Positions 1-64,000 of a DNA stretch of 64,000 nt are shown one piece after another. Both the position numbers and the translations under genes were made by a program. How positions within the stretch are numbered: the stretch's first letter is position 1; each line of letters starts with the position of its first letter. This stretch comes from Deltaproteobacteria bacterium (GTDB lineage: Bacteria > Myxococcota_A > UBA9160 > PR03). The stretch spans positions 80,401 through 144,400 of the forward strand of contig JAPSFT010000010.1 in assembly GCA_035063765.1 (NCBI GenBank), read 5' to 3'. The notes beneath the pieces were generated by a model, which saw only the letters and a program-made list of their open reading frames with translations, was not told where the DNA came from and did no database searches.

Positions 1-119
1 GTGCAGAGCACGAGGACGCCCAGGGTGACGGCGATCCACACGACGGGCGCGGGCAGGCGCGTCGCCTCGGCCAGGCGCTGCTCGATCGGCCGCACCCCTT
101 CGACACCGATCGCTGCCAT
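1..119 (-). CDS. 5' end (about 39 codons) of a membrane protein gene that runs out of the window
   Basis: ATG at 117-119 on the minus strand, preceded by GGAGGAGGA (complement of 128-136). Translation MAAIGVEGVRPIEQRLAEATRLPAPVVWIAVTLGVLVLC ends in a hydrophobic helix. Lies 39 nt downstream of the permease gene on the same strand. Confidence 0.4.
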   Translation of the reverse strand, partial: MAAIGVEGVRPIEQRLAEATRLPAPVVWIAVTLGVLVLC

Positions 120-158
120 CCCGCTCGTCCTCCTCCAGCGCCCCGCGCGGTGGCTAGG

Positions 159-1397
159 CTAGGGCGCCCGCAACGACTCCGCGGGCTCCACCCGGGCCGC
201 CCGTAGCGCCGGCAGCAGGCCCGCCGCGATTCCCACGAGCCCGAGTGCCGCGGCGATGCCCAGGACGGCGGCGGTGCCGAGCTCCGGCGGGGAGGTGAAG
301 CTCGAGCCCTGGGAGCGGATCAGCGCGGCCATGCCGCGGATCGCCAGCACGCCCAGCGCGGCGCCGAGTGCGCCCGACAGCACGCACACCGCTGCCGCCT
401 CGGCGAGGAACTGCACGAAGACGTCACGGTCGCGCGCGCCGAGCGCCTTGCGCAGGCCGATCTCGCGGCGCCGTTCGTTCGCGACGACGAGCATGATGTT
501 CATCACGCCGACGGCGCCGACCAGGATCGTGATGCCGCCGGCGGCGAACAGGAAGATCCGCAGGCCGAAGCCGATGCCGCGCACGAGGTCGAGGACGTCC
601 TGGATGCTCACGAAGGAGAGCGCCGTGTCGAGGCTCGGGTCGAAGTCGTGGTGCAGGCCGACGAGGGCGCGCGCCTGCTCCATCGTGGCGGCGGTGGCCC
701 CGGCGGTCTCCGGCGCGAAGACGATCACCTCGAGCGGCGCCTCGTGCTCGAACCAGCGCTGGACGGTCGTGTGGGGCAGGTAGAGCGCCTTGTCGTCCTG
801 GCCGCCCATGTTGACGAGCTGGTCGCCCTTGGCGCGGCCGACGCCGACCACGCGCACGCGCAGCGATTCGACCTGGAGCGTCTCGCCCACGACGTCGCTG
901 CGGCGGAACAGGCGCATGGCCACCTCGTGGCCGAGGAAGGCGACGCGCGCGCCGGCCTCCACCTCGCGCGCGCTGAGGAAGCGGCCGTATTCGGGCTCGA
1001 GGCGGCGGATCTCCGCGGACTCGGCCGCCACGCCGTACACCGTGAACAGGCGCGTGCGGCCCCCGCCGCGCACCACCGACGACCAGACCGCGATGTTCGG
1101 CGCGGCGTGCTCGACGAGCCGCAGCGTAGCCAGCCGCTCGGCGTCCTCGACCTCGAGCTCGACGGGGCGCGCCCCGCGCTCGCCCACCTTGTCCTTGATC
1201 ACGACCCCCGGGAAGGCCCAGACGATGCGCGGCCCCACCTCCTCGATCTCGCGCGAGAAGTGGCGGTCCATGCCGGTCACCGAGGCCGTCAGGTAGGTGA
1301 GCATGAGGGTGCCCCAGCTCACGCCGAGCGAGGTGAGCGCGAAGCGGAAGGCGTGGGCGCGCAGCGTGCGGACGGTCTCGGCGAGGAGATCGCGCAC
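159..1397 (-). CDS. ABC transporter permease, MacB/FtsX type (permease 2 of a pair)
   Basis: 412-aa ORF with GTG start at 1395-1397. N-terminal TM helix (FALTSLGVSWGTLMLTYL), long periplasmic domain, and a C-terminal FtsX-type bundle with MNIMLVVANERRREIGLRKALGARDRDVF. Confidence 0.9.
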   Translation of the reverse strand: MRDLLAETVRTLRAHAFRFALTSLGVSWGTLMLTYLTASVTGMDRHFSREIEEVGPRIVWAFPGVVIKDKVGERGARPVELEVEDAERLATLRLVEHAAPNIAVWSSVVRGGGRTRLFTVYGVAAESAEIRRLEPEYGRFLSAREVEAGARVAFLGHEVAMRLFRRSDVVGETLQVESLRVRVVGVGRAKGDQLVNMGGQDDKALYLPHTTVQRWFEHEAPLEVIVFAPETAGATAATMEQARALVGLHHDFDPSLDTALSFVSIQDVLDLVRGIGFGLRIFLFAAGGITILVGAVGVMNIMLVVANERRREIGLRKALGARDRDVFVQFLAEAAAVCVLSGALGAALGVLAIRGMAALIRSQGSSFTSPPELGTAAVLGIAAALGLVGIAAGLLPALRAARVEPAESLRAP

Positions 1398-1400
1398 GGC

Positions 1401-2636
1401 TCACTCCATCCGCAAGGTCACGGCGGGATCGACGCGTGCGGCGCGCCAGGCCGGGACCACGCCGGCCGCCACCCCCACCATCGTCATGACGGCGAGCGCC
1501 ACCCACACGAGAGACGCCTTCAGCACCGGCAGGGGGACGAGGTCCGGGACCTCGAGCCGGCCGAGACCCCAGGCGATCGCGACGCCGAGCGCTGCCCCGG
1601 CCAGGCCGCCGAGCGCGGTGATGGCGAAGGTCTCGACGAAGAACAGCCGCACGACGGCGCCGCGCGTGGCGCCGAGCGCCATCCGCACGCCGATCTCCTG
1701 GCGCCGCTCGTGCACCGCGTCGAGCATCATCGAGAGCACGCCGATCCCGCCCACGCCGAGCGTGGTGACGGCGAGGACGAGCATGAGCCCGCGGCTCTCG
1801 TCGAGCGGGAAGCGGTTCAGCATCTCGAGCGGGCTGAAGATGCCGACCGCCTCGTCGTCGTACGGCGACACCCCGAGCCGCTCGGCGAGGATCGCGCGCA
1901 CCTCCTGCTTGGCCTCCGCCACGAGCGCGCGGTCGCGGATCCGGAACACGATCTTCGAGACCACCGGCTCGTCGGTCCACCAGGCGGGCCAGAGCAGCTG
2001 CACGGTCGTGAGCGGCGCCCAGATCTGCTTGTCGATCAGCATCCGGTCCTGCGAGAGCTGGACCCCCACCCGCGCGTGCACGCCGACCACCTGGAAGGGC
2101 CGGCCGTCGAGCCGGATCCAGCTCCCGACTCCCCCCTGCGGGCCGAGGAGCGTGCGCCGCAGCTCGTCGCCGAGCACCACCACGCGGCGCCGGTGGTCGA
2201 GGTCGCTCTGGGTGATGGGGCGGCCCGCGGCGAGCGGGACGCCGCGCACGGCCTGCGCCTCGGGATCGACGCCGCGCAGGTCCACGTGGCGGGCGCGGCT
2301 CCCGAAGGTGGCGGCGGCCCACGCCCAGCTCTCGCCGCCGACCCGCTCCGAGAGCTGCGCGCGCTCGCGCAGCGCGAACAGGTCCTCCGACACGAACCAG
2401 AGCCAGCGGCGGTCCACCGCCGGCGTGAACTCCTCGCCGATCCGCCCCGCCCACGCCTCGCCCAGGTTGCGGCCGGCCTTGAAGAAGCCGCGCTCCATCA
2501 TGACCCGCACGCCGTCGCCCCAGCCGGTCAGGAAGATCACCGAGGCCGTGCCCCAGGTGATCCCGAAGAGCGTGAGCAGCGCGCGGCCCTTGTGGGCGCG
2601 CAGGGTCGCGAGCGCCTCGCGCAGCGCGTCGGCCAT
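1401..2636 (-). CDS. ABC transporter permease, MacB/FtsX type (permease 1 of a pair)
   Basis: Starts MADALREALATLRAHKG at ATG 2634-2636, overlapping the ATPase stop (ATGA). Same architecture as the neighbouring permease, with the C-terminal motif SMMLDAVHERRQEIGVRMALGATRGAVV. Confidence 0.9.
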   Translation of the reverse strand: MADALREALATLRAHKGRALLTLFGITWGTASVIFLTGWGDGVRVMMERGFFKAGRNLGEAWAGRIGEEFTPAVDRRWLWFVSEDLFALRERAQLSERVGGESWAWAAATFGSRARHVDLRGVDPEAQAVRGVPLAAGRPITQSDLDHRRRVVVLGDELRRTLLGPQGGVGSWIRLDGRPFQVVGVHARVGVQLSQDRMLIDKQIWAPLTTVQLLWPAWWTDEPVVSKIVFRIRDRALVAEAKQEVRAILAERLGVSPYDDEAVGIFSPLEMLNRFPLDESRGLMLVLAVTTLGVGGIGVLSMMLDAVHERRQEIGVRMALGATRGAVVRLFFVETFAITALGGLAGAALGVAIAWGLGRLEVPDLVPLPVLKASLVWVALAVMTMVGVAAGVVPAWRAARVDPAVTLRME

Positions 2637-3334
2637 CAGCCGGCTCCCGTGCGCCGGTCGCTCTCGATGCGGCCGTCGCGGATCGTGACGAGCCGCGGCG
2701 CGCGCCCGCCGATCGCGGGATCGTGGGTCACCAGCACGATCGCGTTGCCCTCGTCGTGGAGGCCGTGGAGGAGCGCCAGGATCTCCTCGCTGGTGCCGCT
2801 GTCGAGGTTGCCGGTGGGCTCGTCGGCGAGCAGCAGCGAGGGGGCGTTCACGAGCGCGCGCGCGATCGCGACGCGCTGGCGCTCCCCGCCCGACAGCTCG
2901 GCGGGGCGATGCTCGCCGCGCGCCTCGAGGCCTACCCGCGCCAGCGCCTCGTGCGCGCGGCGCACGCGCTCGGCGCGCGGCCGGCGCCGGTAGACGAGTG
3001 GCAGCGCCACGTTGTCGGCGGCCGACAGGCGCGGGAGCAGGTTGAAGCTCTGGAACACGAAGCCGATCCGTTCGCCACGCACGCGCGCGAGCGCGTCCGG
3101 AGCGAGATCGTCGACGGAACGGCCGCCCAGCCGGTAGCGGCCCCCGCTCGGCCGCGAGAGGCAGCCCAGGATCTCGAGCAGCGTGGTCTTGCCGGCGCCC
3201 GAGGGCCCCATCACCGCCACCCACTCGCCGGCCTCGATGCGCAGGTCGACCCCGCGCAGCGCATGGACGCGCCCGCGCCCGAAGTCGTAGTGCTTGTGGA
3301 CGCCCTCGAGCTCGATCACCGCGGGTGCGCTCAT
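2636..3334 (-). CDS. ABC transporter ATP-binding protein (MacB/LolD-type stand-alone ATPase)
   Basis: Walker A GPSGAGKTT, Q-loop, signature LSGGERQRVAIARAL, Walker B LLLADEPTGNLD, H-loop VTHD. The ATG at 3332-3334 overlaps the adaptor gene stop (ATGA). Confidence 0.95.
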   Translation of the reverse strand: MSAPAVIELEGVHKHYDFGRGRVHALRGVDLRIEAGEWVAVMGPSGAGKTTLLEILGCLSRPSGGRYRLGGRSVDDLAPDALARVRGERIGFVFQSFNLLPRLSAADNVALPLVYRRRPRAERVRRAHEALARVGLEARGEHRPAELSGGERQRVAIARALVNAPSLLLADEPTGNLDSGTSEEILALLHGLHDEGNAIVLVTHDPAIGGRAPRLVTIRDGRIESDRRTGAG

Positions 3335-4392
3335 GGCACCACCACCGCCTCGCCCGGCTCGGCGCCGGCCAGGATCTGCACGCGCGCGCCGTCCACGATC
3401 CCGAGCTCGACCGTGCGCGGTGAGGGCTCGGCACCGTCCCCGTTCCACACGTCGACCTGCACCTCGGTGCCCCGATAGCGGAGCGCCGTCTCGGGCACGA
3501 CGACGGCGTCCTCCACCACCTCGGTCACGATGTCGGCGTCGGCCGACATGCGCGGGCGCAGCCGTGTCGCCTCGGGGTCCACGATCTCGATCTCGACCTC
3601 GAAGTAGGTCACGTTCTGCACGCGCTGGCCGAGCGGCTTGATGCTGCGCACGCGTCCCGCGAAGACCCGATCGGCGAAGGCCTCGGTGCGCAGGCGTGCC
3701 GGCTGCCCGGGCTCGACGCGCGCCACCTCGTTCTCGTCGACGAGCCCCTTCAGGTGCACCTCGCTCCCACCGGCGATCGAGAGCAGCAGCGTGCCGCCCG
3801 TCACCGCCGTCACCGGTGACACCGCGTTGCCCTCCTCGATGGCGACGTCGAGCACGGTGCCGTCGAGCGGGGCGCGGATGGTCGTGTAGCGGAGCTGCAC
3901 CTCGAGCGAGGCGAGCCGTGCCTCGGCCTGGGCGAGCCCGGCCTGCGCGGTCTCGTGGCTCGCGCGCGCCTCGTCCTGCTTCTGGTCGGAGGCGGCGCCG
4001 CGCTCGTGCAGCGTGGCCATGCGCTCGAGCTCGATGCCGGCGTAGCGCAGGCCCACGCGCGCAGCCTCGACGGCCGCACGCGCCTCCCGGACCTGCGCCG
4101 CGAGCAGCTCCTTCTCGAGCTCGACGACGACCTGGTCCCGCTGCACGGTGTCGCCGTCGTCCACCAGGATGCGCTCGACGATGCCGGGCGTGCGCGGCCG
4201 CACCTCGACCTCGCGCTCGGGCTCGATCGTGCCGGTGGCGACCACGATCCGCTCGATGCGCCCGCGCTCGACCGGGGCGGTGGGCGGCGGCGCGCCGTCG
4301 CGGCCTCCCGAGCAGCCCGACGCGAGGAGGAGCGCGACGGCCAGCCCGGGGGCGGGTCGGGTCCGCGCTCGGGTGCGGAGCTGGGCCGACAC
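3331..4392 (-). CDS. Efflux periplasmic adaptor (HlyD/MacA-family membrane fusion protein), lipoprotein
   Basis: 353 aa. Lipobox LLLASGC. Barrel-sandwich/coiled-coil pattern (IEPEREVEVRPRTPGIVERILVDDGDTVQRDQVVVEL ... YTTIRAPLDGTVLDV). First gene of a four-gene minus-strand operon. Confidence 0.9.
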   Translation of the reverse strand: MSAQLRTRARTRPAPGLAVALLLASGCSGGRDGAPPPTAPVERGRIERIVVATGTIEPEREVEVRPRTPGIVERILVDDGDTVQRDQVVVELEKELLAAQVREARAAVEAARVGLRYAGIELERMATLHERGAASDQKQDEARASHETAQAGLAQAEARLASLEVQLRYTTIRAPLDGTVLDVAIEEGNAVSPVTAVTGGTLLLSIAGGSEVHLKGLVDENEVARVEPGQPARLRTEAFADRVFAGRVRSIKPLGQRVQNVTYFEVEIEIVDPEATRLRPRMSADADIVTEVVEDAVVVPETALRYRGTEVQVDVWNGDGAEPSPRTVELGIVDGARVQILAGAEPGEAVVVP

Positions 4393-4551
4393 GGACCGTC
4401 GATGCTACTCGACACGGACGTGGCGCAGCAATGCAGGCGGCGCGCTGCACGCTGCGGGCGGCTGATCACGGAGTCAGCGCCCGGCGGCCGGAGCGTCGAG
4501 CTCGCAGCGGACCCGCTCGAGCAGGCCCGAGGGGGTGGTGCGCGCGATCGC

Positions 4552-5622
4552 TCAGGACGGTCGCTCCGCCCGGGCTCGGGGGTCCACCGAGATCTCGTAC
4601 ACCGTCGTGTGGTGGTAGGGCTGGCCGGGCGCGATGCGTGCGGAGGGGAAACGCGGCTCGTTCGGCGCGTTCGGGAAGGCCTGGGCCTCGAGGCACACCG
4701 CCCCCCAGCGGCGCGGCCGGACGCCGTCGCGACAAGGGAGCGTGCCGTCCAGGAAGTTCCCCGTGTAGAGCTGGAGGCAGGGCTGGGTGGTGCGCACGGT
4801 GAGCACGCGGCCGCTGCGCGGCGCCGCGAGGCGCGCCGCCGGCAAGGCGAGCTCGCCCGGCGCGTCGAGCGCGAAGGGGTGGTCGTAGCCGCCCCGCAGC
4901 GCGACCAGGGCTTCGATCCGCTCGCCGAGCGCGCGCGGGCGCGTGAAGTCGAAGGGCGTGCCGGCGACGGGCTCGAGCGTGCCGGTCGGGAGCCCCGAGG
5001 CGTCGACCGGCGCGTAGCGGGAGGCGCGCAGCCAGAGCCGGTGATCGAGGACGGAGCTCGCGCCGCCGTCGTCGAGATGGAAGTAGGCGTGGCTCGCGAG
5101 GCTCAGGACGGTCGGGGCATCGGTCGTCGCGTGGTACTCGACGTGGAGCGCGCCCGCGGCGTCGAGCGCGTAGCACGCGCGCACCGAGACGGCGCCCGGG
5201 TGGCCCTCGTCCCCGTCCGGGCTCTCGATCCCGAGCCGCACGCCGGCCCCTCCCGGCAGCGCGAAGCGCTCGAGCTCGCGCCAGGGCCGCCGGCCGAGGC
5301 CGCGCGGCCCGCCGTGGAGATGGTGGGGGCCGTCGTTCGCCGGCAGGGCGTGGCGGCGCCCGTCGAGGGTGAAGGACGCGCCGCCGATCCGGTTCGCGTA
5401 GCGGCCCGCCGTCGCGCCCACGTGCGGGTGGTTGCCGAGATGATCGGCGGGTGTGGCGAGCGAGAGGACGACGTCGCCGGGGCAGCCCTCGCGATCCGGG
5501 ACGCGCAGCCGCGCCAGGGTGGCGCCGAAGGGCAGCACCTCGGCCTCGACGCCGGCGTCGCTGCGCAGCAGGATCGGGCGGAGCGCCGGGTCGTCTTCCG
5601 GGCGGCCCGCCGGGGTCTTCAC
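4552..5622 (-). CDS. Aldose 1-epimerase (galactose mutarotase family)
   Basis: Motifs GATAGRYANRIGGASFTLDG, HHLHGG and SLASHAYFHL. GTG start at 5620-5622 overlaps the upstream stop (GTGA). The exact start is uncertain. Confidence 0.85.
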   Translation of the reverse strand: MKTPAGRPEDDPALRPILLRSDAGVEAEVLPFGATLARLRVPDREGCPGDVVLSLATPADHLGNHPHVGATAGRYANRIGGASFTLDGRRHALPANDGPHHLHGGPRGLGRRPWRELERFALPGGAGVRLGIESPDGDEGHPGAVSVRACYALDAAGALHVEYHATTDAPTVLSLASHAYFHLDDGGASSVLDHRLWLRASRYAPVDASGLPTGTLEPVAGTPFDFTRPRALGERIEALVALRGGYDHPFALDAPGELALPAARLAAPRSGRVLTVRTTQPCLQLYTGNFLDGTLPCRDGVRPRRWGAVCLEAQAFPNAPNEPRFPSARIAPGQPYHHTTVYEISVDPRARAERPS

Positions 5623-6494
5623 TTCTTCGCGGCCAGGTACGCGATCCAGGCCGGGTCCTCCTCGGCGCAGGCGCGCGGCCGGAAGATCCCGTTCGGCTCG
5701 TTGGTCCCGGACTCGGTGCCTTCCCAGTAGACGGTGCTCGACGAGAAGCCGGCCTCGGCGAGCAGGTCGCGCAGCTCGGGCAGGGTCCACAGCCGCCAGT
5801 GGTAGCCGAAGACGCGCGGCAGGCGGCTCCCGTCGCGGAACTCGAAGTGGATGTAGCAGCTCGCGTCGTGGGTGATCGGGTCGAAGCGGGCCTGCTCCCA
5901 GACGTAGGTGAAGCCCTCGCAGCGGCGGCGCTCCTTGCGCTTCTCCATCGCCTCGGGCCCCCCGTAGGCGTCGAGGACGAAGAGCCCGTCCCGGGCCAGG
6001 GCGGCGTGGCAGCGGCGGAAGTAGCCGAGCAGCTCGCGGCGCTCCTTGAACAGGAAGAACGAGAAGTTGAAGGCGGCGAGCACGTCCACCCGGGGCGTGC
6101 GGGCCGTGCGCACGTCGCCCTGGAGCAGGCGCAGGCGCGCGGCCTGCTCGGGGCGCAGCTTCGCCACGTTGTGGGCGCGGCCCCAGGCGAGCGGCTCGGG
6201 GTCGAGGTCGACGCCCCAGGCCCGGTTCTCGCGGTGCGCCGCGACCCATGCGCTCGCGAAGGCGGCCGCGCCGCAGAAGTCCTCGCGCAGGGTGCGGGGC
6301 GTGCGGCCGTGGAGCCGCTCGTACATCCGCCGCACCCGGACCACGTCGCCCTCGGGATCCTGGACCGCGATCTGGTAGAGGGCGTAGCGGTCGGCCCGGG
6401 CGGCGGCGGTGGCGCCGCGGCGCCGTGCGACAGGGGGGGGCTGCGGCCCCGATGCCCCGAGCCGCAGATCCCGCAAGGAGTCCCGCATCCACAC
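5619..6494 (-). CDS. Class I SAM-dependent methyltransferase
   Basis: 291-aa ORF with high GC3. Rossmann-like methyltransferase pattern (TLREDFCGAAAFASAWV ... GVDLDPEPL ... VDVLAAFNFSF). Start is GTG 6494 or ATG 6488. Confidence 0.65.
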   Translation of the reverse strand: MWMRDSLRDLRLGASGPQPPPVARRRGATAAARADRYALYQIAVQDPEGDVVRVRRMYERLHGRTPRTLREDFCGAAAFASAWVAAHRENRAWGVDLDPEPLAWGRAHNVAKLRPEQAARLRLLQGDVRTARTPRVDVLAAFNFSFFLFKERRELLGYFRRCHAALARDGLFVLDAYGGPEAMEKRKERRRCEGFTYVWEQARFDPITHDASCYIHFEFRDGSRLPRVFGYHWRLWTLPELRDLLAEAGFSSSTVYWEGTESGTNEPNGIFRPRACAEEDPAWIAYLAAKK

Positions 6495-6631
6495 CCCCGT
6501 TCTGCGCGCGCGCTGCGCGCGAGCGGAGCAGCTTCGTGCGCGCTCCTCCCCTGCGCAAGAGCGCGGGAGGGCGGCGGCCGCGTCACCTTCGCGGCGCCGT
6601 GCGGACCCACGGAACAGCGGAGGTGTGCGTC

Positions 6632-6937
6632 ATGCCCGAGCTGATGGCCGAGCTGGAGCGGCGCGGGCAGCGCCGCGTGCAGCCCCGGACCGCGTGCGAG
6701 CTCTTCGTCGGCGCGCGCCGCTTCGAGGGCACGATCGAGGACGTCTCGCGCGGCGGTGCGTTCGTGCGGACCGACGCGCCGGTGCGGCGCGGCGCGCGGG
6801 TCCGCGTGCGCTGGGAGGGTGAGGAGCGCTTCGCGCTGGTGGTGCACGAGCGCCCGGTGCCCTCGTTCCTGCGTTGGGTCTCGACGCCGGGGATCGGGCT
6901 GCGCTGGACGCCGCTCGATTCCGCGCGTCCGCTCTGA
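6632..6937 (+). CDS. PilZ domain protein (stand-alone, 101 aa)
   Basis: ATG 6632 follows GGAGG at 6620-6624. Both PilZ c-di-GMP motifs are present: RRGQRRVQPR (RxxxR) and EDVSRGGAFV (D/NxSxxG). Confidence 0.8.
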   Translation: MPELMAELERRGQRRVQPRTACELFVGARRFEGTIEDVSRGGAFVRTDAPVRRGARVRVRWEGEERFALVVHERPVPSFLRWVSTPGIGLRWTPLDSARPL

Positions 6938-6980
6938 GCGGAGCACGGGGACCGCACCCTCGGGGGTTCCTGTCGGCCAC

Positions 6981-7029
6981 TTGACAGAAGTCGGGCGGCT
7001 CGCCTAGATACGAATCGGGTTCCGATTCG
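6981..7029 (+). promoter_or_regulatory. Sigma70-like promoter plus perfect 8-bp inverted repeat (candidate TetR operator)
   Basis: TTGACA at 6981-6986, an 18-nt spacer, then TAGATA at 7005-7010. Immediately after comes CGAATCGG-gtt-CCGATTCG (7011-7029). GAGGG then GTG at 7045 of the TetR gene follow. Confidence 0.6.
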
Positions 7030-7044
7030 CAACGAGGGCCGCCG

Positions 7045-7716
7045 GTGTCCGCTTCCCCTCCGCTCCACCCGCTCCCGCTCGCGAGCGTCGCGCGCCCGAA
7101 GCAGGCCCGCAGCGAGGCGACCCTGCAGCGGCTGCTCGACGCCGCCGAGGCGCTGATCGAGGAGACCGGCTCCGCGGAGATCTCGATCCCGGCGATCGTG
7201 CGCCGCGCGCGCTCGTCGGTGGGTGGCTTCTACGCGCGCTTCCGCGACAAGACCGAGCTCCTGCGCGCGCTCGAGGAGCGCTTCTTCCGCGAGCAGCAGG
7301 CCCGCCTCGAGCGCCTCACCCGGCCCGAGGCCTGGGGCCAGGCGGGCGTCGCGGAGATCGTGCGCTTCTGCGCGGCCGAGCTGGTCGGGGTCTTCCGCCA
7401 GCACCGCACGCTGATCCGTGCCTTCGTGGCGCGCGCGATCCACGACCTCGAGTTCCGCGGCGAGGCGCAGCGCTTCGAGCGCGCGGTGGCCGACCGCGTG
7501 ACGGCGCTCCTGCTCTCGCGCCCGGACGCGATCGGCCATCCGCGGCCGGCGCTCGGCGTCCGGGTCGCGGTCGCGATCGTGTTCGGCGCGATGACCGCCG
7601 GCGTGCTCTTCGGCGACCCGCGCGACGGCATCGCTTCGCTGCCCGCCGAGGAGGCCGCCGAGGAGCTCGCGCGGAACTTCCTCGGTCACCTGCAGGTCCG
7701 CTCGGCCGCACCCTGA
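7045..7716 (+). CDS. TetR/AcrR family transcriptional regulator
   Basis: 223 aa. N-terminal HTH region ARSEATLQRLLDAAEALIEETGSAEISIPAIVRRARSSVGGFYARFRDKTELL is typical of TetR_N. Confidence 0.9.
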   Translation: MSASPPLHPLPLASVARPKQARSEATLQRLLDAAEALIEETGSAEISIPAIVRRARSSVGGFYARFRDKTELLRALEERFFREQQARLERLTRPEAWGQAGVAEIVRFCAAELVGVFRQHRTLIRAFVARAIHDLEFRGEAQRFERAVADRVTALLLSRPDAIGHPRPALGVRVAVAIVFGAMTAGVLFGDPRDGIASLPAEEAAEELARNFLGHLQVRSAAP

Positions 7717-7736
7717 ACCCAGGAGAGCACGTCCCC

Positions 7737-8840
7737 GTGCGTTATTCCCAGCGCAATCCCCTTCCGATCCCCGCCGCCGGTGAGTTCCAGCGCGTCTCTT
7801 CGACGATCGACGCCGTCTTCGACTGGCAGTACGAGCTGAAGCGCCAGAAGCTGATGGAGCTCTACGAGAAGGGGAAGGCGGCCACCTGGAACGCCACCGA
7901 CCTCGACTGGTCGATCGACGTGGACATCGAGAAGATGGTGTCGCAGCGCCAGATGGCGGGCGGGGGCGGCGTCGTCAACCAGTTCCTGGCCCCCCCGCGC
8001 CCGCTCGACGAGCGCGAGGCGCTGACCCTCAACCTGAACATGAACGCCTTCATGCTCTCGCAGTTCCTGCACGGCGAGCAGGGCGCGCTCCTGGCGACGG
8101 CCAAGATCGTGGAGACGGTGCCCTGGGCGGAGGCCAAGTTCTACGCCGCCAACCAGGTGGCCGACGAGGCCCGTCACGTCGAGGTGTACCACCGCTACCT
8201 CACCGAGAAGCTCGGCGTCTCCTACGAGGTCCACCCGAGCCTCGCGACGATGCTCGACGACATCCTCCGCGACTCGCGCTGGGACGTCACCTACCTCGGC
8301 ATGCAGATCCTGATCGAAGGGCTCGCGCTGGCCGCCTTCGGCATGCAGAAGCTCATGATGGCCGAGGAGCCGCTGATCGTGGACATCACGACGCGGATCA
8401 TGGCCGACGAGTCGCGACACGTGGCCTTCGGCGTGATCTCGCTCGAGGAGGTCTACCAGGGGATGTCGGCTGCCGAGCTGCGCGAGCGCGAGGACTTCGT
8501 GATCGAGGCCACGCACCTGATGCGCGAGCGGCTGCTCATGCAGCCGGTCTTCGAGCGCCTCGGCTGGCCGCTCGAGGTGTGGATGCCGTGGGCGCTCGAG
8601 ACCCCCTTCATGCGCGGCTTCCGGCAGATGCTCTTCTCGAAGATCGTGCCCAACCTGAAGCGCCTGGGGCTGCTCACGCCGCGCGTGCGCGAGGCGTACG
8701 CGAAGCTCGACCTGCTGCGCTTCGAGCATCTGAAGGACTCCGTCGAGGACCCCGAGGTGCAGCCGCCGGCCGAGCTGGTGCAGCTCCTGCTCCAGGTACT
8801 GGCGAGCCGCCAGGCGGAGACGCCGGGCGCGCCGGGCTGA
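7737..8840 (+). CDS. Ferritin-like diiron-carboxylate protein (AurF/R2-like oxygenase fold)
   Basis: 367 aa. Two E...ExxH pairs (LHGEQGALL ... ADEARHVEVY and LIEGLALAAF ... ADESRHVAFG). N-terminal WNATDLDWS segment as in AurF-like proteins. Starts 20 nt after the TetR stop. Confidence 0.65.
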   Translation: MRYSQRNPLPIPAAGEFQRVSSTIDAVFDWQYELKRQKLMELYEKGKAATWNATDLDWSIDVDIEKMVSQRQMAGGGGVVNQFLAPPRPLDEREALTLNLNMNAFMLSQFLHGEQGALLATAKIVETVPWAEAKFYAANQVADEARHVEVYHRYLTEKLGVSYEVHPSLATMLDDILRDSRWDVTYLGMQILIEGLALAAFGMQKLMMAEEPLIVDITTRIMADESRHVAFGVISLEEVYQGMSAAELREREDFVIEATHLMRERLLMQPVFERLGWPLEVWMPWALETPFMRGFRQMLFSKIVPNLKRLGLLTPRVREAYAKLDLLRFEHLKDSVEDPEVQPPAELVQLLLQVLASRQAETPGAPG

Positions 8841-8890
8841 GCCTCACCGGGTCGCCAGGAACGCGCTCGCACGCCCCGCCGGCAACCCTC

Positions 8891-9295
8891 TCAGGGGCCG
8901 GCGCGCTCGACCTCCAGCTCGTGTCCGCGGAGCCGCCGCACCCGGACCGGTTCGCCCGCGGCGATCGGCGCCGTACCGGCCGCGCGCCGCGCGCGCCAGC
9001 GCTCCGGCCCGATCCGCACCCAGCCCTCGTCGTCGATCACGGTGTCGGCGACGCCGCTCTCGCCGATCGGTCCGTGGGGCGCGCGGCCGTCGGGCTCGTA
9101 GGCGCGCCGCACGACCGGGTAGAGGAGGGCGTCCTTCGCGAGCCAGGCGGCCATGCCGGCCAGCGCCCAGGGCAGCGGCAGAGCCCACCAGCGCATCGCG
9201 AGCGCGAGAATCACGGCGGCCAGGAGCCAGCCCGGCGCCTGGAGGAGCAGGTAGCGCCGCAGGGTGCCGGCGGCGGGCGCACGCGGCGCGCTCAT
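8891..9295 (-). CDS. NfeD-like membrane protein (two TM helices plus a C-terminal OB-fold-like domain)
   Basis: 134 aa. Helices LLLQAPGWLLAAVILALAM and LPLPWALAGMAAWLA, then a soluble tail GESGVADTVIDDEGWVRIGPERWRARRAAG...GEPVRVRRLRGHELEV typical of NfeD C-termini. The ATG overlaps the ALDH stop (ATGA at 9292-9295). Confidence 0.7.
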   Translation of the reverse strand: MSAPRAPAAGTLRRYLLLQAPGWLLAAVILALAMRWWALPLPWALAGMAAWLAKDALLYPVVRRAYEPDGRAPHGPIGESGVADTVIDDEGWVRIGPERWRARRAAGTAPIAAGEPVRVRRLRGHELEVERAGP

Positions 9296-10692
9296 GCGAA
9301 GCGCTTGATGAGCGCCTTCTCGAGCTTCGTGTAGGGCGGGTAGCCGAGCTTCGGGTCGATCCGGGTGCTCTTCTTGAGCACCGGCTTCCAGTGGCTCATC
9401 GCGTCGAAGCCGTGCTTGCCGTGGTAGGCGCCCATCCCGCTCTCGCCGACGCCGCCGAAGGGCAGGTTCGGGTTGGCGAGGTGCCAGATCGCCGCGTTCA
9501 CCGTGACGCCGCCGGCGCTGGTCCGCTCGAGGACCGCCTCCTCGACGGCCTGGCGGCGCGTGAAGACGTAGAGCGCCAAGGGCTTCGGGCGCGCGTTCAC
9601 GAACCCGATCGCCTGCTCCATGTCGCGCACCGGCAGCACGGGCAGGATCGGGCCGAAGATCTCCTCCTGCATCACCGGCGAGTCCGGGGACACGTCGCGC
9701 AGGATCGTGGGCGCGACGTAACGGTCGGCGCGGTCCACCTGTCCGCCGATCACCGCCGTCCCGCTCTCGAGGAGCTTCGCGAGCCGGTCGACGTGCTGCT
9801 CGTTCACGATCCGCGCGAGATCGGGGCTCTGCTGGGGCGCGTCGCCGTAGAACGTCCGCACCCAGTGGGCGAGGCGCTCGACGAGCTCGCGCTCGCGCGC
9901 CTCGTGCACCAGCACGTAGTCGGGCGCCACGCAGGTCTGCCCGCAGTTCAGGAACTTGCCCCAGGCGATCCGGCGCGCCGCCACGTCGAGGTCCACGTCC
10001 TCGTCCACCAGGCAGGGGCTCTTGCCGCCGAGCTCGAGCGTGACCGGCGTCAGGTGCTTCGCGGCCGCCGCCATCACGATCCGGCCCACCCGGCCGTTCC
10101 CGGTGTAGAAGATGTGGTCCCAGCGTTCGGCCAGCAGCGCCTGGGTCTCGGCGACGCCGCCCTCGACGATCGCGTAGGCATCGGGGTCGAGATAGCGCGG
10201 GAGCAGCCCGGCGAGCGCGGCGGAGACGTGCGGCGTCACCTCGGAGGGCTTGATCAGCGCGGCGTTGCCCGCCGCGATCGCCGCCGCGAGCGGGGCCAGC
10301 GCGAGCTGCACCGGGTAGTTCCAGGGCGCGATCACCAGCACCACGCCGACCGGCTCGGGCACGATCCACGAGCGGGCGGGCTGGATCTGGAGCGGCGTCG
10401 CGACCCGGCGCGGCTTCATCCAGCGCCGGAGCTGCTTGCGGGCGATGTCGATCTCGCCGATCGCGAAGCCGACGTCCGTGACCCAGCCCTCGGGGTCGGG
10501 CTTGCGCAGGTCGGCCTCGAGCGCGCGGACCAGCGCGTCGCCGTTCTCGTGGAGCAGCGCGCGCAGCCGGTCGAGCTGGGCGAGCCGGTACGCGGCGGGG
10601 CGCGTGCGGCCCGCGTCGAAGGTCGCCCGCAGGCGGGCGACCCGCTCGGGGATCGCGTCGACGGGGCTGGCGGGCTGCGGGGCGGCGCTCAT
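9292..10692 (-). CDS. Aldehyde dehydrogenase, class 3 (fatty-aldehyde dehydrogenase-like)
   Basis: 466 aa from ATG 10690-10692, preceded by GGAGG. Motifs VIAPWNYP, LELGGKSP and catalytic FLNCGQTCVAPDYVLV, EEIFGPILPV, and a short C-terminus as in the ALDH3 family. Confidence 0.9.
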   Translation of the reverse strand: MSAAPQPASPVDAIPERVARLRATFDAGRTRPAAYRLAQLDRLRALLHENGDALVRALEADLRKPDPEGWVTDVGFAIGEIDIARKQLRRWMKPRRVATPLQIQPARSWIVPEPVGVVLVIAPWNYPVQLALAPLAAAIAAGNAALIKPSEVTPHVSAALAGLLPRYLDPDAYAIVEGGVAETQALLAERWDHIFYTGNGRVGRIVMAAAAKHLTPVTLELGGKSPCLVDEDVDLDVAARRIAWGKFLNCGQTCVAPDYVLVHEARERELVERLAHWVRTFYGDAPQQSPDLARIVNEQHVDRLAKLLESGTAVIGGQVDRADRYVAPTILRDVSPDSPVMQEEIFGPILPVLPVRDMEQAIGFVNARPKPLALYVFTRRQAVEEAVLERTSAGGVTVNAAIWHLANPNLPFGGVGESGMGAYHGKHGFDAMSHWKPVLKKSTRIDPKLGYPPYTKLEKALIKRFA

Positions 10693-10783
10693 GGGAACCT
10701 CCGGGGCGCGGGCGCGCGGGAGCGCCCCGAGTGTAGCCTGCCGGGATGGATCCGACTCCGGCAGCGCGGCCGCGCGTCCCCTC

Positions 10784-11605
10784 ATGACGGTGGAGCCCGC
10801 TCCGGCGCCCGCGCTGCTCGCCCTCGAGCCCCCGCTCCGGCTCGCCGCCTTCGCCGTCGTGTTCGTGCTGATGGCGCTCTGGGAGCGCCGGGCGCCACGG
10901 CGCCCGCTCGCGATCGGGCGCCGGCGGCGCTGGCCGGGCAACCTCGGCATCGCCGTGCTCGACACGCTGCTGCTCCGCCTCCTGCTGCCCACCGCCGCGT
11001 TCGGGACGGCGCTGCTCGGCGAGGCGCGCGCCTGGGGGCTCCTGCCGGCGCTCGGCGTGTCGGGCTGGCCCGCGGTGGTCACCGCCGTCGTGGTGCTCGA
11101 TCTGGCGATCTACCTCCAGCACGTGCTCTTCCACGCGCTGCCCCTGCTGTGGCGCCTGCACCGGATGCACCACGCCGATCTCGACGTGGACGTCACGACC
11201 GGGAACCGCTTCCACCCGATCGAGATCCTGCTCTCGATGCTCTGGAAGATCGCGGTCGTGGTGGCGCTCGGCGCCCCCGCGGCCGCCGTGCTCCTCTTCG
11301 AGGTCCTGCTCAACGCGACCGCGCTCTTCGGCCACGGGAACGTGCGCCTCGCCGGGCCCCTCGATCGCGCGCTGCGCTGGCTCCTCGTGACGCCGGACAT
11401 GCACCGCGTGCACCACTCGGCGGTCCCCGCCGAGACCGGCAGCAACTTCGGCTTCAACCTCTCCTGCTGGGATCGGCTGCTCGGGACCTATCGCGCCGCC
11501 CCGGCGGCCGGCCACGAGCGGATGACGATCGGGCTCGAGGCCTTCCGCGATCCCGGGGAGCTCCGCCTGGATCGGATGCTCTCGCAGCCCTTCCGCACCC
11601 GCTGA
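10784..11605 (+). CDS. Fatty acid hydroxylase superfamily membrane enzyme (sterol desaturase family)
   Basis: 273 aa. Histidine boxes HVLFH, HRMHH and HRVHH. NFGFNLSCWDRLLGTY tail motif. N-terminal TM helices. Divergent from the ALDH gene across 91 nt. Confidence 0.85.
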   Translation: MTVEPAPAPALLALEPPLRLAAFAVVFVLMALWERRAPRRPLAIGRRRRWPGNLGIAVLDTLLLRLLLPTAAFGTALLGEARAWGLLPALGVSGWPAVVTAVVVLDLAIYLQHVLFHALPLLWRLHRMHHADLDVDVTTGNRFHPIEILLSMLWKIAVVVALGAPAAAVLLFEVLLNATALFGHGNVRLAGPLDRALRWLLVTPDMHRVHHSAVPAETGSNFGFNLSCWDRLLGTYRAAPAAGHERMTIGLEAFRDPGELRLDRMLSQPFRTR

Positions 11606-11617
11606 GCGCGCCCGGCC

Positions 11618-14143
11618 TCAGGGGGTCGGTGCGGAGCTCAGCTCGATCGTCGCGCGGTGCCCGTCGCCGGCGATGTTGCGGCTACCCATGCCCGGGTAGC
11701 CCCCGGCCGTGAAGTTGTTGTCGATCGTGTCGTTCTTGCCGAGCCGGATCGCCATCTCGTCGCCGTTCGCGGTCGGGAAGGCGGTGTTGGAGTTCGAGAA
11801 GGCGTCGAGCGCCGTGTGGAAGGTCACCACCACGTGGGCGTCGCCGGTTCCCTGGATCGCCGCCGCCGCTGCCCCGCTGAACTCCAGGTCCTGGCTGCTC
11901 GAGGAGCCGCCGACGCCGTCGCTGATGCCGGTCGCCGAGGGCGTGAAGCCGAAGCTGCCGCTCGGGCCGCCGGTGATCGACCAGGTGGCCTCGACGGGGG
12001 GCAGGAGCGACGCGGTGCCGCCGCCGTCCTGGAAGCCGATGCCGTCGTTGTAGCCGTCGCTGATGCGGTCGAAGGCCCCGCGCAGGGCATGGTCGAGGTC
12101 GAGGGTCCACTGCTCGCCCGGGACCGAGACGACGTCGAGCTCCACGCGATAGGAGAGCGTCGCCGTCGAGTGGGCGTCGTTGGTCGTGCAGCCGGCGTCG
12201 GCGCCGAGCATGCCGCGCAGGCTCGTGGAGACCTGGTTGCCGAGCACGCTCCCGGCGAGCCGGTGGCGCCACTCGCGCAGCCAGCAGCCCCCCTGCTCGC
12301 GGAAGTCCCCGCTCGCGAGGTCCGTGAAGGTCACGTTGGCGAGCCGGGTGGTCGGCTTCTGGACCAGGTTCGCGAACAGCCCGATGTAGCCGCCCGCGAG
12401 CCGCGCCACCTCGACCGGCTCGAGGTCGAGGCCGAGCAGGGAGGGCACCGGGAAGGCCTCGATCGCGCTCTCGAGCTGCGGCGCGAAATACGGGAACAGC
12501 ATGCGGAAGGTCTCGACGAGCGACGTCTCGTTGGCGCCGATCAGGTTCTTCGTGACGGTCATGTCGATCTCGCTCGCGGGCGGCGTCACCAGCGTGAACT
12601 CGAGCCCGGCCGCGGTGAAGGCCAGATCGAGGCCCGCGTCGAGATCCACCTCGAGCGTGAGGAAGGTCTGCTGCTGGGCCGAGAACTCGAGGTCGACCGC
12701 GAGCGCCGCGATCTTCAGCTCGGCGAACTCGCCACCGGGTCCGGCCGCGCCGGTGAAGACCGGGGCCAGGGTCGGCCGGAGCCGGATCGTGATCGGCTCG
12801 GAGGGATCGGCGGCTGCGAGCTGCGGGATGAAGAGCGAGAGCAGCTCCGCGGTCAGCGGCAGACCCATGAACTCGGTGATGTCGGTCCGCAGCAGGCCGT
12901 TCTCGATCTGCGTCTTCAGGAGCTGGTTCATCGCGGAGGTGGAGATCGCGAAGGCGAGCCCGTAGGGCAGGCCGCCGTTCGGCGTCGAGGGACCGAAGCT
13001 CGGGAACGGCTCGGCGACCGCGTACGAGGCCGGCAGGTCCGGTGCGCCCGGGGCCGGTGCCGTCGAGGTGATGGCGGCGTCGGCCGCGAGGGTCAGGCCG
13101 GTGGCCTCCTCGGTGATCGCGGTGAACGGCGCCTCGAGCACGCCGCCGAGCGCCGCGCCGACCGGCCCCGCGATCGAGATCCCGGCCAGCGCGCTCTCGA
13201 TCGCACCTGCCAGCGGGGAGTCCTGCGGGCCCGCACCGTCGGGGTCCGCCAGGTTGTCCTGGAAGCCCTGTTGCATCAGCGCCTGGATGTCCCCCTCGCC
13301 GATGATCGAGTTCACGATGTCGCCGAGCAGCGGGTCGTCGCAGATGCCCGACACGAACTGCGAGCCGAAGCCGCCGAGCGTCACCGCGATCGGCGACACC
13401 AGGTTGACGTCCACGAGGGAAGGGTCCGCCGCGAGGGGCTGGAGGTCGTAGGTGCCGGCGATCGTGGCATTCGCCGTCTCGATCTCGAGCGTGCAGGCAC
13501 CGAGCCAGTCGAGGTCGAGGTCGATCTCGAGGAAGAAGTCGTCGATCGCGATCGTGGTGGCCAGGCCGGCCGGCGTCGGGTCCACGTCGATCCCGAAGCC
13601 TCCGAAGCCCACCTCGACGACGTTGGCGGTGTAGGAGACCCCGCTCATGCTGCCCTGGGCGATCGGGTTCTGGGCGGTGATCAGGCCGCTGATGTCGAGC
13701 GAGTCGCCCGACAGGCTCTCGACGATCGGCGAGATCTGGTCGAGGCCGGTGTCGGCGATGCGCAGCGCGACGCCTTGCGGTGACGCCTCGCCGTCGAGCA
13801 CGAAACCGGTCTGCACACCGTCGCCCACGACCACGGTGACGAAGCGCTTCAACTTCGCGCCCGACTGGAGCGCGCCCACCGCGCTGAGCCGCTGGAACAC
13901 CGCGCTCGTGTCGACCGGCACGTCCACCGACCAGGTGGCGGCGGGCGTCACCGGCACGCCGTTCACGGCGAGGCTCGCGAACTGGCCGGGTTGGACCAGG
14001 CGGCCCGTCACGGTGACCAGCGCGCCGTTCAGGAACGTCCCGTGCACCGGGGAGTCGAGCAGGAGCTGGGCGCCGGGGTTGCAGGACGCACCGATGGTGA
14101 GTCCGAGGGCGACCCAGAGCGCGATCCTTCGGGTTCGATGCAC
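11618..14143 (-). CDS. Large secreted lipoprotein with a putative BPI/LBP/CETP-like (TULIP) lipid-binding core
   Basis: GTG start 14141-14143 lies 6 nt after GGAGGAG. Signal peptide RRIALWVALGLTIGASC. High GC3 throughout. The central ~500 aa resemble BPI N- and C-domains segment by segment (see finding). The longer ORF to 14305, or ATG 14185, are alternative starts. Confidence 0.75.
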   Translation of the reverse strand: MHRTRRIALWVALGLTIGASCNPGAQLLLDSPVHGTFLNGALVTVTGRLVQPGQFASLAVNGVPVTPAATWSVDVPVDTSAVFQRLSAVGALQSGAKLKRFVTVVVGDGVQTGFVLDGEASPQGVALRIADTGLDQISPIVESLSGDSLDISGLITAQNPIAQGSMSGVSYTANVVEVGFGGFGIDVDPTPAGLATTIAIDDFFLEIDLDLDWLGACTLEIETANATIAGTYDLQPLAADPSLVDVNLVSPIAVTLGGFGSQFVSGICDDPLLGDIVNSIIGEGDIQALMQQGFQDNLADPDGAGPQDSPLAGAIESALAGISIAGPVGAALGGVLEAPFTAITEEATGLTLAADAAITSTAPAPGAPDLPASYAVAEPFPSFGPSTPNGGLPYGLAFAISTSAMNQLLKTQIENGLLRTDITEFMGLPLTAELLSLFIPQLAAADPSEPITIRLRPTLAPVFTGAAGPGGEFAELKIAALAVDLEFSAQQQTFLTLEVDLDAGLDLAFTAAGLEFTLVTPPASEIDMTVTKNLIGANETSLVETFRMLFPYFAPQLESAIEAFPVPSLLGLDLEPVEVARLAGGYIGLFANLVQKPTTRLANVTFTDLASGDFREQGGCWLREWRHRLAGSVLGNQVSTSLRGMLGADAGCTTNDAHSTATLSYRVELDVVSVPGEQWTLDLDHALRGAFDRISDGYNDGIGFQDGGGTASLLPPVEATWSITGGPSGSFGFTPSATGISDGVGGSSSSQDLEFSGAAAAAIQGTGDAHVVVTFHTALDAFSNSNTAFPTANGDEMAIRLGKNDTIDNNFTAGGYPGMGSRNIAGDGHRATIELSSAPTP

Positions 14144-14291
14144 GGCAGGCTCCTCCCAATTCCGATCCGGGCCGTATCGTTTCATGCGATCGACCGGTTG
14201 TAAAGGGGGGCGGGCGGTGTTTGCCACCCACCCCGGGCCGGGGATAATCCGGCCGTTGCGGACGGCCGCGCGGCGGCGGTGGAGGCTGGCC

Positions 14292-15599
14292 ATGCAGCAG
14301 CGCATCCCGAGGGTCGTTCCCCTCGCCCTCCTGGGCGTGCTCGCGATGGGCGCGACCTGCGACGACGGCTGCCCCGCGGGCTACCAGCCGGTCGAGCTGC
14401 CGGAGTTCCTCTTCGGGCTCTCGCAGGTGCCGGCGGATGCGATCGCGATCGCGCAGGAGGTGGGCGCTGGCGCGCTGCGCCCGACGCTCTCCTGGCGCGT
14501 GGTCGAGCCGGCCCTCACGGCCGAGGGGCTCACGCTCGCCGGCGTGCGCGGCGACCCGGCCGGCATCGCCACCTGGGCCGCGAGCCGCGACTGGTCGAAC
14601 TTCGACCAGCGCCTGGGCGCGATCGCGGCGGCGGGCCTCCAGCCGGTGCCGATCGTCGGCCACGGCTACACGACGACGCTGCCGCTGCTCGGCGGAGTGC
14701 CGGCTGCACCCGACGTGCTGGGCCGCGAGGAGTACCTGGCGCGCCAGTACCGCTTCACGCGCGCCGTCGTCGAGCGCTACGACGGCGACGGTGTCGACGA
14801 CGCGCCCTCGGGCCTGCGCATCCCGCTCTGGCAGACCGAGAACGAGCTGAACCAGGCCTTCTTCACGGCGATCTTCGGCTGGCGCCACCCGGCGATGATC
14901 GATGCCTTCGGCTCGGCGTGGCAGGACTGGGCCTACGTGACCCGGATCCTCGAGACCCTGCGCCTCGCGGTGCGCGACGCGGACCCCACCGCGCTCACCA
15001 CGATGAACTTCCACACCGACGTGCACGCGGGCATCAACGAGTACTTCGGGCATCCGGGCTGGCTCGACGCGATCCGCGAGTGGCGCGACCAGATGGACGT
15101 CATCTCCTTCGACGCCTATCCGAACTACTACCGGGCCTCGCCGCCCGACGGCCTCACGGTGGGGGTGCGCGCCGGCCTGGTCCGAGCGCAGGCCTGCGGG
15201 CGTCCGGTCGTCGTGATGGAGACCGGCTACCCGACGGGTCCGTCCGAGTCCGGCTACGACGAGGCGCAGCAGGCCGCCTTCGTGCGCGACGCCTTCGCCT
15301 ACTCGGTGGCGGCTGGCGTCCGCGGCTTCTTCCTGTTCGGCGCGCGCACCTCCGAGACCCACACGGTCGCGATCACGCCCTACGACCTCGAGCAGGTCGC
15401 GCTGCTCGCGGGCTTCCTCGAGACGGGTGACGCCGAGGCGCTGTTCCAGTACGCGCTCACCCACCTCGACTACGTGCAGAGCCAGCTCGCCGCCGTCGTG
15501 CAGGCGGTGGAGGGCTACTGGGGGCTCTATCGCGCCGACGGCAGCGAGAAGCCGGCCCTCCAGGAAATGCGCGAGATCGGCGCCGGCCTGCCCGATTGA
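14292..15599 (+). CDS. Secreted clan GH-A (TIM-barrel) glycoside hydrolase, probable lipoprotein
   Basis: ATG 14292 follows GGAGG at 14281-14285. Signal/lipobox LALLGVLAMGATC. Acid/base motif WQTENELN and nucleophile motif VVVMETGYP, with the spacing typical of GH5-like enzymes. Confidence 0.7.
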   Translation: MQQRIPRVVPLALLGVLAMGATCDDGCPAGYQPVELPEFLFGLSQVPADAIAIAQEVGAGALRPTLSWRVVEPALTAEGLTLAGVRGDPAGIATWAASRDWSNFDQRLGAIAAAGLQPVPIVGHGYTTTLPLLGGVPAAPDVLGREEYLARQYRFTRAVVERYDGDGVDDAPSGLRIPLWQTENELNQAFFTAIFGWRHPAMIDAFGSAWQDWAYVTRILETLRLAVRDADPTALTTMNFHTDVHAGINEYFGHPGWLDAIREWRDQMDVISFDAYPNYYRASPPDGLTVGVRAGLVRAQACGRPVVVMETGYPTGPSESGYDEAQQAAFVRDAFAYSVAAGVRGFFLFGARTSETHTVAITPYDLEQVALLAGFLETGDAEALFQYALTHLDYVQSQLAAVVQAVEGYWGLYRADGSEKPALQEMREIGAGLPD

Positions 15600-15653
15600 C
15601 GGGGGGCGCCCGCCGGCCTGCTCGTGCGGAGCACCCGGTGCGCGCGGCCGGCG

Positions 15654-16052
15654 CTACCCGTCTGCCTCGCTTGCCCGGAGCTGCGCGACGACCACCGCCG
15701 TCGAGTCGACGTAGCCGCGACCGAGCAGCCGGGCCAGGCGCGCGCCCAGGTAGCGGCGCACGAAGCGCAGCCGGATCGCCTCGGCCTCGGCGGGATCGTC
15801 GACCACGCGCGCCCGGCCGTGCAGGCGGGTCGCTCCGATCTGCACGGTGACGGCGCCCCCCGCCGCCTCGTGGGCCCGCACGTTGCGCACCCACTGCGGC
15901 GGCTCCCCGCTCCCGGTGAGGTAGATCCGGCGCGCCGCCGGGTCGAGCGCGAACCACATGGTGACGGTGCGCGGCTCGCCGCTCCGGCGCCCGCGCACCG
16001 TGAGCCGGCAGTTCCAGTGCCGCTCGAGGGGACGCAGATCGACCTGGCTCAC
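15654..16052 (-). CDS. Nitroreductase/deazaflavin-dependent oxidoreductase family (DUF385, PNPOx-like)
   Basis: 132 aa. The pattern LTVRGRRSGEPRTVTMWFALDP...IYLTGSGEPPQWVRNVRA...VTVQIG matches the split-barrel DUF385 family. Confidence 0.6.
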   Translation of the reverse strand: MSQVDLRPLERHWNCRLTVRGRRSGEPRTVTMWFALDPAARRIYLTGSGEPPQWVRNVRAHEAAGGAVTVQIGATRLHGRARVVDDPAEAEAIRLRFVRRYLGARLARLLGRGYVDSTAVVVAQLRASEADG

Positions 16053-16083
16053 ACGCGCACCTCGCTGGCCGGGGTCGCCCGGC

Positions 16084-17337
16084 TCATGCGGGCGCCAGTG
16101 TACCCAGCCGGTAGCGGCGCAGCTCGGGAATCCGCCAGGCCACGAGCGCCAGCACGAGCAGGCAGCCGATCCCCCCGCTCACGACCGCGAAAGCGGGGCT
16201 CGTGGCAGCAGCGACGAAGCCCGCGCGCGCCGCGCCGAGCTGGTTGGAGGCCTGGATGAAGATCAGGTTGACGGCGCTGACCCGGCCGCGCAGCGCGTCG
16301 GGCGTGGAGAGCTGGATCGCGGTCTGTCGCATCACCACGCTCACCTGGTCGGCCATGCCCACGACCATGTAGGTCGCCACCGCGAGCGGGAAGGCGCGCG
16401 AGAGGCCGAAGGCGACCGTCGCGCAGCCGTAGACGCCGACCCCGATCAGCAGCGCGCGGCCCGGCCGCGCCGCGGGCGGGCGCAGCACCATCGCCGCCGC
16501 CATCCCGAGCGCGCCGATCTCGAGCGACGAGGCGAGCAGCCCGAAGCCGCGCGGGCCGACCCCGAGGATCTCCTGGTAGGCCGGCAAGAGGGCGGTCGCG
16601 TTGGCGAGGATCACCGCGAACATGTCGAGCGCCATGCAGCCGAGCACGACCGGCTCCGAGCGCACGAAGGCGAGCCCCTCGCGCACCGCGAGCCAGCTCG
16701 GCGCGCGCCGCTCGCCGGAGTCACGCAGCGGGCGGAAGAAGCCGATCCCGAGCCAGTTGAGCGCGATCAGCCCGACGTACAGGCCGTAGGCCAGCCCGGG
16801 GCCGCCGCGTGCGATCGCGAGCCCGGCCAGCGCCGGCCCCGCGGCGAAGGCCAGCGCCTGGATCGTGGAGGCGAAGGTGACGGCGCGCGGGAACGCCGCG
16901 ATCGGGACCAGCGTCGGCACCAGCGCCTGGCGCGCCGGGCTGTCGAAGGCGAACGCGCAGGAGACCAGGAACACGGCGCCGTAGAGGAGCGGCAGCGACG
17001 CGGCCCCGGCCGCCGTACACCCGAAGAGCGTCGCCCCGGCCGCGAGCAGCGGGAGCTGCGCCAGCCGCATCACGCGCCGGCGGTCGTAGGCGTCGGCGAC
17101 GGCGCCGCCCACCAGGGTGAGCGCGAGCGTCGGCGCGAACTGGACCACACCCACCATGCCCACGTGGAAGGTCGAGCCGGTGCGGTCGAAGACGTGCCAG
17201 AAGATCGCGGTGCGCATCAGCATCATCGCGGTCGCCGCGCAGAAGCGGCTCGCGAGGTAGATCCGGAACGAGGGCGGGATCTCGACGGGGGAAGGGAGGG
17301 CGGCGGCCACGCGAGGGGGATCGCACGGAGCCCGCAC
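16084..17337 (-). CDS. MFS transporter
   Basis: 417 aa with about 12 hydrophobic helices and the MFS loop motif GGAVADAYDRRRVM between TM2 and TM3. Confidence 0.85.
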   Translation of the reverse strand: MRAPCDPPRVAAALPSPVEIPPSFRIYLASRFCAATAMMLMRTAIFWHVFDRTGSTFHVGMVGVVQFAPTLALTLVGGAVADAYDRRRVMRLAQLPLLAAGATLFGCTAAGAASLPLLYGAVFLVSCAFAFDSPARQALVPTLVPIAAFPRAVTFASTIQALAFAAGPALAGLAIARGGPGLAYGLYVGLIALNWLGIGFFRPLRDSGERRAPSWLAVREGLAFVRSEPVVLGCMALDMFAVILANATALLPAYQEILGVGPRGFGLLASSLEIGALGMAAAMVLRPPAARPGRALLIGVGVYGCATVAFGLSRAFPLAVATYMVVGMADQVSVVMRQTAIQLSTPDALRGRVSAVNLIFIQASNQLGAARAGFVAAATSPAFAVVSGGIGCLLVLALVAWRIPELRRYRLGTLAPA

Positions 17338-17417
17338 CGCCGCAAGCGCCGCGAGGCACCGTCGACCCGTGTGGTACGCTGCGGCGCTCCGGCGCGGCCT
17401 ACGAGGAGGAGGGATCC

Positions 17418-18929
17418 ATGGCAGCGAAGGTCGAGACGGCCCTGGGCAGGGTGGCCGGCGCCGAGGTGGAGGGCGTCCGCGTCTTCCGCGGGATTCCCTT
17501 CGCGCAGCCGCCGGTGGGTGCGCTGCGCTTCCGCGTGCCCGAGCCGGCCGCGCCCTGGGCCGGCACGCGCGACGCGAGCCGCTTCGGCGGCTCCGCGCCC
17601 CAGCCTCCCCTCCTGCTGGCGGCGCTGCCCGGCATGGACGTGGGCGCGCAGGGCGAGGACTGCCTGTACCTGAACGTGTATGCGCCGGCGGGCGCGCGCC
17701 CCGGCGACCGCAAGCCCGTCCTGGTCTGGATCCACGGCGGCGGCTTCGTGATCGGCTCGGGCGCGCAGGCGGTCTACGACGGCGCGCCGCTCGCGCGCCG
17801 CGGCGGCGTGGTGGTGGTCACGATCAACTACCGGCTCGGCGTGCTCGGCTTCCTCGATCCCGGCGAGCCGGCCGGGGACGCGACCGCGAATGCGGGTCTC
17901 CTCGACCAGATCGCCGCGCTGCGCTGGGTGCGCGACAACGTCGAGGCCTTCGGCGGCGACCCGGGCAACGTGACGATCTTCGGCGAGTCGGCCGGCGGCA
18001 TGAGCGTCGGCACGCTGCTCGGCACACCGGCCGCACGCGGGCTCTTCCACAAGGCGATCCCCCAGAGCGGCGCCTGTCACAACGTGCACGACCGCGAGTC
18101 GGCGGGGGCGGTGACGGCCGCGCTGCTCGCGGCCCTGGGACTCACCGGCCCGGCCCTCCCCGCGCTGCGGGCGCTGCCGGTCGAGAAGCTCCTGGCGGCG
18201 CAGCAGCAGGTGAGCCTCCAGGCGATGGCGGCGGGCGGCCGCCACCTGCTGCCGCTCCAGCCGGTCGTCGACGGCGACACCCTCCCGCGTCATCCGTTCG
18301 AGGCCGTGCGTGCGGGCCATGCCACGGGCGTACCGGTGCTGGTCGGCACCACGCGCGACGAGTGGAGGCTCTTCGGCTTCCTGGACCCCGAGCTCCGCCA
18401 GCTCGACGACGCGAAGATCGCCGCGCGCCTCGAGCAGCGGCTGCCCCACGCGGACGGCCGCCGGCTCGTCGAGGGCTATCGCGCGAGCCGCCCCGGGGCC
18501 GACGGGGCCGCGCTGTGGCTCGCGATCGAGACGGACCGTGTGTTCCGCATCCCCGCGATCCGGCTCGCGGAGGCGCAGGCGGCGCACGCGCCGAGCGTGC
18601 ACGCCTACTGCTTCACCTGGGAGTCGCCGGGCTTCGGCGGCCTGCTCGGCGCCTGCCACGCGATCGAGCTGCCCTTCGTGTTCGGCGCGCTCTCCCTGCC
18701 GGGCGGCGAGCAGTTCGTGGGCACGGGCCCGGAGGCCGAGCGCCTCGCCGAGCGCACGATGGACGCCTGGCTCGCGTTCGCCCGCAGCGGGGATCCCGGT
18801 CACGCGGGCCTTCCCGCCTGGCCCGTCTACGACGCGCAGCGCCGCGCCACCCAGGAGCTCGGCCGCGAGTGCCCGGTGCACGACGATCCCCAGGCCGCCG
18901 AGCGGGCCCTCTGGGACGGAGTCCTCTAG
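17418..18929 (+). CDS. Carboxylesterase/lipase, type B (para-nitrobenzyl esterase-like), paralog 1
   Basis: 503 aa. Motifs FRGIPFAQPP, EDCLYLNVY, WIHGGGF, and nucleophile elbow GESAGG. Confidence 0.9.
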   Translation: MAAKVETALGRVAGAEVEGVRVFRGIPFAQPPVGALRFRVPEPAAPWAGTRDASRFGGSAPQPPLLLAALPGMDVGAQGEDCLYLNVYAPAGARPGDRKPVLVWIHGGGFVIGSGAQAVYDGAPLARRGGVVVVTINYRLGVLGFLDPGEPAGDATANAGLLDQIAALRWVRDNVEAFGGDPGNVTIFGESAGGMSVGTLLGTPAARGLFHKAIPQSGACHNVHDRESAGAVTAALLAALGLTGPALPALRALPVEKLLAAQQQVSLQAMAAGGRHLLPLQPVVDGDTLPRHPFEAVRAGHATGVPVLVGTTRDEWRLFGFLDPELRQLDDAKIAARLEQRLPHADGRRLVEGYRASRPGADGAALWLAIETDRVFRIPAIRLAEAQAAHAPSVHAYCFTWESPGFGGLLGACHAIELPFVFGALSLPGGEQFVGTGPEAERLAERTMDAWLAFARSGDPGHAGLPAWPVYDAQRRATQELGRECPVHDDPQAAERALWDGVL

Positions 18930-19002
18930 GACGTCCCCGAGCGCCCGCCGCACCGGACCCGCCGGCGCCCTCTACGCCCTGCTCGCGTACACGAGCTGGG
19001 GC

Positions 19003-19887
19003 GTGATGCCGGTCTACTGGAAAGGGCTCGCGGCGATCGCGCCGCTCGAGATCCTGCTGCACCGCATCGCCGGCACGGCGCTGTTCGCGGCGTTGCTGCT
19101 GACGCTCGCACGGCGCTGGGGCGAGGTCCGCGCGATCCTGCGCCACCGGCGGAGGCTGCTCGCGCTGCTCGGCTCGGCGCTGCTGATCGCGGCCAACTGG
19201 GGGATCTTCATCTGGGCCGTCCAGCGGGGCCAGATCGTCGCGACGAGCCTCGGCTACTACCTGAACCCGCTCGCGAACGTGGCGCTCGGCCTGCTCCTCC
19301 TGCGCGAGCGGCTGACGCGGCTCCAGCTCGCCGCGGTCGGGATCGCCGCAGCCGGGGTCGCCTACTTCACGGCCGCGGCGGGCGGCCTGCCGTGGATCTC
19401 GCTGGCGCTGGCGACGTCGTTCGCGCTCTACGGGCTGATCCGCAAGACGGTCGCCGCCGGCTCCCTCGCGGGCCTCGCCGTCGAGACGGCGCTGCTCGCA
19501 CCCGCGGCGCTCGCCGGCATCGCGCTCCTCGAGGCGCGCGGCGCCGGCGCGCTCGGCTCGGGCGCGCTCGGCGCGCTGGAGACCACGGGGCTCCTCGCGG
19601 CGGGGATCGTGACGGCGCTGCCACTGCTCTGGTTCGCGTCGGCCGCCCGGCGGCTCCGGCTCGCCACCCTCGGGCTCTTCCAGTACATCGCGCCGAGCCT
19701 CTCGCTCGCGTGCGCCGTCGGGCTCTATGGCGAGCCCTTCACGCGGGCCCACGCCGTGGCCTTCGGCTGCATCTGGCTCGCGCTCGCGCTCTACTCCTTC
19801 GAGTCGTTGCGGCTGTATCGCTCCCTCGGACCGGCCGTCGCGGTCCCCGCGACGGCCCTGCCGGAGCCGCCCTCCTCCGGCTCGTAG
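19003..19887 (+). CDS. rarD: EamA/RarD family transporter (start uncertain)
   Basis: Aligns along its length with E. coli RarD from memory (WGVMPVYWK, NWGIFIWAV, SLGYYLNPL, FALYGLIRK, LGLFQYIAPS). Homology clearly extends upstream to about 18961 (PAGALYALLAYTS), but no ATG/GTG/TTG occurs in frame there. The first canonical starts are GTG 19003 and ATG 19006. Confidence 0.8.
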   Translation: MMPVYWKGLAAIAPLEILLHRIAGTALFAALLLTLARRWGEVRAILRHRRRLLALLGSALLIAANWGIFIWAVQRGQIVATSLGYYLNPLANVALGLLLLRERLTRLQLAAVGIAAAGVAYFTAAAGGLPWISLALATSFALYGLIRKTVAAGSLAGLAVETALLAPAALAGIALLEARGAGALGSGALGALETTGLLAAGIVTALPLLWFASAARRLRLATLGLFQYIAPSLSLACAVGLYGEPFTRAHAVAFGCIWLALALYSFESLRLYRSLGPAVAVPATALPEPPSSGS

Positions 19888-19977
19888 CGGTGGCGTTGCG
19901 TCCCGATTCCGGGACACGGAGGACGCACTCCCGGATCCCTCAACCCCGGTCGATCCCACGCCGATCCACCCTCCGCC

Positions 19978-20592
19978 ATGACGGAACCCCGCTTCGCGAT
20001 CGCCTCCCACGCAGCGGACTCGGACTACGCGCCGACCTCGCGGGTCCTGCTCTGGAAGCTCGGCTACGCGCTGCTGCCGCCCGAGGAGGCCGGCTCGCCG
20101 GCCCTGCGCGTCGTGCGTGACGACCGCCTGGACGAGGTCCCGGCGCCGACCGCGGAGCCGATCATCCTCCTGACGCGCGCGCGCAAGGCGAAGCCGGCCG
20201 ACCCGCGCGTCGTCGGCAGCGTGCGGCGGCCCGCGGGCCTGCACGAGCTCTACCGGCTCTTCCAGGCCGCTACCGAAGCGCACCCGCGCGCCGTGCCGCG
20301 CGTTCCCTGCTCGCTCGCGGCGCGGGCGACCGTGCCCGACGACGGCCAGCGCTTCGAGCTGCGCATCACGTCGCTCTCCGAGAACGGCTGCCTGGTCAGC
20401 GGCGAGCGCCTGCCGGCCCTCGACGCGCGGCTCGCGCTCGAGATCGAGATGCCCTGGGGCGAGCGCCTGGGCGGCCCTGCGGTCGCGGCCTACGAGCAGG
20501 GGGACCAGCTCGGCCTGGTCTTCCACGACATCCGGCTGGCCGAGCGCAAGAAGCTCGTGAAGGCGGTGCGGCAGCTCCTCGAGCGGCTCTGA
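19978..20592 (+). CDS. PilZ domain protein with an uncharacterised ~100-aa N-terminal domain
   Basis: 204 aa. The C-terminal half carries HPRAVPRVP (RxxxR) and ITSLSENGCLV (xSxxG), followed by the PilZ beta-barrel pattern. Confidence 0.75.
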   Translation: MTEPRFAIASHAADSDYAPTSRVLLWKLGYALLPPEEAGSPALRVVRDDRLDEVPAPTAEPIILLTRARKAKPADPRVVGSVRRPAGLHELYRLFQAATEAHPRAVPRVPCSLAARATVPDDGQRFELRITSLSENGCLVSGERLPALDARLALEIEMPWGERLGGPAVAAYEQGDQLGLVFHDIRLAERKKLVKAVRQLLERL

Positions 20593-20619
20593 CCACGCCG
20601 GCCGCCGCCCGCGGCGGAC

Positions 20620-21561
20620 TCACCCGGAGCGCGCGAGCGCGAGGAAGAGCGGCTCCAGGTCGCCGGGGAGCGGCGCGCGCAGGACCAGCTCCTCCCCGCG
20701 GTCGCCGAAGGTGAGCTCCGCGGCATGGAGCTGGACGCGCGGCGCCGGGACGCCGCTGTAGCGGGTGTCGCCGACGATCGGGCAGCCCTGCGCCTCGCAG
20801 TGGACCCGGATCTGGTGGGTCCGTCCCGTGTGGGGCTCGGCCTCGAGGAGCGCGTGGTCGCCGGCACGCGCGAGCACCCGGAAGCGGGTCTCGCTCGCGC
20901 GATGGCCCGGCGCCGCGCGGGCGCGCAGCGCGAAGCGGTAGCGCGTCGGGTGCAGGGTGCGCGCGATCCAGCCCGACACCGTGAAGGCATCGGCTGCGGG
21001 TGGCGGCGACACCAGGGCCAGGTAGCGCTTGCGGGCGCGTCGCGTGGAGAAGGCCGCGCCGAGCCGCGCTGCGGCCCGCGCGTCACGCGCGAACACGACG
21101 ACGCCGCTCGTCTCGCGGTCGAGCCGGTGCACCGCCGACCAGCCGGGCTCGGCGCGCGCCGCCCGCAGCGCCGGCTCGAGCGCGGCGAGCCGGCTCGCGC
21201 GCGTGGCCTGCACCGCGACGTGCGCCGGCTTGTCGAGCGCGAGCCAGTCGTCGCGCTCGGCGAGCAGGTGCTCGGGTCCGAGCACGAGCGGCTCGGGCTC
21301 GCGGGCGAGCGCGTGCAGGTCGACCTGGGTGCCGGCCGCGAGCCGGGCCGGCAGGGTGTCCGCGCCGTGCGGGCGCCCGTCGAGGTGCGCTCCCCCGTGC
21401 CGGAGCAGGCGCTCGACGACGGTGTGGTCCCAGCCCGTCCGCGCCGGGAGGGAGGCCGTGAAGGCCTCCCCGGAGCAAGGTGCCTCGAGCGTCCAGCGCG
21501 CGCGCAGCACCGGGGGGTCGAAGCGCTCGCGGGCGGAGGCCGGCGGGGGCGGAAGGGCCAT
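20620..21561 (-). CDS. RluA family pseudouridine synthase
   Basis: 313 aa from ATG 21559-21561. Motifs HRLDRETSGVVVFAR (catalytic Asp), KRYLALV and GRTHQIRVH. Confidence 0.9.
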   Translation of the reverse strand: MALPPPPASARERFDPPVLRARWTLEAPCSGEAFTASLPARTGWDHTVVERLLRHGGAHLDGRPHGADTLPARLAAGTQVDLHALAREPEPLVLGPEHLLAERDDWLALDKPAHVAVQATRASRLAALEPALRAARAEPGWSAVHRLDRETSGVVVFARDARAAARLGAAFSTRRARKRYLALVSPPPAADAFTVSGWIARTLHPTRYRFALRARAAPGHRASETRFRVLARAGDHALLEAEPHTGRTHQIRVHCEAQGCPIVGDTRYSGVPAPRVQLHAAELTFGDRGEELVLRAPLPGDLEPLFLALARSG

Positions 21562-21728
21562 CGCGGCCGGGGAGGGTAGCGGCGGCGCGAGCGGCGAGGG
21601 AAACCGGATCGAGGGGGAGGCGGATCGAGGCGAGGAGCATCGAAGAGCGGGGCGGGAGCCCGCGTCCGAGCCGGCCGGAGCGGCTCGGGGCGGCCGGGAG
21701 AGGCCCCGCTCGACCCCGGTTCCGGATG

Positions 21729-21745
21729 CGAAACGCCCCGTTTCG
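21729..21745. promoter_or_regulatory. Inverted repeat CGAAACG-ccc-CGTTTCG, candidate operator
   Basis: Perfect 7-bp arms at 21729-21735 and 21739-21745, followed by an AT-rich GATATA. Lies 40 nt upstream of the DUF1329 gene start. Confidence 0.3.
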
Positions 21746-21784
21746 ATATACGATGCCCGCCCCACGACCCTGGAGGCCCCCGCC

Positions 21785-23101
21785 ATGCGCGCTCCGTTTC
21801 CGCTCGTCCTCGCGCTCCTCGCGCTCGTCACCGCCGCGCCCGCGCGCGCGCAGGACGATGCGCCGGCCGGCCCGCCCCCCTTCCGGGAGGGCGACGTGCT
21901 CGGCTTCGGCGACATCGAGAAGCTGCGGCCGTACCTGCCCAAGGAGGTCTGGGCGAACCGCGACTTCTTCCTCTACGAGGGCATGAAGATGGAGATCGGC
22001 CCCGCGTTCGCCGACTACTCGCCGGCGCCCGCGTACCAGGAGGCCACGGCGAAGTTCGCGGGCCAGCCGAGGCTCGGACCCGACGGCTCGCTCGAGAACT
22101 ACACGGCCGGCCAGCCCTTCCCGATCGACGCGATCGACTGCGCGGCCGATCCCGACGCCGGGTCCAAGATCATGTGGGACTTCTCCTATCGCTGGGCGCC
22201 GATCAGCGGCTTCTCGAGCTTCTTCTACTCGTACTGGGACCGCGGCGAGGAGCTGCCGCTCTACTATGAGGGCACCGGTGGCGGCGTCATGCTCTCGCAC
22301 CGCCCCGAGCCGATGTACCTCGAGCAGGGCAGCGACCTGTTCCGCGGCGAGAGCCGCAAGGGCGCCGCTGGCGCCGAGGTGACCGCGCCCTTCGACGCGC
22401 GCGGCATCATGCTGCTCACCTACCGCTACAAGGACTCGGACCTGCCCCCGAGCAAGGCGCGCAACGACGACACCTGGGTCTACGTGCCGACGCTGCGCCG
22501 CGTGCGCCGCATCTCGACCGCCCAGCGCACCGACGCGATCTCGGGCACCGACTTCACCTTCGACGACCTGTTCAGCTTCAACGGCATCGTCCCGCAGTAC
22601 GAGTGGAAGTGCCTCGGCAAGCAGGACGTGATCGCGCCCGTCAACACCAAGGTGAAGGGCTACCCGTACGTGAAGGGCCAGAACTTCGGGCCCTACGGGC
22701 TCTCCTTCGCGAGCGACCGCTGGGAGCTGCGCCACGCCGTGATCGTGCGCATGAAGCCGAAGAACGCCGACCATCCCTACTCGCACAAGGACATCTACAT
22801 CGACACCCAAAACATGACGCCGCTCTACTCGATGGCCTACGACCAGAAGAACGAGCTGTGGAAGATCATCTACCACAACAAGCGCTGGAGCGGCGACGAA
22901 TCCCTCACCGGCAAGTGGTACGAGCCGTGGGAGGAGGTGCCGGAGCCGCGCATCAGTGCCGTGGTGAGCGACACCATCATCAACGTGCAGACCGGCACCG
23001 GCAATCGCATCGAGTTCTGGGACGCGGGCGGCAAGCCGATCGGCAACAAGGCGCGGATCCGGCGCTACATCGACGTGGGGCGCCTCACGCGCGGGCGCTG
23101 A
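21785..23101 (+). CDS. DUF1329 / LolA-like outer-membrane lipoprotein-sorting family secreted protein
   Basis: 438 aa. Signal peptide [22 protein letters not shown]. Family-typical [34 protein letters not shown]. Confidence 0.7.
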
Positions 23102-23153
23102 GGCCCATGCACGTCCCTCCGGTGACGCTACGTTGGTCGCAGGAGGACCGCGC

Positions 23154-24269
<1,116 letters not shown>

Positions 24270-24270
24270 C

Positions 24271-24732
24271 ATGAAACCCCTTCCTCATCACTACTCTGTG
24301 TCGGGACGGCTGGAAGGCCACCCGGAAGGCCCCTCGGAGGGGGCGGCGACGGTCCGGCTGCACGCGCCGGGCCTGCCGGAGCTCGAGAGTGCGCCGCCTG
24401 CCGAGTTCGGCGGCCCCGGGGACCGCTGGTCGCCCGAGACCCTCCTGCTCGGGGCCGTGGTGGACTGCTTCCTGCTCACCTTCCGCGCCGTGGCGCGCGC
24501 CTCCAAGTTCGAGTGGACGCGCCTGCGGGCCGACGCCGAGGGCGTCCTCGATCGCGCCGAGGGCGTCACGCGCTTCACTGCGATCGAGCTGCGCGCGGAG
24601 CTCGAAGCGCCGGCCGGCGCCGACGCGGCGACCGGCGAGCGGCTGCTCGCGAAGGCGGAGAAGGGCTGCCTGATCTCGAACTCGCTGCGCTGCCCGGTCC
24701 ACCTCGAGGCCAGCGTTCGCGCGGGCCCCTGA
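24271..24732 (+). CDS. OsmC/Ohr family peroxiredoxin-like protein
   Basis: 153 aa. OsmC pattern PETLLLGAVVDCFLLTF ... AEKGCLISNSL, with the two conserved Cys. Starts 1 nt after the frmA stop. Confidence 0.8.
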   Translation: MKPLPHHYSVSGRLEGHPEGPSEGAATVRLHAPGLPELESAPPAEFGGPGDRWSPETLLLGAVVDCFLLTFRAVARASKFEWTRLRADAEGVLDRAEGVTRFTAIELRAELEAPAGADAATGERLLAKAEKGCLISNSLRCPVHLEASVRAGP

Positions 24733-24786
24733 GCCCCGGGCACGGGTGACCGGATCCGTCGCAGCGGCGGCCCAGGATCGGCCGCC

Positions 24787-27700
24787 ATGGCCTCCACGAC
24801 CGGTCGCCCCGGGCAGCTCGCGCTGCCGCTCGACACCCGCGAGCGGGGCTGCGTCCTGCTCGCCGCCGGGCCGCGCGTCGCCGAGGAGCGGGTGCTCGAC
24901 GAGGTGCTCACGGCGGCGCGCGCCCGTACGGAGCGGCTGCGCGGCGGGGAGCTGACGTCCGTGCGCGCCCCGCTACGGGTCGTGGTTCCCTCGCGCAGTC
25001 TTCGCCAGCACCTCGCCGCACGGCTCGTCGAGCGGGCGGGGTCGCTGCTCGGGGTCGCGGTGCAGACCCACGTGGCGGTCGCGCTCGAGACGCTGGCGCG
25101 GGCCGGCGCCGGGGCGCCGCGCGGCGACTCGCTCGTACCGGTCCTGGTCCGCCGCCATGCGGCCCGGGAGCCCGTCCTGTGCGACTGGCTCGGCACGTTC
25201 GAGGAGGGCTTCGCGGCCGTCGAGGGCGCGGTCCGCGATCTGCTCGACGCAGGCTTCGACGCCGGGCTCGCGGAGCCGCTCGACGACGCGCTCGCGGAGC
25301 TCGTCGCTGCCGGCGAGCTCGGCGCGGCGACGGCCGGGCGGGCGCGCGCCGTGGCCGCCGTCGCCGGGCAGACGCTCGCCGCCCTCGACGAGCTCGGGCT
25401 CGGCCACCGCTCCGCCCTGCTCGCGCGGGCGACCGACGTGCTGCGCGCGCCCGGCACCGGGCCCGCCGCCGTGCTGCCGACCGCCGGCCTCTGGATCCAC
25501 GGCTTCGCCGACGCCACCGGCCTCGTGGGCGACTGGCTCGAGGCGCTCGCGCGCGCCTTCGCGGGGCGCGTGGTGGTGGACCTCCCGCCGGACCCTGCCG
25601 AGCCCGCGCGCCGGGAGGAGGCCTACACCACGTCGTTACGAGAGCGCATGGCGGGGGCAGCGGGGCGGGTCGAGGCGCTCGCGGCGCGGGCGGCGCCGGC
25701 CGCGCTCGAGCTCCTGCAGGCACCCGGTGCCGAGGCCGAGGCGCGCGCCGTGGCGCTGCGCGTGCGCGAGCGCCTCGACGCCGGGGTGCAACCGGAGGCG
25801 ATCGGCATCGTCGCGCGCCGGCTCGAGCCCCATCGCGCGGCGCTCGCGGCGCAGCTCGGGCGGCTCGGCGTGCCGTTCTCGGTGATCGGGGCCGGCGCCG
25901 GGCCCGATGCGTCGACGCGCCGGGCGGCGGCACTCGTCGCGCTGCTGCGCGAGCAGGCGGCGGCGCCGGTCGACACCTGGTTCGCCGCCGACGCCCACCG
26001 CGAGGCGGAGGACGCCGACCTCCGCATGGCCTTCCACGTGCTGGGCGTGGGCCGGCTCACGGCCCTCGCAGGGCTCGATCCGGCCGCACGGCTCGCGCCC
26101 CGCGAGTCCCTCTCGCTGCCGCTCCGGCGCGGTGGCTCGGTCGGGACGAGCGGCGGTGAGCGCGGCGCGGAGGCCGGCGAGGCGGCACCCTGCGCGGAGG
26201 ACATGGAGGCAGCGCCGGCCGCGGCCCCGGCCGACCCGACGCGCAACCGCCGCCGGAACGTGTCGCTCGACCGGCTCGTGCGAGCCCGTGAGCGCGCCCT
26301 CGTGGCCGTTGCAACGCTCGCGAGCTGGCCGGCGCAAGCCGAGCTGCCGGCCCATCTCGAGCGGCTCGACGCGCTCGTTGCCGGCGCTCTCGGCTGGCGC
26401 GCCGACCGCGCCGGCTGCGAGCCGCTGCTCGGTGCGCTCGACGAGCTCGGACGCGAGCTGCCGCCGGGGCTCCTGCTGGCGCGCGAGGAGCTGGCGCAGC
26501 TCGTGGCGTCGGCGCTCGAGGAGGCCGGCGAGGCCTCGCTCGGAGGCGCCGGGGCGGGCGTGCAGGTGCTGACGGTCACGGCGGCACGCGGTCGCACGTT
26601 CGAGCACCTGTTCCTGCTCGGGCTGAACCGCGACGCCTTCCCGCGCGGGATCGGGGACGATCCGTTGCTGCCCGACGCGCTGCGCGCGCGCCTGCGCGTG
26701 ATCCTGCCGGAGATGCCCGTGAAGGCGCGCGCGCGCGACGAGGACCGGCACCTCTTCGCGTCGCTGTGCGACGCGGCGCCGCAGGTCACGCTCGCCTGGC
26801 AGCACGCGGACGACGACGGGCGCAGGCGCATCGAGTCGCCCTTCGTCGTGCGCCTGCGCGTCGCGCGCCGCGAGCTCGCGCCCGCGACGGAGGAGCCGGC
26901 GCTCTTCGACGCCGAGGCGGAGCCGCGCGGGCCGCGGCCCGCGGGCGAGCACCTCGTGCTCGCCGGCCTCCGGCATCGCCGCGCTCCGCGGGCCGGCGTG
27001 CGGGCGCTCGCCCTGGCGGAGGTCCAGGCCGTACTGCGCGCCGACCCCGTGATCGGCGAGGCCGCGGCGCTCGTGCCCGACCCGGGCGTGCTCGCCCGTC
27101 ACCAGCTCGCCGCGCTCCGCGAGCTCGACCAGGGCGCGCCGCCGCCCGGCGCGCCGCCGGCTCCGCCCGGGCCCTGGTTCGGCTGGGTCGGCCGTGCGGC
27201 GGCGGCGCCCGCGGACCCCGGCCCCGAGCTCTACGTGACCCGGCTCGAGGAGCTGGCGCGCTGCCCCTGGCAGGCGTTCCTGCGCCGCGAGCTCGGTCTG
27301 GAGCCGGTGCCCGATGCACTCGAAGCCCTGCCGGCGCCGACCACGCTCCTGCTCGGTGGGGTCGTGCACGCCGTGCTCGAGCGGATCGTGGCGGAGGCGC
27401 TGCCCGCGCCGCGGGCGAGCCTCGCCGACGCGCTCGCGCGCGGGCCGGTGCGCGCGCCGTGGCCGGACGCCGCCCGCCTCGAGGCGTGGCTCGAGGAGGC
27501 GGCGACACGCGTGGCGCGGGGCGAGGGGATCGAGATCCCCGGCTTCGCAAAGGCGCTCGCGCGGCGTGCGCGCAGCTTGCTGGACGCCGCACGCGCGACG
27601 GACTGGGCCGATCCCGCCGGCCCGCCGGTGCTCGGCGCGGAGCTGCGCGGCGAGCTCGAGGTCGAGGCGGGCGGCCGGATCCGCCGGATCGGCTTCGTCG

Positions 27701-28266
27701 CCGACCGTGCCGACCTGGCCGGCGACCGGCTCCGTGTCACCGACTACAAGGCGACGAAGCCCCTCTCGACCGCGGCCGGGGCGGACGCGCGCTGGCGCGC
27801 GCTGGTGCGTGCCGTCGGCGAGGGGCGGCTGCTCCAGGGCGCGGCGTACCGCCTCGCCGCGGCCGCCCTCGCGCCGGGGGGCGCGGCAGAGGGCCGCTAT
27901 CTCTACCTGGGCGGCGATGCCCCGCAGCCCGCGCGGGTCGTCTCGGTGGCGGATGACGCGCCCGGCGACGCGGTCGCCGGCGTCTTCGCGACGACCGTGC
28001 GGCGCGTGCTCGCCGCCGTCGACCACGGCGCGCTCGCGCCGCGCCTCGATGGCAGTCCGGACGAGCCGCCCTGCTCCTGGTGCGAGGTGTCGGCCGCCTG
28101 CCTGCAGGGCGAGAGCAGCGCGCGGCGCCGGTTCGCGGCGTGGAAGGCGGCTGCCAGCGAGGAGACGGCTTCGCCGCCCGAGCGCGCGCTGCTCGGCCTC
28201 GCGCGGCTCCTCGCGGACGCAAAGGCAGCGAGTGCCGCCGGCAGCGGAAGCGGGAGCGGCGCGTGA
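24787..28266 (+). CDS. addB: Double-strand break repair nuclease AddB (PD-(D/E)XK, iron-sulfur staple)
   Basis: 1159 aa. Degenerate helicase-like N-terminus. C-terminal RecB-type nuclease motif RVTDYKATKP. Cysteines ARCPWQAF ... CSWCEVSAAC (CX2CX5C), as in the AddB Fe-S domain. Confidence 0.8.
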   Translation: MASTTGRPGQLALPLDTRERGCVLLAAGPRVAEERVLDEVLTAARARTERLRGGELTSVRAPLRVVVPSRSLRQHLAARLVERAGSLLGVAVQTHVAVALETLARAGAGAPRGDSLVPVLVRRHAAREPVLCDWLGTFEEGFAAVEGAVRDLLDAGFDAGLAEPLDDALAELVAAGELGAATAGRARAVAAVAGQTLAALDELGLGHRSALLARATDVLRAPGTGPAAVLPTAGLWIHGFADATGLVGDWLEALARAFAGRVVVDLPPDPAEPARREEAYTTSLRERMAGAAGRVEALAARAAPAALELLQAPGAEAEARAVALRVRERLDAGVQPEAIGIVARRLEPHRAALAAQLGRLGVPFSVIGAGAGPDASTRRAAALVALLREQAAAPVDTWFAADAHREAEDADLRMAFHVLGVGRLTALAGLDPAARLAPRESLSLPLRRGGSVGTSGGERGAEAGEAAPCAEDMEAAPAAAPADPTRNRRRNVSLDRLVRARERALVAVATLASWPAQAELPAHLERLDALVAGALGWRADRAGCEPLLGALDELGRELPPGLLLAREELAQLVASALEEAGEASLGGAGAGVQVLTVTAARGRTFEHLFLLGLNRDAFPRGIGDDPLLPDALRARLRVILPEMPVKARARDEDRHLFASLCDAAPQVTLAWQHADDDGRRRIESPFVVRLRVARRELAPATEEPALFDAEAEPRGPRPAGEHLVLAGLRHRRAPRAGVRALALAEVQAVLRADPVIGEAAALVPDPGVLARHQLAALRELDQGAPPPGAPPAPPGPWFGWVGRAAAAPADPGPELYVTRLEELARCPWQAFLRRELGLEPVPDALEALPAPTTLLLGGVVHAVLERIVAEALPAPRASLADALARGPVRAPWPDAARLEAWLEEAATRVARGEGIEIPGFAKALARRARSLLDAARATDWADPAGPPVLGAELRGELEVEAGGRIRRIGFVADRADLAGDRLRVTDYKATKPLSTAAGADARWRALVRAVGEGRLLQGAAYRLAAAALAPGGAAEGRYLYLGGDAPQPARVVSVADDAPGDAVAGVFATTVRRVLAAVDHGALAPRLDGSPDEPPCSWCEVSAACLQGESSARRRFAAWKAAASEETASPPERALLGLARLLADAKAASAAGSGSGSGA

Positions 28267-31200
28267 GCCCGGCCGATTCCGGCGCACCTTCCGAGCGTCG
28301 CGCGCGCGACGACCTGGCGCGCCGCCGGGCCCAGCGGGAGTTCCTGCGCCCGCTGCTGGTCGAGGCCGGTGCCGGCACCGGCAAGACGAGCGTGCTCGTG
28401 ACGCGCGTCCTCGCCTGGTGTCTCGGCGGCGGCTGGGAGCGTGCGGCCGGCGTGCTGGCTGGCCGCCGCGGCGGCGCGCCCGAGCCGGAGACGGTGGCGG
28501 CGCGCGTCCTCGACCGGATCGTGGCGATCACCTTCACCGAGGCGGCGGCCGCCGAAATGGAGGAACGCATCGCCACCGGCCTGCAGGCGCTCGCGGTGGA
28601 CGGAGCGGGGCGCGAGCCGCTCGACCCCGAGGCCCTGCCGTCCGACCCCGATCTGCGTCGGACCCGGGCGCGCGCGCTGCTGGCCGCCTTCGACCGGCTG
28701 CGGGTCTCGACGATCCACGCCTTCTGCCGGCGTCTGCTCGCGGAGCACCCACAGGAGGCGGGCCTGCCCCCGCGCTTCACGGTCGACGCGGCGGGTGTCG
28801 CGCGGGCCGCCGCGGCGCGCGCTGCCATCGAGGAGTGGCTCTTCGACCCGGCGCGGGCGGACGATCCCGACCTGCTCGCGCTGGTCGAGGACGGCGTCGC
28901 GGCGCCCGAGCTCGAGGCCGCCCTCGAGGCGATGCTCGCCACGGCGATCGACCCCGGGCGCTTCGCAGAGGACCCCCTCGCCCCGCCGCACCTCGCGCGG
29001 CTCGTGGCCCGGCTGGACGCTGCGCTCGGCGCCTTCGTCGCGGCGGGCGCCGGGCGGCTGCTCGCGCTCCGCGGGCGCAGCAACGGCCGCGAGGTCGCCG
29101 AGGCGGCGGCGGCGAGCCTCCCGCTCCTCACTGCCGACGGGGGCGGGCTCGCCGTGCTCCTCGCGCAGCTCCGGCTCGCGTGGCCGGAGCGCGCGCAGAA
29201 GAGGCTCGCCACCTTCGCAGAGGGCCGCCTCGGCGACCGCGAACGGGCAGCCCTGGGCGAAGCACAGGGCTCGCTCGTCACCGCGGCGAGGAGCCTTGCA
29301 CCCCTCTTGCAGCACGCGCTCGGCCTCGACCTGCCGCGCCTCGCGCGCACCCACCGTGTCGTCGCCACCCTCTACGCCGAGGCCTTCCGGCGCATGCACG
29401 CGGCCGGCGCTGTGGGCTTCGACGGCCTCCTGCTCCGTGCGCACGAGCTGCTCGCGCGCCGGCCCGAGGTGGCGGCCCGCGAGCGTGCGCACATCGACCA
29501 GCTCCTGGTCGACGAGTTCCAGGACACCGACGCCGAGCAGTGTGCGCTGGTGGCGCGCCTCGCCCTCGACGAGGAGGGCGGCCCCCGGCCGGGCCTGTTC
29601 GTCGTCGGCGACCCGAAGCAGTCGATCTACGGCTGGCGCAACGCCGACCTCGCCGCCTACGAGGCGTTTCGCGAGCGGCTCCTCGCGGCCGGCGGCGAGC
29701 GGCACCTCCTGTGCGTGAACCATCGCTCCACGCCGGCCGTGCTCGACGAGGTGGCGCGGGTGATGCGCGACGTGATGATCGAGACGCCGGGCGAGCAGCC
29801 GCCCTTCGAGCCGCTCCTGGCGAGCGGTACGCAGGAGGGATCGGGGCCGCTCGTCGAGTACTGGATCGCGAGCAATCGGGACGACCTCGAAGCCGGGGCA
29901 GGGGGCGCCGCCGGCACGCCCCAGAGGCTCGCGAGCGAGCGCGAGGCGGACCACCTGGCGCAGGATCTCCTGCGCCTCGCGCGCGAGGCCCGGGAGCGGG
30001 GCGGGCGCTTCGCCTGGGAACGGGTCGGGATCCTCTTGCGCTCGACGGGCGACCTCGAGGTCTACCTGGCAGCGCTGCGCGAGGCGGGGGTTCCCTACAC
30101 GGTCGCGCGCGACCGGCAGTACGCGAGCCGGCGCGAGGTCGTCGAGGCCCGCTCGCTCGTGCGCGCCGTGCTCGATCCCGGCGACCAGATCGCGCTGGTG
30201 GCGGCTCTGCGCTCCGCATGGGCCGGCGTCCCCGACGTGGCCTGGCGGCCGCTCTGGGTCCACGGCTTCCCGGGTGCCGTGCGCGAGCTCCTCGAAGGAG
30301 CGCCACGGGCGCGGGGCGAGATCGTCCGGATCGTGGGCACCGCGGCGGCGGCCGTGGCCTCGGACCCTGCCCCGCCGCCGGGCCTGGCGGCGCTTGCGGG
30401 CTGGGACCAGGCGCTCCTCCACGCGCTCGAGGTGCTGGCCACGTTGCGGCGGTCGTTCGCGCGGGAGCCGGCCGAGCGCTTCGTCGAGCGGGTGCGGACG
30501 CTGCCGCTGCTCCCGGCGGGCGAGGCCGCGCGCTTCCTCGGCCCGTGGCGGCTCGCCAACCTCGAGCGCTTCTTTCGCGAGCTCGGCGAGCTGCTCGAGG
30601 CGAGCCGCGGCGACACGGCCAGCGTGCTGCGCGGGCTGCGCCGCGCGGGCGAGCACGACGCCGAACGCGACGAGGGGCGCCCGGCGCGGCCCGGCGGCGA
30701 CGCCGTGCAGGTGATGACGATCCACGCTGCCAAGGGGCTCGAGTTCGAGCACGTCTACCTGCTCCAGGTCCACAAGCGCGAGGGGGGCGGTTCCACGGGG
30801 GCCTTCCTCGCCGGCACGGGCGTCCTCGCCGGCGAGTGGTGCCTCGGAGCGGCCCGCGTCGCCAGCCTGGGCTTCGACGAGGTGCGCAGCGCCCGCGAGC
30901 GGATCGAGCGCGCCGAACGCGTGCGCACGCTCTACGTCGCCCTGACCCGCGCATGCCGTCGCCTCGTGGTGTCGGGACACTGGTCCCGCGCAGCGAGCCA
31001 CGGCGTCCACGGCGTCCTGCTCGCCGCAGGCCGGGGTGCCGCCCTCGAGGAGGCCGCCGAGCGGGGGCGCGCGGCGGGCGCCGGGTGGAACGGCGTGATC
31101 GAGCACGACGGCGCCCTCTGGCGTTTCCTCGACCACAGCGGGCGGCCGCGCGAGACGCCCCTGTCGGCAGGGTCCGAGGGCGCCCTCGACGAGGCCCGGG

Positions 31201-31907
31201 TGGCCGCGGACTCCGAGCGACTCGCGCGGCATCGCGCGGAGGCGCTCGCACGGTCGCAGCGGGCCCTCGCGGCGCCGGTGACGGGAGACCCCCTGGTGCG
31301 CGATGCCGCCGCGGACCACGAGGACGACGAAGGACGCGCCCGCTGGCGCCCTCCCTCGCCTGCGCCCGAGGCGCGGGCGATCGCCGTGGCGGTCGGCACC
31401 GCGATCCATGCGCTGCTCGAGGGGCTGGCGCTGGATGCGCTCGGGGATGTCGAATGGGAGGCAGGGGGCGCGCGACTGCGGGCGAGCCTGGCGAGCGCGG
31501 GTCTCCCGCCGCCGGCGCTCGGGCGGGCGCTCGCGCGTGCGAATGCCCTGGTCGAGCGCCTGCGCAGCGGGCGCCTCGGCGAGCGGCTGCGTGCGTTCGC
31601 GCCGCACGTCGTCGCCCGCGAGCTGCCGGTGCTGCTCCGGCCCGAGGGGGGCGGGTGGCGCGGGGAGCCTGTCGGCGCAGGTGTCGGCGCGATCGATCTC
31701 GTCGTTCGCGATCCCGCCCATGGCTGGACGATCGTCGACTTCAAGACCGACGCCGTGCAGGGTCGCGAGCTGGCGGCGCGCGTCGAGCACCACCGCATCC
31801 AGGGCCTCGCCTACCGGCGCGCACTCGCGGAGGCACTCGCACTCGGTACGCCGCCGCGTGTCGAGCTGTGGTTCCTCGACGCCGACCAGGCCGTGGCGCT
31901 CGACTGA
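28263..31907 (+). CDS. addA: Double-strand break repair helicase-nuclease AddA (UvrD/Rep superfamily 1 plus RecB nuclease)
   Basis: GTG 28263 overlaps the addB stop (GTGA). Motifs EAGAGTGKTS (Walker A), ITFTEAAAAEM, LLVDEFQDTD, VGDPKQSIYGWRNA and TIHAAKGLEF. C-terminal nuclease IDLVVRDPAHGWTIVDFKTD. Confidence 0.9.
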   Translation: MSPADSGAPSERRARDDLARRRAQREFLRPLLVEAGAGTGKTSVLVTRVLAWCLGGGWERAAGVLAGRRGGAPEPETVAARVLDRIVAITFTEAAAAEMEERIATGLQALAVDGAGREPLDPEALPSDPDLRRTRARALLAAFDRLRVSTIHAFCRRLLAEHPQEAGLPPRFTVDAAGVARAAAARAAIEEWLFDPARADDPDLLALVEDGVAAPELEAALEAMLATAIDPGRFAEDPLAPPHLARLVARLDAALGAFVAAGAGRLLALRGRSNGREVAEAAAASLPLLTADGGGLAVLLAQLRLAWPERAQKRLATFAEGRLGDRERAALGEAQGSLVTAARSLAPLLQHALGLDLPRLARTHRVVATLYAEAFRRMHAAGAVGFDGLLLRAHELLARRPEVAARERAHIDQLLVDEFQDTDAEQCALVARLALDEEGGPRPGLFVVGDPKQSIYGWRNADLAAYEAFRERLLAAGGERHLLCVNHRSTPAVLDEVARVMRDVMIETPGEQPPFEPLLASGTQEGSGPLVEYWIASNRDDLEAGAGGAAGTPQRLASEREADHLAQDLLRLAREARERGGRFAWERVGILLRSTGDLEVYLAALREAGVPYTVARDRQYASRREVVEARSLVRAVLDPGDQIALVAALRSAWAGVPDVAWRPLWVHGFPGAVRELLEGAPRARGEIVRIVGTAAAAVASDPAPPPGLAALAGWDQALLHALEVLATLRRSFAREPAERFVERVRTLPLLPAGEAARFLGPWRLANLERFFRELGELLEASRGDTASVLRGLRRAGEHDAERDEGRPARPGGDAVQVMTIHAAKGLEFEHVYLLQVHKREGGGSTGAFLAGTGVLAGEWCLGAARVASLGFDEVRSARERIERAERVRTLYVALTRACRRLVVSGHWSRAASHGVHGVLLAAGRGAALEEAAERGRAAGAGWNGVIEHDGALWRFLDHSGRPRETPLSAGSEGALDEARVAADSERLARHRAEALARSQRALAAPVTGDPLVRDAAADHEDDEGRARWRPPSPAPEARAIAVAVGTAIHALLEGLALDALGDVEWEAGGARLRASLASAGLPPPALGRALARANALVERLRSGRLGERLRAFAPHVVARELPVLLRPEGGGWRGEPVGAGVGAIDLVVRDPAHGWTIVDFKTDAVQGRELAARVEHHRIQGLAYRRALAEALALGTPPRVELWFLDADQAVALD

Positions 31908-31923
31908 GCGCCACGAACGAGCC

Positions 31924-31980
31924 GCCCCGCTCCGGGCGGGGCCCGGAGCGGGGCGTCGGGGAAGGCGTCCCGAAGGACGC
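31924..31980. terminator. Two GC-rich hairpins between convergent genes (candidate bidirectional terminator)
   Basis: GCCCCGC-tccgg-GCGGGGC at 31924-31942 and GCGTCC-cgaa-GGACGC at 31965-31980. No U-tract, which is not unusual at this GC content. Confidence 0.4.
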
Positions 31981-31994
31981 TGCGGGGATCGGGG

Positions 31995-32303
31995 CTAGAA
32001 GCTGAAGACGGCCAGCGCCGGGAAGGTCACCGGAAGCGTCTGCTGCGGCACCGCGTACGGGTTCGTGAAGCGGTAGCCGGCCTCGCTCTGGCTCGAGCCG
32101 TGCGCGACGAGCCGGTCGCTCGCCTTGCTCTCGTTCCGCAGCTCGCCCTTGGCGACCGGCGCGGGGACCGGCTCGGCGTCCTCGACGGCGGCCACGACCA
32201 CGGCCGCGGTCTCCTTCTGGTCGACGGCGGTCTCCGCCAGCGAAACCAGCGGGAAGGTGCCGATTGCCAGGGCTGCCAGGGCCGTCGTGGTGAAGCGCAA
32301 CAT
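31995..32303 (-). CDS. Small secreted hypothetical protein (102 aa) ending in a beta-signal-like ...AVFSF
   Basis: ATG 32301-32303 lies 7 nt after AGGAGGAG. Signal peptide MLRFTTTALAALAIGTFPLVSLA. High GC3. C-terminus TLPVTFPALAVFSF. Confidence 0.6.
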   Translation of the reverse strand: MLRFTTTALAALAIGTFPLVSLAETAVDQKETAAVVVAAVEDAEPVPAPVAKGELRNESKASDRLVAHGSSQSEAGYRFTNPYAVPQQTLPVTFPALAVFSF

Positions 32304-32439
32304 CTCGTCTCTCCTCCTGTCGCCGTTGCCGAGCAACGCGACGCGTCGAGAAGAGAGAGCAAGGGTCGTGCCGGATGCTCCAGAGGCTTGAAACGAAAGG
32401 AGATGGCTCTAGACGCTGGGAAGGGCTCAATCGAGCGCA

Positions 32440-32516
32440 AATAGATGCATCCAATAGATGCAGCAATGCATCAAAAAGTTGCTCTTGAATGATGAAGTGC
32501 ATCCTGGATATGCATC
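32440..32516. repeat. Array of five (A/G)TGCA(T/G) hexamers inside an AT-rich island
   Basis: AATAGATGCA is repeated directly at 32440 and 32453. Hexamers lie at 32445, 32458, 32466, 32497 and 32510. Two 13-bp-spaced pairs lie 52 bp apart. I counted 30 G+C in the 80 nt from 32441 to 32520 (37.5%), against >70% in the flanks. Confidence 0.6.
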
Positions 32517-32584
32517 TTATGAACTGTCGTTCTGGTTCGGCTCTTGCCCTGGGTGAGGCCGAAGAGGCACCAGTGTCCTATATC

Positions 32585-32617
32585 GACATTGATTTTCATT
32601 TTCATCACGACTACGAT
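32585..32617 (+). promoter_or_regulatory. Fur-box-like site overlapping a TTGATT-N17-TACGAT promoter for bfd
   Basis: GACATTGATTTTCATTTTC (32585-32603) matches the 19-bp Fur consensus GATAATGATAATCATTATC at 14/19 positions. -35-like TTGATT at 32589-32594 and -10-like TACGAT at 32612-32617. Confidence 0.6.
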
Positions 32618-32622
32618 TCCCC

Positions 32623-32859
32623 ATGCCCGCCCGCCTGGGAGTGGAAGCCGTGATCGTCTGTCACTGCCGAGCCAAGAACGACCGCGAGATCCGCCGCGCC
32701 GTGCGCAATGGCGCCGTCACCCTCCAGGAGGTGTCGCGCGCGTGCGGCGCCGCGTCGGCCTGCGGCGGCTGCGCCGGCGCGGTCCACGAGATCATTGCTT
32801 CCGAGCTCGGCGCCTTCGAGCCGCGCAGCGCGGACCTCGACCTCCACGCCACGCACTGA
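32623..32859 (+). CDS. bfd: Bacterioferritin-associated ferredoxin (BFD-like [2Fe-2S] protein)
   Basis: Cys pattern VCHC...(about 30 aa)...CGGC. Other Bfd proteins begin about two residues before the first Cys pair, so GTG 32650 (a 69-aa product) is the more likely start if the promoter call above is right. 32623 is the longest ATG ORF. Confidence 0.85.
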   Translation: MPARLGVEAVIVCHCRAKNDREIRRAVRNGAVTLQEVSRACGAASACGGCAGAVHEIIASELGAFEPRSADLDLHATH

Positions 32860-32887
32860 CGAAGCACGCTCCTTGCTAGCTTCGGGG

Positions 32888-32909
32888 TCCCGTCGCCGGC
32901 GGCGGGACA
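32888..32909 (+). terminator. Stable stem-loop between bfd and bfr (candidate attenuator/terminator)
   Basis: GTCCCGTCG-ccgg-CGGCGGGAC forms a 9-bp stem with one G-U pair. It is followed by AGGAGGG and the GTG 32926 start of bfr. Confidence 0.4.
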
Positions 32910-32925
32910 GCGAAGGAGGGAGCCC

Positions 32926-33408
32926 GTGCGCGGCGATCCGCAGATCCTCGAAGCGCTCAACGAGATCCTCACCGCGGAGCTGACGGCGATCAACCAGTAT
33001 TTCCTGCATGCGCGGATGTGCGGGAACTGGGGCTATCGGCGCCTCGAGAAGAAGAAGCGCGACGAGTCGATCGACGAGATGAAGGACGCCGATCGGCTGA
33101 TCGAGCGGATCCTCTTCCTCGAGGGCGTGCCGAACATGCAGCGCTTGAACCCGGTGCGGGTCGGCGAGGATCCGATCGAGCAGCATCGGCTGGACCTCGC
33201 CATGGAGCTCGACGCGGTGCAGCGCTACAACCGCGCGATCGCGCTGGCACGCGAGAAGGGCGACAACGGCACCCGAGCGCTGCTCGAGCACAACCTGCGG
33301 GGCGAGGAGGACTCGGTGGACTGGCTCGAGTCCCAGCTCCACGTGGTGTCGGAGATCGGCAAGGAGCGCTACCTGGCCGAGCAGCTCGGGGGCGGCGAGG
33401 AGAGCTGA
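32926..33408 (+). CDS. bfr: Bacterioferritin
   Basis: 160 aa. MRGDPQILEALNEILTAELTAINQYFLHARMCGNWGY... carries the ferroxidase ligands (E, ExxH) and the heme-binding Met at the expected position. Confidence 0.95.
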   Translation: MRGDPQILEALNEILTAELTAINQYFLHARMCGNWGYRRLEKKKRDESIDEMKDADRLIERILFLEGVPNMQRLNPVRVGEDPIEQHRLDLAMELDAVQRYNRAIALAREKGDNGTRALLEHNLRGEEDSVDWLESQLHVVSEIGKERYLAEQLGGGEES

Positions 33409-33427
33409 GCGCCCCCGGAGCCGGCTG

Positions 33428-33446
33428 GCAGGCCCGCCTGGCCTGC
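33428..33446 (+). terminator. Short hairpin downstream of bfr
   Basis: GCAGGC-ccgcctg-GCCTGC, beginning 20 nt after the bfr stop. Weak: 6-bp stem and no U-tract. Confidence 0.25.
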
Positions 33447-33485
33447 TACGCTGCGCCGGGAGCGGGGGAGGGCAGGAGGGCGCGC

Positions 33486-34781
33486 ATGCGCGCGTCGGTG
33501 ACCCCCCGTCCGCAGGCCCGCGACGCCGCCGCCCTGGCGGCACGCTACCGCGCGGTGCGCGCTGCGACCGAGCGGCTCGCCGCCCCGCTCTCGCCCGAGG
33601 ACTGCAGCGCGCAGTCGATGCCGGACGCGAGCCCGGTGAAGTGGCACCTCGCCCACACCACCTGGTTCTTCGAGACCTTCGTGCTCGCCGGCGCCCGGCC
33701 CGACCTCGCGCCCTTCGACCCCGCCTTCCGCGTGCTCTTCAACTCCTATTACAACGCGGTCGGTGAGCCGTACCCGCGCCCGCGGCGCGGGCTGCTGACG
33801 AGGCCGTCGCTCGCCGACGTGCTCGCCTATCGGGCGCACGTGGACCGGCACCTGACGGCGTGGCTCGCGGGTACGGAGGCTACCGGGGAGCTGCTCGAGC
33901 GGGTCGAGCTCGGGCTCCAGCACGAGCAGCAGCACCAGGAGCTGATCCTCAGCGACGTGAAGCACCTGCTCGGGCAGCACCCGCTGCGGCCCGCCTACCG
34001 CGCCGATCTCCCGTCTCCGGAGCGGAGCGGCGGCGCGCCGGCGCTCGGCTGGCACCGCTTCGAGGCCGGGGTGCGAGCGATCGGCGCCGGGCCCGGGGCC
34101 GGCTTCCGCTTCGACAACGAGGAGCCGCGCCACCGGCAGCTGCTCGGCACGTTCGTGCTGGCCTCGCGACCCGTGATCAACGCCGAGTACGCCGGCTTCG
34201 TGGAGGCAGGCGGCTATCGCCAGCCCGAGTGGTGGCTCTCCGACGGCTGGAGCGCCGTCCGCGCGGAAGGCTGGCAGGCCCCCGCCTACTGGGAGCGCGG
34301 CCCGGCCGGCTGGTCCGTGTTCACGCTGGGGGGGCTGCGCCCGCTCGATCCAGACGCTCCGGTGTGTCACGTGAGCTTCTACGAAGCGGACGCCTACGCG
34401 CGCTGGGCGGGCGCGCGCCTGCCGACCGAGGCGGAGTGGGAAGCCGCCGCCACCGGGACCGCGGTTGCCGGTCACTTCGTCGAGGACGGGGCCCTCGAGC
34501 CCGCGCCGCTCGGCCCCGACGAGGGCCGGGATGCGCCGGCTCGCCTGTTCGGCGACGTCTGGGAGTGGACCGCGAGCCCCTACGTCGCCTACCCGGGCTA
34601 TCGGCCGGCCGCGGGAGCGCTCGGGGAGTACAACGGCAAGTTCATGTGCAACCAGATGGTGTTGCGAGGCGGCTCGTGCGTCTCTCCGCGACGGCATCTG
34701 CGCGCGAGCTATCGCAACTTCTTCCCGGCTCCCGCGCGCTGGCAGTGGAGCGGCCTGCGGCTCGCGAAGGACGGCGGTTGA
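33486..34781 (+). CDS. egtB: Ergothioneine biosynthesis sulfoxide synthase EgtB (DinB-like plus FGE-sulfatase domains)
   Basis: 431 aa. Motifs SPVKWHLAHTTWFFETF, LGLQHEQQHQELI (His triad for Fe), NEEPRH, GDVWEWTASPY and RGGSC. Confidence 0.9.
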   Translation: MRASVTPRPQARDAAALAARYRAVRAATERLAAPLSPEDCSAQSMPDASPVKWHLAHTTWFFETFVLAGARPDLAPFDPAFRVLFNSYYNAVGEPYPRPRRGLLTRPSLADVLAYRAHVDRHLTAWLAGTEATGELLERVELGLQHEQQHQELILSDVKHLLGQHPLRPAYRADLPSPERSGGAPALGWHRFEAGVRAIGAGPGAGFRFDNEEPRHRQLLGTFVLASRPVINAEYAGFVEAGGYRQPEWWLSDGWSAVRAEGWQAPAYWERGPAGWSVFTLGGLRPLDPDAPVCHVSFYEADAYARWAGARLPTEAEWEAAATGTAVAGHFVEDGALEPAPLGPDEGRDAPARLFGDVWEWTASPYVAYPGYRPAAGALGEYNGKFMCNQMVLRGGSCVSPRRHLRASYRNFFPAPARWQWSGLRLAKDGG

Positions 34782-34858
34782 ACCTCCCGCACCCCGCGGC
34801 TGGCGGCCGTCCGGGAGCAGCCCTCGCGCTCCGCGACCGTGGCCCCGACCGGCTGCGC

Positions 34859-35785
34859 ATGCGCGACGAGATCTGGGCAGGGCTCGCCGCGCCGCGCAAG
34901 ACCCTGCCCTGCAAATGGCTCTACGACGCGGCCGGCTCGGCGCTCTTCGAGCGAATCTGCGAGCTGCCCGAGTACTACCCGACGCGCACCGAACTCGCGA
35001 TCCTCGCGGCCCACGCGGGCGAGATGGCCGAGCGGCTCGGCGCGCGCTGCCTGCTCGTCGAGTACGGGAGCGGCAGCAGCCGCAAGACGCGCCTCCTGCT
35101 GGACCGGCTCGTCGCGCCGGCCGGCTACGTCCCGATCGACATCTCGCGCGCAGCGCTCGCCGCCTCGGCGCAGGCGCTCCGCGAGGCCTACCCCGCCCTC
35201 GAGGTGCTCCCGGTCTGCGCCGACTACGCGGACCCGATCGAGCTGCCCCGCCCGCGCCGGCCGGCCGAGCGCCGCGCGGTGTTCTTCCCGGGCTCCACGA
35301 TCGGGAACTTCACGCCCCCCGAGGCGCAGCGCTTCCTGGCCCGGATGGCGCGCGCGGCCGGCCCCGGCGGCGGGATCCTGATCGGAGCGGACCTGCGGAA
35401 GGACCGGGCGATCCTGGAGGCCGCCTACGACGACGCCGCCGGCGTGACAGCCGCCTTCGACCGCAACCTGCTGGTGCGGGCGAACCGCGAGCTGGGCGCC
35501 GACTTCCCGGTCGAGCGGTTTCGACATCGCGCGCTGTGGAACGACGTCGACGGCCGGATCGAGATGCACCTGGTCTCGCTCGACCCGTGCGTCGTGACGG
35601 TGGCCGGCCGCCGCTTCGCCCTCGCGGCCGGTGAGACCATCCACACCGAGAACTCCTACAAGTACACGCTGCCGGGCTTCGCCAGGCTCGCGGCCGGCGC
35701 AGGCCTCGCCGTGCGCCGCGTCTGGAGCGATCCGCGCGGGTGGTTCAGCGTGCAGTGGCTCGTCTCCGCAGCGGCCCCGGAGTGA
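34859..35785 (+). CDS. egtD: L-histidine N-alpha-methyltransferase EgtD
   Basis: Motifs LPCKWLYDAAGSALFERICELPEYYPTRTE, EYGSGSSRKT, FFPGSTIGNF and ENSYKYT. An in-frame TTG at 34778 overlapping the egtB stop (TTGA) is an alternative, translationally coupled start. Confidence 0.9.
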   Translation: MRDEIWAGLAAPRKTLPCKWLYDAAGSALFERICELPEYYPTRTELAILAAHAGEMAERLGARCLLVEYGSGSSRKTRLLLDRLVAPAGYVPIDISRAALAASAQALREAYPALEVLPVCADYADPIELPRPRRPAERRAVFFPGSTIGNFTPPEAQRFLARMARAAGPGGGILIGADLRKDRAILEAAYDDAAGVTAAFDRNLLVRANRELGADFPVERFRHRALWNDVDGRIEMHLVSLDPCVVTVAGRRFALAAGETIHTENSYKYTLPGFARLAAGAGLAVRRVWSDPRGWFSVQWLVSAAAPE

Positions 35786-35818
35786 CGCTACGCTCCGCCG
35801 CCCTCTCCGGGGAGCGCC

Positions 35819-38125
35819 GTGTCCGAGAGCGAAAGCGTCCAGATCGGGGCCCGCGAGGGTCTCGTCTTCGTGGTGGAGGGGGACGGGAGCGCGCGGGTGC
35901 GTTGGGGGGAGGCGGCCGATGCCCTCGGTCCGATCGCCCTGCGCGCGCAGGCGGGCGCCGTGGCACGCGCCTCCCGCATCGCCGGCGCGCAGCGCTTCGC
36001 CGGCGAGGACGATCTCGGTGGCTTCGACGCGCTCGCGCTCGACTGGGAGCCGGCCGCGCCGCTCGCCGTGCGCAGCACCGTGCGCGCCTACCGCGAGCGG
36101 CCCCTCCTGGTCTTCCGTCTCGAGGCGGCGGAGACGCTGCGCCGCTTCGCGACCGGCCGCTTCGACGAGCCCTCGCTGGCCTGGCCCTGGTGCCGGCCGG
36201 GCGAGCGCCGGGTCGGCGGGCTCCCCGAAGGCACGCGCGCCTTCGGCCACGCCTACACCGAGTTCGCGCTGCCGACCCAGTCCGATCCCTCCTGCGCGAG
36301 CTTCTTCCTGCTGCCCTTCCGGCCGGCCGTCGTCTTCCCGCTCTGGCTCGTGGCGCCGGGCGGAGACGCGCTCCTGCTGGCGCCGCTCGACGCCTTCCAC
36401 GAGCAGGTGATCGCGGTCCCGCGCGACCCCGAGGCGGCGGCCTCCGGGCTGCGCTGCGGCTGGCACGGCGATCTCGACGCGGCGCCGGCCGGCTTCGCGA
36501 GCGAGCTCGCGCTGTGGGCCGCGCCGGGCCCGCGCGCGGCGCTGGACGCCCACGCGGCCGTGCTGCGCGCGCGCGCCGGGACGCGGCGTCCGGACCGCTA
36601 CGCCGACACGCTCGGCAGCCGGCTCTCCTACTGGACCGACAACGGCGCGGCGTACTGGTATCGCACGGAGCCGGGAGCGGGCGGCGTCGCCGGGACGCTC
36701 GCCGCGGCGGCAGGCGGACTGCGCGAGCAGGCGATCCCCTTCGGCGTCTTCCAGCTCGACTCCTGGTTCTACCCGCAGGAGACGCCGCGCCCCTTCGACG
36801 ACCCGGACGCCTCGGTGCCGCCCACGGGACTCCTCACCTGGGACGCGCGCGCCGACGTCCTGCCCGAGGGCATCCCCGCGTTGCGCCGCGCGCTCGGCGA
36901 TCCACCGCTCGCCGCCCACTGCCGGCACTTCTCGTCGGCGTCGCCGTACTTCGAGACGCACGAGGCCTGGCGCGACGGCGACCGCGCGCACCCGACGGGG
37001 CCCGCCCTCTACGAGGAGCTGCTGCAGCGGGCCGCCGGCTGGGGCGTCGAGACCTTCGAGCACGACTGGCTGATCGAGTGCTTCCTCGGCGTGCGCGGGC
37101 TGCGCGCGGCGCCCGGGCGGGCGCGCGCCTGGCAGGAGGGACTCGACCGGGCGGCGGCGGAGCTCGGCCTCACGCTCCAGTGGTGCATGGCCTCGCCGGC
37201 CGACTTCCTCCAGACGGTGACGCTCGAGCGCGTCACCTCGATCCGGACCAGCGGCGACTACCGCTACCTGATCGGCCCTGCGGCGCTCTGGACCTGGTTC
37301 CTGCACGGCAATGCGCTGGCCCGCGCGCTCGGCCTGTGGCCCTTCAAGGACGTGTTCCTCTCGCGTCGCGACGGCGGCGGCCCGCGCGACGGCGATCCCC
37401 ATGCGGAGCTCGAGGCGCTGCTCGCGGCGCTCTCGGGCGGGCCGGTCGGGATCGGCGACCGGGTGGGACGCAGCGACCGCGCGCTGATCCTGCGCACCTG
37501 CCGCGAGGACGGCGTGCTGCTGAAGCCCGACGTGCCGGTGGCGGCGCTCGACCGATGCTGGCGCGGGCACGCGGTGCTCGAGCCGAACCCGCTGGTCGGT
37601 GAGGCCCACAGCACGCATCCCGCGGGCCGCTGGCACTACCTGGTGGCGGTGAACGCCTGGCGCGGAGGGGAGCCGCTGCGCTTCCGCCTGCCGCTCGCCG
37701 ACCTCGGCACGCTCGCGCCGGCCGCGCCGGTGCTCGCCTGGGACTGGCGGCGGCAGCACGCCGAGGTGGTCCCTCCCGGCGGCGGCTTCGAGCTCGGGCT
37801 CGCCCCGCTCGACTGGGACTACCGGGTGCTCTGCCCGCTGCTGCCGGCGGGCCTCGCCGTGATCGGCGACGCCGGCCGCTACGCCACGGCAGGGGATCGC
37901 CGCCTGACCCAGGTCCGGGCCACGCCGGAGGGCGTGGCCTTCGACGCCATCGGTGCCGCGGGGGAGCAGGTCCGCATCACGGGCTGGGCGCAGCGGCGCC
38001 CGCGAGCGGCGCGAGCCGGGGCGCGGGCGCTCGCCGTCGACTGGGACGGCGCGAGCGCCCGATGGAGCGTCGCCCTCGCGATCGGCCCGGCGGGCCGCCA
38101 GGCGGTCGAGGTGACGGCGGGATGA
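35819..38125 (+). CDS. Cytoplasmic clan GH-D-like glycoside hydrolase/transglycosidase (GH27/36, raffinose-synthase-like), function unknown
   Basis: 768 aa, GTG start after GGGGAG, no signal peptide. Motifs YWTDNGAAYWY, FGVFQLDSWFY (compare GH36 FVLDDGWF), VETFEHDWL (compare the KWDxN nucleophile region) and IRTSGDY (compare GH27/36 W-R-x-S-x-D acid/base). Confidence 0.5.
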   Translation: MSESESVQIGAREGLVFVVEGDGSARVRWGEAADALGPIALRAQAGAVARASRIAGAQRFAGEDDLGGFDALALDWEPAAPLAVRSTVRAYRERPLLVFRLEAAETLRRFATGRFDEPSLAWPWCRPGERRVGGLPEGTRAFGHAYTEFALPTQSDPSCASFFLLPFRPAVVFPLWLVAPGGDALLLAPLDAFHEQVIAVPRDPEAAASGLRCGWHGDLDAAPAGFASELALWAAPGPRAALDAHAAVLRARAGTRRPDRYADTLGSRLSYWTDNGAAYWYRTEPGAGGVAGTLAAAAGGLREQAIPFGVFQLDSWFYPQETPRPFDDPDASVPPTGLLTWDARADVLPEGIPALRRALGDPPLAAHCRHFSSASPYFETHEAWRDGDRAHPTGPALYEELLQRAAGWGVETFEHDWLIECFLGVRGLRAAPGRARAWQEGLDRAAAELGLTLQWCMASPADFLQTVTLERVTSIRTSGDYRYLIGPAALWTWFLHGNALARALGLWPFKDVFLSRRDGGGPRDGDPHAELEALLAALSGGPVGIGDRVGRSDRALILRTCREDGVLLKPDVPVAALDRCWRGHAVLEPNPLVGEAHSTHPAGRWHYLVAVNAWRGGEPLRFRLPLADLGTLAPAAPVLAWDWRRQHAEVVPPGGGFELGLAPLDWDYRVLCPLLPAGLAVIGDAGRYATAGDRRLTQVRATPEGVAFDAIGAAGEQVRITGWAQRRPRAARAGARALAVDWDGASARWSVALAIGPAGRQAVEVTAG

Positions 38126-39135
38126 GCGGCGGGCGGCGCGTGGTCGCAAGCGCGCCCGCGCGCGCCAACCTGATCGGCAATCCCTCCGATCTCTACGGCG
38201 GCGCGGTGCTCGGCTGCGCGGTGCCGTTGCGGGCGCGCGTCGCGCTCGAGCCGGCCGGTGGGCTCGAGATCGCGAGTGGTGGCGCGAGCGCGCGGGTCAC
38301 CGGGATCGCCGACCTCGGCCTGCGCGGCGATCGCTTCGACGTCGCGCGCGCCGCGCTGCGCGCCGAGCACGCCCAGACCGGCGTGCTGCCGGACGTGCGG
38401 ATCGACTTGACGACGGAGATCCCCTTCGGCAGCGGCATCGCGGGCTCGACGGCGCTGCTGCTCGCCCTCCTGCGGGCGCTGGCCGCGTGGCGCGGCGAGG
38501 CGCCGTCCCCTTACGCGCTCGCGGAGCGCTCGCGTGCCACCGAACGCGGGCTGCTCGGGGTCGCCTGCGGTTGGGTCGACCACTACCTGTGCAGCTTCGG
38601 GGGGCTCCGCTACGTGGACCTGCGGGGCAAGGAGCGCGACGACGCACCGCCCGGCTGCCCCTATGCGACCGTCGAGGACCTGGCGCCGCACGTGCCGGAT
38701 CTCCCCTTCCTGCTCGCCTTCACCGGCGTCGCCCACCACTCGGGCTCCGTGCACGCGCCGATCCGCGCGCGCTGGGAGCGCGGCGAGGTCGCCGTCGTGC
38801 AGGCCTATCGGCGCATGGGCGCGATCGCGCGCGAGGGCAAGAGCGCGCTCCTTCACGGAGACTGGCCGGCGCTCGGCGCCCTCTTCGAGGAGAACCACGC
38901 ACTGACCCGCTCGCTCGGCGGGTCGGCGGAGGCCGTCGAGCGCCTGATCGGGGCCGCCCTGCGCGCGGGCGCAGCGGGCGCCAAGCTGGCCGGCGCCGGC
39001 GGTGGCGGGACGGTCGCCGTGCTGTGGCCGGATCGCGATCCCGCTCCGCTCGAGCGCGCGCTGCGCGCGGCGGGCGCCGCTGCGCTCTATCGGCCCGCGC
39101 CCGTCGAGGGCGTGCGCCTGGAGGAGGATCCGTGA
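38122..39135 (+). CDS. GHMP kinase, glucuronokinase-like subfamily
   Basis: ATG overlaps the upstream stop (ATGA at 38122-38125). Motif I variant ARANLIGNPSDLYGG, motif II EIPFGSGIAGSTALL, motif III KLAGAGGGGTVAVL. Confidence 0.8.
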   Translation: MSGGRRVVASAPARANLIGNPSDLYGGAVLGCAVPLRARVALEPAGGLEIASGGASARVTGIADLGLRGDRFDVARAALRAEHAQTGVLPDVRIDLTTEIPFGSGIAGSTALLLALLRALAAWRGEAPSPYALAERSRATERGLLGVACGWVDHYLCSFGGLRYVDLRGKERDDAPPGCPYATVEDLAPHVPDLPFLLAFTGVAHHSGSVHAPIRARWERGEVAVVQAYRRMGAIAREGKSALLHGDWPALGALFEENHALTRSLGGSAEAVERLIGAALRAGAAGAKLAGAGGGGTVAVLWPDRDPAPLERALRAAGAAALYRPAPVEGVRLEEDP

Positions 39136-39986
39136 GCTACGAGACGTTGCGGACCGCGAAGGACGAGGGCGTGCTGACCGTCACCTTGAACCGCCCGGAG
39201 CGCCTGAACGCCTTCACGAGGCAGATGATGCACGACCTGCTGCAGCTCTTCGACGCCGTCGACGCCGACGACGAGGTGCGCGCCGTGGTGGTGACGGGCG
39301 CGGGGCGCGGCTTCTGCGCGGGCGCCGACCTCGGTGGGGGCGGCGGCACCTTCGACGCGGGCACGGCCGCGACGGCCGAGGTGCCGCGCGACGGCGGCGG
39401 GCGCGTCGCCCTGCGCATCTTCGAGTGCCGCAAGCCGGTGATCGCCGCGATCAACGGACCGGCGGTGGGTGTCGGCGCGACCATGACCCTGCCGATGGAC
39501 GTGCGCATCGCGAGCGAGGCGGCGCGCTTCGGATTCGTGTTCTGCCGGCGCGGCATCGTGCCCGAGGCGGCGAGCTCGTGGTTCCTGCCGCGCGTGGTCG
39601 GCATCTCGCGGGCGATGGAGTGGGTGGCGACCGGGCGCGTCTTCCCGGCCCAGGAGGCGCTCGCCGGCGGCCTGGTGTCGCGGGTGGTCGCGCCCGGCGA
39701 GCTGCTGCCCGTGGCGCACGGGATCGCGCGCGAGATCGCCGACCACACGAGCGCGGTGTCGGTGGCGCTGGCCCGGCAGATGCTGTGGCGGATGCTCGGC
39801 GCCGACCATCCGATGGAGGCGCACCGCGTCGACTCGCAGGCGATCTTCGCGATGGGCCGCTCGCCCGACGCCTACGAGGGCGTGCAGAGCTTCCTCGAGA
39901 AGCGCCCGGCGCGCTTCTCGATGAAGGCCTCCCGCGACATGCCGGCGTTCTTCCCGTGGTGGAAGGAGCGCCCCTTCCGCGCGTAG
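39132..39986 (+). CDS. Enoyl-CoA hydratase/isomerase (crotonase) family protein
   Basis: GTG overlaps the kinase stop (GTGA at 39132-39135), after GGAGGA. Motifs LNRPERLNAF, VVVTGAGRGFCAGADLG and INGPAVGVGATMTL. Confidence 0.85.
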   Translation: MSYETLRTAKDEGVLTVTLNRPERLNAFTRQMMHDLLQLFDAVDADDEVRAVVVTGAGRGFCAGADLGGGGGTFDAGTAATAEVPRDGGGRVALRIFECRKPVIAAINGPAVGVGATMTLPMDVRIASEAARFGFVFCRRGIVPEAASSWFLPRVVGISRAMEWVATGRVFPAQEALAGGLVSRVVAPGELLPVAHGIAREIADHTSAVSVALARQMLWRMLGADHPMEAHRVDSQAIFAMGRSPDAYEGVQSFLEKRPARFSMKASRDMPAFFPWWKERPFRA

Positions 39987-39989
39987 CAC

Positions 39990-41042
39990 CTACAGGAAGA
40001 CCGGATGGACCGCGTTCACGAGGAGGCCCAGGGCCAGCAGCAGGCCGGCGAGCCGCGTCAGCAGGAAGGCCCAGGCCACGTACCAGAGCGGCCAGAGGGG
40101 ATACCCGGGCGGCGCCGCCGCCGGGCGGGGCGCGCCGATCGTCCGGATCACCTGCCGCGCGCGCGGCAGGGCCGCGAAGGTGGCGAGCGTCCAGAGGCCG
40201 AGCGTTCCGGCGAGGACCAGCACGCCGACCACGGCGAAGTACGCGACGATCAGCGCCTGCGCCACCCAGCGCGCCTGGCTCTCGCCGAGCAGCACCGGCA
40301 GCGTGTGGATGCCCTTGGCGGAGTCGGCCTCGAGCTTGTCGATGTGCTTGCCGAACAGCACGACCGTGACCAGCAGCGCGTAGGGGAGGCTCGCCGCGAT
40401 CACCCAGGCCGGGATCTGTCCGGTGGTGACGAAGTAGGTGCCGCCGATCATCAGCGGTCCCCAGACCAGGAACACGCCCGGCTCGCCGAGCCCGTGGTGC
40501 TTGAGCTTGAGCGGCGGCGCCACGTAGAAGACGCTGATGAAGAGGCCCGCGAGCGCGAAGGCGATCACCGGCCAGCCGCGCTGCGCGTAGAGGTAGACGA
40601 GGATCGCGAGGTCGAGCAGGTTCGTGACCGCGATCGCCGTGACCAGGCCCGGCTTCGAGATCAACCCGGAGAGGATCGGGTGCGGCGCGTACTGGCCGCG
40701 CACGTAGCTCTCGGAGTCCACCCCGCCCGAGAGGTCGAACCAGTCGTTGATCATGTTGTTGGCGGCGTGGGCGAGCACGAGGCCGAGCAGGGCGAGCGCG
40801 AAGAAGCCCCCGTTCGCGTCCACCGGCGTGGGGCCCGCGACGGCCAGCAGGCCACCGAGCACGGCCGAGGTGATCGTCATCGGGAAGACACTCGCGCGCG
40901 TGATCAGGAGCCAGCGCGAGACGAGGTCGGGGCGCCCGCCGGCGCGCATCGCCGCCAGGTTCTGGGTCCGCAGCACCTCGGCCCAGCTCTTCCAGAGCGG
41001 GCGGGCGGGGGCATCGCTGCGCGTGTCGGCGGCGCTCGCCAT
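39990..41042 (-). CDS. UbiA family prenyltransferase (MenA-like)
   Basis: 350 aa with about 9 TM helices. First Asp-rich motif NNMINDWFDLSGGVD and second motif KHIDKLEADSAKG. Confidence 0.85.
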   Translation of the reverse strand: MASAADTRSDAPARPLWKSWAEVLRTQNLAAMRAGGRPDLVSRWLLITRASVFPMTITSAVLGGLLAVAGPTPVDANGGFFALALLGLVLAHAANNMINDWFDLSGGVDSESYVRGQYAPHPILSGLISKPGLVTAIAVTNLLDLAILVYLYAQRGWPVIAFALAGLFISVFYVAPPLKLKHHGLGEPGVFLVWGPLMIGGTYFVTTGQIPAWVIAASLPYALLVTVVLFGKHIDKLEADSAKGIHTLPVLLGESQARWVAQALIVAYFAVVGVLVLAGTLGLWTLATFAALPRARQVIRTIGAPRPAAAPPGYPLWPLWYVAWAFLLTRLAGLLLALGLLVNAVHPVFL

Positions 41043-41127
41043 CGGGGGACCTCCGGAGGGCCGCGAGGCTAGCGGCGTGCCTGCGCGGGGTCGAGCGCCG
41101 CGCTACCGATCCGAGCGGGAGGATGCG

Positions 41128-42693
41128 ATGCGCGCCGGCGCACGGCTCGAGACGCGGAGCGGCTGGATCGAAGGCGCGATCGAGGAGCCGGAGGCCGCGG
41201 GCGGCCGAGCGCTGCGCGTCTTCCGCGGCGTGCCCTACGCGCGCCCGCCGCTCGGCGCGCTGCGCTGGGCGCCACCCGCACGCGAGGCCGCCTGGCGCGG
41301 CGTGCGCGAGGCGCTGGCCTTCGGTCCGAGCGCACCGCAGCGCCCGAGCGTGCTGATGCGCATGCTCGGGATGGAGGGCGGTCCCGGGCACGACGAGGAT
41401 TGCCTCACGCTCTGCGTCTGGACCCCGGCGCGGGTCGAGGAGGGGCTGGACGGCGGGCGCCGCCCGGTTCTGGTGTGGCTCCACGGGGGCGCCTTCACGG
41501 GGGGAGGCTGCGCGCTGCCGGTCTACGACGGCGGCGCGCTCGCGCGCCGCGGCGACGTGGTCGTGGTGACGATCCAGTACCGGCTCGGCGCGCTCGGCTG
41601 GCTCGTGCTCCCGGAGCTGCTCGATGCGGGTGAGGCCGGCGCGAACTTCGGGCTGCTCGACCAGATCGCGGCGCTCGGCTGGGTGCGCGAGCACGCCGAG
41701 CGCCTGGGCGGTGACCCCGAGCGCGTCACGGTGTTCGGGGAGTCGGCCGGCGCGATGTCGATCGGTGCCCTGCTCGGCGCGCCCGCTGCGCGAGGGCTCT
41801 TCGCGCGCGCGGTCCTCCAGAGCGGCGCGGCCGACAACGTGACCCCGCGCGCGGGCGCCGAGCGCGTCGCCGCGAGCTTCCGCGCCGCACTCGGTGGGGG
41901 CCCCCGGGATCTCGCCGCCCTGCGCGCGCTGCCGGCCGAGGCGATCCTCGGCGCGCAGCAGCGCGCCGCCGACGAGAGCTGGCGCCACGTCGAAGGCCTC
42001 GCCTTCCAGCCGGTCTGCGAGGAGGGCGCGGCGGCCGCGGTGCTCCCCCGCCCGCCGCTCGCCGCGGTCGCCGGCGGCGCGGCGGCCGGCGTGGCGGTCC
42101 TCGCCGGCACCAACCGCGACGAGTGGAGGCTCTTCGCGCTCGCGGACCCCAAGCTCGCCGGGCTCGACGACGGGGCCTTCGTGCGCCGCGTCCTGCGCGC
42201 ACCGCCGCGCGGCGTCGGCGATCCGCACGCCTTCGCCCGGCGCGCGCTCGCGGGCTATCGCGCGGCGCGCCCCGAGGCGCCGCCCCGCGAGCTCTGGCTC
42301 GCCTTCCAGACCGACCGCGTCTTCCGGATCCCGGCGCTCCGCCTGCTGGCAGCGCAGCGCCCGCACGAGCCGCAGTCCTTCGCGTATCTCTTCACGTGGG
42401 CCTCGCCCGCGCTCGACGGCAGGCTCGGCGCCTGTCACGCGCTCGAGGTGCCGTTCGTCTTCGGCCGGGTCGACGGTCCGCGCGCCGCGCCGCTCGTCGG
42501 CGCAGGCCCCGAGGCGCGGCGCCTGTCCGAGCGCATGATGGACGCCTGGCTCGCCTTCGCCCGCGACGGCGACCCGGGCTGGCCCGCCTGGGACGACGCC
42601 AAGCGCGCGACCATGGTGCTCGGGCGCGAGAGTGCGCTCGCGTGGGACCCGGACGGGGCCGAGCGGCGCATCTGGGAGCCCGTGACGGGCTAG
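41128..42693 (+). CDS. Carboxylesterase/lipase, type B, paralog 2
   Basis: 521 aa from ATG 41128, after GGGAGGA. Motifs FRGVPYARPP, EDCLTLCVW, WLHGGAF and GESAGAMS. Colinear with the 17418-18929 product. Confidence 0.9.
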   Translation: MRAGARLETRSGWIEGAIEEPEAAGGRALRVFRGVPYARPPLGALRWAPPAREAAWRGVREALAFGPSAPQRPSVLMRMLGMEGGPGHDEDCLTLCVWTPARVEEGLDGGRRPVLVWLHGGAFTGGGCALPVYDGGALARRGDVVVVTIQYRLGALGWLVLPELLDAGEAGANFGLLDQIAALGWVREHAERLGGDPERVTVFGESAGAMSIGALLGAPAARGLFARAVLQSGAADNVTPRAGAERVAASFRAALGGGPRDLAALRALPAEAILGAQQRAADESWRHVEGLAFQPVCEEGAAAAVLPRPPLAAVAGGAAAGVAVLAGTNRDEWRLFALADPKLAGLDDGAFVRRVLRAPPRGVGDPHAFARRALAGYRAARPEAPPRELWLAFQTDRVFRIPALRLLAAQRPHEPQSFAYLFTWASPALDGRLGACHALEVPFVFGRVDGPRAAPLVGAGPEARRLSERMMDAWLAFARDGDPGWPAWDDAKRATMVLGRESALAWDPDGAERRIWEPVTG

Positions 42694-42736
42694 GCCTGCC
42701 TGTCCGCTCCCGCCCTCCCGGTTATGCTCCGCCGCC

Positions 42737-43384
42737 GTGTCGTCGATCCCGCTCCCGCTCCGCCAGCTCTCCGCCCGCGAGGCGCGCTTCTTCGCGGCGG
42801 CCGCCGACGCCGCGTTTCCGCACGGCACCACGCGAGACGGCCCGCCGCTGCCCTCCGGTACCGAGGCGGGCGTCGTGGCGCACCTCGATGGCTGGCTCGA
42901 GCTCCTGCCGCGGCGCAACCGCACGCTGATCCGCCTGCTCATCGTCTTCTTCGAGTACGCCACCTGGGTGCTCCCGGCGCCGGGCCGGGGCGGCCGCCGC
43001 CGCTTCACGGCGCTCGCGCCCGAGCAGCGCGTCGCGGTCTTCGAGGCCTGGAGCGGCAGCCGCCTGCGCCTGCGCCGGCTCGTGTTCGCGAGCCTGCGCA
43101 TGCTCCTGACCTCGTCCTACTTCGCGAGCCCTGCCGTCCTGCGCGCCACGGGGCTCGCGCCGCTCGCCTTCGCGACGCCGGTGGTCGAGGCGGACCTCCT
43201 GTACCCGCCGGTGGGCCAGGCGCGCGACGCGATCCGCTGGCGCCGCGAGGACCTCTCCCGCCCGCCGCTGCACGCTCCGCTCGACCCGCACGGGCCGCTC
43301 CATCCAGACTACACAGAGGAAGGTGCCAGCACCGGGGAGAGGGCCCGCGCCGGGGAGAGCGCCGGCGCCGGGGCACGCGGATGA
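42737..43384 (+). CDS. Gluconate 2-dehydrogenase subunit 3-like small partner protein
   Basis: 215 aa with GTG start. The N-terminal pattern LSAREARFFAAAADAAFPHG is typical of this family. Its stop overlaps the GMC gene start. Confidence 0.55.
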   Translation: MSSIPLPLRQLSAREARFFAAAADAAFPHGTTRDGPPLPSGTEAGVVAHLDGWLELLPRRNRTLIRLLIVFFEYATWVLPAPGRGGRRRFTALAPEQRVAVFEAWSGSRLRLRRLVFASLRMLLTSSYFASPAVLRATGLAPLAFATPVVEADLLYPPVGQARDAIRWRREDLSRPPLHAPLDPHGPLHPDYTEEGASTGERARAGESAGAGARG

Positions 43385-44904
43385 GCGGAGCCGTGCGCGT
43401 CTTCGCCGACTACACGGGTCCCGTGGCCGATCGCTGCGACGTGGTGGTCGTGGGCTCCGGGCCCTGCGGCGCGGTCGCCGCCTACGAGCTGGCCGCCGCC
43501 GGCCGCGACGTGGTGCTGCTCGAGGAGGGCCCTCCCTTCACGCCCGCCGACTTCGAGCTCGACGGCGCGCGCTCGATGGCGCGGACCATGCGCGAGGGCG
43601 GCCTGCGCTTCACCTCCGGCTACGTGATGCCGACCATGCAGGCGATCGCGCTGGGTGGGGGCTCGCTCGTGAACTCCGCGATCTGCGGGCGCTGCCCCGA
43701 CTTCCGGCTCGCCGAGTGGGCCGAGGCGGCGGCGCTCGAGCGCACGGCGCGCAGCGATCTCGACCCCCACTACGACGCGATTGCGGCCTTCCTCGGCATC
43801 GCGCCGACGCCGGACGAGGTGCAGGGGCGGCGCAACCTGCTGTTCCGGGACGGCTGCCAGGCGCTCGGCTGGGACAACGAGCCGTGCGCGCGCAACGTGG
43901 TCGGCTGCCGCGGCAGCGGCGAGTGCTTCACCGGCTGCCGCGCGCGCGCCAAGCAGTCGATGGACATCTCCTACGTGCCGGCGGCGATCCGGGCCGGGGC
44001 GCGCGTCTACACCTCCGTGCAGGTGCAGCGCGTGCTCGCGGCGGGCCGCCGCGCCGGCGGCGTCGAGGGCCGCGTGGCCGCGCCCTTCACCGGCGCGCCC
44101 GGACCGTCGTTCCGCATCGAGGCGAAGGCGGTGGTGCTGGCGGCGGGCGTGCTCGCGACGCCGCTCCTGCTGCGGCGCAGCGGGGACCTCGCGAACCGCT
44201 CGAAGCAGGTCGGCGAGAACCTCCAGTTCCATCCCGGGACTTCGGTGATGGGCGTCTTCCCGGAGCCCGTGGAGCCCGTCTTCGGGGCGACCCAGGGCTA
44301 CCAGTCGCTGCACTTCCTGCGCGAGGGCTTCAAGCTCGAGACGCTGTGGGCGCCGCCGGGCGTGCTGGCGGTGCGCCTGCCGGGGAGCGGGCTCGAGCTC
44401 GAGCAGAAGCTCCTCGACATGCGGCGCGCGGCGGTCTGGGACTGCATCGCGAGCTGCAAGCGCTCGCGCGGGCGGGTGCGCGAGCGGGGGCGCTCGCTCC
44501 AGCCCGCCGTCCACTGGCGCTTCCATCCCGACGACGCGCGCACGCTCGGCCGCGCCGTGTGGGCGCTCGCGCAGATCTTCTTCGCCGCCGGCGCCGAGCG
44601 CATCCTGCCCGGCGTCGCAGGCCTGCCCGACGAGCTCGGGTCGCTCGAGGCGGCGCGCGTGCTCGAGCGCCAGCCGCCGCGGGCCGCCGACCTGGTGGTG
44701 GCGTCGACCCATGCCTTCGGGACCACGCGCATGCACGGCGACCCCGCCCGCGGCGTCGTCGACGAGGACCTGAAGGCGCACGACCTCGACAACCTCTACG
44801 TGGTCGACACGGGGGTGTTCCCCGGCTCGCCGGCGGTGAACCCGATGTTCACCGGGATGGCGCTCGCGCGGCGTTCGGCGCTCGCCCTGGCGGCACGGAT
44901 CTGA
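43381..44904 (+). CDS. GMC family FAD-dependent oxidoreductase
   Basis: 507 aa. Motifs DVVVVGSGPCGAVAAYELA (FAD GxGxxG), GGGSLVNS, and C-terminal HAFGTTRMHGD...DNLYVVDTGVFP. Confidence 0.9.
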   Translation: MSGAVRVFADYTGPVADRCDVVVVGSGPCGAVAAYELAAAGRDVVLLEEGPPFTPADFELDGARSMARTMREGGLRFTSGYVMPTMQAIALGGGSLVNSAICGRCPDFRLAEWAEAAALERTARSDLDPHYDAIAAFLGIAPTPDEVQGRRNLLFRDGCQALGWDNEPCARNVVGCRGSGECFTGCRARAKQSMDISYVPAAIRAGARVYTSVQVQRVLAAGRRAGGVEGRVAAPFTGAPGPSFRIEAKAVVLAAGVLATPLLLRRSGDLANRSKQVGENLQFHPGTSVMGVFPEPVEPVFGATQGYQSLHFLREGFKLETLWAPPGVLAVRLPGSGLELEQKLLDMRRAAVWDCIASCKRSRGRVRERGRSLQPAVHWRFHPDDARTLGRAVWALAQIFFAAGAERILPGVAGLPDELGSLEAARVLERQPPRAADLVVASTHAFGTTRMHGDPARGVVDEDLKAHDLDNLYVVDTGVFPGSPAVNPMFTGMALARRSALALAARI

Positions 44905-45006
44905 ATCCCCGCGGGGTCATCCAGATTCTCCTCGGGACTTCACCGCGCGCTCCCGCCGGCCGATAGGAACCTCGGACCGGACCCGCCTTGGACCGCGAGG
45001 TTTCCG

Positions 45007-45369
45007 ATGCGACCTGCGCTGCTGCTTGCCTGTCTGTTCACGTTCGGGCTCGTCGGGCTCGTGCCGCTGGCCCCGCCGGCGGCGGCGGACCCGCTGCCGC
45101 CGGGCGCGCACCAGCCGCATCGGGACTGCCGCCGGCTCACCCGCCAGATCGCGCACTACGCGGACGTCGCCGACATGGCCCGCGATCGCGACGACGATCT
45201 GTGGGAGGAGCACACGCTCGAGCACATCAGTCGGCTCTCCGACCGGCGCGCCCGGCTCTGCCCCCAGTACGCGGACAAGCCGGCAGGCGAGGATCTGCGC
45301 AAGATGCTCGCGCTGCTGCGCGACGCCGCCAAGATCGCCGCCAAGCTCTACACCTGGGGCCTGCTCTGA
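45007..45369 (+). CDS. Small secreted hypothetical protein (120 aa)
   Basis: ATG lies 6 nt after GAGG. Signal peptide MRPALLLACLFTFGLVGLVPLAPPAAA. Two Cys and an acidic/His-rich helical body. Confidence 0.55.
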   Translation: MRPALLLACLFTFGLVGLVPLAPPAAADPLPPGAHQPHRDCRRLTRQIAHYADVADMARDRDDDLWEEHTLEHISRLSDRRARLCPQYADKPAGEDLRKMLALLRDAAKIAAKLYTWGLL

Positions 45370-45385
45370 GCTGAGCACCTGCTCT

Positions 45386-46321
45386 ATGTTCTCCGTCCTC
45401 CTGGATCCGGATCTGGAGGACGACGTGAAGCTCCACGACCCGAGGCCGGCGCTCCCCGCCGCGCGCCGCCTCCCCGTCGCGATGCTGTGTCTATCGCTTG
45501 CGACGGGTGCCGCCGGCTGCCGCCGCGAGCAGGGCGGCCCGGGCGTCTACGACGCCCATGGCGTCGTGGAGTCGGTCGACCACGAGTACGGCCAGGTCGT
45601 GATCCACCACGACGACATCCCGGGCCTGATGCCCGAGATGACGATGAGCTTCGACGTGCCGGACCGGGCCCTGCTCGAGCTGCTCGAGCCGCGCCAGGTC
45701 GTGGACTTCCAGCTCGAGTTCACGGGCAAGGCCTACAACGTGGTGGCGGTGACGCCGCGCGGCACCGCTCCGGACACGGGGCACGACGCCGCGTCGCTCG
45801 ACGACGTCACGCCGCAGGGAGACCCGGCGCCTCCCTTCCGGCTCACCGACCAGGACGGCAACCCGCTCGCGCTCTCCGACCTGCGCGGCAAGGCCGTGCT
45901 GCTCGATTTCATCTACACGAGCTGCCCCGGTCCGTGTCCGATCCTGACGGGCCTGCACGTCGAGGTGCAACGGGCGCTCGCGCCGGCCCTGCGCGATCGC
46001 GTGCGGCTCGTCTCGATCTCGCTCGACCCGCTCCGCGACACGCCCGCCGTCCTGCGCGAGTACGCGCGCAAGCGCGGCGCCGACACCGCCAACTGGTCGT
46101 TCCTGACCGGCACGCAGGGGGAGGTAGAGGCCGTGCTGAAGGCCTACGGGGTCGGCTCGGCCCGCCAGCCCGACGGCACGATCGGCCACCTGGTCGTCAC
46201 CTTCCTGATCGACGGCGAGGGACGCATCGTCGAGCGCTTCGTCGGGCTCGAGGGCCACGATCCGAAGCAGGTGCGCGCCGCGCTCGAGCGGGTGGCGGGC
46301 GCGCGCCCGCCGGCCGGCTGA
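45386..46321 (+). CDS. CusF-like copper-binding domain fused to an SCO1/SenC thioredoxin-fold copper chaperone, lipoprotein
   Basis: Lipobox LSLATGAAGC. CusF pattern HGVVESVDHEYGQVVIHHDDIPGLMPEMTMSFDV. SCO pattern FRLTDQDGNPLALSDLRGKAVLLDFIYTSCPGPCP ... GHLVVTFLIDGEGRI. The alternative GTG start at 45425 follows GGAGGA. Confidence 0.85.
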   Translation: MFSVLLDPDLEDDVKLHDPRPALPAARRLPVAMLCLSLATGAAGCRREQGGPGVYDAHGVVESVDHEYGQVVIHHDDIPGLMPEMTMSFDVPDRALLELLEPRQVVDFQLEFTGKAYNVVAVTPRGTAPDTGHDAASLDDVTPQGDPAPPFRLTDQDGNPLALSDLRGKAVLLDFIYTSCPGPCPILTGLHVEVQRALAPALRDRVRLVSISLDPLRDTPAVLREYARKRGADTANWSFLTGTQGEVEAVLKAYGVGSARQPDGTIGHLVVTFLIDGEGRIVERFVGLEGHDPKQVRAALERVAGARPPAG

Positions 46322-46342
46322 CGCCGCTCCGGGGCGCTCCGC

Positions 46343-48046
46343 TTGGCGATCCGCTACGCGCCCGGGCACGTCTCGCGCCTCGAGCCCAAGCTCGTGACGG
46401 CGCTCCGCGAGGGCTACCCGCTCGAGCGCTTCGGGCGCGACGTGGTGGCCGGCGTGGTGGTCGGCGTCGTCGCGCTCCCGCTCGCGATCGCGTTCGGGAT
46501 CGCTTCGGGCGTGAAGCCCGAGCAGGGGCTCTACACCGCGATCGTGGCCGGCTTCCTGATCTCGGCGCTCGGCGGCTCGCGGGTCCAGATCGGAGGGCCG
46601 ACCGGCGCCTTCATCGTGCTCGTCTACCAGATCGTGCAGAACCACGGCTACGAGGGCCTCGCGATCGCGACCCTGATGGCGGGGCTGATCCTGGTGGCGA
46701 TGGGCTTTGCGCGGCTGGGGACGGTGATCCAGTTCGTGCCGTACCCGGTGACGGTGGGATTCACGTCGGGGATCGCGCTGCTCATCGCGATGTCCCAGGG
46801 ACGCGACCTGCTGGGGCTGCGCATGGCCTCCGTGCCGGCCGGCTTCCTCGAGAAGATCGCGGCCTTCGCCGCCCACGCCGCCACCTGGAATCCATGGGCC
46901 CTGGCGATCGGGCTCGGCAGCGCGGCGGTCATCTGGTGGTGGCCGCGCATCTCGCTGCGCGTCCCGGGCCCGCTCGTCGCGCTGCTGGCCGCCACCGCCG
47001 CGGTAGCGCTGCTGGACCTGCCCGTGGAGACGATCGGCAGCCGCTTCGGCAGCGTCCCGACCACCCTGCCGGCCCCGCGCATGCCGCTCGTCGAGTGGAG
47101 CGAGCTGCGCGAACTGGTGCAGCCGGCGATCGCGATCGCGCTGCTGGCCGCGATCGAGTCGCTGCTCTCGGCCGTCGTCGCCGACGGCATGCTCGAGACG
47201 CGCCACCGCCCGAACATGGAGCTGGTGGCGCAGGGGATCGCGAACCTGGCCTCGCCGCTCTTCGGCGGGATCCCGGCCACCGGCGCGATCGCGCGCACCG
47301 CCACCAACGTGAAGGCGGGCGGGCGCACGCCGGTGGCGGGCATGGTCCACGCGCTCGTGCTGCTCGCGATCCTGCTCTTCTTCGGCGAGCAGGCCGCGCG
47401 CATCCCGATGGCGTCGCTCGCCGGCATCCTGCTGGTCGTGGCCTGGAACATGGGCGAGTGGGAGCACTTCCTGCACCTGTTCCGCAGCCCGCGCAGCGAC
47501 GTGGCGGTGCTGCTCACCACCTTCCTGCTCACCGTGCTCGTGGACCTCACCGTGGCCCTGCAGGCGGGCATCGTGCTGGCGGCCCTGCTCTTCCTGCGCC
47601 GGATGGCCACCACGAGCGAGGCCGGCTACGTGACGGGCTCGCTCGCCGAGACCGAGGACCCCGAGGACCCGCTCGCGATCTCGCGCCGCGAGGTGCCGCC
47701 CGGGGTCGAGGTCTTCGAGGTCAAGGGGGCGCTCTTCTTCGGCGCGGCCACGAAGTTCCGCGACGCGCTCGGCTCCGTCGAGGCGTCGCCGCGGGTCCTG
47801 ATCCTGCGCCTGCGCCACGTGCTCAGCGTCGACGCCACCGGCCTGCGGGCGGTCGAGGTGCTGCTCGACGAATGCCGGCGCAAGGGCACGGCGCTCGTGC
47901 TCTCGGGCGTCCACGCACAGCCGTTGGTGGCGCTCGAGCGCAGCGGCCTGCTCGCGCGGATCGGGGCCGAGAACGCGCACCCCGACATCGACGCGGCGCT
48001 CGGCCGCGCGCGCGAGATCCTGGGCATCCCGGCCACGGGCCGCTAG
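46343..48046 (+). CDS. SulP family inorganic anion transporter with C-terminal STAS domain
   Basis: 567 aa with TTG start. Motifs [18 protein letters not shown] and [33 protein letters not shown] tail [13 protein letters not shown]...LILRLRHV. Confidence 0.9.
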
Positions 48047-48065
48047 GTCTCCGCGAGTGGGTCGG

Positions 48066-48413
48066 TCAGCCGGCGCTGGCGTGCGGGTGGACCGTCGCTT
48101 CGCCGGCGCGCAGGCCGAGCGGATGGCGCGCCGGGCGGCGCGACCAGCGCGACAGGCCCGCCAGGATCCCGGAGAGCAGGCGCGCGAGCCAGCCGTCCAC
48201 CACGACGCGCTCGCCGAGCCGGGGCGCGAAGGGCAGATGCGCCGGCTCGCTGCTGCTGCGATGGACCACCCGCGGCGGGTAGCCGGCGTAGCAGTAGGGG
48301 CACTTCCCGGTCCGGGTGGGCACGAACATCCTGCTGCCGCAGCCCTCGCAGTGCGGGGACTCGCTGCGCGCGAGCGCGCGGATCAGGAACGCGTTCGGAA
48401 TCTCGTGGAGCAT
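48066..48413 (-). CDS. Small zinc-ribbon protein (115 aa), hypothetical
   Basis: ATG 48411-48413 lies 9 nt after [15 protein letters not shown]-x11-CPYC four-Cys knuckle pair, then an amphipathic/hydrophobic stretch [15 protein letters not shown]3 is very high. I prefer it over the overlapping Arg/Pro-rich ORF 48043-48477. Confidence 0.5.
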
Positions 48414-48644
48414 CGTCGGAGACCTCCCCCTCACCCTCCGTGGGTGGCGCGGGGGATGACGGGGGTGACACCTGCACGCCGGCTGCGTGCGGCAGGTGCG
48501 GCGTCCAGGCGCCGGCCCGCCCGGGCCTTCGGGCCGGCGATCGCGTCGGCGCCGGCGGATCGACCCCCGGCGGGAACCCTGGACTTCCGGTCTCGCGGAG
48601 GGCAGCTTCCCGGTGGTTCCTCGACCCCGAAGGGAGTCCCCGCG

Positions 48645-49535
48645 ATGAAGCGCGTCCTGCTCTTCCTGCTCACCAACATCGCCGTCCTGCTGGTGCTCTC
48701 GCTCACCCTCCGACTGCTCGGCTTCGAGGGCTTCCTCGCCCAGAACGGGGTCGACCTGGCGCTGCCCCAGCTGCTGCTCTTCGCGGCCGTCTTCGGGATG
48801 GGCGGTTCGTTCGTCTCGCTCGCGATGTCGAAATGGATCGCCAAGCGCGCGACCGGCGCGCAGGTGATCACCGATCCGCGGAGTCCCGCCGAGCAGTGGC
48901 TCGTCGAGACCGTCCGCCAGCAGGCGCAGGCCGCCGGCATCGGCATGCCGGAGGTGGCGATCTTCCCGGCCGCCGAGCCCAACGCCTTCGCGACGGGGGC
49001 CCGCCGCGACGCGGCGCTGGTCGCGGTCAGCACGGGCCTGCTCGAGCGCATGGACCGCGCCGAGGTCGAGGCCGTCCTCGGCCACGAGGTCAGCCACGTC
49101 GCCAACGGCGACATGGTCACGCTCGCCCTGATCCAGGGCGTCGTGAACACCTTCGTGCTGTTCCTCTCGCGCGTGATCGGCCACGTCGTCGACCGGGCGG
49201 TCTTCCGGACCGAGGAGGGCCACGGTCCCGGCTTCTGGATCGTCACGATCGTCGCCCAGCTGCTGCTCGGGATCCTCGCCAGCATCGTGGTGTTCTGGTT
49301 CTCGCGGCGCCGCGAGTTCCGAGCCGACGCGGGTGGCGCGCGCCTGGCGGGCGCGCCCAGCATGATCGCCGCGCTCGAGCGCCTGCGCGCGGTCGCGGGC
49401 GGCCCCGAGACGATGCCCGACTCGCTGCGCGCGTTCGGGATCCGGGGCGGGCGCCGGCCCGGGTGGATGCGGCTCTTCGCGAGCCATCCGCCGCTCGAGG
49501 AGCGCATCGCCGCGCTGCGTCGCACCGCGGCGTAG
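48645..49535 (+). CDS. htpX: Membrane zinc metalloprotease HtpX
   Basis: 296 aa. [18 protein letters not shown]..., [10 protein letters not shown] (HExxH), and C-terminal EFRADAGGA...SHPPLEERI. Confidence 0.95.
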
Positions 49536-49550
49536 GCGCTACGCGCGCGG

Positions 49551-51056
49551 CTACTCCGCCGGGAGCGTCAACCGGAACACCTCTTCCCCGCGCCCGTTCA
49601 CGACCCGCGCCGTGAGCGCACCGTCGGCCGCCACGTCGAGCACTCCGAAGCTGAACCAGCGTTCGGCCTCGGCCAGCGTGGTGACGGCGCCCGCGTCGGC
49701 GGGCGCGTAGTAGAGCAGGCGCTCGGGACGGAGCGTCGGATCGACGGTGGGAGTCGGGAAGAGACCCGCATGGAGCGGCCCGGCGGCGAGCTCGTAGAAG
49801 CGGAAGCCGGGTGCGTCGGCGAAGGGCGCGTAGCGGAAGGCGGCGGCGAAGTGCGTGCCGGCGCTGAGCCAGAGCAGGTTGCGGACGCCGGCGCGCTCGA
49901 ACCAGCGGAGGATCGCGATCAGCTCGCGCTCGAAGCCGCCGTCGGTGCCCTGGTCGGCCCAGCCGTCGCGGCCGCTCTCGATCGAGCCGGTCGGGATCGC
50001 GAGCGGGACACTCGATACCACGACCTTCCAGGTGGCGTCGGAGCCGGGCAGGGCGTGTTCGAGCCAGCGGCGCTGCCTGGTACCGAGCAGGGTCTTCGGA
50101 ACCGCTCCGGTGTCGGGCATGCCGTTCGGGTCCCGGTACGAACGCGTGTCGAGCACGAAGAGCTCGAGGTGGCGGCCCCAGCGCAGCCGCCGCTGCAGCC
50201 GCTCGGTGTCGTCGAGCGGGTTCCACTCGACGAAGGCCCGGCGCGCGAGCGGCAGCAGCGGTACGCCGGCGCGGTAGGGCGGCTCGGAGCGGGCGTCGTG
50301 ATGGGGGCCGGCGTCGTTCACGATCTCGTGATCGTCCCAGACGGCGACGCTGGGCGTCGTCGCGAGCAGGACGCGCAGGCCCGGGTCCTCGCGGTTGTAG
50401 CGCCAGTGGGCACGGAAGCCGTCGAGGTCCACCGCCGGCCCGAACTCGCCCGGCACCTGGGGATTGCCGTAGAGGCCGATCGCGTGGCAGACGTCGTCGG
50501 CGTAGATCATGTCGCCGAGCGCGACGAAGAGATCGGGGCGCTCGGCGAACACGTGGGCGAGGATCGGGTAGCCCGCGCGGGCGTCGCGGCAGGCGCCCTG
50601 TCCACCGAGGTCGCCGCTCCAGGCGACGCGCACCGGCCTCGGCTCGTCCGGCGCCGGTGCGGTGCGGAACGACGCGGCGGCCGGCGAGCCGACCTGCTCC
50701 TGCGCATCGCGGAAGCGCACGATGGCCCGGTACGCCGTCCCGGGCTGCAGGCCGTCGACCACGATCCGGCCTGCGAAGTCGCTCTCGGCGTCTACGGGGA
50801 TCTGGGCCTCGTGGACGACGACGGGCGTCTCGCGGTCCAGGCGTTCGACGACCAGGTGCAGGCGCGCGGGCCGGTCCGTGCGCGACCAGACCACGGCGCG
50901 CCGGGCGCCCGCTGCGCCGACCGCGACGCCGTGGGTCGGGCGCGGATCGACGTGCTCGCCGGGCCCCGTCGCTCGCGCACAGGCAGCGACCAGTGCCAGG
51001 GCGGTGAGGCCTGCGGCGTGCGCGAGTGTCGCGCGGGCGACTCGGATGGAACCCAT
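49551..51056 (-). CDS. Alkaline phosphatase D family (PhoD-like metallophosphatase), lipoprotein
   Basis: 501 aa from ATG 51054-51056. Lipobox ALALVAAC. N-terminal FN3-like domain. Motifs WSGDLGGQG, LGDMIYAD and VWDDHEIVND. Confidence 0.85.
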   Translation of the reverse strand: MGSIRVARATLAHAAGLTALALVAACARATGPGEHVDPRPTHGVAVGAAGARRAVVWSRTDRPARLHLVVERLDRETPVVVHEAQIPVDAESDFAGRIVVDGLQPGTAYRAIVRFRDAQEQVGSPAAASFRTAPAPDEPRPVRVAWSGDLGGQGACRDARAGYPILAHVFAERPDLFVALGDMIYADDVCHAIGLYGNPQVPGEFGPAVDLDGFRAHWRYNREDPGLRVLLATTPSVAVWDDHEIVNDAGPHHDARSEPPYRAGVPLLPLARRAFVEWNPLDDTERLQRRLRWGRHLELFVLDTRSYRDPNGMPDTGAVPKTLLGTRQRRWLEHALPGSDATWKVVVSSVPLAIPTGSIESGRDGWADQGTDGGFERELIAILRWFERAGVRNLLWLSAGTHFAAAFRYAPFADAPGFRFYELAAGPLHAGLFPTPTVDPTLRPERLLYYAPADAGAVTTLAEAERWFSFGVLDVAADGALTARVVNGRGEEVFRLTLPAE

Positions 51057-51078
51057 CCCCCGCCCGCCGGGGCCGCGA

Positions 51079-51276
51079 TCAGGCGGCCTGGCGACGCGGC
51101 GTCGAGAGCAGCCCGCGCAGGCGCGCGAGCAGGCCGAGCCGGCCGGCGGCACGGGCCAGGCGCTCGCGCTCGCGGAGCTCGCGCGCCTGCCGGCGCAGCT
51201 CGGCGCGGCGGAGCGCGTCCACGATGTCGAACGACGAGATCATTCCGTAGCGGTCGGTCTGGTAGCGAAGCGCCAT
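51079..51276 (-). CDS. Small Arg-rich hypothetical protein (65 aa)
   Basis: ATG is preceded by GAGGAGG. High GC3. No family recognised. Lies 22 nt upstream of phoD on the same strand. Confidence 0.35.
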   Translation of the reverse strand: MALRYQTDRYGMISSFDIVDALRRAELRRQARELRERERLARAAGRLGLLARLRGLLSTPRRQAA

Positions 51277-51330
51277 CTCCGAGGAGCCTCCTCACCCCCA
51301 CGCGGCCTAGGATGCCGATTCTCGAGCGAA

Positions 51331-51346
51331 ATGACAAAGCTGTCAT
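51331..51346. promoter_or_regulatory. Inverted repeat ATGACA-aagc-TGTCAT, candidate operator upstream of the FHA gene
   Basis: Perfect 6-bp arms, extendable to 9 bp with one mismatch (GAAATGACA/TGTCATCTC), in a locally AT-richer stretch about 120 nt upstream of 51464. Confidence 0.3.
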
Positions 51347-51463
51347 CTCGACGGGTGGTTACGCCAGGGATTCCGGTGGCTTGCCGGGGACTTCGGAAGC
51401 CCGGCTGCAGACCGCGACCGGACGCAGGCCCCCAGGGTTCAAGTCCTCGACTGCGACGGGCCG

Positions 51464-52992
51464 ATGAGATCGCCCATGAGCGGGCTCGTCGTCGATCTGC
51501 TCTTCCAGGGCAAGCTGGTCCGGACCGTGTCCTTCGACCGGCCGGTGCTGCGCATCGGCCGCATGCGCGAGAACGACATCGTGGTCGACAACGTCGCGGT
51601 GAGCCGTTTCCACGCCCGGCTCCAGCTCGAGGCGGGCCGGGTGTTCCTCGAGGACGGCGGCAGCGAAAACGGCAGCTGGGTGAACGACCAGCGCGTGCGG
51701 GGCCGGGTCGAGGTCGCACCGGGCGACCGCATCGTGATCGGCAAGCACCAGCTCCGCGTGCGCTCGCGCCACATCGGCGAGCCGTCGCTCGACGACGCGC
51801 CCACCACGCCGCCCGAGTCTCTGCAACACGGCGATCTGCGCAGCGATCCCTGGGACGCGCGCGAAACCTATCTCGCCGGGCCCGAGACGCGCGCGAAGCT
51901 GCAGCAGGCGGGTGCGGCGCCGCCGCTCGCGCTGCGCGAGCCCATCGTCGACGGATCTTCCATCGAGGACTCCATCGCCGCGATGCCCGGGGAGTCCGAG
52001 GAGCTCGAACCGATGTCCGATGCGGGTTTCACCGACGCCCTCGACCGGGACGCCCTCGACTTCGCGTCCGGGAAGCTCGCCAGGCCCGGGGAGGTCGAGG
52101 AGTTCGCAGCGCTCGAGGAGCGCGCCGAGCTGTCGGTGCCCGCGGAGCTCGCCGACCTCGAGCCGGCCGGGGACGGCGAGGAAGGCGACGTGCCGGCCGC
52201 CACCGTGCTGCTCGGCGAGGAGGACGTCGACGAGGCGCTCGCTCCGGCCGCAGCCACGTCCCTCCACGCGGGCCTGATCGTGCAGCGCGAAGGGAAGATC
52301 GAGCGCGTCGTGCCCTGGGAGGGCGACGCCTTCACGGTCGGCCGCTCCGCCGAGTGCGACCTCGTGCTCGGGCAGGACGAGGTCTCGCGCCGCCACGCCC
52401 GCTTCGTTCGCCACGGCGACCGCTACGAGGTCCACGACCTGGGCTCCGTGAACGGCACGCTCGTGAACGGCAAGCGCGCCGAGCGTCACGACCTCGCGGT
52501 GGGCGACGTGATCGCGATCGAGAGCTTCCAGCTCACCTTCGTGCTCGACCGCGAGCCGATCACGGGCGCGATGAAGCCCGCACCGCCGAAGCCGACCGTG
52601 CCGATGCTCGACGGCGCCCGCGACACCTTCGCGATGACGATCCTGCAGGAGGTGATGCCGGCGGGTGCGCTCGACGCGCCGGCGCGACGCAACGAGGCGA
52701 CGATCGCCAACATCACCCTCGAGGAGGACCCGCTCGAGGCGCCCGACGTCCTCGACGAGCCCTTCGCCGAGCCCTCGATCGACGAACGCAAGGAGCTCGC
52801 CACGGCGCAGCCGCGCGGCTCGTCGCGCGCGGCGTCGGTGCAGGATCTCGGCCCCGCCGCCGCGCCTTCGCCGACGATCACGATCGAGCTGCGGCTGCGC
52901 ACCGACCAGCTCCCCGAGCCGCTTCGCCGCGCTCTCGAGGAGGCCGGCACCGCCGAGCTCGTGATCCCCGCCGACCTCCGCCTGCGGAGCGC

Positions 52993-52996
<4 letters not shown>
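51464..52996 (+). CDS. Double FHA-domain protein
   Basis: 510 aa. FHA 1: LRIGRMRENDIVVDNVAVSRFHARL...GSENGSWVND. Acidic linker. FHA 2: FTVGRSAECDLVLGQDEVSRRHARF...GSVNGTLVNG. Alternative start ATG 51476. Confidence 0.9.
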
Positions 52997-54744
<1,748 letters not shown>

Positions 54745-54825
54745 CCGGGCACCGTCCCGGCGTAGCGCATCGGCCGGCCCCGGCCGGTTCTTGAAGGGGG
54801 TCCCGGAGCCGGTTCCCGAAGCGCC

Positions 54826-54843
54826 GCAGGGGGCTCCCCCTGC
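54826..54843. promoter_or_regulatory. 18-bp palindrome GCAGGGGG-ct-CCCCCTGC in a divergent intergenic region
   Basis: Perfect 8-bp arms between the histidine kinase start (54744) and the AMIN gene start (54959). Confidence 0.25.
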
Positions 54844-54958
54844 CCCTGCCGGCCGGCTGCCGGCTGGCGGCGCGGCGCCCCTGGAGACACCGAATGGAGT
54901 CGATCGCCACGCACCGGCCGGCTGCGCCACCCTCCCTTCGGGACCCGGAGGAGCGCGC

Positions 54959-56119
54959 GTGCTCGGACCCATCGCCCGATCGGGCCCGGTCGCCCTGGCC
55001 GGGTGGCTGGCGGCCGCCGTGCTGGCGGCCGGTACGGCCGGGGCCGCGCAGCTCGTGGACGTGCGCGTGGGGCGCCACCCCGAGTACGTGCGGGTGGTGT
55101 TCGAAACCGACGCGCCGGCCGCCTTCGTGGTCGAGCCGGGTGAGCCCGGCGAGAGCCGGGTCCGGATCGGAGCCGGCGCCCCCGAGGCGTTCTCGCTGCC
55201 GCCGGGTGCTGGCGCCGAGCTGACGCTCGAGCCGCTACCCGGCGGCGCCACGCTGGCCCGGATCCGCACCCGCTCGCCGGTACGCGTGGAGAGCCAGGTC
55301 CTCGACCACCCGCCGCGGATCGTCCTCGACCTGCGGCCCGGCGCTGCCGAACCGCCTCCGCTCGCGGCCGCGGAGCCCGTCGAGCCGCCGGCTTCTCCGC
55401 CTGCACCCGCTCCTCCAACGGTCACGGCGGCTCCTCCTGCGGAACCCGCTCCCGAACCGGTTCCGGCACCCATTCCGGAGCCTGTCGCCGCCCCGGTTCC
55501 GGGGGCTGCCCCGCAGCCCGTCCCGGCACCCGTCTCCGTACCGGCTCCGGGCGCCGCGCCTGCACCGGCTACCGGGGTGGAGCCACCGCCGGTGTCGGCG
55601 GCGCCGCCGGCGGCGCTGGCACCGCGCGTCCCCGGCCGTTCGATCCTGCTCGGTGTCGGTGCCGCCCTCGCGCTCGGGGTCGGCGCCGGGCTCCTGGCGC
55701 GCAGTCGGCGCCGGGCGGTAGCCCCTCGGCGGCCGGCCGCGAGCTCGCTTCCTCCGATGGCTCCCATGGAGGTGGAGGTGGTGGAGGATGCTCCCGAGCC
55801 GGAGCCGCACGCGCCAGCCGAGCCCCCGCCGCTGCAGCTCGCGCCCTGGCAAGCGGGAGACCCCCTCGCGGCAGACCTGCTCGGGATGATCCAGCGCCTC
55901 GACGATCGCCTGGCGGGCGCCGAGCAGGCGCTCGCTGCGCTCGCCGAGCGGGCCGATCGGCTCGAACGCCGCACGGAGGCGGGGATCGAGGAGTTGTCCT
56001 CCCAGCGCGTCGCCCTGGCGCGCCTCGGCCAGGCGTTGGGGCGCCCCCTCGGCAAGCCGGATCCGACCCGCCCGGCCGGGCCCCCGGCTGCTGCGACCGA
56101 CCCTCCGCGTTCGAGCTGA
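54959..56119 (+). CDS. AMIN domain protein with Pro-rich linker, single TM helix and C-terminal coiled coil
   Basis: GTG 54959 lies 5 nt after GGAGGAG at 54947-54953. Signal peptide ALAGWLAAAVLAAGTAGA. AMIN pattern VDVRVGRHPEYVRVVFETDAP...ARIRTRSPVRVESQVLDHPPRIVLDL. PAPEPVPAP-type linker. TM helix ILLGVGAALALGVGAGLLA. Helical tail. Confidence 0.7.
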   Translation: MLGPIARSGPVALAGWLAAAVLAAGTAGAAQLVDVRVGRHPEYVRVVFETDAPAAFVVEPGEPGESRVRIGAGAPEAFSLPPGAGAELTLEPLPGGATLARIRTRSPVRVESQVLDHPPRIVLDLRPGAAEPPPLAAAEPVEPPASPPAPAPPTVTAAPPAEPAPEPVPAPIPEPVAAPVPGAAPQPVPAPVSVPAPGAAPAPATGVEPPPVSAAPPAALAPRVPGRSILLGVGAALALGVGAGLLARSRRRAVAPRRPAASSLPPMAPMEVEVVEDAPEPEPHAPAEPPPLQLAPWQAGDPLAADLLGMIQRLDDRLAGAEQALAALAERADRLERRTEAGIEELSSQRVALARLGQALGRPLGKPDPTRPAGPPAAATDPPRSS

Positions 56120-56169
56120 TCGCGCGTCCGGCCGCGAGCTTCAAGTCCCCGCCGGGGCTACCCGATCGA

Positions 56170-58479
56170 GTGGAGTCGGAAGGGAGCCGCTTGCGCAAAC
56201 GCCTGGTGATCGCCGGCCACTCGCGGGAGGGGCTCGAGCTGGCGCCGCTGCTCGAGGCGAACCCGGCGGTCGAGGTGTGCGCGATCGTCGCCGACGACCC
56301 GGCCGCCGCGCGCGCCGTCCTCGAGTCGATCGACCCCGCGTCCGCCCAGCGGCTCGCGCCGCGCATCACCGCCGATCTCGAGCACGCGCTCGCCATCCCG
56401 GGCCTCGCCGCGGTGATCGACGCCGACGCACCGCCCGCGCTGCGCGAGCGGCTCGTGACGGCGCGCGGCGTCCCCGTCACCACGCCAGCCCTGGCTCGCA
56501 TGCTCTACGCCTTCGGCCCCGCCGATGCCTTCTCGAAGCCGGACCTGCTCGCCGCCCTGCGCGAGATCATGGACTCCGCCGACCTGACCCGCGACCGGCG
56601 CAGCGTGCTCGACCTCGTGCTCCAGGTGGCCGTGACCGCGACCGGCGCCGACCGCGGCTCGCTGATGCTCTGGGATCCGCACGAGCGCGTGCTGCGGGTG
56701 GCCGTGGCGCTCGGCATCGAGGAGGAGCTGATCGCGAAGATCCGGGTGCGGGCAGGGGAGGGCATCGCCGGCCGTGCCTTCGCTGCCGAGCGCGCCGTGC
56801 TCCTGCACGGCAAGGCCGACCACACCCGCTGGCAGATCGTGCGCGAGCGCGACGACGTCGAGTCCGCGATCTCGGCGCCGCTCGCGCACCAGGGGCGCGT
56901 GCTCGGTGTTCTCAACCTCTCCCACGCGCGACACCAGAACCAGTTCACCGAGGACGACCTGGCCTTCGTCGAGGAGCTGGCGCGGCTCGACGCGCGCATC
57001 CTCGCCCGCGCCGAGGAGCTGCACGGGATCCTGCGCGAATCGGCCTCGCTGCGCGTCGAGTCGCAGCTACGCCGGGTCCTGTCCCGGGCCGAGCCGCTGC
57101 CGGTGCGGCTCGCCGCCGCCTGCACGCTGCTGGCCGACGGGCTGCGCGGCGGCCTGGTGCGCCTGTGGCTGGCGGCCGAGCCGGCCGAGCCGGCGCCCGC
57201 CCGGGAGGGCACCGCTGCGGCCGCCCCGCCGGAGCTGGCGCTGCAGGCGTCGTCGACGCGCGTGGACCCGCTCGGAGGGCGCGAGCGCCTCGCGCCCGGC
57301 CAGGGCCTGGCGGGCCGCGCCGCGGCCGAGCGCCGCGCATTCTGGCTCGCGGGGCGGCCGCCCGACAGCGACTTCTGTAGTGCGGCCCTGCCGCTGCTGG
57401 CGCCCAGCGGCGAGCTGCTCGGTGCGCTCGAGGTGAGCGGCGCCGGCGACCTGGCGGGCGAGCTGCCCGATCGGATCGCGGCCGCCGCCGTCGGTCTGGC
57501 CGAGGAGCTGGCCGCGCAGCTGCGCACCGCGCGCCTCGAGCGTGACGCGCGCCGCAACGACCGGCTCGGCACCGCTGCCGCCACCCTGGCTGCGTGCGAA
57601 GACGCCCGCGCGCTCTGGGACCTCGCCGCCTCGTCGGCCCTCCACCTGCTCGAGGCCCAGGACGCCGTGCTGCGCCTGCGCGACCCCGAGTCGGGCCGCT
57701 TCCGCATCGTCGCCTGGAGCGGGATCGGGCAGTGGCGGCGTGCGCCCCTCGCCGAGCTCGAGCGCCGGCTCGCCACCGAGGCGATGCGCGCGCGCAGGCT
57801 GGTCCGGGTGGCCGATCTCTCGAGCGATCCCGCCTTCGCGGAGCACGCGGTCGGTGTCGGGACCGCGATGATCGCGCCGCTGCTACGCGAGGGCCAGCCG
57901 GCGGGCAGCCTGTCGGTGCTCGGCAAGGTGCCCGAGGAGCCGCTGCTCGGCGATCGCTTCACCGCCGCCGACGAGGCCGTGCTCGAGCGCCTGACCCAGC
58001 ACGTGCAGGCGGCGCTCACCGCTTTCCGCGAGCCGGAACGGCCCGATCTCGACGCGACCACCGGGCTCCCGACCGCGCGGCTCCTGCGTGAGCGGCTCGA
58101 GGAGGAGATCGCGCGCTCGCGCTTCCGCGGCCACCGGCTGGCGCTGCTCGAGCTCCGTGCCGCCGGCCTCGCGTCCGAGGCGCGCGCGCCGGCCGGCAGC
58201 GAGCGCGCTGCCGGGGCGCTCGCCCGCGCGCTGCGCGGCGCGCTGCGGCCGTTCGACGTGCTCGCGCGCATGGGGCCCGAGCGCTTCGTCGCGCTGGTGC
58301 CGGAGCCCGAGCAGGAGCCGCCGGCGCTGCTCGCCGAGCTCTGCCGCCGCGCGCGCGAGGTGCTGGCCGGCCATGGCGTGTCCGCGCCGCTCGAGGTCGG
58401 CCATGCCGTCTTCCCGGACGACGCCGTCGACGCCGAGGGCCTCGAGGCGCGCGCGGCAGAGGCGCGGCTCGGGCTCTGA
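56170..58479 (+). CDS. Triple-GAF protein with a degenerate C-terminal GGDEF domain
   Basis: 769 aa with GTG start. Three GAF-like repeats (for example ADRGSLMLWDPHERVLRVAV...GEGIAGRAF...VLGVLNL). The C-terminal TGLPTARLLRERLEEEI begins a GGDEF fold, but the active-site motif reads GPERF (ARMGPERFVALV) and the upstream DxDxFK/GHxxGD elements are missing. Confidence 0.75.
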   Translation: MESEGSRLRKRLVIAGHSREGLELAPLLEANPAVEVCAIVADDPAAARAVLESIDPASAQRLAPRITADLEHALAIPGLAAVIDADAPPALRERLVTARGVPVTTPALARMLYAFGPADAFSKPDLLAALREIMDSADLTRDRRSVLDLVLQVAVTATGADRGSLMLWDPHERVLRVAVALGIEEELIAKIRVRAGEGIAGRAFAAERAVLLHGKADHTRWQIVRERDDVESAISAPLAHQGRVLGVLNLSHARHQNQFTEDDLAFVEELARLDARILARAEELHGILRESASLRVESQLRRVLSRAEPLPVRLAAACTLLADGLRGGLVRLWLAAEPAEPAPAREGTAAAAPPELALQASSTRVDPLGGRERLAPGQGLAGRAAAERRAFWLAGRPPDSDFCSAALPLLAPSGELLGALEVSGAGDLAGELPDRIAAAAVGLAEELAAQLRTARLERDARRNDRLGTAAATLAACEDARALWDLAASSALHLLEAQDAVLRLRDPESGRFRIVAWSGIGQWRRAPLAELERRLATEAMRARRLVRVADLSSDPAFAEHAVGVGTAMIAPLLREGQPAGSLSVLGKVPEEPLLGDRFTAADEAVLERLTQHVQAALTAFREPERPDLDATTGLPTARLLRERLEEEIARSRFRGHRLALLELRAAGLASEARAPAGSERAAGALARALRGALRPFDVLARMGPERFVALVPEPEQEPPALLAELCRRAREVLAGHGVSAPLEVGHAVFPDDAVDAEGLEARAAEARLGL

Positions 58480-58574
58480 GCGCCGGGCACCGGTTCCGCT
58501 GCGCGGGCGCCGGGTCGCGCCCGTTCCGGCTGCTTCGGGGCGCGAGCGGCGACGGGCGGGCTACCATCGCCGCC

Positions 58575-60293
58575 ATGACGCTCCCGTCCGACGACGGCTT
58601 CCTCCAGGATCCTCCCCGCCTCGCCGACCAGTGGCGCGACGACACGCTGCTGCGCAGCTGGCTCGCGCGCACCGTCGACGCCGATGCGCGCCGCGCGATC
58701 GAGCCCGAGCTCGCGGAGATGGGCGCGCTGGCGGCCGGGCGGCTCCACGAGCTCGCCCTCGCGCACCGTGGCGACGAGCCCACCCACGTGCCCTACGACG
58801 CCTGGGGCCGGCGCGTCGACGAGGTGCGGGTCAACCCGGCGTGGGAGGAGTACGCCCGGGTCGCCGCCGAGCGCGGGCTCGTCGCGACCGGCTACGAGCG
58901 CCGCCACGGCCGCTTCTCGCGCGTGCACCAGTTCGCGCTGGTCCACCTGTTCCATCCCTCGAGCCAGGTCTACACCTGCCCGCTCGCGATGAGCGATGGC
59001 GCCGCGCGCACGCTCGAGACGCTGGGCCGCGACCCGCTCTTCGAGCGCGCGCTGGCGCGGCTCACGGCGCGCGATCCGGCCGTCGCCTGGACGAGCGGAC
59101 AGTGGATGACCGAGCGCGCCGGCGGCTCCGACGTCGGGCTCTCGGAGACCGTGGCGCTGCGCGGCGCCGACGGCGGCTGGCTCCTGCACGGCGTCAAGTG
59201 GTTCACCTCGGCCGTGAGCTCGCAGATGGCGCTCACGCTGGCACGGCCCGAGGGCAACGGCCCCGGCGGCAAGGGGCTCGCGCTCTTCTACGTCGAGGTG
59301 CGCGACGCCGCGGGGCGGCTGCGCAACATCGAGGTGCTGCGGCTCAAGGACAAGCTCGGCACCCGCAACCTGCCCACCGCCGAGCTGCGCCTCGACGGAA
59401 CGCCGGCCGAGCCCGTCGCCGGCCTCGCCGACGGCGTGCGCCAGATGGCCACGATGCTGAACCTGACCCGCACCTGGAACGCGGTATGCGCGACCGCGAG
59501 CCTGCGCCGCGGCGTCGCGCTGGCGCGCGACTACGCGCGCCGGCGCGTGGCCTTCGGCGCGCCGCTTGCCGAGAAGCCGCTGCACCTGGACACGCTGGCC
59601 GGGATGGCCGCCGAGGCGGAGGCTGCCTTCGCGCTCACCTTCGACATGGTGGCGCGGCTCGGCGCGCAGGAGACCGCCGCGGGCGGCGCGCGCAACGAAG
59701 CACTGCTGCGGCTCCTGCACCCGCTCGCCAAGCTCACGACCGGGAAACAGGCGGTGGCGGGGGCCAGCGAGGCGCTCGAGGCCTTCGGCGGCGCCGGCTA
59801 CCTCGAGGACACGGGTCTTCCCGAGCTGCTGCGCGACGCCCAGGTGCTGGCGATCTGGGAGGGCACCACGAACGTGCTCGCGCTCGAGGCGGTGCGCGCC
59901 GTGCTGCGCGCGGACGCGCTCGCGCCGGCGCTCGAGGAGATCCGCGAGCGGGCGCGCGGCGTGGAGCAGGCGCTCCTGCGGCCGCCGGCCGAGAGCGCCC
60001 TGCGTGCTGCCGACCACATCGAGGCCTGGTGGGCGCGCGCGGCCTCGCGCGGCGCCTCGCTCCACGAGGCGGCGCTCCGGCGCTTCACCCTCACGCTCGG
60101 GCGCAGCTTCGCACTCGCCGCCCTGCTCGAGCACGCCGACTGGGCCCTCCTGCGCGAGGGCGACGCGCGTTCGGCCGCCGCCGCGCGCCGCTTCGCCGCC
60201 CACGGCGTCGACCTGCTGCGAGACGAGGACGAGGCGCTCGCCGCCACGACCGGCCTCGCGCTCGGTGAGGCGCTCGACGCCCAGGCGCTGTAG
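58575..60293 (+). CDS. Acyl-CoA dehydrogenase family protein, AidB-like
   Basis: 572 aa. AidB-type N-terminal extension. Motifs CPLAMSDGA, WMTERAGGSDV and FGGAGYLEDTGLPELLRDAQVLAIWEGTTNV. Confidence 0.85.
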   Translation: MTLPSDDGFLQDPPRLADQWRDDTLLRSWLARTVDADARRAIEPELAEMGALAAGRLHELALAHRGDEPTHVPYDAWGRRVDEVRVNPAWEEYARVAAERGLVATGYERRHGRFSRVHQFALVHLFHPSSQVYTCPLAMSDGAARTLETLGRDPLFERALARLTARDPAVAWTSGQWMTERAGGSDVGLSETVALRGADGGWLLHGVKWFTSAVSSQMALTLARPEGNGPGGKGLALFYVEVRDAAGRLRNIEVLRLKDKLGTRNLPTAELRLDGTPAEPVAGLADGVRQMATMLNLTRTWNAVCATASLRRGVALARDYARRRVAFGAPLAEKPLHLDTLAGMAAEAEAAFALTFDMVARLGAQETAAGGARNEALLRLLHPLAKLTTGKQAVAGASEALEAFGGAGYLEDTGLPELLRDAQVLAIWEGTTNVLALEAVRAVLRADALAPALEEIRERARGVEQALLRPPAESALRAADHIEAWWARAASRGASLHEAALRRFTLTLGRSFALAALLEHADWALLREGDARSAAAARRFAAHGVDLLRDEDEALAATTGLALGEALDAQAL

Positions 60294-61162
60294 TGGCCCA
60301 CGTCGCGTTCCTGTGTCTGGGGGCGATGGGCGGACCGATGGCGGGCCACCTGGCGCGGGCCGGGCACGCGGTGGCGGTGTGGAACCGGACCCCGGCGAAG
60401 GCGCACGCGTGGGCAGCCACGCACGGTGGCCGCGTCGCCGCGAGCCCGGCCGCGGCCGCGACGGGCGCCGCCGCGGTCTTCGCCTGCACCGGCGACGACG
60501 GCGCGTTGCGTGCGATCACGGCGGGCCCGCAGGGTGCCCTGGCGGCGATGGCACCGGGGAGCCTCTTCGTCGATCATACGACGGTGTCGGCCGAGGCGAC
60601 GCGTGAGCTCGCGGCGGTGGCGGCGGCGCGCGGGGTCGCCTGGATCGACGCGCCGGTCTCGGGCGGCGAGGAGGGCGCCCGGAAGGGCCAGCTCAGCGTG
60701 ATGGCCGGCGGGGAGGCGGAGGCCTTCGCGCGGATCGAGCCGCTGCTCGCCTGCTACGCGAGGACGGCGGTGCGGCTCGGCCCGACGGGTGCCGGCCAGC
60801 TCGCGAAGATGGTGAACCAGATCTGCATCGCCGGTCTGGTCGAGGCGCTCGCCGAGGGCCTGCGCTTCGCCGAGCGTGCCGGGCTCGATCCGGGGGCTGT
60901 CTTCGCGGTGCTCGCCGAGGGCGCCGCCGGCTCCTGGCAGATGCGCCAGCGCACGCCGAGCATGATCGAGCGCCGCTTCGATTTCGGCTTCGCGGTCGAC
61001 TGGATGCGCAAGGACCTCGGGATCGCGCTCGACGAGGCGCGCCGCAACGGTGCTGCGCTGCCGATCACCGAGGCCGTCGACCGCCGCTACGCGGCGCTCC
61101 AGGCGCGTGGTCACGGCCGGCTCGACACCTCGAGCCTCGTCCTGCTGCTCGACGAGGGTTAG
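60293..61162 (+). CDS. NAD(P)-dependent 3-hydroxyisobutyrate dehydrogenase family oxidoreductase
   Basis: 289 aa. GTG shares one base with the upstream TAG. Motifs [22 protein letters not shown] and [11 protein letters not shown]. Confidence 0.88.
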
Positions 61163-61230
61163 ACTGCCCGGCCCTTCGCCGGCGCACAGCCGCGACTCCG
61201 AGAGCACGAGCGGACGAGAGGAAGACCCCG

Positions 61231-62904
61231 TTGGCCGAGTTCATCTACACGCTGCGCGACCTGCGCAAGGTCGTCGGCACGGATCGCGTGATCCTCGACG
61301 GCATCACGCTGGCGTTCTACCCGGGCGCGAAGATCGGGGTGGTCGGCCCGAACGGTACGGGCAAGAGCTCGCTGCTGCGCATCCTGGCGGGCGAGGACCA
61401 GGACTTCCTGGGCGAGGCGCGCCCGGCCGACGGGATCCGCATCGGCTACCTGCCGCAGGAGCCGCGGCTCGACCCGAGCAAGGACGTGCAGGGCAACGTC
61501 GAGGAGGGCGTGGCCGAGCTACGTGACCTCCTGCGCCGCTTCGAGGCGGTGTCGGCGCGCTTCGGCGAGGAGCTCTCCGAGGACGAGATGAACGCGCTCG
61601 TCGAGGAGCAGGGGAAGCTCCAGGACCGGATCGACGCCGCCAACGGATGGGAGCTCGAGCGCACGCTCGAGATCGCCATGGACGCCCTGCGCTGCCCGCC
61701 GCCGGACGCCAAGGTGGATACGCTCTCGGGCGGCGAGCGGCGGCGCGTGGCGCTCTGCCGGCTGCTCCTCGCGAAGCCGGATCTGCTCCTGCTCGACGAG
61801 CCCACCAACCATCTGGACGCCGAGTCGGTGGCCTGGCTCGAGCGACACCTCCAGGAGTACCCGGGCACGGTCATCGCCGTCACCCACGACCGGTACTTCC
61901 TCGACAACGTGGCGGAGTGGATCCTCGAGCTCGACCGCGGCGGCTACTACCCCTTCAAGGGCAACTACACCTCCTGGCTCGAGCAGAAGCAGAAGCGCCT
62001 CGAGCAGGACGAGAAGAAGGCGAGCGCCCGGCGCCGCACCCTCGAACGGGAGCTCGAATGGGTGCGCATGTCCCCGCGCGCGCGCCAGGCCAAGAGCAAG
62101 GCGCGCGTGCGCGCCTACGAGGAGCTGCGCGCCGAGGAGGAGGCGCGGCTGCCGGAGACGGTCGAGATCTCGATCCCGATCGGGCCGCGGCTCGGCGAGG
62201 TGGTGGTCGAGGCCGAGCACCTCGTCAAGGGCTTCGGCGAGCGCCTGCTGATCGACGATCTGAGCTTCGCGCTCCCGCCCGGTGGCATCGTCGGCGTGAT
62301 CGGGCCGAACGGCGCCGGCAAGACCACGTTGTTCCGGATGATCGTCGGTGAGGAGAAGCCGGATGCCGGCACGCTCCGGCTCGGTGACACCGTGAAGCTC
62401 GCCTACGTCGACCAGAGCCGCGACGCGCTCGACGGCGCGAAGACCGTGTGGCAGGAGATCTCGGGCGGTGACGACGTGATCCTGGTCGGCAAGCGCGAGG
62501 TACCTTCGCGAGCCTACGTCTCGGCCTTCGGCTTCAAGGGCGGCGAACAGCAGAAGCTCGTGGGCTCGCTCTCGGGCGGCGAGCGCAACCGCCTGCACCT
62601 CGCCAAGCTGCTCAAGAGCGGCGGCAACGTGCTCCTGCTCGACGAGCCCTCGAACGACCTCGACGTCGACACCCTGCGCGCCCTCGAGGAGGCGCTGCTC
62701 GGCTTCTCGGGCTGCGTCGTGGTGATCAGCCACGATCGCTGGTTCCTCGACCGGATCGCCACCCACATCCTGGCGTTCGAGGGTGACAGCCACGTCGAGT
62801 GGTTCGAGGGCAACTTCCAGGACTACGAGGCGGATCGCAAGCGCAGGCTCGGCGCCGACGCGGACCAGCCGCACCGGATCCGGTACAAGAAGATCACCCG
62901 CTAG
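61231..62904 (+). CDS. ettA: Energy-dependent translational throttle ABC-F protein EttA
   Basis: 557 aa. A TTG start is required because EttA homology ([15 protein letters not shown]) begins at the first codon. Two ABC cassettes ([17 protein letters not shown] and [17 protein letters not shown]). Confidence 0.95.
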
Positions 62905-62916
62905 CTGGCGGTGGGC

Positions 62917-63354
62917 CTAGCGGCGCGTCCGGCTCTGGCTGGCGAGCGAGCTCGAGCGGGGGCCCGACGAGCCGGAGCGCGCGGAAGACTGCGCGCGCAC
63001 ACCCGAGGAGACCGTCGGCCGTCCGCCTCCGAAGGAGCCCGACACGCCCGACGAGCCGAACAGCGCCGCCCCGGTCCCCACCCCTGCCGGTGCGCCGCGC
63101 CGCCACTCGTGCTGGCTCAGCTTCAGCGTCGTCTCCGGCACGCCCGCGGGCGGCGTCGGCGAGGGATGCTCGAGGATCTGCTGGTAGCGGCCGCTGCCCT
63201 GGACGGCCGGGCGCGGCGGTGCGGGACCACGCTGGCGCGCGAAGTTGCTCAGCATGTGCGAGTCGTCCCAGCCGGCGCCTCCCGGCGATCCGGGCTCCGC
63301 GCCGGCGGGCGCGGCGAGCGTCAGGGCGAGGGTGAGGAGCAGGGGGAGTCGCAT
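62917..63354 (-). CDS. Secreted hypothetical protein, Ser/Gly-rich C-terminus
   Basis: ATG 63352-63354 lies 5 nt after GGAGG (complement of 63360-63364). Signal peptide MRLPLLLTLALTLAAPAGA. High GC3. Confidence 0.55.
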   Translation of the reverse strand: MRLPLLLTLALTLAAPAGAEPGSPGGAGWDDSHMLSNFARQRGPAPPRPAVQGSGRYQQILEHPSPTPPAGVPETTLKLSQHEWRRGAPAGVGTGAALFGSSGVSGSFGGGRPTVSSGVRAQSSARSGSSGPRSSSLASQSRTRR

Positions 63355-63364
63355 CACGGCCTCC

Positions 63365-63427
63365 GGTGACGGTTCCGGTCACCAGGGAGTGCCGCGACGG
63401 GTCGGTGAGGTGACGGGAACCGTCACG
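63365..63427. repeat. Pair of 19-bp near-palindromic elements in inverted orientation
   Basis: GGTGACGGTTCCGGTCACC (63365-63383) and GGTGACGGGAACCGTCACG (63409-63427). The second matches the reverse complement of the first at 17/19 positions. Each can form a hairpin. The first abuts the Shine-Dalgarno of the 62917-63354 gene. Confidence 0.5.
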
Positions 63428-63518
63428 CGGGGGCTTCCGAGCCGTCCGCTTCGAGCCCCTCGCGCGCCCGCGCACCCGCGGGCCCGATCCGGCGGTCCTC
63501 GGGCGTGGCGCGCGGGCT

Positions 63519-64000
63519 CTATACGCGCTCCGCGCCGAGCGCCTCCCAGCCGGCGCCCACCTGCGCCAGCGCCGCCGCGGAGGCCCGTTCGGCGGTCTCG
63601 GCGGCGATGTCGAGGATGCGCGAGCGCGGGCCGTCGCTCTGCTTGACGCGCACGCGGAAGCGCGGGGGCGAGGACGGCGGCGCTTCGGGAGCGGTCTTGG
63701 GGTCCGCAGCCGGCATCGGCGGGCGCGGGCTCGAAGCCGGCGGGATCGTCGGAGCTGCCGCCGGCACGGGCGCCGCCGTCTCGCCGACCAGCTCGTAGTA
63801 GGCGCGCGGCGCGTCGACGATCCGCAGCCCGATCCCACCCTGGGCGACACTCGTCAGGTTCGAGGGAACGGCCTTCTGGCGCGCGACGGCGGCGCGCAGG
63901 AGGAGCGGCTCGCGGTCACCCTCGAACTGGAGGAGCAGCTCGACCTGGGTGCCCGGCGAGAGGCGCGCCGAGGTCTGCACGAACAGGCCGGTGTGCGAGA
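63519..64000 (-). CDS. PilZ-like domain protein, 5' end outside the window
   Basis: The reading frame stays open to the window edge (…SHTGLFVQTSARLSPGTQVELLLQFEGDREPLLLRAAVARQ…GGIGLRIV), which resembles the second half of a PilZ barrel. Followed by a Pro-rich linker and a small C-terminal domain. The RxxxR/DxSxxG motifs would lie beyond 64000. Confidence 0.5.
   Translation of the reverse strand, partial: SHTGLFVQTSARLSPGTQVELLLQFEGDREPLLLRAAVARQKAVPSNLTSVAQGGIGLRIVDAPRAYYELVGETAAPVPAAAPTIPPASSPRPPMPAADPKTAPEAPPSSPPRFRVRVKQSDGPRSRILDIAAETAERASAAALAQVGAGWEALGAERV

Follow-up and report, generated by a model that had tools for sequence, protein, structure and literature searches.

The window, the whole 64-kb stretch of DNA that was analysed, comes from an uncultured, very GC-rich bacterium of the Myxococcota type and was found to contain, on the minus strand, a gene for an 841-aa protein (Table 1). 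The gene was convergent with its neighbour on one side and divergent on the other, and was surrounded by ordinary bacterial genes. Its reading frame showed a coding-type codon bias (GC3 0.95, GC2 0.52) and ended in a stop codon at 11618-11620. The GTG start codon at 14143 was found to be preceded, about 6-8 nt upstream, by GGGAGGAG, a strong ribosome-binding site. Two alternative starts, a longer ORF from 14305 and an ATG at 14185, were set aside, and the GTG was preferred because of the ribosome-binding site, the N-termini of the homologues and the presence of an identical 841-aa protein (P0001) in public assemblies. The protein search returned 227 homologues. The encoded protein contained a lipobox followed by an Ig-like sandwich, a double TULIP (residues 119-597) and an unannotated beta-sandwich.

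Table 1. Features of the 841-aa lipoprotein gene, with their positions in the window
Feature	Residues	Coordinates	Strand	Basis
Whole gene, 841-aa lipoprotein		11618..14143	(-)	Codon bias, identical P0001, 227 homologues, AlphaFold2 model
Shine-Dalgarno-like GGGAGGAG		14150..14157	(-)	Read directly from the sequence
Predicted signal peptide and lipobox, MHRTRRIALWVALGLTIGAS-C21	1-21	14081..14143	(-)	Sequence reading, Cys conservation in homologues, helix in model
N-terminal Ig-like (E-set) beta-sandwich	22-118	13790..14080	(-)	Pfam matches in family and model
N-terminal TULIP barrel	119-300	13244..13789	(-)	Secondary structure of model, Foldseek, R-x4-GLD motif
Inter-barrel region	301-395	12959..13243	(-)	Conservation and model
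C-terminal TULIP barrel	396-597	12353..12958	(-)	Homologous in sequence to Pfam LBP_BPI_CETP_C
C-terminal all-beta domain, 244 aa	598-841	11621..12352	(-)	Separate model; unannotated

The N-terminus was found to contain MHRTRR-IALWVALGLTIGAS-C21, which is the bacterial lipoprotein arrangement of a signal peptide ending in a lipobox cysteine, and a helix was present at residues 3-19 of the AlphaFold2 model. A cysteine equivalent to C21 was found after the hydrophobic stretch in most of the 59 aligned homologues, directly followed by the conserved (D/T)SPxHGxF motif, and the lipoboxes of these homologues included LLSC, LAGC, GAAC, GASC, VLSC and LTSC. Cys21 is therefore predicted, as the first-pass annotation had proposed in describing a lipobox-anchored lipoprotein, to be the lipid-modified N-terminus of the mature protein. 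Cys217 and Cys268 were found to be invariant in the 59 sequences and the Cys620/Cys652 pair was conserved, which would fit an oxidising extracytoplasmic location.

The taxonomic survey of homologues that had been suggested for this gene returned at least 378 clusters at 50% identity, the hosts of which were nearly all Myxococcota, "Deltaproteobacteria" and Binatia MAGs and were all uncultured. The members were annotated only as 'hypothetical' wherever a source named one, and no NCBIfam family was returned for the 841-aa protein. At least 11 genomes contained both a long and a short paralogue; no second paralogue was present within the window. No conserved neighbour was found, and no neighbour family was common to more than eight of the 80 homologous loci, where the only large clusters of apparent neighbours consisted of antisense ORFs within the gene itself. 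The divergent glycosidase-like lipoprotein gene (14292-15599) to which the first-pass annotation had drawn attention is present, but neither it nor any other of 10 neighbours in the window was found to adjoin a homologue (0 of 80 loci). Since the neighbourhood analysis was negative, the ideas that the gene belongs to an operon or system, or is functionally tied to the glycosidase, were rejected.

The AlphaFold2 model of the 841-aa protein (pLDDT 86.7, pTM 0.75) was found to contain two tandem TULIP barrels, composed of a helix A, a long wrapped antiparallel sheet and a helix B and joined by a central sheet. The N-terminal barrel contained a strand at residues 121-130 followed by helix A (131-148), the long antiparallel sheet (162-266) and helix B (271-298). 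The invariant Cys217 was located where strand 216-236 begins, and Cys268 immediately ahead of helix B. A near-invariant acidic loop, (L)ADPDGAGPxDSP, was found at residues 297-310, starting inside the N-terminal barrel and running into the inter-barrel region, which contained helices at 310-331 followed by strands of the central sheet at 334-376.

In the Foldseek search against the PDB, the best matches of the model were BPI 1ewf (E 4e-19) and BPI 1bp1 (E 5e-19), followed by LBP 4m4d (1e-17), CETP 2obd (3e-15), OrfX1-OrfX3 (1e-8) and P47 (1e-5). The BPI match spanned about 510 aligned columns of the 456-residue target with a TM-score of 0.62-0.65 normalised to BPI and an identity of 13-14%, whereas the OrfX/P47 matches were far weaker (TM-score 0.27-0.40 normalised to the target). 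Both structures named beforehand for this comparison, 1BP1 and 4M4D, were thus matched, and no unrelated beta-rich fold was obtained. The 480-residue core almost certainly has a BPI/LBP/CETP-type double-TULIP fold, and the complete two-barrel module that had been read from the sequence alone was borne out.

The relation to BPI was also found in the sequence of the C-terminal barrel. The 841-aa protein scored only 12.4 bits against PF02886 (LBP_BPI_CETP_C; cutoff 23, E 0.1), whereas this model matched 19 of the 59 homologues at an E of 1 or less (best E 1e-10). Two homologues, each 40% identical to the 841-aa protein, were individually checked and found to lie above the gathering score (P0103, 39.6 bits; P0084, 27.6 bits), with the match of P0103 covering model positions 39-236 of 238. 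Membership of PF02886 holds for the family by transitivity and not from the 841-aa sequence alone, and the C-terminal barrel was shown at the sequence level to be homologous to the LBP_BPI_CETP_C family. The N-terminal Pfam model, PF01273, matched neither the 841-aa protein at E up to 10 nor any of the 59 members at E up to 1, and hhalign of the N-domain only against BPI was insignificant (E 0.07, probability under 1%). Of the two Pfam assignments that had been expected, the C-terminal one was thus recovered through homologues and the N-terminal one was not. The assignment of the N-terminal barrel rests on structure and one short motif, because PF01273 matches no family member.

In the profile-profile comparison, the family was aligned to a BPI-orthologue profile with an E of 1e-4 and a probability of 57%, and the best statistic was obtained with the short-paralogue profile (E 2.1e-5, probability 77%). 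The BPI-orthologue profile was required for significance; against a single BPI sequence the C-domain was aligned correctly with a probability of only 2%. Four segments at residues 122-144, 396-422, 449-463 and 561-593 had been matched to BPI in the first-pass annotation, and their counterparts were located at residues 2-21, 256-280, 312-326 and 422-453 of mature BPI (PDB 1BP1 chain A, 456/456 residues apart from the engineered S351A). The gaps between the segments were 274, 53 and 112 residues in the bacterial protein and 254, 56 and 110 in BPI. The hhalign alignment paired segments 2, 3 and 4 identically, and greedy extension of the short-paralogue alignment, which was collinear across 450 columns, also paired segment 1 ('gvalRlnDtGLD' with 'GfvaRItqKGLDyA') with high per-column confidence, so that the proposed correspondence in order and spacing was reproduced. 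The R-x4-GLD motif was the only part of the N-terminal barrel to be aligned confidently. Both families were found to contain the motifs R-x4-GLD, S-x-x-F-F/x-N and FP(L/V)P, and G133, N406, P565 and P567 were invariant together with G44/D46, N295 and P457/P459 of the BPI precursor. The resemblance of the segments to BPI far exceeds chance expectation.

Direct sequence searches of the PDB with the protein and the family profile returned nothing relevant, and the sole match, OspC (E 0.016), was judged to be due to chance. This absence, the E of only 0.1 against Pfam and the low identity to BPI are what might be expected from a chance resemblance of an unrelated beta-rich protein; recent transfer of a eukaryotic gene and an assembly contaminant were considered together with it. 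Against these stand the Foldseek match across full-length BPI, the family members above the Pfam cutoff, the collinear motifs with a profile-profile E of 2e-5, a GC3 as extreme as that of the host, the ordinary bacterial genes around the locus and the number of bacterial clusters. Recent transfer and contamination are excluded because the family contains so many bacterial clusters and the identity to BPI is low, and this explanation as a whole is effectively refuted.

The beta-sandwich-like region that had been noted at the N-terminus was identified as an Ig-like domain, since Pfam Glucodextran_B matched 47 of the 59 members (best E 3.7e-10) and Big_7 matched eight, and strands were found in the model at residues 26-116 with a pLDDT above 90. 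This domain always accompanied the TULIP core in the database matches (profile positions about 25-612). The Gly/Ser/Asp-rich C-terminal domain, previously put at about 200 aa, was found to be all-beta and 244 aa long with 32% Gly+Ser+Asp, and its separate model had a pLDDT of 84.2 and a pTM of 0.84. It contained the Cys620/Cys652 pair and many invariant Asp/His/Glu/Arg/Ser/Asn residues, with a mean column identity of 58%. The best PDB match of this domain was Bdellovibrio Bd1399 (8okh; E 8e-6, TM-score only 0.31-0.45), and its structural matches to lectins, CBMs and Cry domains were weak. The domain was not filed under DUF4360 because the TM-score of Bd1399 was low despite the significant E-value. 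No Pfam match was found for it, a match to PagL (E 0.035, one of 17 members) was judged to be due to chance, and it showed no resemblance to the legume-lectin domains found at this position in P0088. It occurred only in the family of the 841-aa protein and in a few proteins of 280-440 aa, and no informative fusion partner was returned by the domain search. The C-terminal modules of the relatives were found to be legume-lectin domains, Cys-rich DUF4215 repeats or EGF repeats; lectin, EGF and DUF4215 domains are of types typical of extracellular proteins.

The joining of the core to Ig-like repeats, EGF repeats, DUF4215 Cys-rich repeats and lectins in the relatives, together with the lack of a conserved lipid-metabolism partner nearby, would suit a surface adhesin or structural envelope protein, in which the TULIP serves without lipid as a rigid spacer or a scaffold for protein interaction. 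From the sequences, however, the conserved unit is the Ig-like sandwich with the double TULIP, and it is the adhesin-like modules that vary. The double TULIP was moreover found to have a GRAVY of +0.42 (-0.08 for BPI), which makes it more hydrophobic than is usual for a soluble domain, and the structurally characterised double TULIPs, BPI, LBP, CETP and TipA, all bind lipids (PMC5507252; 10.1101/2025.09.09.675085). A purely adhesive or structural function is accordingly regarded as improbable.

The charge of the module was found to be opposite to that of BPI. The N-terminal barrel contained one Lys/Arg against 27 Asp/Glu (pI about 4.05), the pI of the double TULIP was 4.2 or less in all 59 family members, and the mature product had a net charge of -64, whereas the N-domain of BPI contained 29 Lys/Arg against 15 Asp/Glu (pI 9.7; whole BPI, 9.4). 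A cationic N-domain is needed for LPS binding and killing by BPI, and this feature was absent from the strongly acidic barrel. The extreme acidity therefore makes a cationic attack on LPS in the manner of BPI unlikely, as is BPI/LBP-like binding of anionic lipid A, and the LPS binding put forward in the first-pass annotation is disfavoured.

The same acidity bears on the view that the protein is an antibacterial or predatory effector. Such an effector, like human BPI or in the way proposed for Bdellovibrio TipA, would attach to the outer membranes of other Gram-negative cells and destabilise them, or remove lipid from them, in a predatory way of life of the myxobacterial type. Myxococcota is a phylum with many predators, and the Myxococcota-type hosts, the fold of BPI and LBP, and one relative with two legume-lectin domains that could recognise target glycans are in keeping with this view. 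Bd1399, the best match of the C-terminal domain, is a predation-associated secreted protein of Bdellovibrio, but its TM-score is low and it has no known function. TipA sticks to bilayers and destabilises them (10.1101/2025.09.09.675085). In the 841-aa protein, by contrast, the lipobox would tether the module to its producer, the cationic N-domain is replaced by an acidic one, and predation is undocumented both for the uncultured host lineages and for Binatia. A predatory role is thus considered unlikely.

Compared with human BPI, LBP and CETP, the bacterial protein was found to contain the same two tandem helix/wrapped-sheet/helix barrels and central sheet, with the whole 456-residue BPI aligned, together with the sequence homology of the C-terminal barrel and the R-x4-GLD, FFN-type and FPLP motifs, and both groups are exported. 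The invariant cysteine pair of the N-terminal barrel is a candidate equivalent of the single N-barrel disulfide of BPI (C135-C175); Cys217 was placed on BPI Cys135 by one weak local alignment, whereas the extended alignment does not pair them. The bacterial protein differs in being lipobox-anchored where the eukaryotic ones are soluble, in the added N-terminal Ig-like domain and C-terminal beta-sandwich of 244 aa, in a longer inter-barrel region with the conserved acidic DPDGAGPxDSP loop, in a module pI of about 4 against 9.4 for the cationic BPI and in an N-terminal barrel that is unrecognised by PF01273. YceB/DUF1439, DUF4403 and the OrfX1-3/P47 proteins of Clostridium botulinum also have the TULIP fold, although YceB has just one TULIP, and their Pfam models gave no match to the 841-aa protein at E up to 10.

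Double TULIPs were long believed to be eukaryotic, and full-length BPI-like proteins had accordingly been described for this locus as essentially eukaryotic and a bacterial version as unusual. This view is outdated, since bacterial ones have been reported (PMC10584675; 10.1101/2025.09.09.675085). Barrio-Hernandez et al. 2023 found bacterial structures that cluster with human BPI in the AlphaFold database, such as A0A2D5ZNG0 (PMC10584675), which by their published description resemble the present family in being full-length BPI-like folds in bacteria. An abbreviation for 'Deltaproteobacteria bacterium', the label of many MAGs holding the family, is given in the figure legend of the same paper. 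Crystal structures of a double TULIP, TipA (Bd2538) of Bdellovibrio bacteriovorus, are given in a 2025-26 preprint; TipA binds to membranes, its lumen carries lipids, and bacterial double TULIPs with fused beta-rich domains were noted in the AlphaFold database in the same work (10.1101/2025.09.09.675085). By its published description TipA is likewise a bacterial, exported, BPI-like double TULIP, whereas it is not described as a lipoprotein and dimerises via a hairpin, which is a TipA feature. The C2-like beta-sandwich TipB is a separate protein, an adaptor encoded in an operon with TipA, while in the present family the N-terminal sandwich is fused and Ig/FN3-like and the 841-aa gene has no conserved partner gene at the 80 loci. 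TipA was absent from the Foldseek PDB matches of the 841-aa protein. The bacterial BPI-like fold has thus been known since 2023, so that current views are not overturned, and the present family is an additional, uncharacterised one.

The protein is best read, with a probability of about 0.65, as an exported and lipid-anchored binder or shuttle of lipid that contains an Ig-like and double-TULIP unit. The steps below are drawn from the fold and from established knowledge of BPI, CETP, PLTP and TipA; the lipid binding, its ligand, the compartment and the biological role are all inferred by this analogy. The Sec and lipoprotein-processing pathways would export the protein and acylate Cys21, and the acylated Cys21 would anchor the N-terminus at the cell surface or in an envelope membrane, for which the periplasmic face of the inner membrane and the outer membrane are the candidates. 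The interior of the elongated two-barrel module, assumed from the fold to be apolar, would hold one or more lipids or hydrophobic molecules, and the anchored module would bind lipid or shuttle it between its membrane and another membrane, a vesicle or a particle. Positioning or targeting of the double TULIP may fall to the Ig-like domain together with the variable modules at the C-terminus, and in the 841-aa protein the targeting module would be the novel C-terminal beta-sandwich. By analogy, CETP, PLTP or TipA may be a nearer model for the module than BPI or LBP, with bulk or neutral lipids as its cargo.

A more speculative extension, to which little probability is given, would place the family as the nearest bacterial sister to the eukaryotic BPI/LBP/CETP/PLTP proteins. 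In that case the eukaryotic extracellular proteins of lipid transfer and LPS sensing would be descendants of an anchored lipid shuttle of the bacterial envelope in which a TipB-type adaptor was built in as the fused beta-sandwich, and the long and short paralogues could cooperate, for example end to end, in moving lipids across the envelope or between cells. The basis named for the sister relation is the sequence-detectable homology, the common motifs and possibly the disulfide.

BPI, LBP, CETP and PLTP play central parts in the innate immunity and lipoprotein metabolism of humans. The bacterial family found here is sizeable and entirely uncharacterised, and it is so close to these eukaryotic proteins that their Pfam model recognises it. 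It offers instructive contrasts with them in its lipid anchor, extreme acidity, constant fused Ig-like domain and swappable C-terminal targeting modules, and it is a tractable system for how double TULIPs load and unload lipid. The family bears on lipid traffic at the envelopes of uncultured Myxococcota and Binatia, and on the origin of the eukaryotic BPI/LBP/CETP family.

The minus-strand ORF at 11618-14143 is a genuine gene, with GC3 of 0.95 and GC2 of 0.52 in its frame, as in the real genes of the 74% GC window; the many overlapping ORFs in its other frames were rejected as by-products of the high GC content. An 841-aa protein 100% identical to its product (residues are numbered in the precursor) was found in public assemblies along with 227 homologues. 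The only sources that name these homologues call them all 'hypothetical protein', and no publication on this specific family was found in the literature. The start codon GTG at 14143 was preceded by GGGAGGAG at the correct distance and gave the N-terminus MHRTRRIALWVALGLTIGAS-C21, agreeing with the N-termini of the homologues. In most of the 59 aligned relatives, a Cys was found to close the hydrophobic stretch a few residues ahead of a conserved (D/T)SPxHGxF motif, often within a canonical lipobox. From the signal sequence and the conserved lipobox Cys, the protein is predicted to be an exported lipoprotein. Its conserved cysteine pairs fit an oxidising compartment, and the accessory domains of its relatives were of extracellular type.

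The AlphaFold2 model built from the 59-sequence alignment was confident (mean pLDDT 86.7, pTM 0.75), and its elements are listed in the table. Foldseek against the PDB ranked human BPI first (1ewf, E 4.1e-19; 1bp1, E 5.3e-19), with about 510 aligned columns on the 456-residue target and a TM-score of 0.62-0.65 normalised to BPI, followed by LBP (4m4d, E 1e-17) and then CETP (2obd, E 3e-15). Lower down came TULIPs of clostridia, OrfX1-OrfX3 (E 1e-8) and P47 (E 1e-5), and partial matches were found to the single-TULIP BPIFA1/SPLUNC1, JHBP and Der p 7. No unrelated beta-rich fold was obtained. The first-pass annotation had proposed a complete two-barrel BPI/LBP/CETP core in a lipobox protein; the model and the Foldseek ranking bear this out, and the core, as modelled, is almost certainly a complete double TULIP.

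Four segments had been said to follow human BPI in order and spacing. They were located at residues 122-144, 396-422, 449-463 and 561-593, with proposed partners at residues 2-21, 256-280, 312-326 and 422-453 of mature BPI (sequence checked against PDB 1BP1), and the inter-segment spacing was nearly identical (274, 53 and 112 versus 254, 56 and 110). Segments 2-4 were paired by profile-profile alignment exactly as first proposed. The family profile matched the single BPI sequence with E 0.022 and a 19-sequence BPI-orthologue profile with E 1e-4 (probability 57%), and the profile of the short paralogue, the Ig-like plus double-TULIP form, matched the BPI profile with E 2.1e-5 (probability 77%). 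With greedy extension, the latter alignment was collinear across 450 columns and contained segment 1, with 'gvalRlnDtGLD' opposite 'GfvaRItqKGLDyA' at high per-column confidence. The motifs of the segments were found to hold residues invariant in both families, and the likeness to BPI in order and spacing is confirmed.

The two barrels differed in their Pfam matches. The C-terminal model LBP_BPI_CETP_C (PF02886) scored 12.4 bits with the protein alone, below the cutoff of 23, and matched 19 of 59 homologues (best E 1e-10). The curated cutoff was passed by the homologues P0103 (39.6 bits) and P0084 (27.6 bits), both 40% identical to the protein, with matches spanning positions 39-236 of the 238 in the model. 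The N-terminal model PF01273 matched neither the protein nor any of the 59 members searched, and profile comparison restricted to the N-domain was insignificant; of the two Pfam models proposed as a check at first pass, the cutoff was reached only by homologues, and only for PF02886. Because of the PF02886 matches of its homologues, the C-barrel is, at the level of sequence, a demonstrable homologue of the eukaryotic BPI-type family, whereas the N-barrel is assigned by predicted structure plus the N-terminal R-x4-GLD motif. Invariant C217 and C268 in the N-barrel were placed at the start of the long strand and directly ahead of helix B, reminiscent of the sole BPI disulfide C135-C175, a putative equivalence on which two profile alignments disagree.

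The N-terminal sandwich is Ig/E-set-like, being matched by Glucodextran_B in 47 and by Big_7 in 8 of the 59 members, with partial structural matches of FN3/Ig type, and it was always found alongside the TULIP core in database matches (profile positions ~25-612). A near-invariant acidic loop was found to join helix B to the inter-barrel region, in which D300, P301, D302, G303, G305, P306, D308 and P310 were each kept by 90% or more of 59 sequences. BPI shows no evident equivalent of this loop, which is a possible Ca2+ site. The C-terminal 244 residues, modelled on their own (pLDDT 84.2, pTM 0.84), formed an elongated beta-sandwich, whose sole significant PDB match was Bdellovibrio Bd1399 (8okh, E 8e-6, with a low TM-score of 0.31-0.45), a secreted, predation-associated protein that has no assigned function and is related to DUF4360 (PMC10792529). 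Weaker matches were found to lectin, CBM, Cry-domain and TNF-like jelly rolls. This domain had no Pfam match and did not detectably resemble the legume-lectin domains found in its place in the homologue P0088. It was conserved above the TULIP core (mean column identity 58% versus 35%), with about 30 invariant residues, including many Asp, His, Glu, Arg, Ser or Asn, a Cys pair and the motifs EWRHR, GADAGCTTND, SNSNxxFPxxxGDE and DGH. Beyond this family the domain turned up only in a handful of proteins of 280-440 aa. Residues 598-841 (11621-12352, minus strand) are treated as a domain not yet characterised, which may serve in ligand recognition and could be a binding or even catalytic domain.

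A set of 1.84 billion representatives, searched by profile, gave 378 proteins at E <= 1e-30 and 1219 at E <= 1e-10. The Ig-like plus double-TULIP unit occurred on its own (~610 aa), with the same C-terminal domain (~840-880 aa), or within proteins of 800-1400 aa that also carry DUF4215 Cys-rich repeats, EGF repeats or lectin domains. A scan of GTDB species representatives on a single peptide pattern, which under-samples the family, gave 78 loci; nearly all came from MAGs bearing the labels Myxococcota, 'Deltaproteobacteria', Polyangiaceae or Candidatus Binatia, a few had other bin labels and none was from a named cultured strain. At least 11 representative MAGs contained both paralogues, the long one with the C-terminal beta-sandwich and the short form (locus pairs L003/L051, L004/L025, L005/L028, L006/L018, L009/L024, L011/L079, L012/L068, L013/L026, L014/L038, L016/L044 and L017/L029). 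The two were non-adjacent, one pair lying ~10 kb apart on one contig, and the two forms may cooperate or divide the labour between them. Chance resemblance, contamination or recent eukaryotic transfer is extremely improbable, being contradicted by the host-like GC3, the Foldseek match to BPI, the family size, the Pfam cutoff passed and the profile-profile alignment.

The gene was found to stand alone, with the fatty-acid-hydroxylase-family gene convergent downstream and a weakly GH42-like gene divergent upstream. The latter had been called a secreted GH-A glycosidase lipoprotein; the divergent gene is present with a signal-like N-terminal sequence (...LALLGVLAMGATC), but its Glyco_hydro_42 match was borderline (E 3e-4, 20.7 bits, just below the cutoff of 21). 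A sigma-70-like promoter match lies ahead of it. Not one of 80 homologous loci had any of ten window neighbours within 6 kb, and no neighbour family was common to more than 8 of these loci; thus there is no operon partner, no gene for an adaptor like TipB and no conserved glycosidase link. The surrounding genes (6985-23101) have a lipid or hydrophobic-compound flavour, which may be coincidence, since none of them is conserved beside the homologues. Further along the window, a large ORF whose codon bias is of coding type (GC3 0.94) had no Pfam match at E <= 1e-5, and two large adjacent or overlapping genes formed an AddAB/AdnAB-like helicase-nuclease pair, ordinary chromosomal content.

Features of the modelled protein (residues) and of the surrounding window (nucleotides)
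Feature	Position	Strand	Remark
Signal helix	first element		AlphaFold2 model
N-terminal beta-sandwich	residues 26-116		AlphaFold2 model
Strand and helix A	residues 121-148		AlphaFold2 model
Long antiparallel sheet, first barrel	residues 162-266		AlphaFold2 model
Helix B	residues 271-298		AlphaFold2 model
Acidic loop LADPDGAGPxDSP	residues 297-310 (13214-13255)	-	candidate Ca2+ site
Helical and sheet linker	residues 310-376		AlphaFold2 model
Second-barrel helix	residues 402-414		AlphaFold2 model
Second-barrel sheet	residues 450-533		AlphaFold2 model
Second-barrel later helix	residues 539-560		AlphaFold2 model
Closing strands	residues 572-595		AlphaFold2 model
C-terminal all-beta domain	residues 600-838		AlphaFold2 model
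TetR regulator	6985-7716		
Aldehyde dehydrogenase	9292-10701	-	
Fatty-acid hydroxylase family	10763-11605		
Sigma-70-like promoter match	14221-14248	+	
GH42-like gene	14292-15599	+	
F420H2-quinone-reductase-like protein	15654-16052	-	
MFS transporter	16084-17337	-	
Type-B carboxylesterase	17418-18929		
DUF1329/LolA-like protein	21026-23101		
PD-(D/E)XK nuclease protein	within 24733-31907	+	~1177 aa
UvrD-helicase and PD-(D/E)XK protein	within 24733-31907	+	~1316 aa
ORF	35786-38125	+	779 aa

The first-pass view that BPI-like proteins are essentially eukaryotic and a bacterial one unusual has been superseded. YceB was described as a prokaryotic TULIP (Wong and Levine 2017, PMC5507252), followed by more bacterial families including the two-domain DUF4403 (Levine 2019, PMC6791001), and among the bacterial AlphaFold models that share a cluster with human BPI is A0A2D5ZNG0, at a TM-score of 0.81 (Barrio-Hernandez et al. 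2023, PMC10584675). The structure of TipA, a membrane-binding, lipid-carrying, BPI-like double TULIP of Bdellovibrio opened by the separate beta-sandwich adaptor TipB, was solved by Caulton et al., who also pointed to double TULIPs in the AlphaFold database that are fused to beta-rich, helical or enzymatic domains (bioRxiv 10.1101/2025.09.09.675085). The family studied here is of this known kind. Unlike TipA as described, it is a lipoprotein with an obligatory fused Ig-like domain, variable C-terminal modules and no partner gene. The observation and main interpretation of the first-pass annotation were correct, which is notable as it was made without database tools.

The family differs from BPI and LBP in charge. 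The mature protein contains 28 Lys/Arg versus 92 Asp/Glu, TULIP-N 1 versus 27, and the pI is <= 4.2 family-wide versus 9.7 for the BPI N-domain; the double-TULIP module is hydrophobic (GRAVY +0.42 versus -0.08 for BPI). BPI and LBP recognise anionic lipid A via a cationic N-domain, so the acidic module argues against a BPI-type mechanism and favours a carrier or shuttle role of CETP, PLTP or TipA type; the LPS binding or killing first suggested is disfavoured by the same charge. A predatory or antibacterial effector is unlikely, with the Bd1399 match, at its low TM-score, speaking for it and this charge against it. Slightly less probable again is an adhesin or scaffold no longer binding lipid, for which the adhesin-type modules of relatives speak and against which the hydrophobicity of the module does.

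By analogy with every characterised double TULIP, which holds lipid or hydrophobic molecules (PMC5507252; 10.1101/2025.09.09.675085), the barrels would carry lipid or another hydrophobic ligand, the acylated N-terminus would tie the elongated module to an envelope membrane or the cell surface, and the beta-sandwich domains would orient or target it; to this anchored lipid-binder as a whole, a probability of about two in three is given. More speculatively, and with a low probability, the eukaryotic BPI/CETP family might be sister to the bacterial Myxococcota/Binatia clade or derive from it, the bacterial proteins working as a self-contained, adaptor-fused envelope lipid shuttle.

Follow-up and report, generated by a model that had tools for sequence, protein, structure and literature searches.

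The 768-aa protein encoded directly downstream of egtD is, we think, somewhat more probably than otherwise a cytoplasmic retaining α-glycosidase (possibly a transglycosidase) of a large and unannotated family, remotely sister to the GH36 raffinose-synthase/alkaline α-galactosidase subfamily, and one that acts with a GNPSD-motif kinase to salvage a sugar from an α-glycoside. The fold, the conservation of catalytic motifs and the recurrent linkage of the two genes, described below, carry this reading.

The genes lie within a stretch of 64,000 nucleotides of contig JAPSFT010000010.1 (the window), and their features are collected in Table 1. The source genome is that of a soil-type Myxococcota. 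Coding frames of the three genes were judged by GC3 frame statistics, and the lengths of their products (768, 337 and 284 aa), together with those of EgtB (431) and EgtD (308), were reproduced when genes were called independently on three public contigs with the identical protein. Re-reading the sequence bore out the coordinates given in the sequence-only reading, including the gap between the egtD stop codon (35783–35785) and the glycosidase GTG start (35819), which is the first start codon past the upstream in-frame stop, as well as the ATGA (38122–38125) and GTGA (39132–39135) overlaps at the glycosidase/kinase and kinase/crotonase junctions; the motifs FQLDSWFY, FEHDWL and IRTSGDY and the NPSD-type motif I were each verified in their genes. 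No terminator-like site was seen between egtD and the trio, and the convergent UbiA-family gene marks the 3' limit of the operon. Other 4-nt overlaps in the window join an AddAB-like pair (GTGA, 28263–28266) and the genes of a two-subunit GMC oxidoreductase (ATGA, 43381–43384). Since such overlaps are ordinary at the 75% GC of the window, they argue for an operon, but not on their own for a common pathway.

Table 1. Features of the operon and its surroundings, in window coordinates
Feature	Position (nt)	Residues (aa)	Strand	Remarks
egtB (ergothioneine sulfoxide synthase)	33486..34781	431	+	NCBIfam TIGR03440, 559 bits vs cutoff 360
egtD (histidine N-α-methyltransferase)	34859..35785	308	+	TIGR03438, 400 bits vs cutoff 291
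33-nt spacer, egtD/glycosidase	35786..35818		+	GGGGAG Shine-Dalgarno-like site
GH36-like glycosidase gene	35819..38125	768	+	GC3 0.95
FQLDSWFY	36749–36772	311–318	+	contains D314
FEHDWL	37055–37072	413–418	+	contains E414, D416
IRTSGDY (RxxxD motif)	37241–37261	475–481	+	contains D480
GHMP kinase gene	38122..39135	337	+	GC3 0.92
GNPSD motif I of kinase	38176–38190	19–23	+	glucuronokinase-type
Crotonase-superfamily gene	39132..39986	284	+	GC3 0.98
UbiA-family prenyltransferase gene, convergent	39990..41042		-	PF01040, 96.8 bits; begins 3 nt past crotonase stop

No HMM placed the 768-aa protein outside the glycoside hydrolases: profile searches of the standard libraries, Pfam and NCBIfam, gave no match, and weak ones appeared in 2 of 60 distant relatives. 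Its AF2 model (pLDDT 94.6, pTM 0.94) comprises an N-terminal β-sandwich (aa 1–235), a (β/α)8 barrel (~aa 240–590) and C-terminal β domains. The top Foldseek match is 7exf, the Arabidopsis GH36 enzyme AtAkaGal3/RS6 (E 1e-27, TM 0.68/0.73), followed by GH97, GH31 and GH27/36, and a profile built from 83 superfamily sequences (A2) found 7exf as its only significant sequence match in the PDB (E 1e-9). Judged by this model and by the profile alignment of its motifs, the protein is of clan GH-D-type fold with a GH36-like layout of catalytic motifs, as had been proposed from the sequence. The family is large (at least 3,896 clusters at 50% identity), and distant members bear CBM35/CBM6, a SASA esterase or a Por secretion tail. 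The N-terminus of the window protein, VSESESVQIGAREGLVFVVEGDG, is by eye devoid of a signal-peptide-like n- or h-region, in agreement with the earlier suggestion that it has no signal peptide.

Five aspartates (D314, D416, D480, D511 and D547) are invariant among 83 members of 22–72% identity, and E414, at the position of the Lys in the KxD motif of GH27/36, is conserved in at least 90% of these diverse sequences. In the HMM alignment, iRtsgDyf falls onto IRASDDFY of 7exf, such that R476-x3-D480 corresponds to R443-x3-D447, and D511 falls on the PDWD Asp. The spacing of D416, D480 and D511 (+64, +95) is close to that of D383, D447 and D479 in 7exf (+64, +96), where D447 is the acid/base (PMC9912918). 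We predict from this correspondence that D416 is the catalytic nucleophile, the counterpart of D383, and that D480 is the acid/base, the counterpart of D447. The motif around D314 would be the counterpart of DDGW, the motif that binds sugar in GH27/GH36.

The likeness to the GH36 raffinose-synthase/alkaline α-galactosidase subfamily (Raffinose_syn; 7exf) extends to a three-part architecture, a cytoplasmic location, the RxxxD acid/base motif, the PDWD-type Asp and the 64 residues between nucleophile and acid/base. However, the protein is only ~13% identical to 7exf and has no Pfam Raffinose_syn or Melibiase match, and its family is bacterial, with a substrate that is probably not galactose. Within the motifs, the KxD Lys has become a nearly invariant Glu (YEQDW/FEHDW) and DDGW has become (L)DSW; with the Lys replaced and a single Asp left of the DD pair, chemistry or specificity may differ from that of GH36. 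Another remote kin of GH27/GH36 with the same three-domain layout is GH_New2, a recently recognised set of 92 GenBank sequences proposed for clan GH-D, in which Asn492/Thr472 stand where GH27/36 have the acid/base Asp and the key residues are D437, D470 and N492 (+33, +55) (bioRxiv 10.64898/2026.05.19.726164). Its α-galactosidases (B2K_10610, ZOBELLIA_334) are set apart by that description from the present family, a far larger one in which the RxxxD Asp at +64 is invariant.

The 337-aa kinase matches the Pfam domains GHMP_kinases_N, GHMP_kinases_C and GalKase_gal_bdg, and reaches the cutoff of no NCBIfam equivalog. Its AF2 model has a pLDDT of 91.7, and the closest solved structures (WcbL, a heptokinase; mevalonate kinase; galactokinase) are only 20–25% identical. 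Motif I, GNPSDLYGG, matches a sequenced peptide of Lilium glucuronokinase, VGFLGNPSDVYFGR (PMC2823444), a comparison of motif I alone. Relatives of 57% identity in two assemblies lie in hexuronate clusters with UxaC, UxaE and a D-mannonate oxidoreductase (UxuB-like), where they overlap a GalU-like nucleotidyltransferase gene. Together, the domains, the peptide and these clusters substantiate the initial assignment as a GHMP kinase with a glucuronokinase-like motif I. We predict that it is an anomeric sugar-1-kinase, with a hexuronic acid a more likely substrate than galactose.

To place the operon in context, we compared 80 species-level loci with 10-kb flanks from Myxococcota, Binatia and Acidimicrobiia. 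The conserved core is the glycosidase and the kinase: a GNPSD-motif GHMP kinase shares the locus in 34–35 of the 80 and directly adjoins the glycosidase in ~30, being directly downstream and co-directional in ~20, divergent upstream in 9 and co-directional upstream in 2, while in 4 further loci it follows 1.1–6.1 kb downstream with one or more genes between. Two kinase subfamilies are represented, ~55–72% and 30–39% identical to the window kinase, and both carry GNPSD. Because the 10-kb flanks contain no kinase gene in more than half of the loci, and the kinase family also occurs without a glycosidase (L084 and L087, for example), the pair is facultative. In three loci (L013, L014, L043) the kinase and an NTP_transferase gene make up an operon that is divergent from the glycosidase, and in three others (L018, L030, L035) a GT4 glycosyltransferase gene adjoins the glycosidase; uronate genes adjoin it in none of the 80. 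The trio that the sequence-only reading had put forward as a unit recurs in 13 other species-level loci, yet it holds as a unit only in part: the glycosidase–kinase core stands, whereas an orthologous crotonase is present in just 13 of the 80 and the egtD adjacency is limited to 8 close relatives.

The third gene product is a crotonase, as claimed, with matches to ECH_1 (180 bits) and to NF006109, the PRK08260 subfamily (451 bits vs cutoff 320). Its best PDB relative, alike over the full length, is the 'isomerase'-type 6IJK from Cupriavidus necator H16 (PRK08260; E 2e-114), to which it is nearer than to a canonical hydratase. Both proteins are without the canonical Glu pair and have a Glu, in VPE or TPE, at the position of the catalytic Asp of PaaG (IPD). 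Unlike the window crotonase, 6IJK has no known association with a glycosidase or sugar kinase.

Could the three genes and egtBD merely be co-transcribed, with the crotonase a housekeeping β-oxidation-type enzyme that is there by chance? We consider this improbable. The frequency of 4-nt overlaps in the genome, the wide distribution of the crotonase subfamily (as the Cupriavidus relative shows) and its rarity among the loci, the frequency with which unrelated loci have crotonase paralogues less than 10 kb from the glycosidase, and the lone kinases of L084 and L087 are all compatible with it. Against it, glycosidase and kinase are paired repeatedly, in four different arrangements that involve two kinase subfamilies and span three phyla, and a crotonase gene directly follows the glycosidase gene after 9 nt in two independent lineages (L057 and L045); in L057, from Acidimicrobiales, the orthologue is 67% identical, and the nearest glycosidase relative (L042) is without it. 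It is about equally unlikely that the pathway runs the other way, the GH36-like protein being either a transglycosidase/synthase, in the manner of raffinose and stachyose synthases, or a reverse phosphorylase fed by the sugar-1-phosphate that the kinase makes, and building an α-glycoside (a compatible solute, for example) instead of degrading it. The closest relative in structure and sequence, AtAkaGal3/RS6, combines hydrolase with synthase activity (PMC9912918). A biosynthetic role would also suit the cytoplasmic location, the GT4 and NTP_transferase neighbours in some loci and the altered chemistry suggested by the replaced KxD Lys, but no enzyme that could form the donor (a galactinol-synthase-like GT8, for instance) is linked, and a glycosidase beside a free-sugar kinase is the classic signature of salvage. 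In addition, no GH-D phosphorylase is known.

The position of the operon 33 nt behind egtD, with no terminator between, would suit a reading in which the trio acts on a product of EgtB/EgtD, a thiol or histidine-betaine metabolite in glycosylated form, to modify or recycle it. A thiol- or histidine-metabolite function is unsupported by the comparison and seems to us very improbable: egtB-egtD lies upstream of the glycosidase in 8 of the 80 loci only, all close Myxococcota relatives, and in several of these (L005–L008 and L011) unrelated genes (cupin, AIG2-thioesterase), some on the opposite strand, stand between egtD and the glycosidase gene. A kinase homologue does occur near an egtD homologue in L084, but that locus has no glycosidase and its egtD runs on the opposite strand, and in other phyla egt genes are missing from the 10-kb flanks of most glycosidase–kinase pairs. 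The adjacency is a lineage-specific synteny outside the pathway.

In the salvage route that we favour, the glycosidase would free a monosaccharide from an intracellular α-glycoside, imported or self-made (a compatible solute or the headgroup of a glycolipid are candidates), the kinase would phosphorylate at C1 the free sugar, for which a hexuronic acid is a likelier candidate than galactose, and a nucleotidyltransferase would return the sugar-1-phosphate to the NDP-sugar pool. The plant/zebrafish GlcAK and UDP-sugar pyrophosphorylase route has in common with it the GHMP kinase motif I GNPSD.Y.G, the pairing of kinase and nucleotidyltransferase seen in related loci and, through the 57%-identical relatives, the hexuronate setting; there, however, the free sugar comes from myo-inositol oxygenase rather than from a glycosidase. 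The same logic of release, C1 phosphorylation by a GHMP kinase and conversion to an NDP-sugar underlies α-galactosidase/galactokinase and the fucokinase/GDP-fucose pyrophosphorylase FKP of Bacteroides, whereas the window operon would use other enzyme families at both steps and has an additional crotonase-family member. As the sequence-only reading had remarked, a cleave-then-phosphorylate scheme has no place for the crotonase; its co-transcription and recurrent link with the glycosidase are real, and it may act on a CoA ester of an acyl or aglycone moiety. Such a salvage operon would be a variation on a known theme.

At a GC content of ~75% the window contains many spurious open reading frames, and third-position GC picked out three genes on the + strand, encoding a glycosidase, a GHMP kinase and a crotonase, with the same lengths as in others' gene calls on three public contigs that carry an identical protein. 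The sequence-only reading had described these genes as joined by ATGA (38122-38125) and GTGA (39132-39135) overlaps and as starting 33 nt after egtD; both overlaps were found, and the gap that follows the egtD stop carries a GGGGAG ribosome-binding-like site. The motifs that it listed (FQLDSWFY, FEHDWL, IRTSGDY and GNPSD) were all located in the encoded proteins. Because a scan of the region found no terminator-like sites between egtD and the trio, and because a gene of the UbiA family begins, convergently, 3 nt beyond the crotonase stop, egtB-egtD-glycosidase-kinase-crotonase is the likely transcription unit. A promoter scan, uninformative at this GC content, found no sigma-70-like promoter in the trio region. 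Four-nucleotide overlaps indicate operons, though they are not rare in the window, where they also join the genes of an AddAB-like pair and those of a two-subunit GMC oxidoreductase.

Coordinates of features in the window and at loci of glycosidase (L033) or kinase (L084, L085, L088) relatives
Feature	Location	Strand	Remarks
Glycosidase	window 35819-38125	+	768 aa; third-position GC
Kinase	window 38122-39135	+	337 aa; third-position GC
Crotonase	window 39132-39986	+	284 aa; third-position GC
841-aa gene	window 11618-14143	-	GC3-supported; no Pfam match
447-aa gene	window 14256-15599	+	GC3-supported; no Pfam match
Possible AddAB/AdnAB-like helicase-nuclease pair	window 24787-31907	+	1159 and 1214 aa; GTGA overlap 28263-28266; first protein PD-(D/E)XK nuclease, second UvrD helicase and PD-(D/E)XK
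AT-richer intergenic stretch	window 32340-32920		three terminator-like hairpins; upstream of bfr; 32-34 kb bin 68.6% GC (elsewhere ~75%); probably the regulatory/promoter region of the bfr/egt block
Bacterioferritin, egtB, egtD	window 32926-35785	+	egtA, egtC and egtE absent nearby; EgtB reaches 365 bits with the model for SenA (selenoneine synthase), under the cutoff of 420
UbiA-family prenyltransferase	window, from 39990	-	
Carboxylesterase ORF	window 40747-42693	+	5' end overlaps the prenyltransferase gene, so the true start is placed near 41.1 kb
Gluconate_2-dh3-like small subunit and GMC oxidoreductase	window 42737-44904	+	ATGA overlap; L001, L002, L011 and L016 also carry the pair, 3' of the trio; conserved synteny
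Same pair, near kinase homologue	L084 10102-12296		
CusF-like copper-binding domain fused to SCO1/SenC domain	window 45386-46321	+	
Kinase homologue, 62% identical	L084 3824-7017		ENA ERZ25072999, 5.8-Mb contig; no GH36-like gene
UxaC-UxaE-GalU-like nucleotidyltransferase-GNPSD kinase-D-mannonate-oxidoreductase-type SDR	L085 2065-7894		full cluster
UxaE to SDR part of the same hexuronate/kinase cluster	L088 1389-5697		
PEP_mutase/isocitrate-lyase-family gene	L033 12349-13137		between glycosidase and downstream kinase; family also downstream in L046

The 768-aa protein has no match in Pfam or NCBIfam at E<=0.01 (the Pfam Melibiase, Glyco_hydro_36N/C and Raffinose_syn models included), and phmmer against the PDB returned nothing useful. 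Its close homologues number in the hundreds, all annotated as 'hypothetical' and devoid of Pfam domains, and those that are named come from Myxococcota or 'Deltaproteobacteria' MAGs; just two of 60 distant relatives touch Raffinose_syn, and weakly. When 1.84 billion cluster representatives were searched with a profile, 3,896 clusters matched at E<=1e-3, which puts the family at no fewer than that number when clustered at 50% identity. The AlphaFold model, built with 52 homologues (pLDDT 94.6, pTM 0.94), has a (beta/alpha)8 barrel preceded by an N-terminal beta-sandwich and followed by C-terminal beta domains, the architecture of clan GH-D/GH36. The clear top match of this model in a Foldseek search of the PDB was 7exf, the Arabidopsis alkaline alpha-galactosidase/raffinose synthase AtAkaGal3/RS6 of family GH36 (E 1e-27, TM 0.68/0.73, 13% identity), ahead of GH97, GH31 and GH27/36 enzymes. 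The same entry was also found by sequence, at E 1e-9, with a profile of 83 diverse members that are 22-72% identical to the query; a narrow family profile reached only E 2.1, so that the broader one was needed. The fold is computationally established. By inspection, members of the window clade lack a signal peptide, as had been claimed for the 768-aa protein. Distant members extend further at the N-terminal end, and CBM35/CBM6, a SASA esterase or a Por secretion tail is fused to some of them, which supports placement in a carbohydrate-active superfamily.

In the profile alignment to 7exf, IRTSGD480Y falls on IRASDD447FY and PFKD511 on PDWD479, such that the RxxxD acid/base motif is present as R476-T-S-G-D480, corresponding to R443-A-S-D-D447. 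In 7exf, D383 of KVD acts as nucleophile and D447 of RASDD as acid/base, and D479 reaches the sugar via water (PMC9912918). Five aspartates of the window protein (D314, D416, D480, D511 and D547) are invariant among the 83 sequences, and R476 is at least 90% conserved. D416 lies exactly 64 residues ahead of D480, the same spacing as from D383 to D447, and belongs to E414-H-D416 (consensus E-Q-D), the putative counterpart of KxD, a segment outside the HMM alignment to 7exf in which Glu replaces Lys. Conservation of these motifs is likewise established, and the enzyme is predicted to be a retaining alpha-glycosidase or transglycosidase. There are two departures from GH36: a nearly invariant Glu takes the place of the KxD Lys (E-Q/H-D-W), and DDGW is cut down to (L)DSW. 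Because of these substitutions, the sugar bound at the -1 position is probably not galactose.

Another new GH-D family, the small GH_New2, was described in a 2026 preprint; there Asn/Thr occupies the position of the acid/base Asp of GH27/36, and the key residues follow the nucleophile at +33 and +55 (bioRxiv 2026.05.19.726164). In contrast, the family studied here has an invariant Asp at +64 within RxxxD. Membership of GH_New2 was rejected on these catalytic motifs, the comparison being with its published description, and on that basis we consider the two to be different families.

The kinase model has a GHMP fold (pLDDT 91.7), and the protein contains both GHMP domains, N and C, along with the galactokinase-type signature (Pfam PF00288, PF08544 and PF10509). 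No NCBIfam equivalog reached its cutoff; the best were the mevalonate kinase models TIGR00549 (98.6 bits, cutoff 163) and NF003036 (107.6 bits, cutoff 403). Solved relatives, ~20-25% identical, include the heptokinase WcbL, an archaeal mevalonate kinase, galactokinase and fucokinase. The best NCBIfam and PDB matches, together with the crotonase, raised the possibility of a mevalonate kinase or an aib-like isovaleryl-CoA pathway. We reject this because the scores fall far under the cutoffs, because motif I is of the sugar-kinase/glucuronokinase type, unlike the GEHAVV type of mevalonate kinases, and because related kinases are paired with nucleotidyltransferases and hexuronate genes. The glucuronokinase type of motif I, named in the sequence-only reading, holds up: ANLIGNPSDLYGG, of the type (L/F)(L/I)GNPSD(V/L)Y.G, matches the sequenced peptide VGFLGNPSDVYFGR of the purified Lilium glucuronokinase (PMC2823444). 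The motif is kept in both glycosidase-linked kinase subfamilies; the kinases encoded divergently from the glycosidase, just 30-39% identical to that of the window, have GNPSD too.

The surroundings of kinase relatives point in a similar direction. In two assemblies (L085 and L088), the gene of a kinase with 57% identity shares 11 nt with that of a GalU-like nucleotidyltransferase, and UxaC, UxaE and an SDR of the D-mannonate-oxidoreductase type surround the pair. The cluster is a candidate bacterial module for salvage by uronate-1-kinase and UDP-uronate formation. In another assembly an NAD-dependent epimerase-family gene comes after the kinase. Since its relatives sit with such genes, the findings fit an anomeric sugar kinase that supplies nucleotide-sugar formation, with a hexuronate as a plausible substrate.

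Conservation was assessed with one genome per GTDB species. Stretches with glycosidase relatives were found in 372 species, most of them uncultured members of Myxococcota, Binatia and Acidimicrobiia from soils and sediments, and the best 80 of the 372 loci, all from MAGs of Myxococcota, Binatia, Acidimicrobiia and other Actinomycetota, were analysed with their flanks. Conservation of the whole trio as a unit, as the sequence-only reading proposed, stood in part: a crotonase orthologue is also present at 13 of the 80 loci (431-483 bits to the cluster profile; L001-8, L011, L016, L022, L051, L057), while a GNPSD-type kinase lies near the glycosidase at 34-35, and this pair is the core found at more loci. 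The kinase is immediately downstream and co-directional at ~20 loci, divergent upstream at nine and co-directional upstream at two; at four it lies 1.1-6.1 kb downstream, parted from the glycosidase by at least one gene. The gap between the two measures 1.1 kb at L038 and L050. This linkage, too, is established. A kinase and NTP_transferase operon runs divergently from the glycosidase at three of the 80 loci (L013, L014, L043), a GT4 glycosyltransferase gene adjoins it at another three (L018, L030, L035), and an SMP-30/gluconolactonase-family gene is divergent upstream at eight, in the L022 clade. Five contigs (L001, L006, L015, L020, L035) are labelled 'uncultured Spirochaetales' despite Myxococcota-like gene content and synteny, probably taxonomic mislabels in TPA assemblies.

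The crotonase matches PF00378 (ECH_1) at 180 bits and, over its full length, the subfamily model NF006109 (PRK08260) with 451 bits, where the cutoff is 320. Its nearest solved relative is PDB 6IJK of Cupriavidus necator (E 2e-114), whose publication calls it a 'novel type isomerase' within the crotonase family. At the hydratase-glutamate motif positions it carries GVGATM and FGFVFCRRGIVPE (FGFVF), and in an alignment with the isomerase PaaG its VPE Glu pairs with the IPD Asp. Both canonical hydratase glutamates (rat ECHS1 type: GGGCE-L, QPE) are apparently replaced, and the protein is therefore no textbook enoyl-CoA hydratase. A MenB-like enzyme partnered with the UbiA/MenA-like prenyltransferase was also considered and rejected, as the crotonase is of the PRK08260/6IJK type and the UbiA gene lies on the opposite strand. 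At L057, from an Acidimicrobiales MAG, the crotonase gene follows the glycosidase gene after 9 nt with the kinase divergent; at L042, the closest to L057 by glycosidase, it is absent. L045 has a paralogue-level crotonase (39% identical) directly after the glycosidase and no kinase, and crotonase paralogues lie 4-8 kb off in several unrelated loci. Because such distant paralogues make the background non-negligible, the crotonase link is suggestive but not established.

The best-supported functional core is therefore the GH36-like enzyme with the GNPSD kinase, and we infer a scheme in which the direction of the reaction (hydrolysis or transfer), the sugar and the role of the crotonase are all conditional. 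Acting on an intracellular glycoside, the cytoplasmic alpha-glycosidase would free a monosaccharide, which the kinase would turn into the sugar-1-phosphate so that it can be reactivated to an NDP-sugar. The GT4 and NTP_transferase neighbours at some loci suggest that the glycoside is made by the cell itself and turned over. Three less likely readings were weighed. A synthase or transglycosidase role would suit the likeness to 7exf, itself a raffinose synthase as well as a galactosidase; a free-sugar kinase beside a glycosidase, a classic sign of salvage, speaks against it. Mere co-transcription would explain the overlaps; the recurrence of the glycosidase and kinase in several arrangements speaks against it. 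An ergothioneine-linked function was suggested by the position after egtD, but that link does not generalize: egtB-egtD lies upstream at just eight of the 80 loci, those of the closest relatives, and the egt adjacency is local synteny. Cupin and/or AIG2-thioesterase genes, partly on the opposite strand, lie immediately 5' of the glycosidase at L005-L008 and L011, and where the flank is long enough to include egtD (L005-L007, L011) they part the two. At L084, the egtD homologue is two genes from the kinase, on the opposite strand.

A more specific proposal, which we hold to be improbable, is a new clan GH-D family of non-galactose specificity, most attractively an intracellular alpha-glucuronidase or other alpha-uronidase whose substrate is a glycoside made by the cell, for instance an alpha-glucuronosyl-diacylglycerol-type glycolipid or a uronate-containing solute. 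What hints at a uronate is the kinase motif and the contexts of the kinase's relatives; uronate catabolic genes adjoin the glycosidase at none of the 80 loci. Were it true, the trio would be an undescribed turnover pathway in which the headgroup sugar is recycled by a bacterial glucuronokinase while the remaining lipid or acyl portion, in the form of a CoA ester, is handled by a crotonase-type isomerase.

In conclusion, the salvage logic of a glycosidase coupled to an anomeric kinase is known; to it are added here a very large unannotated glycosidase family, a kinase subfamily uncharacterized in bacteria and a crotonase partner that this logic does not account for, a gene combination of which we found no description in the literature. 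If correct, our analysis would define the fold and catalytic residues of a very large family unseen by domain libraries, would set that family in a functional context for the first time, and would place bacterial glucuronokinase-like sugar-1-kinases in nucleotide-sugar salvage. CAZy-style characterization would probably establish either a new family or a subfamily deep within GH36, and the crotonase link may reveal the natural glycoside.
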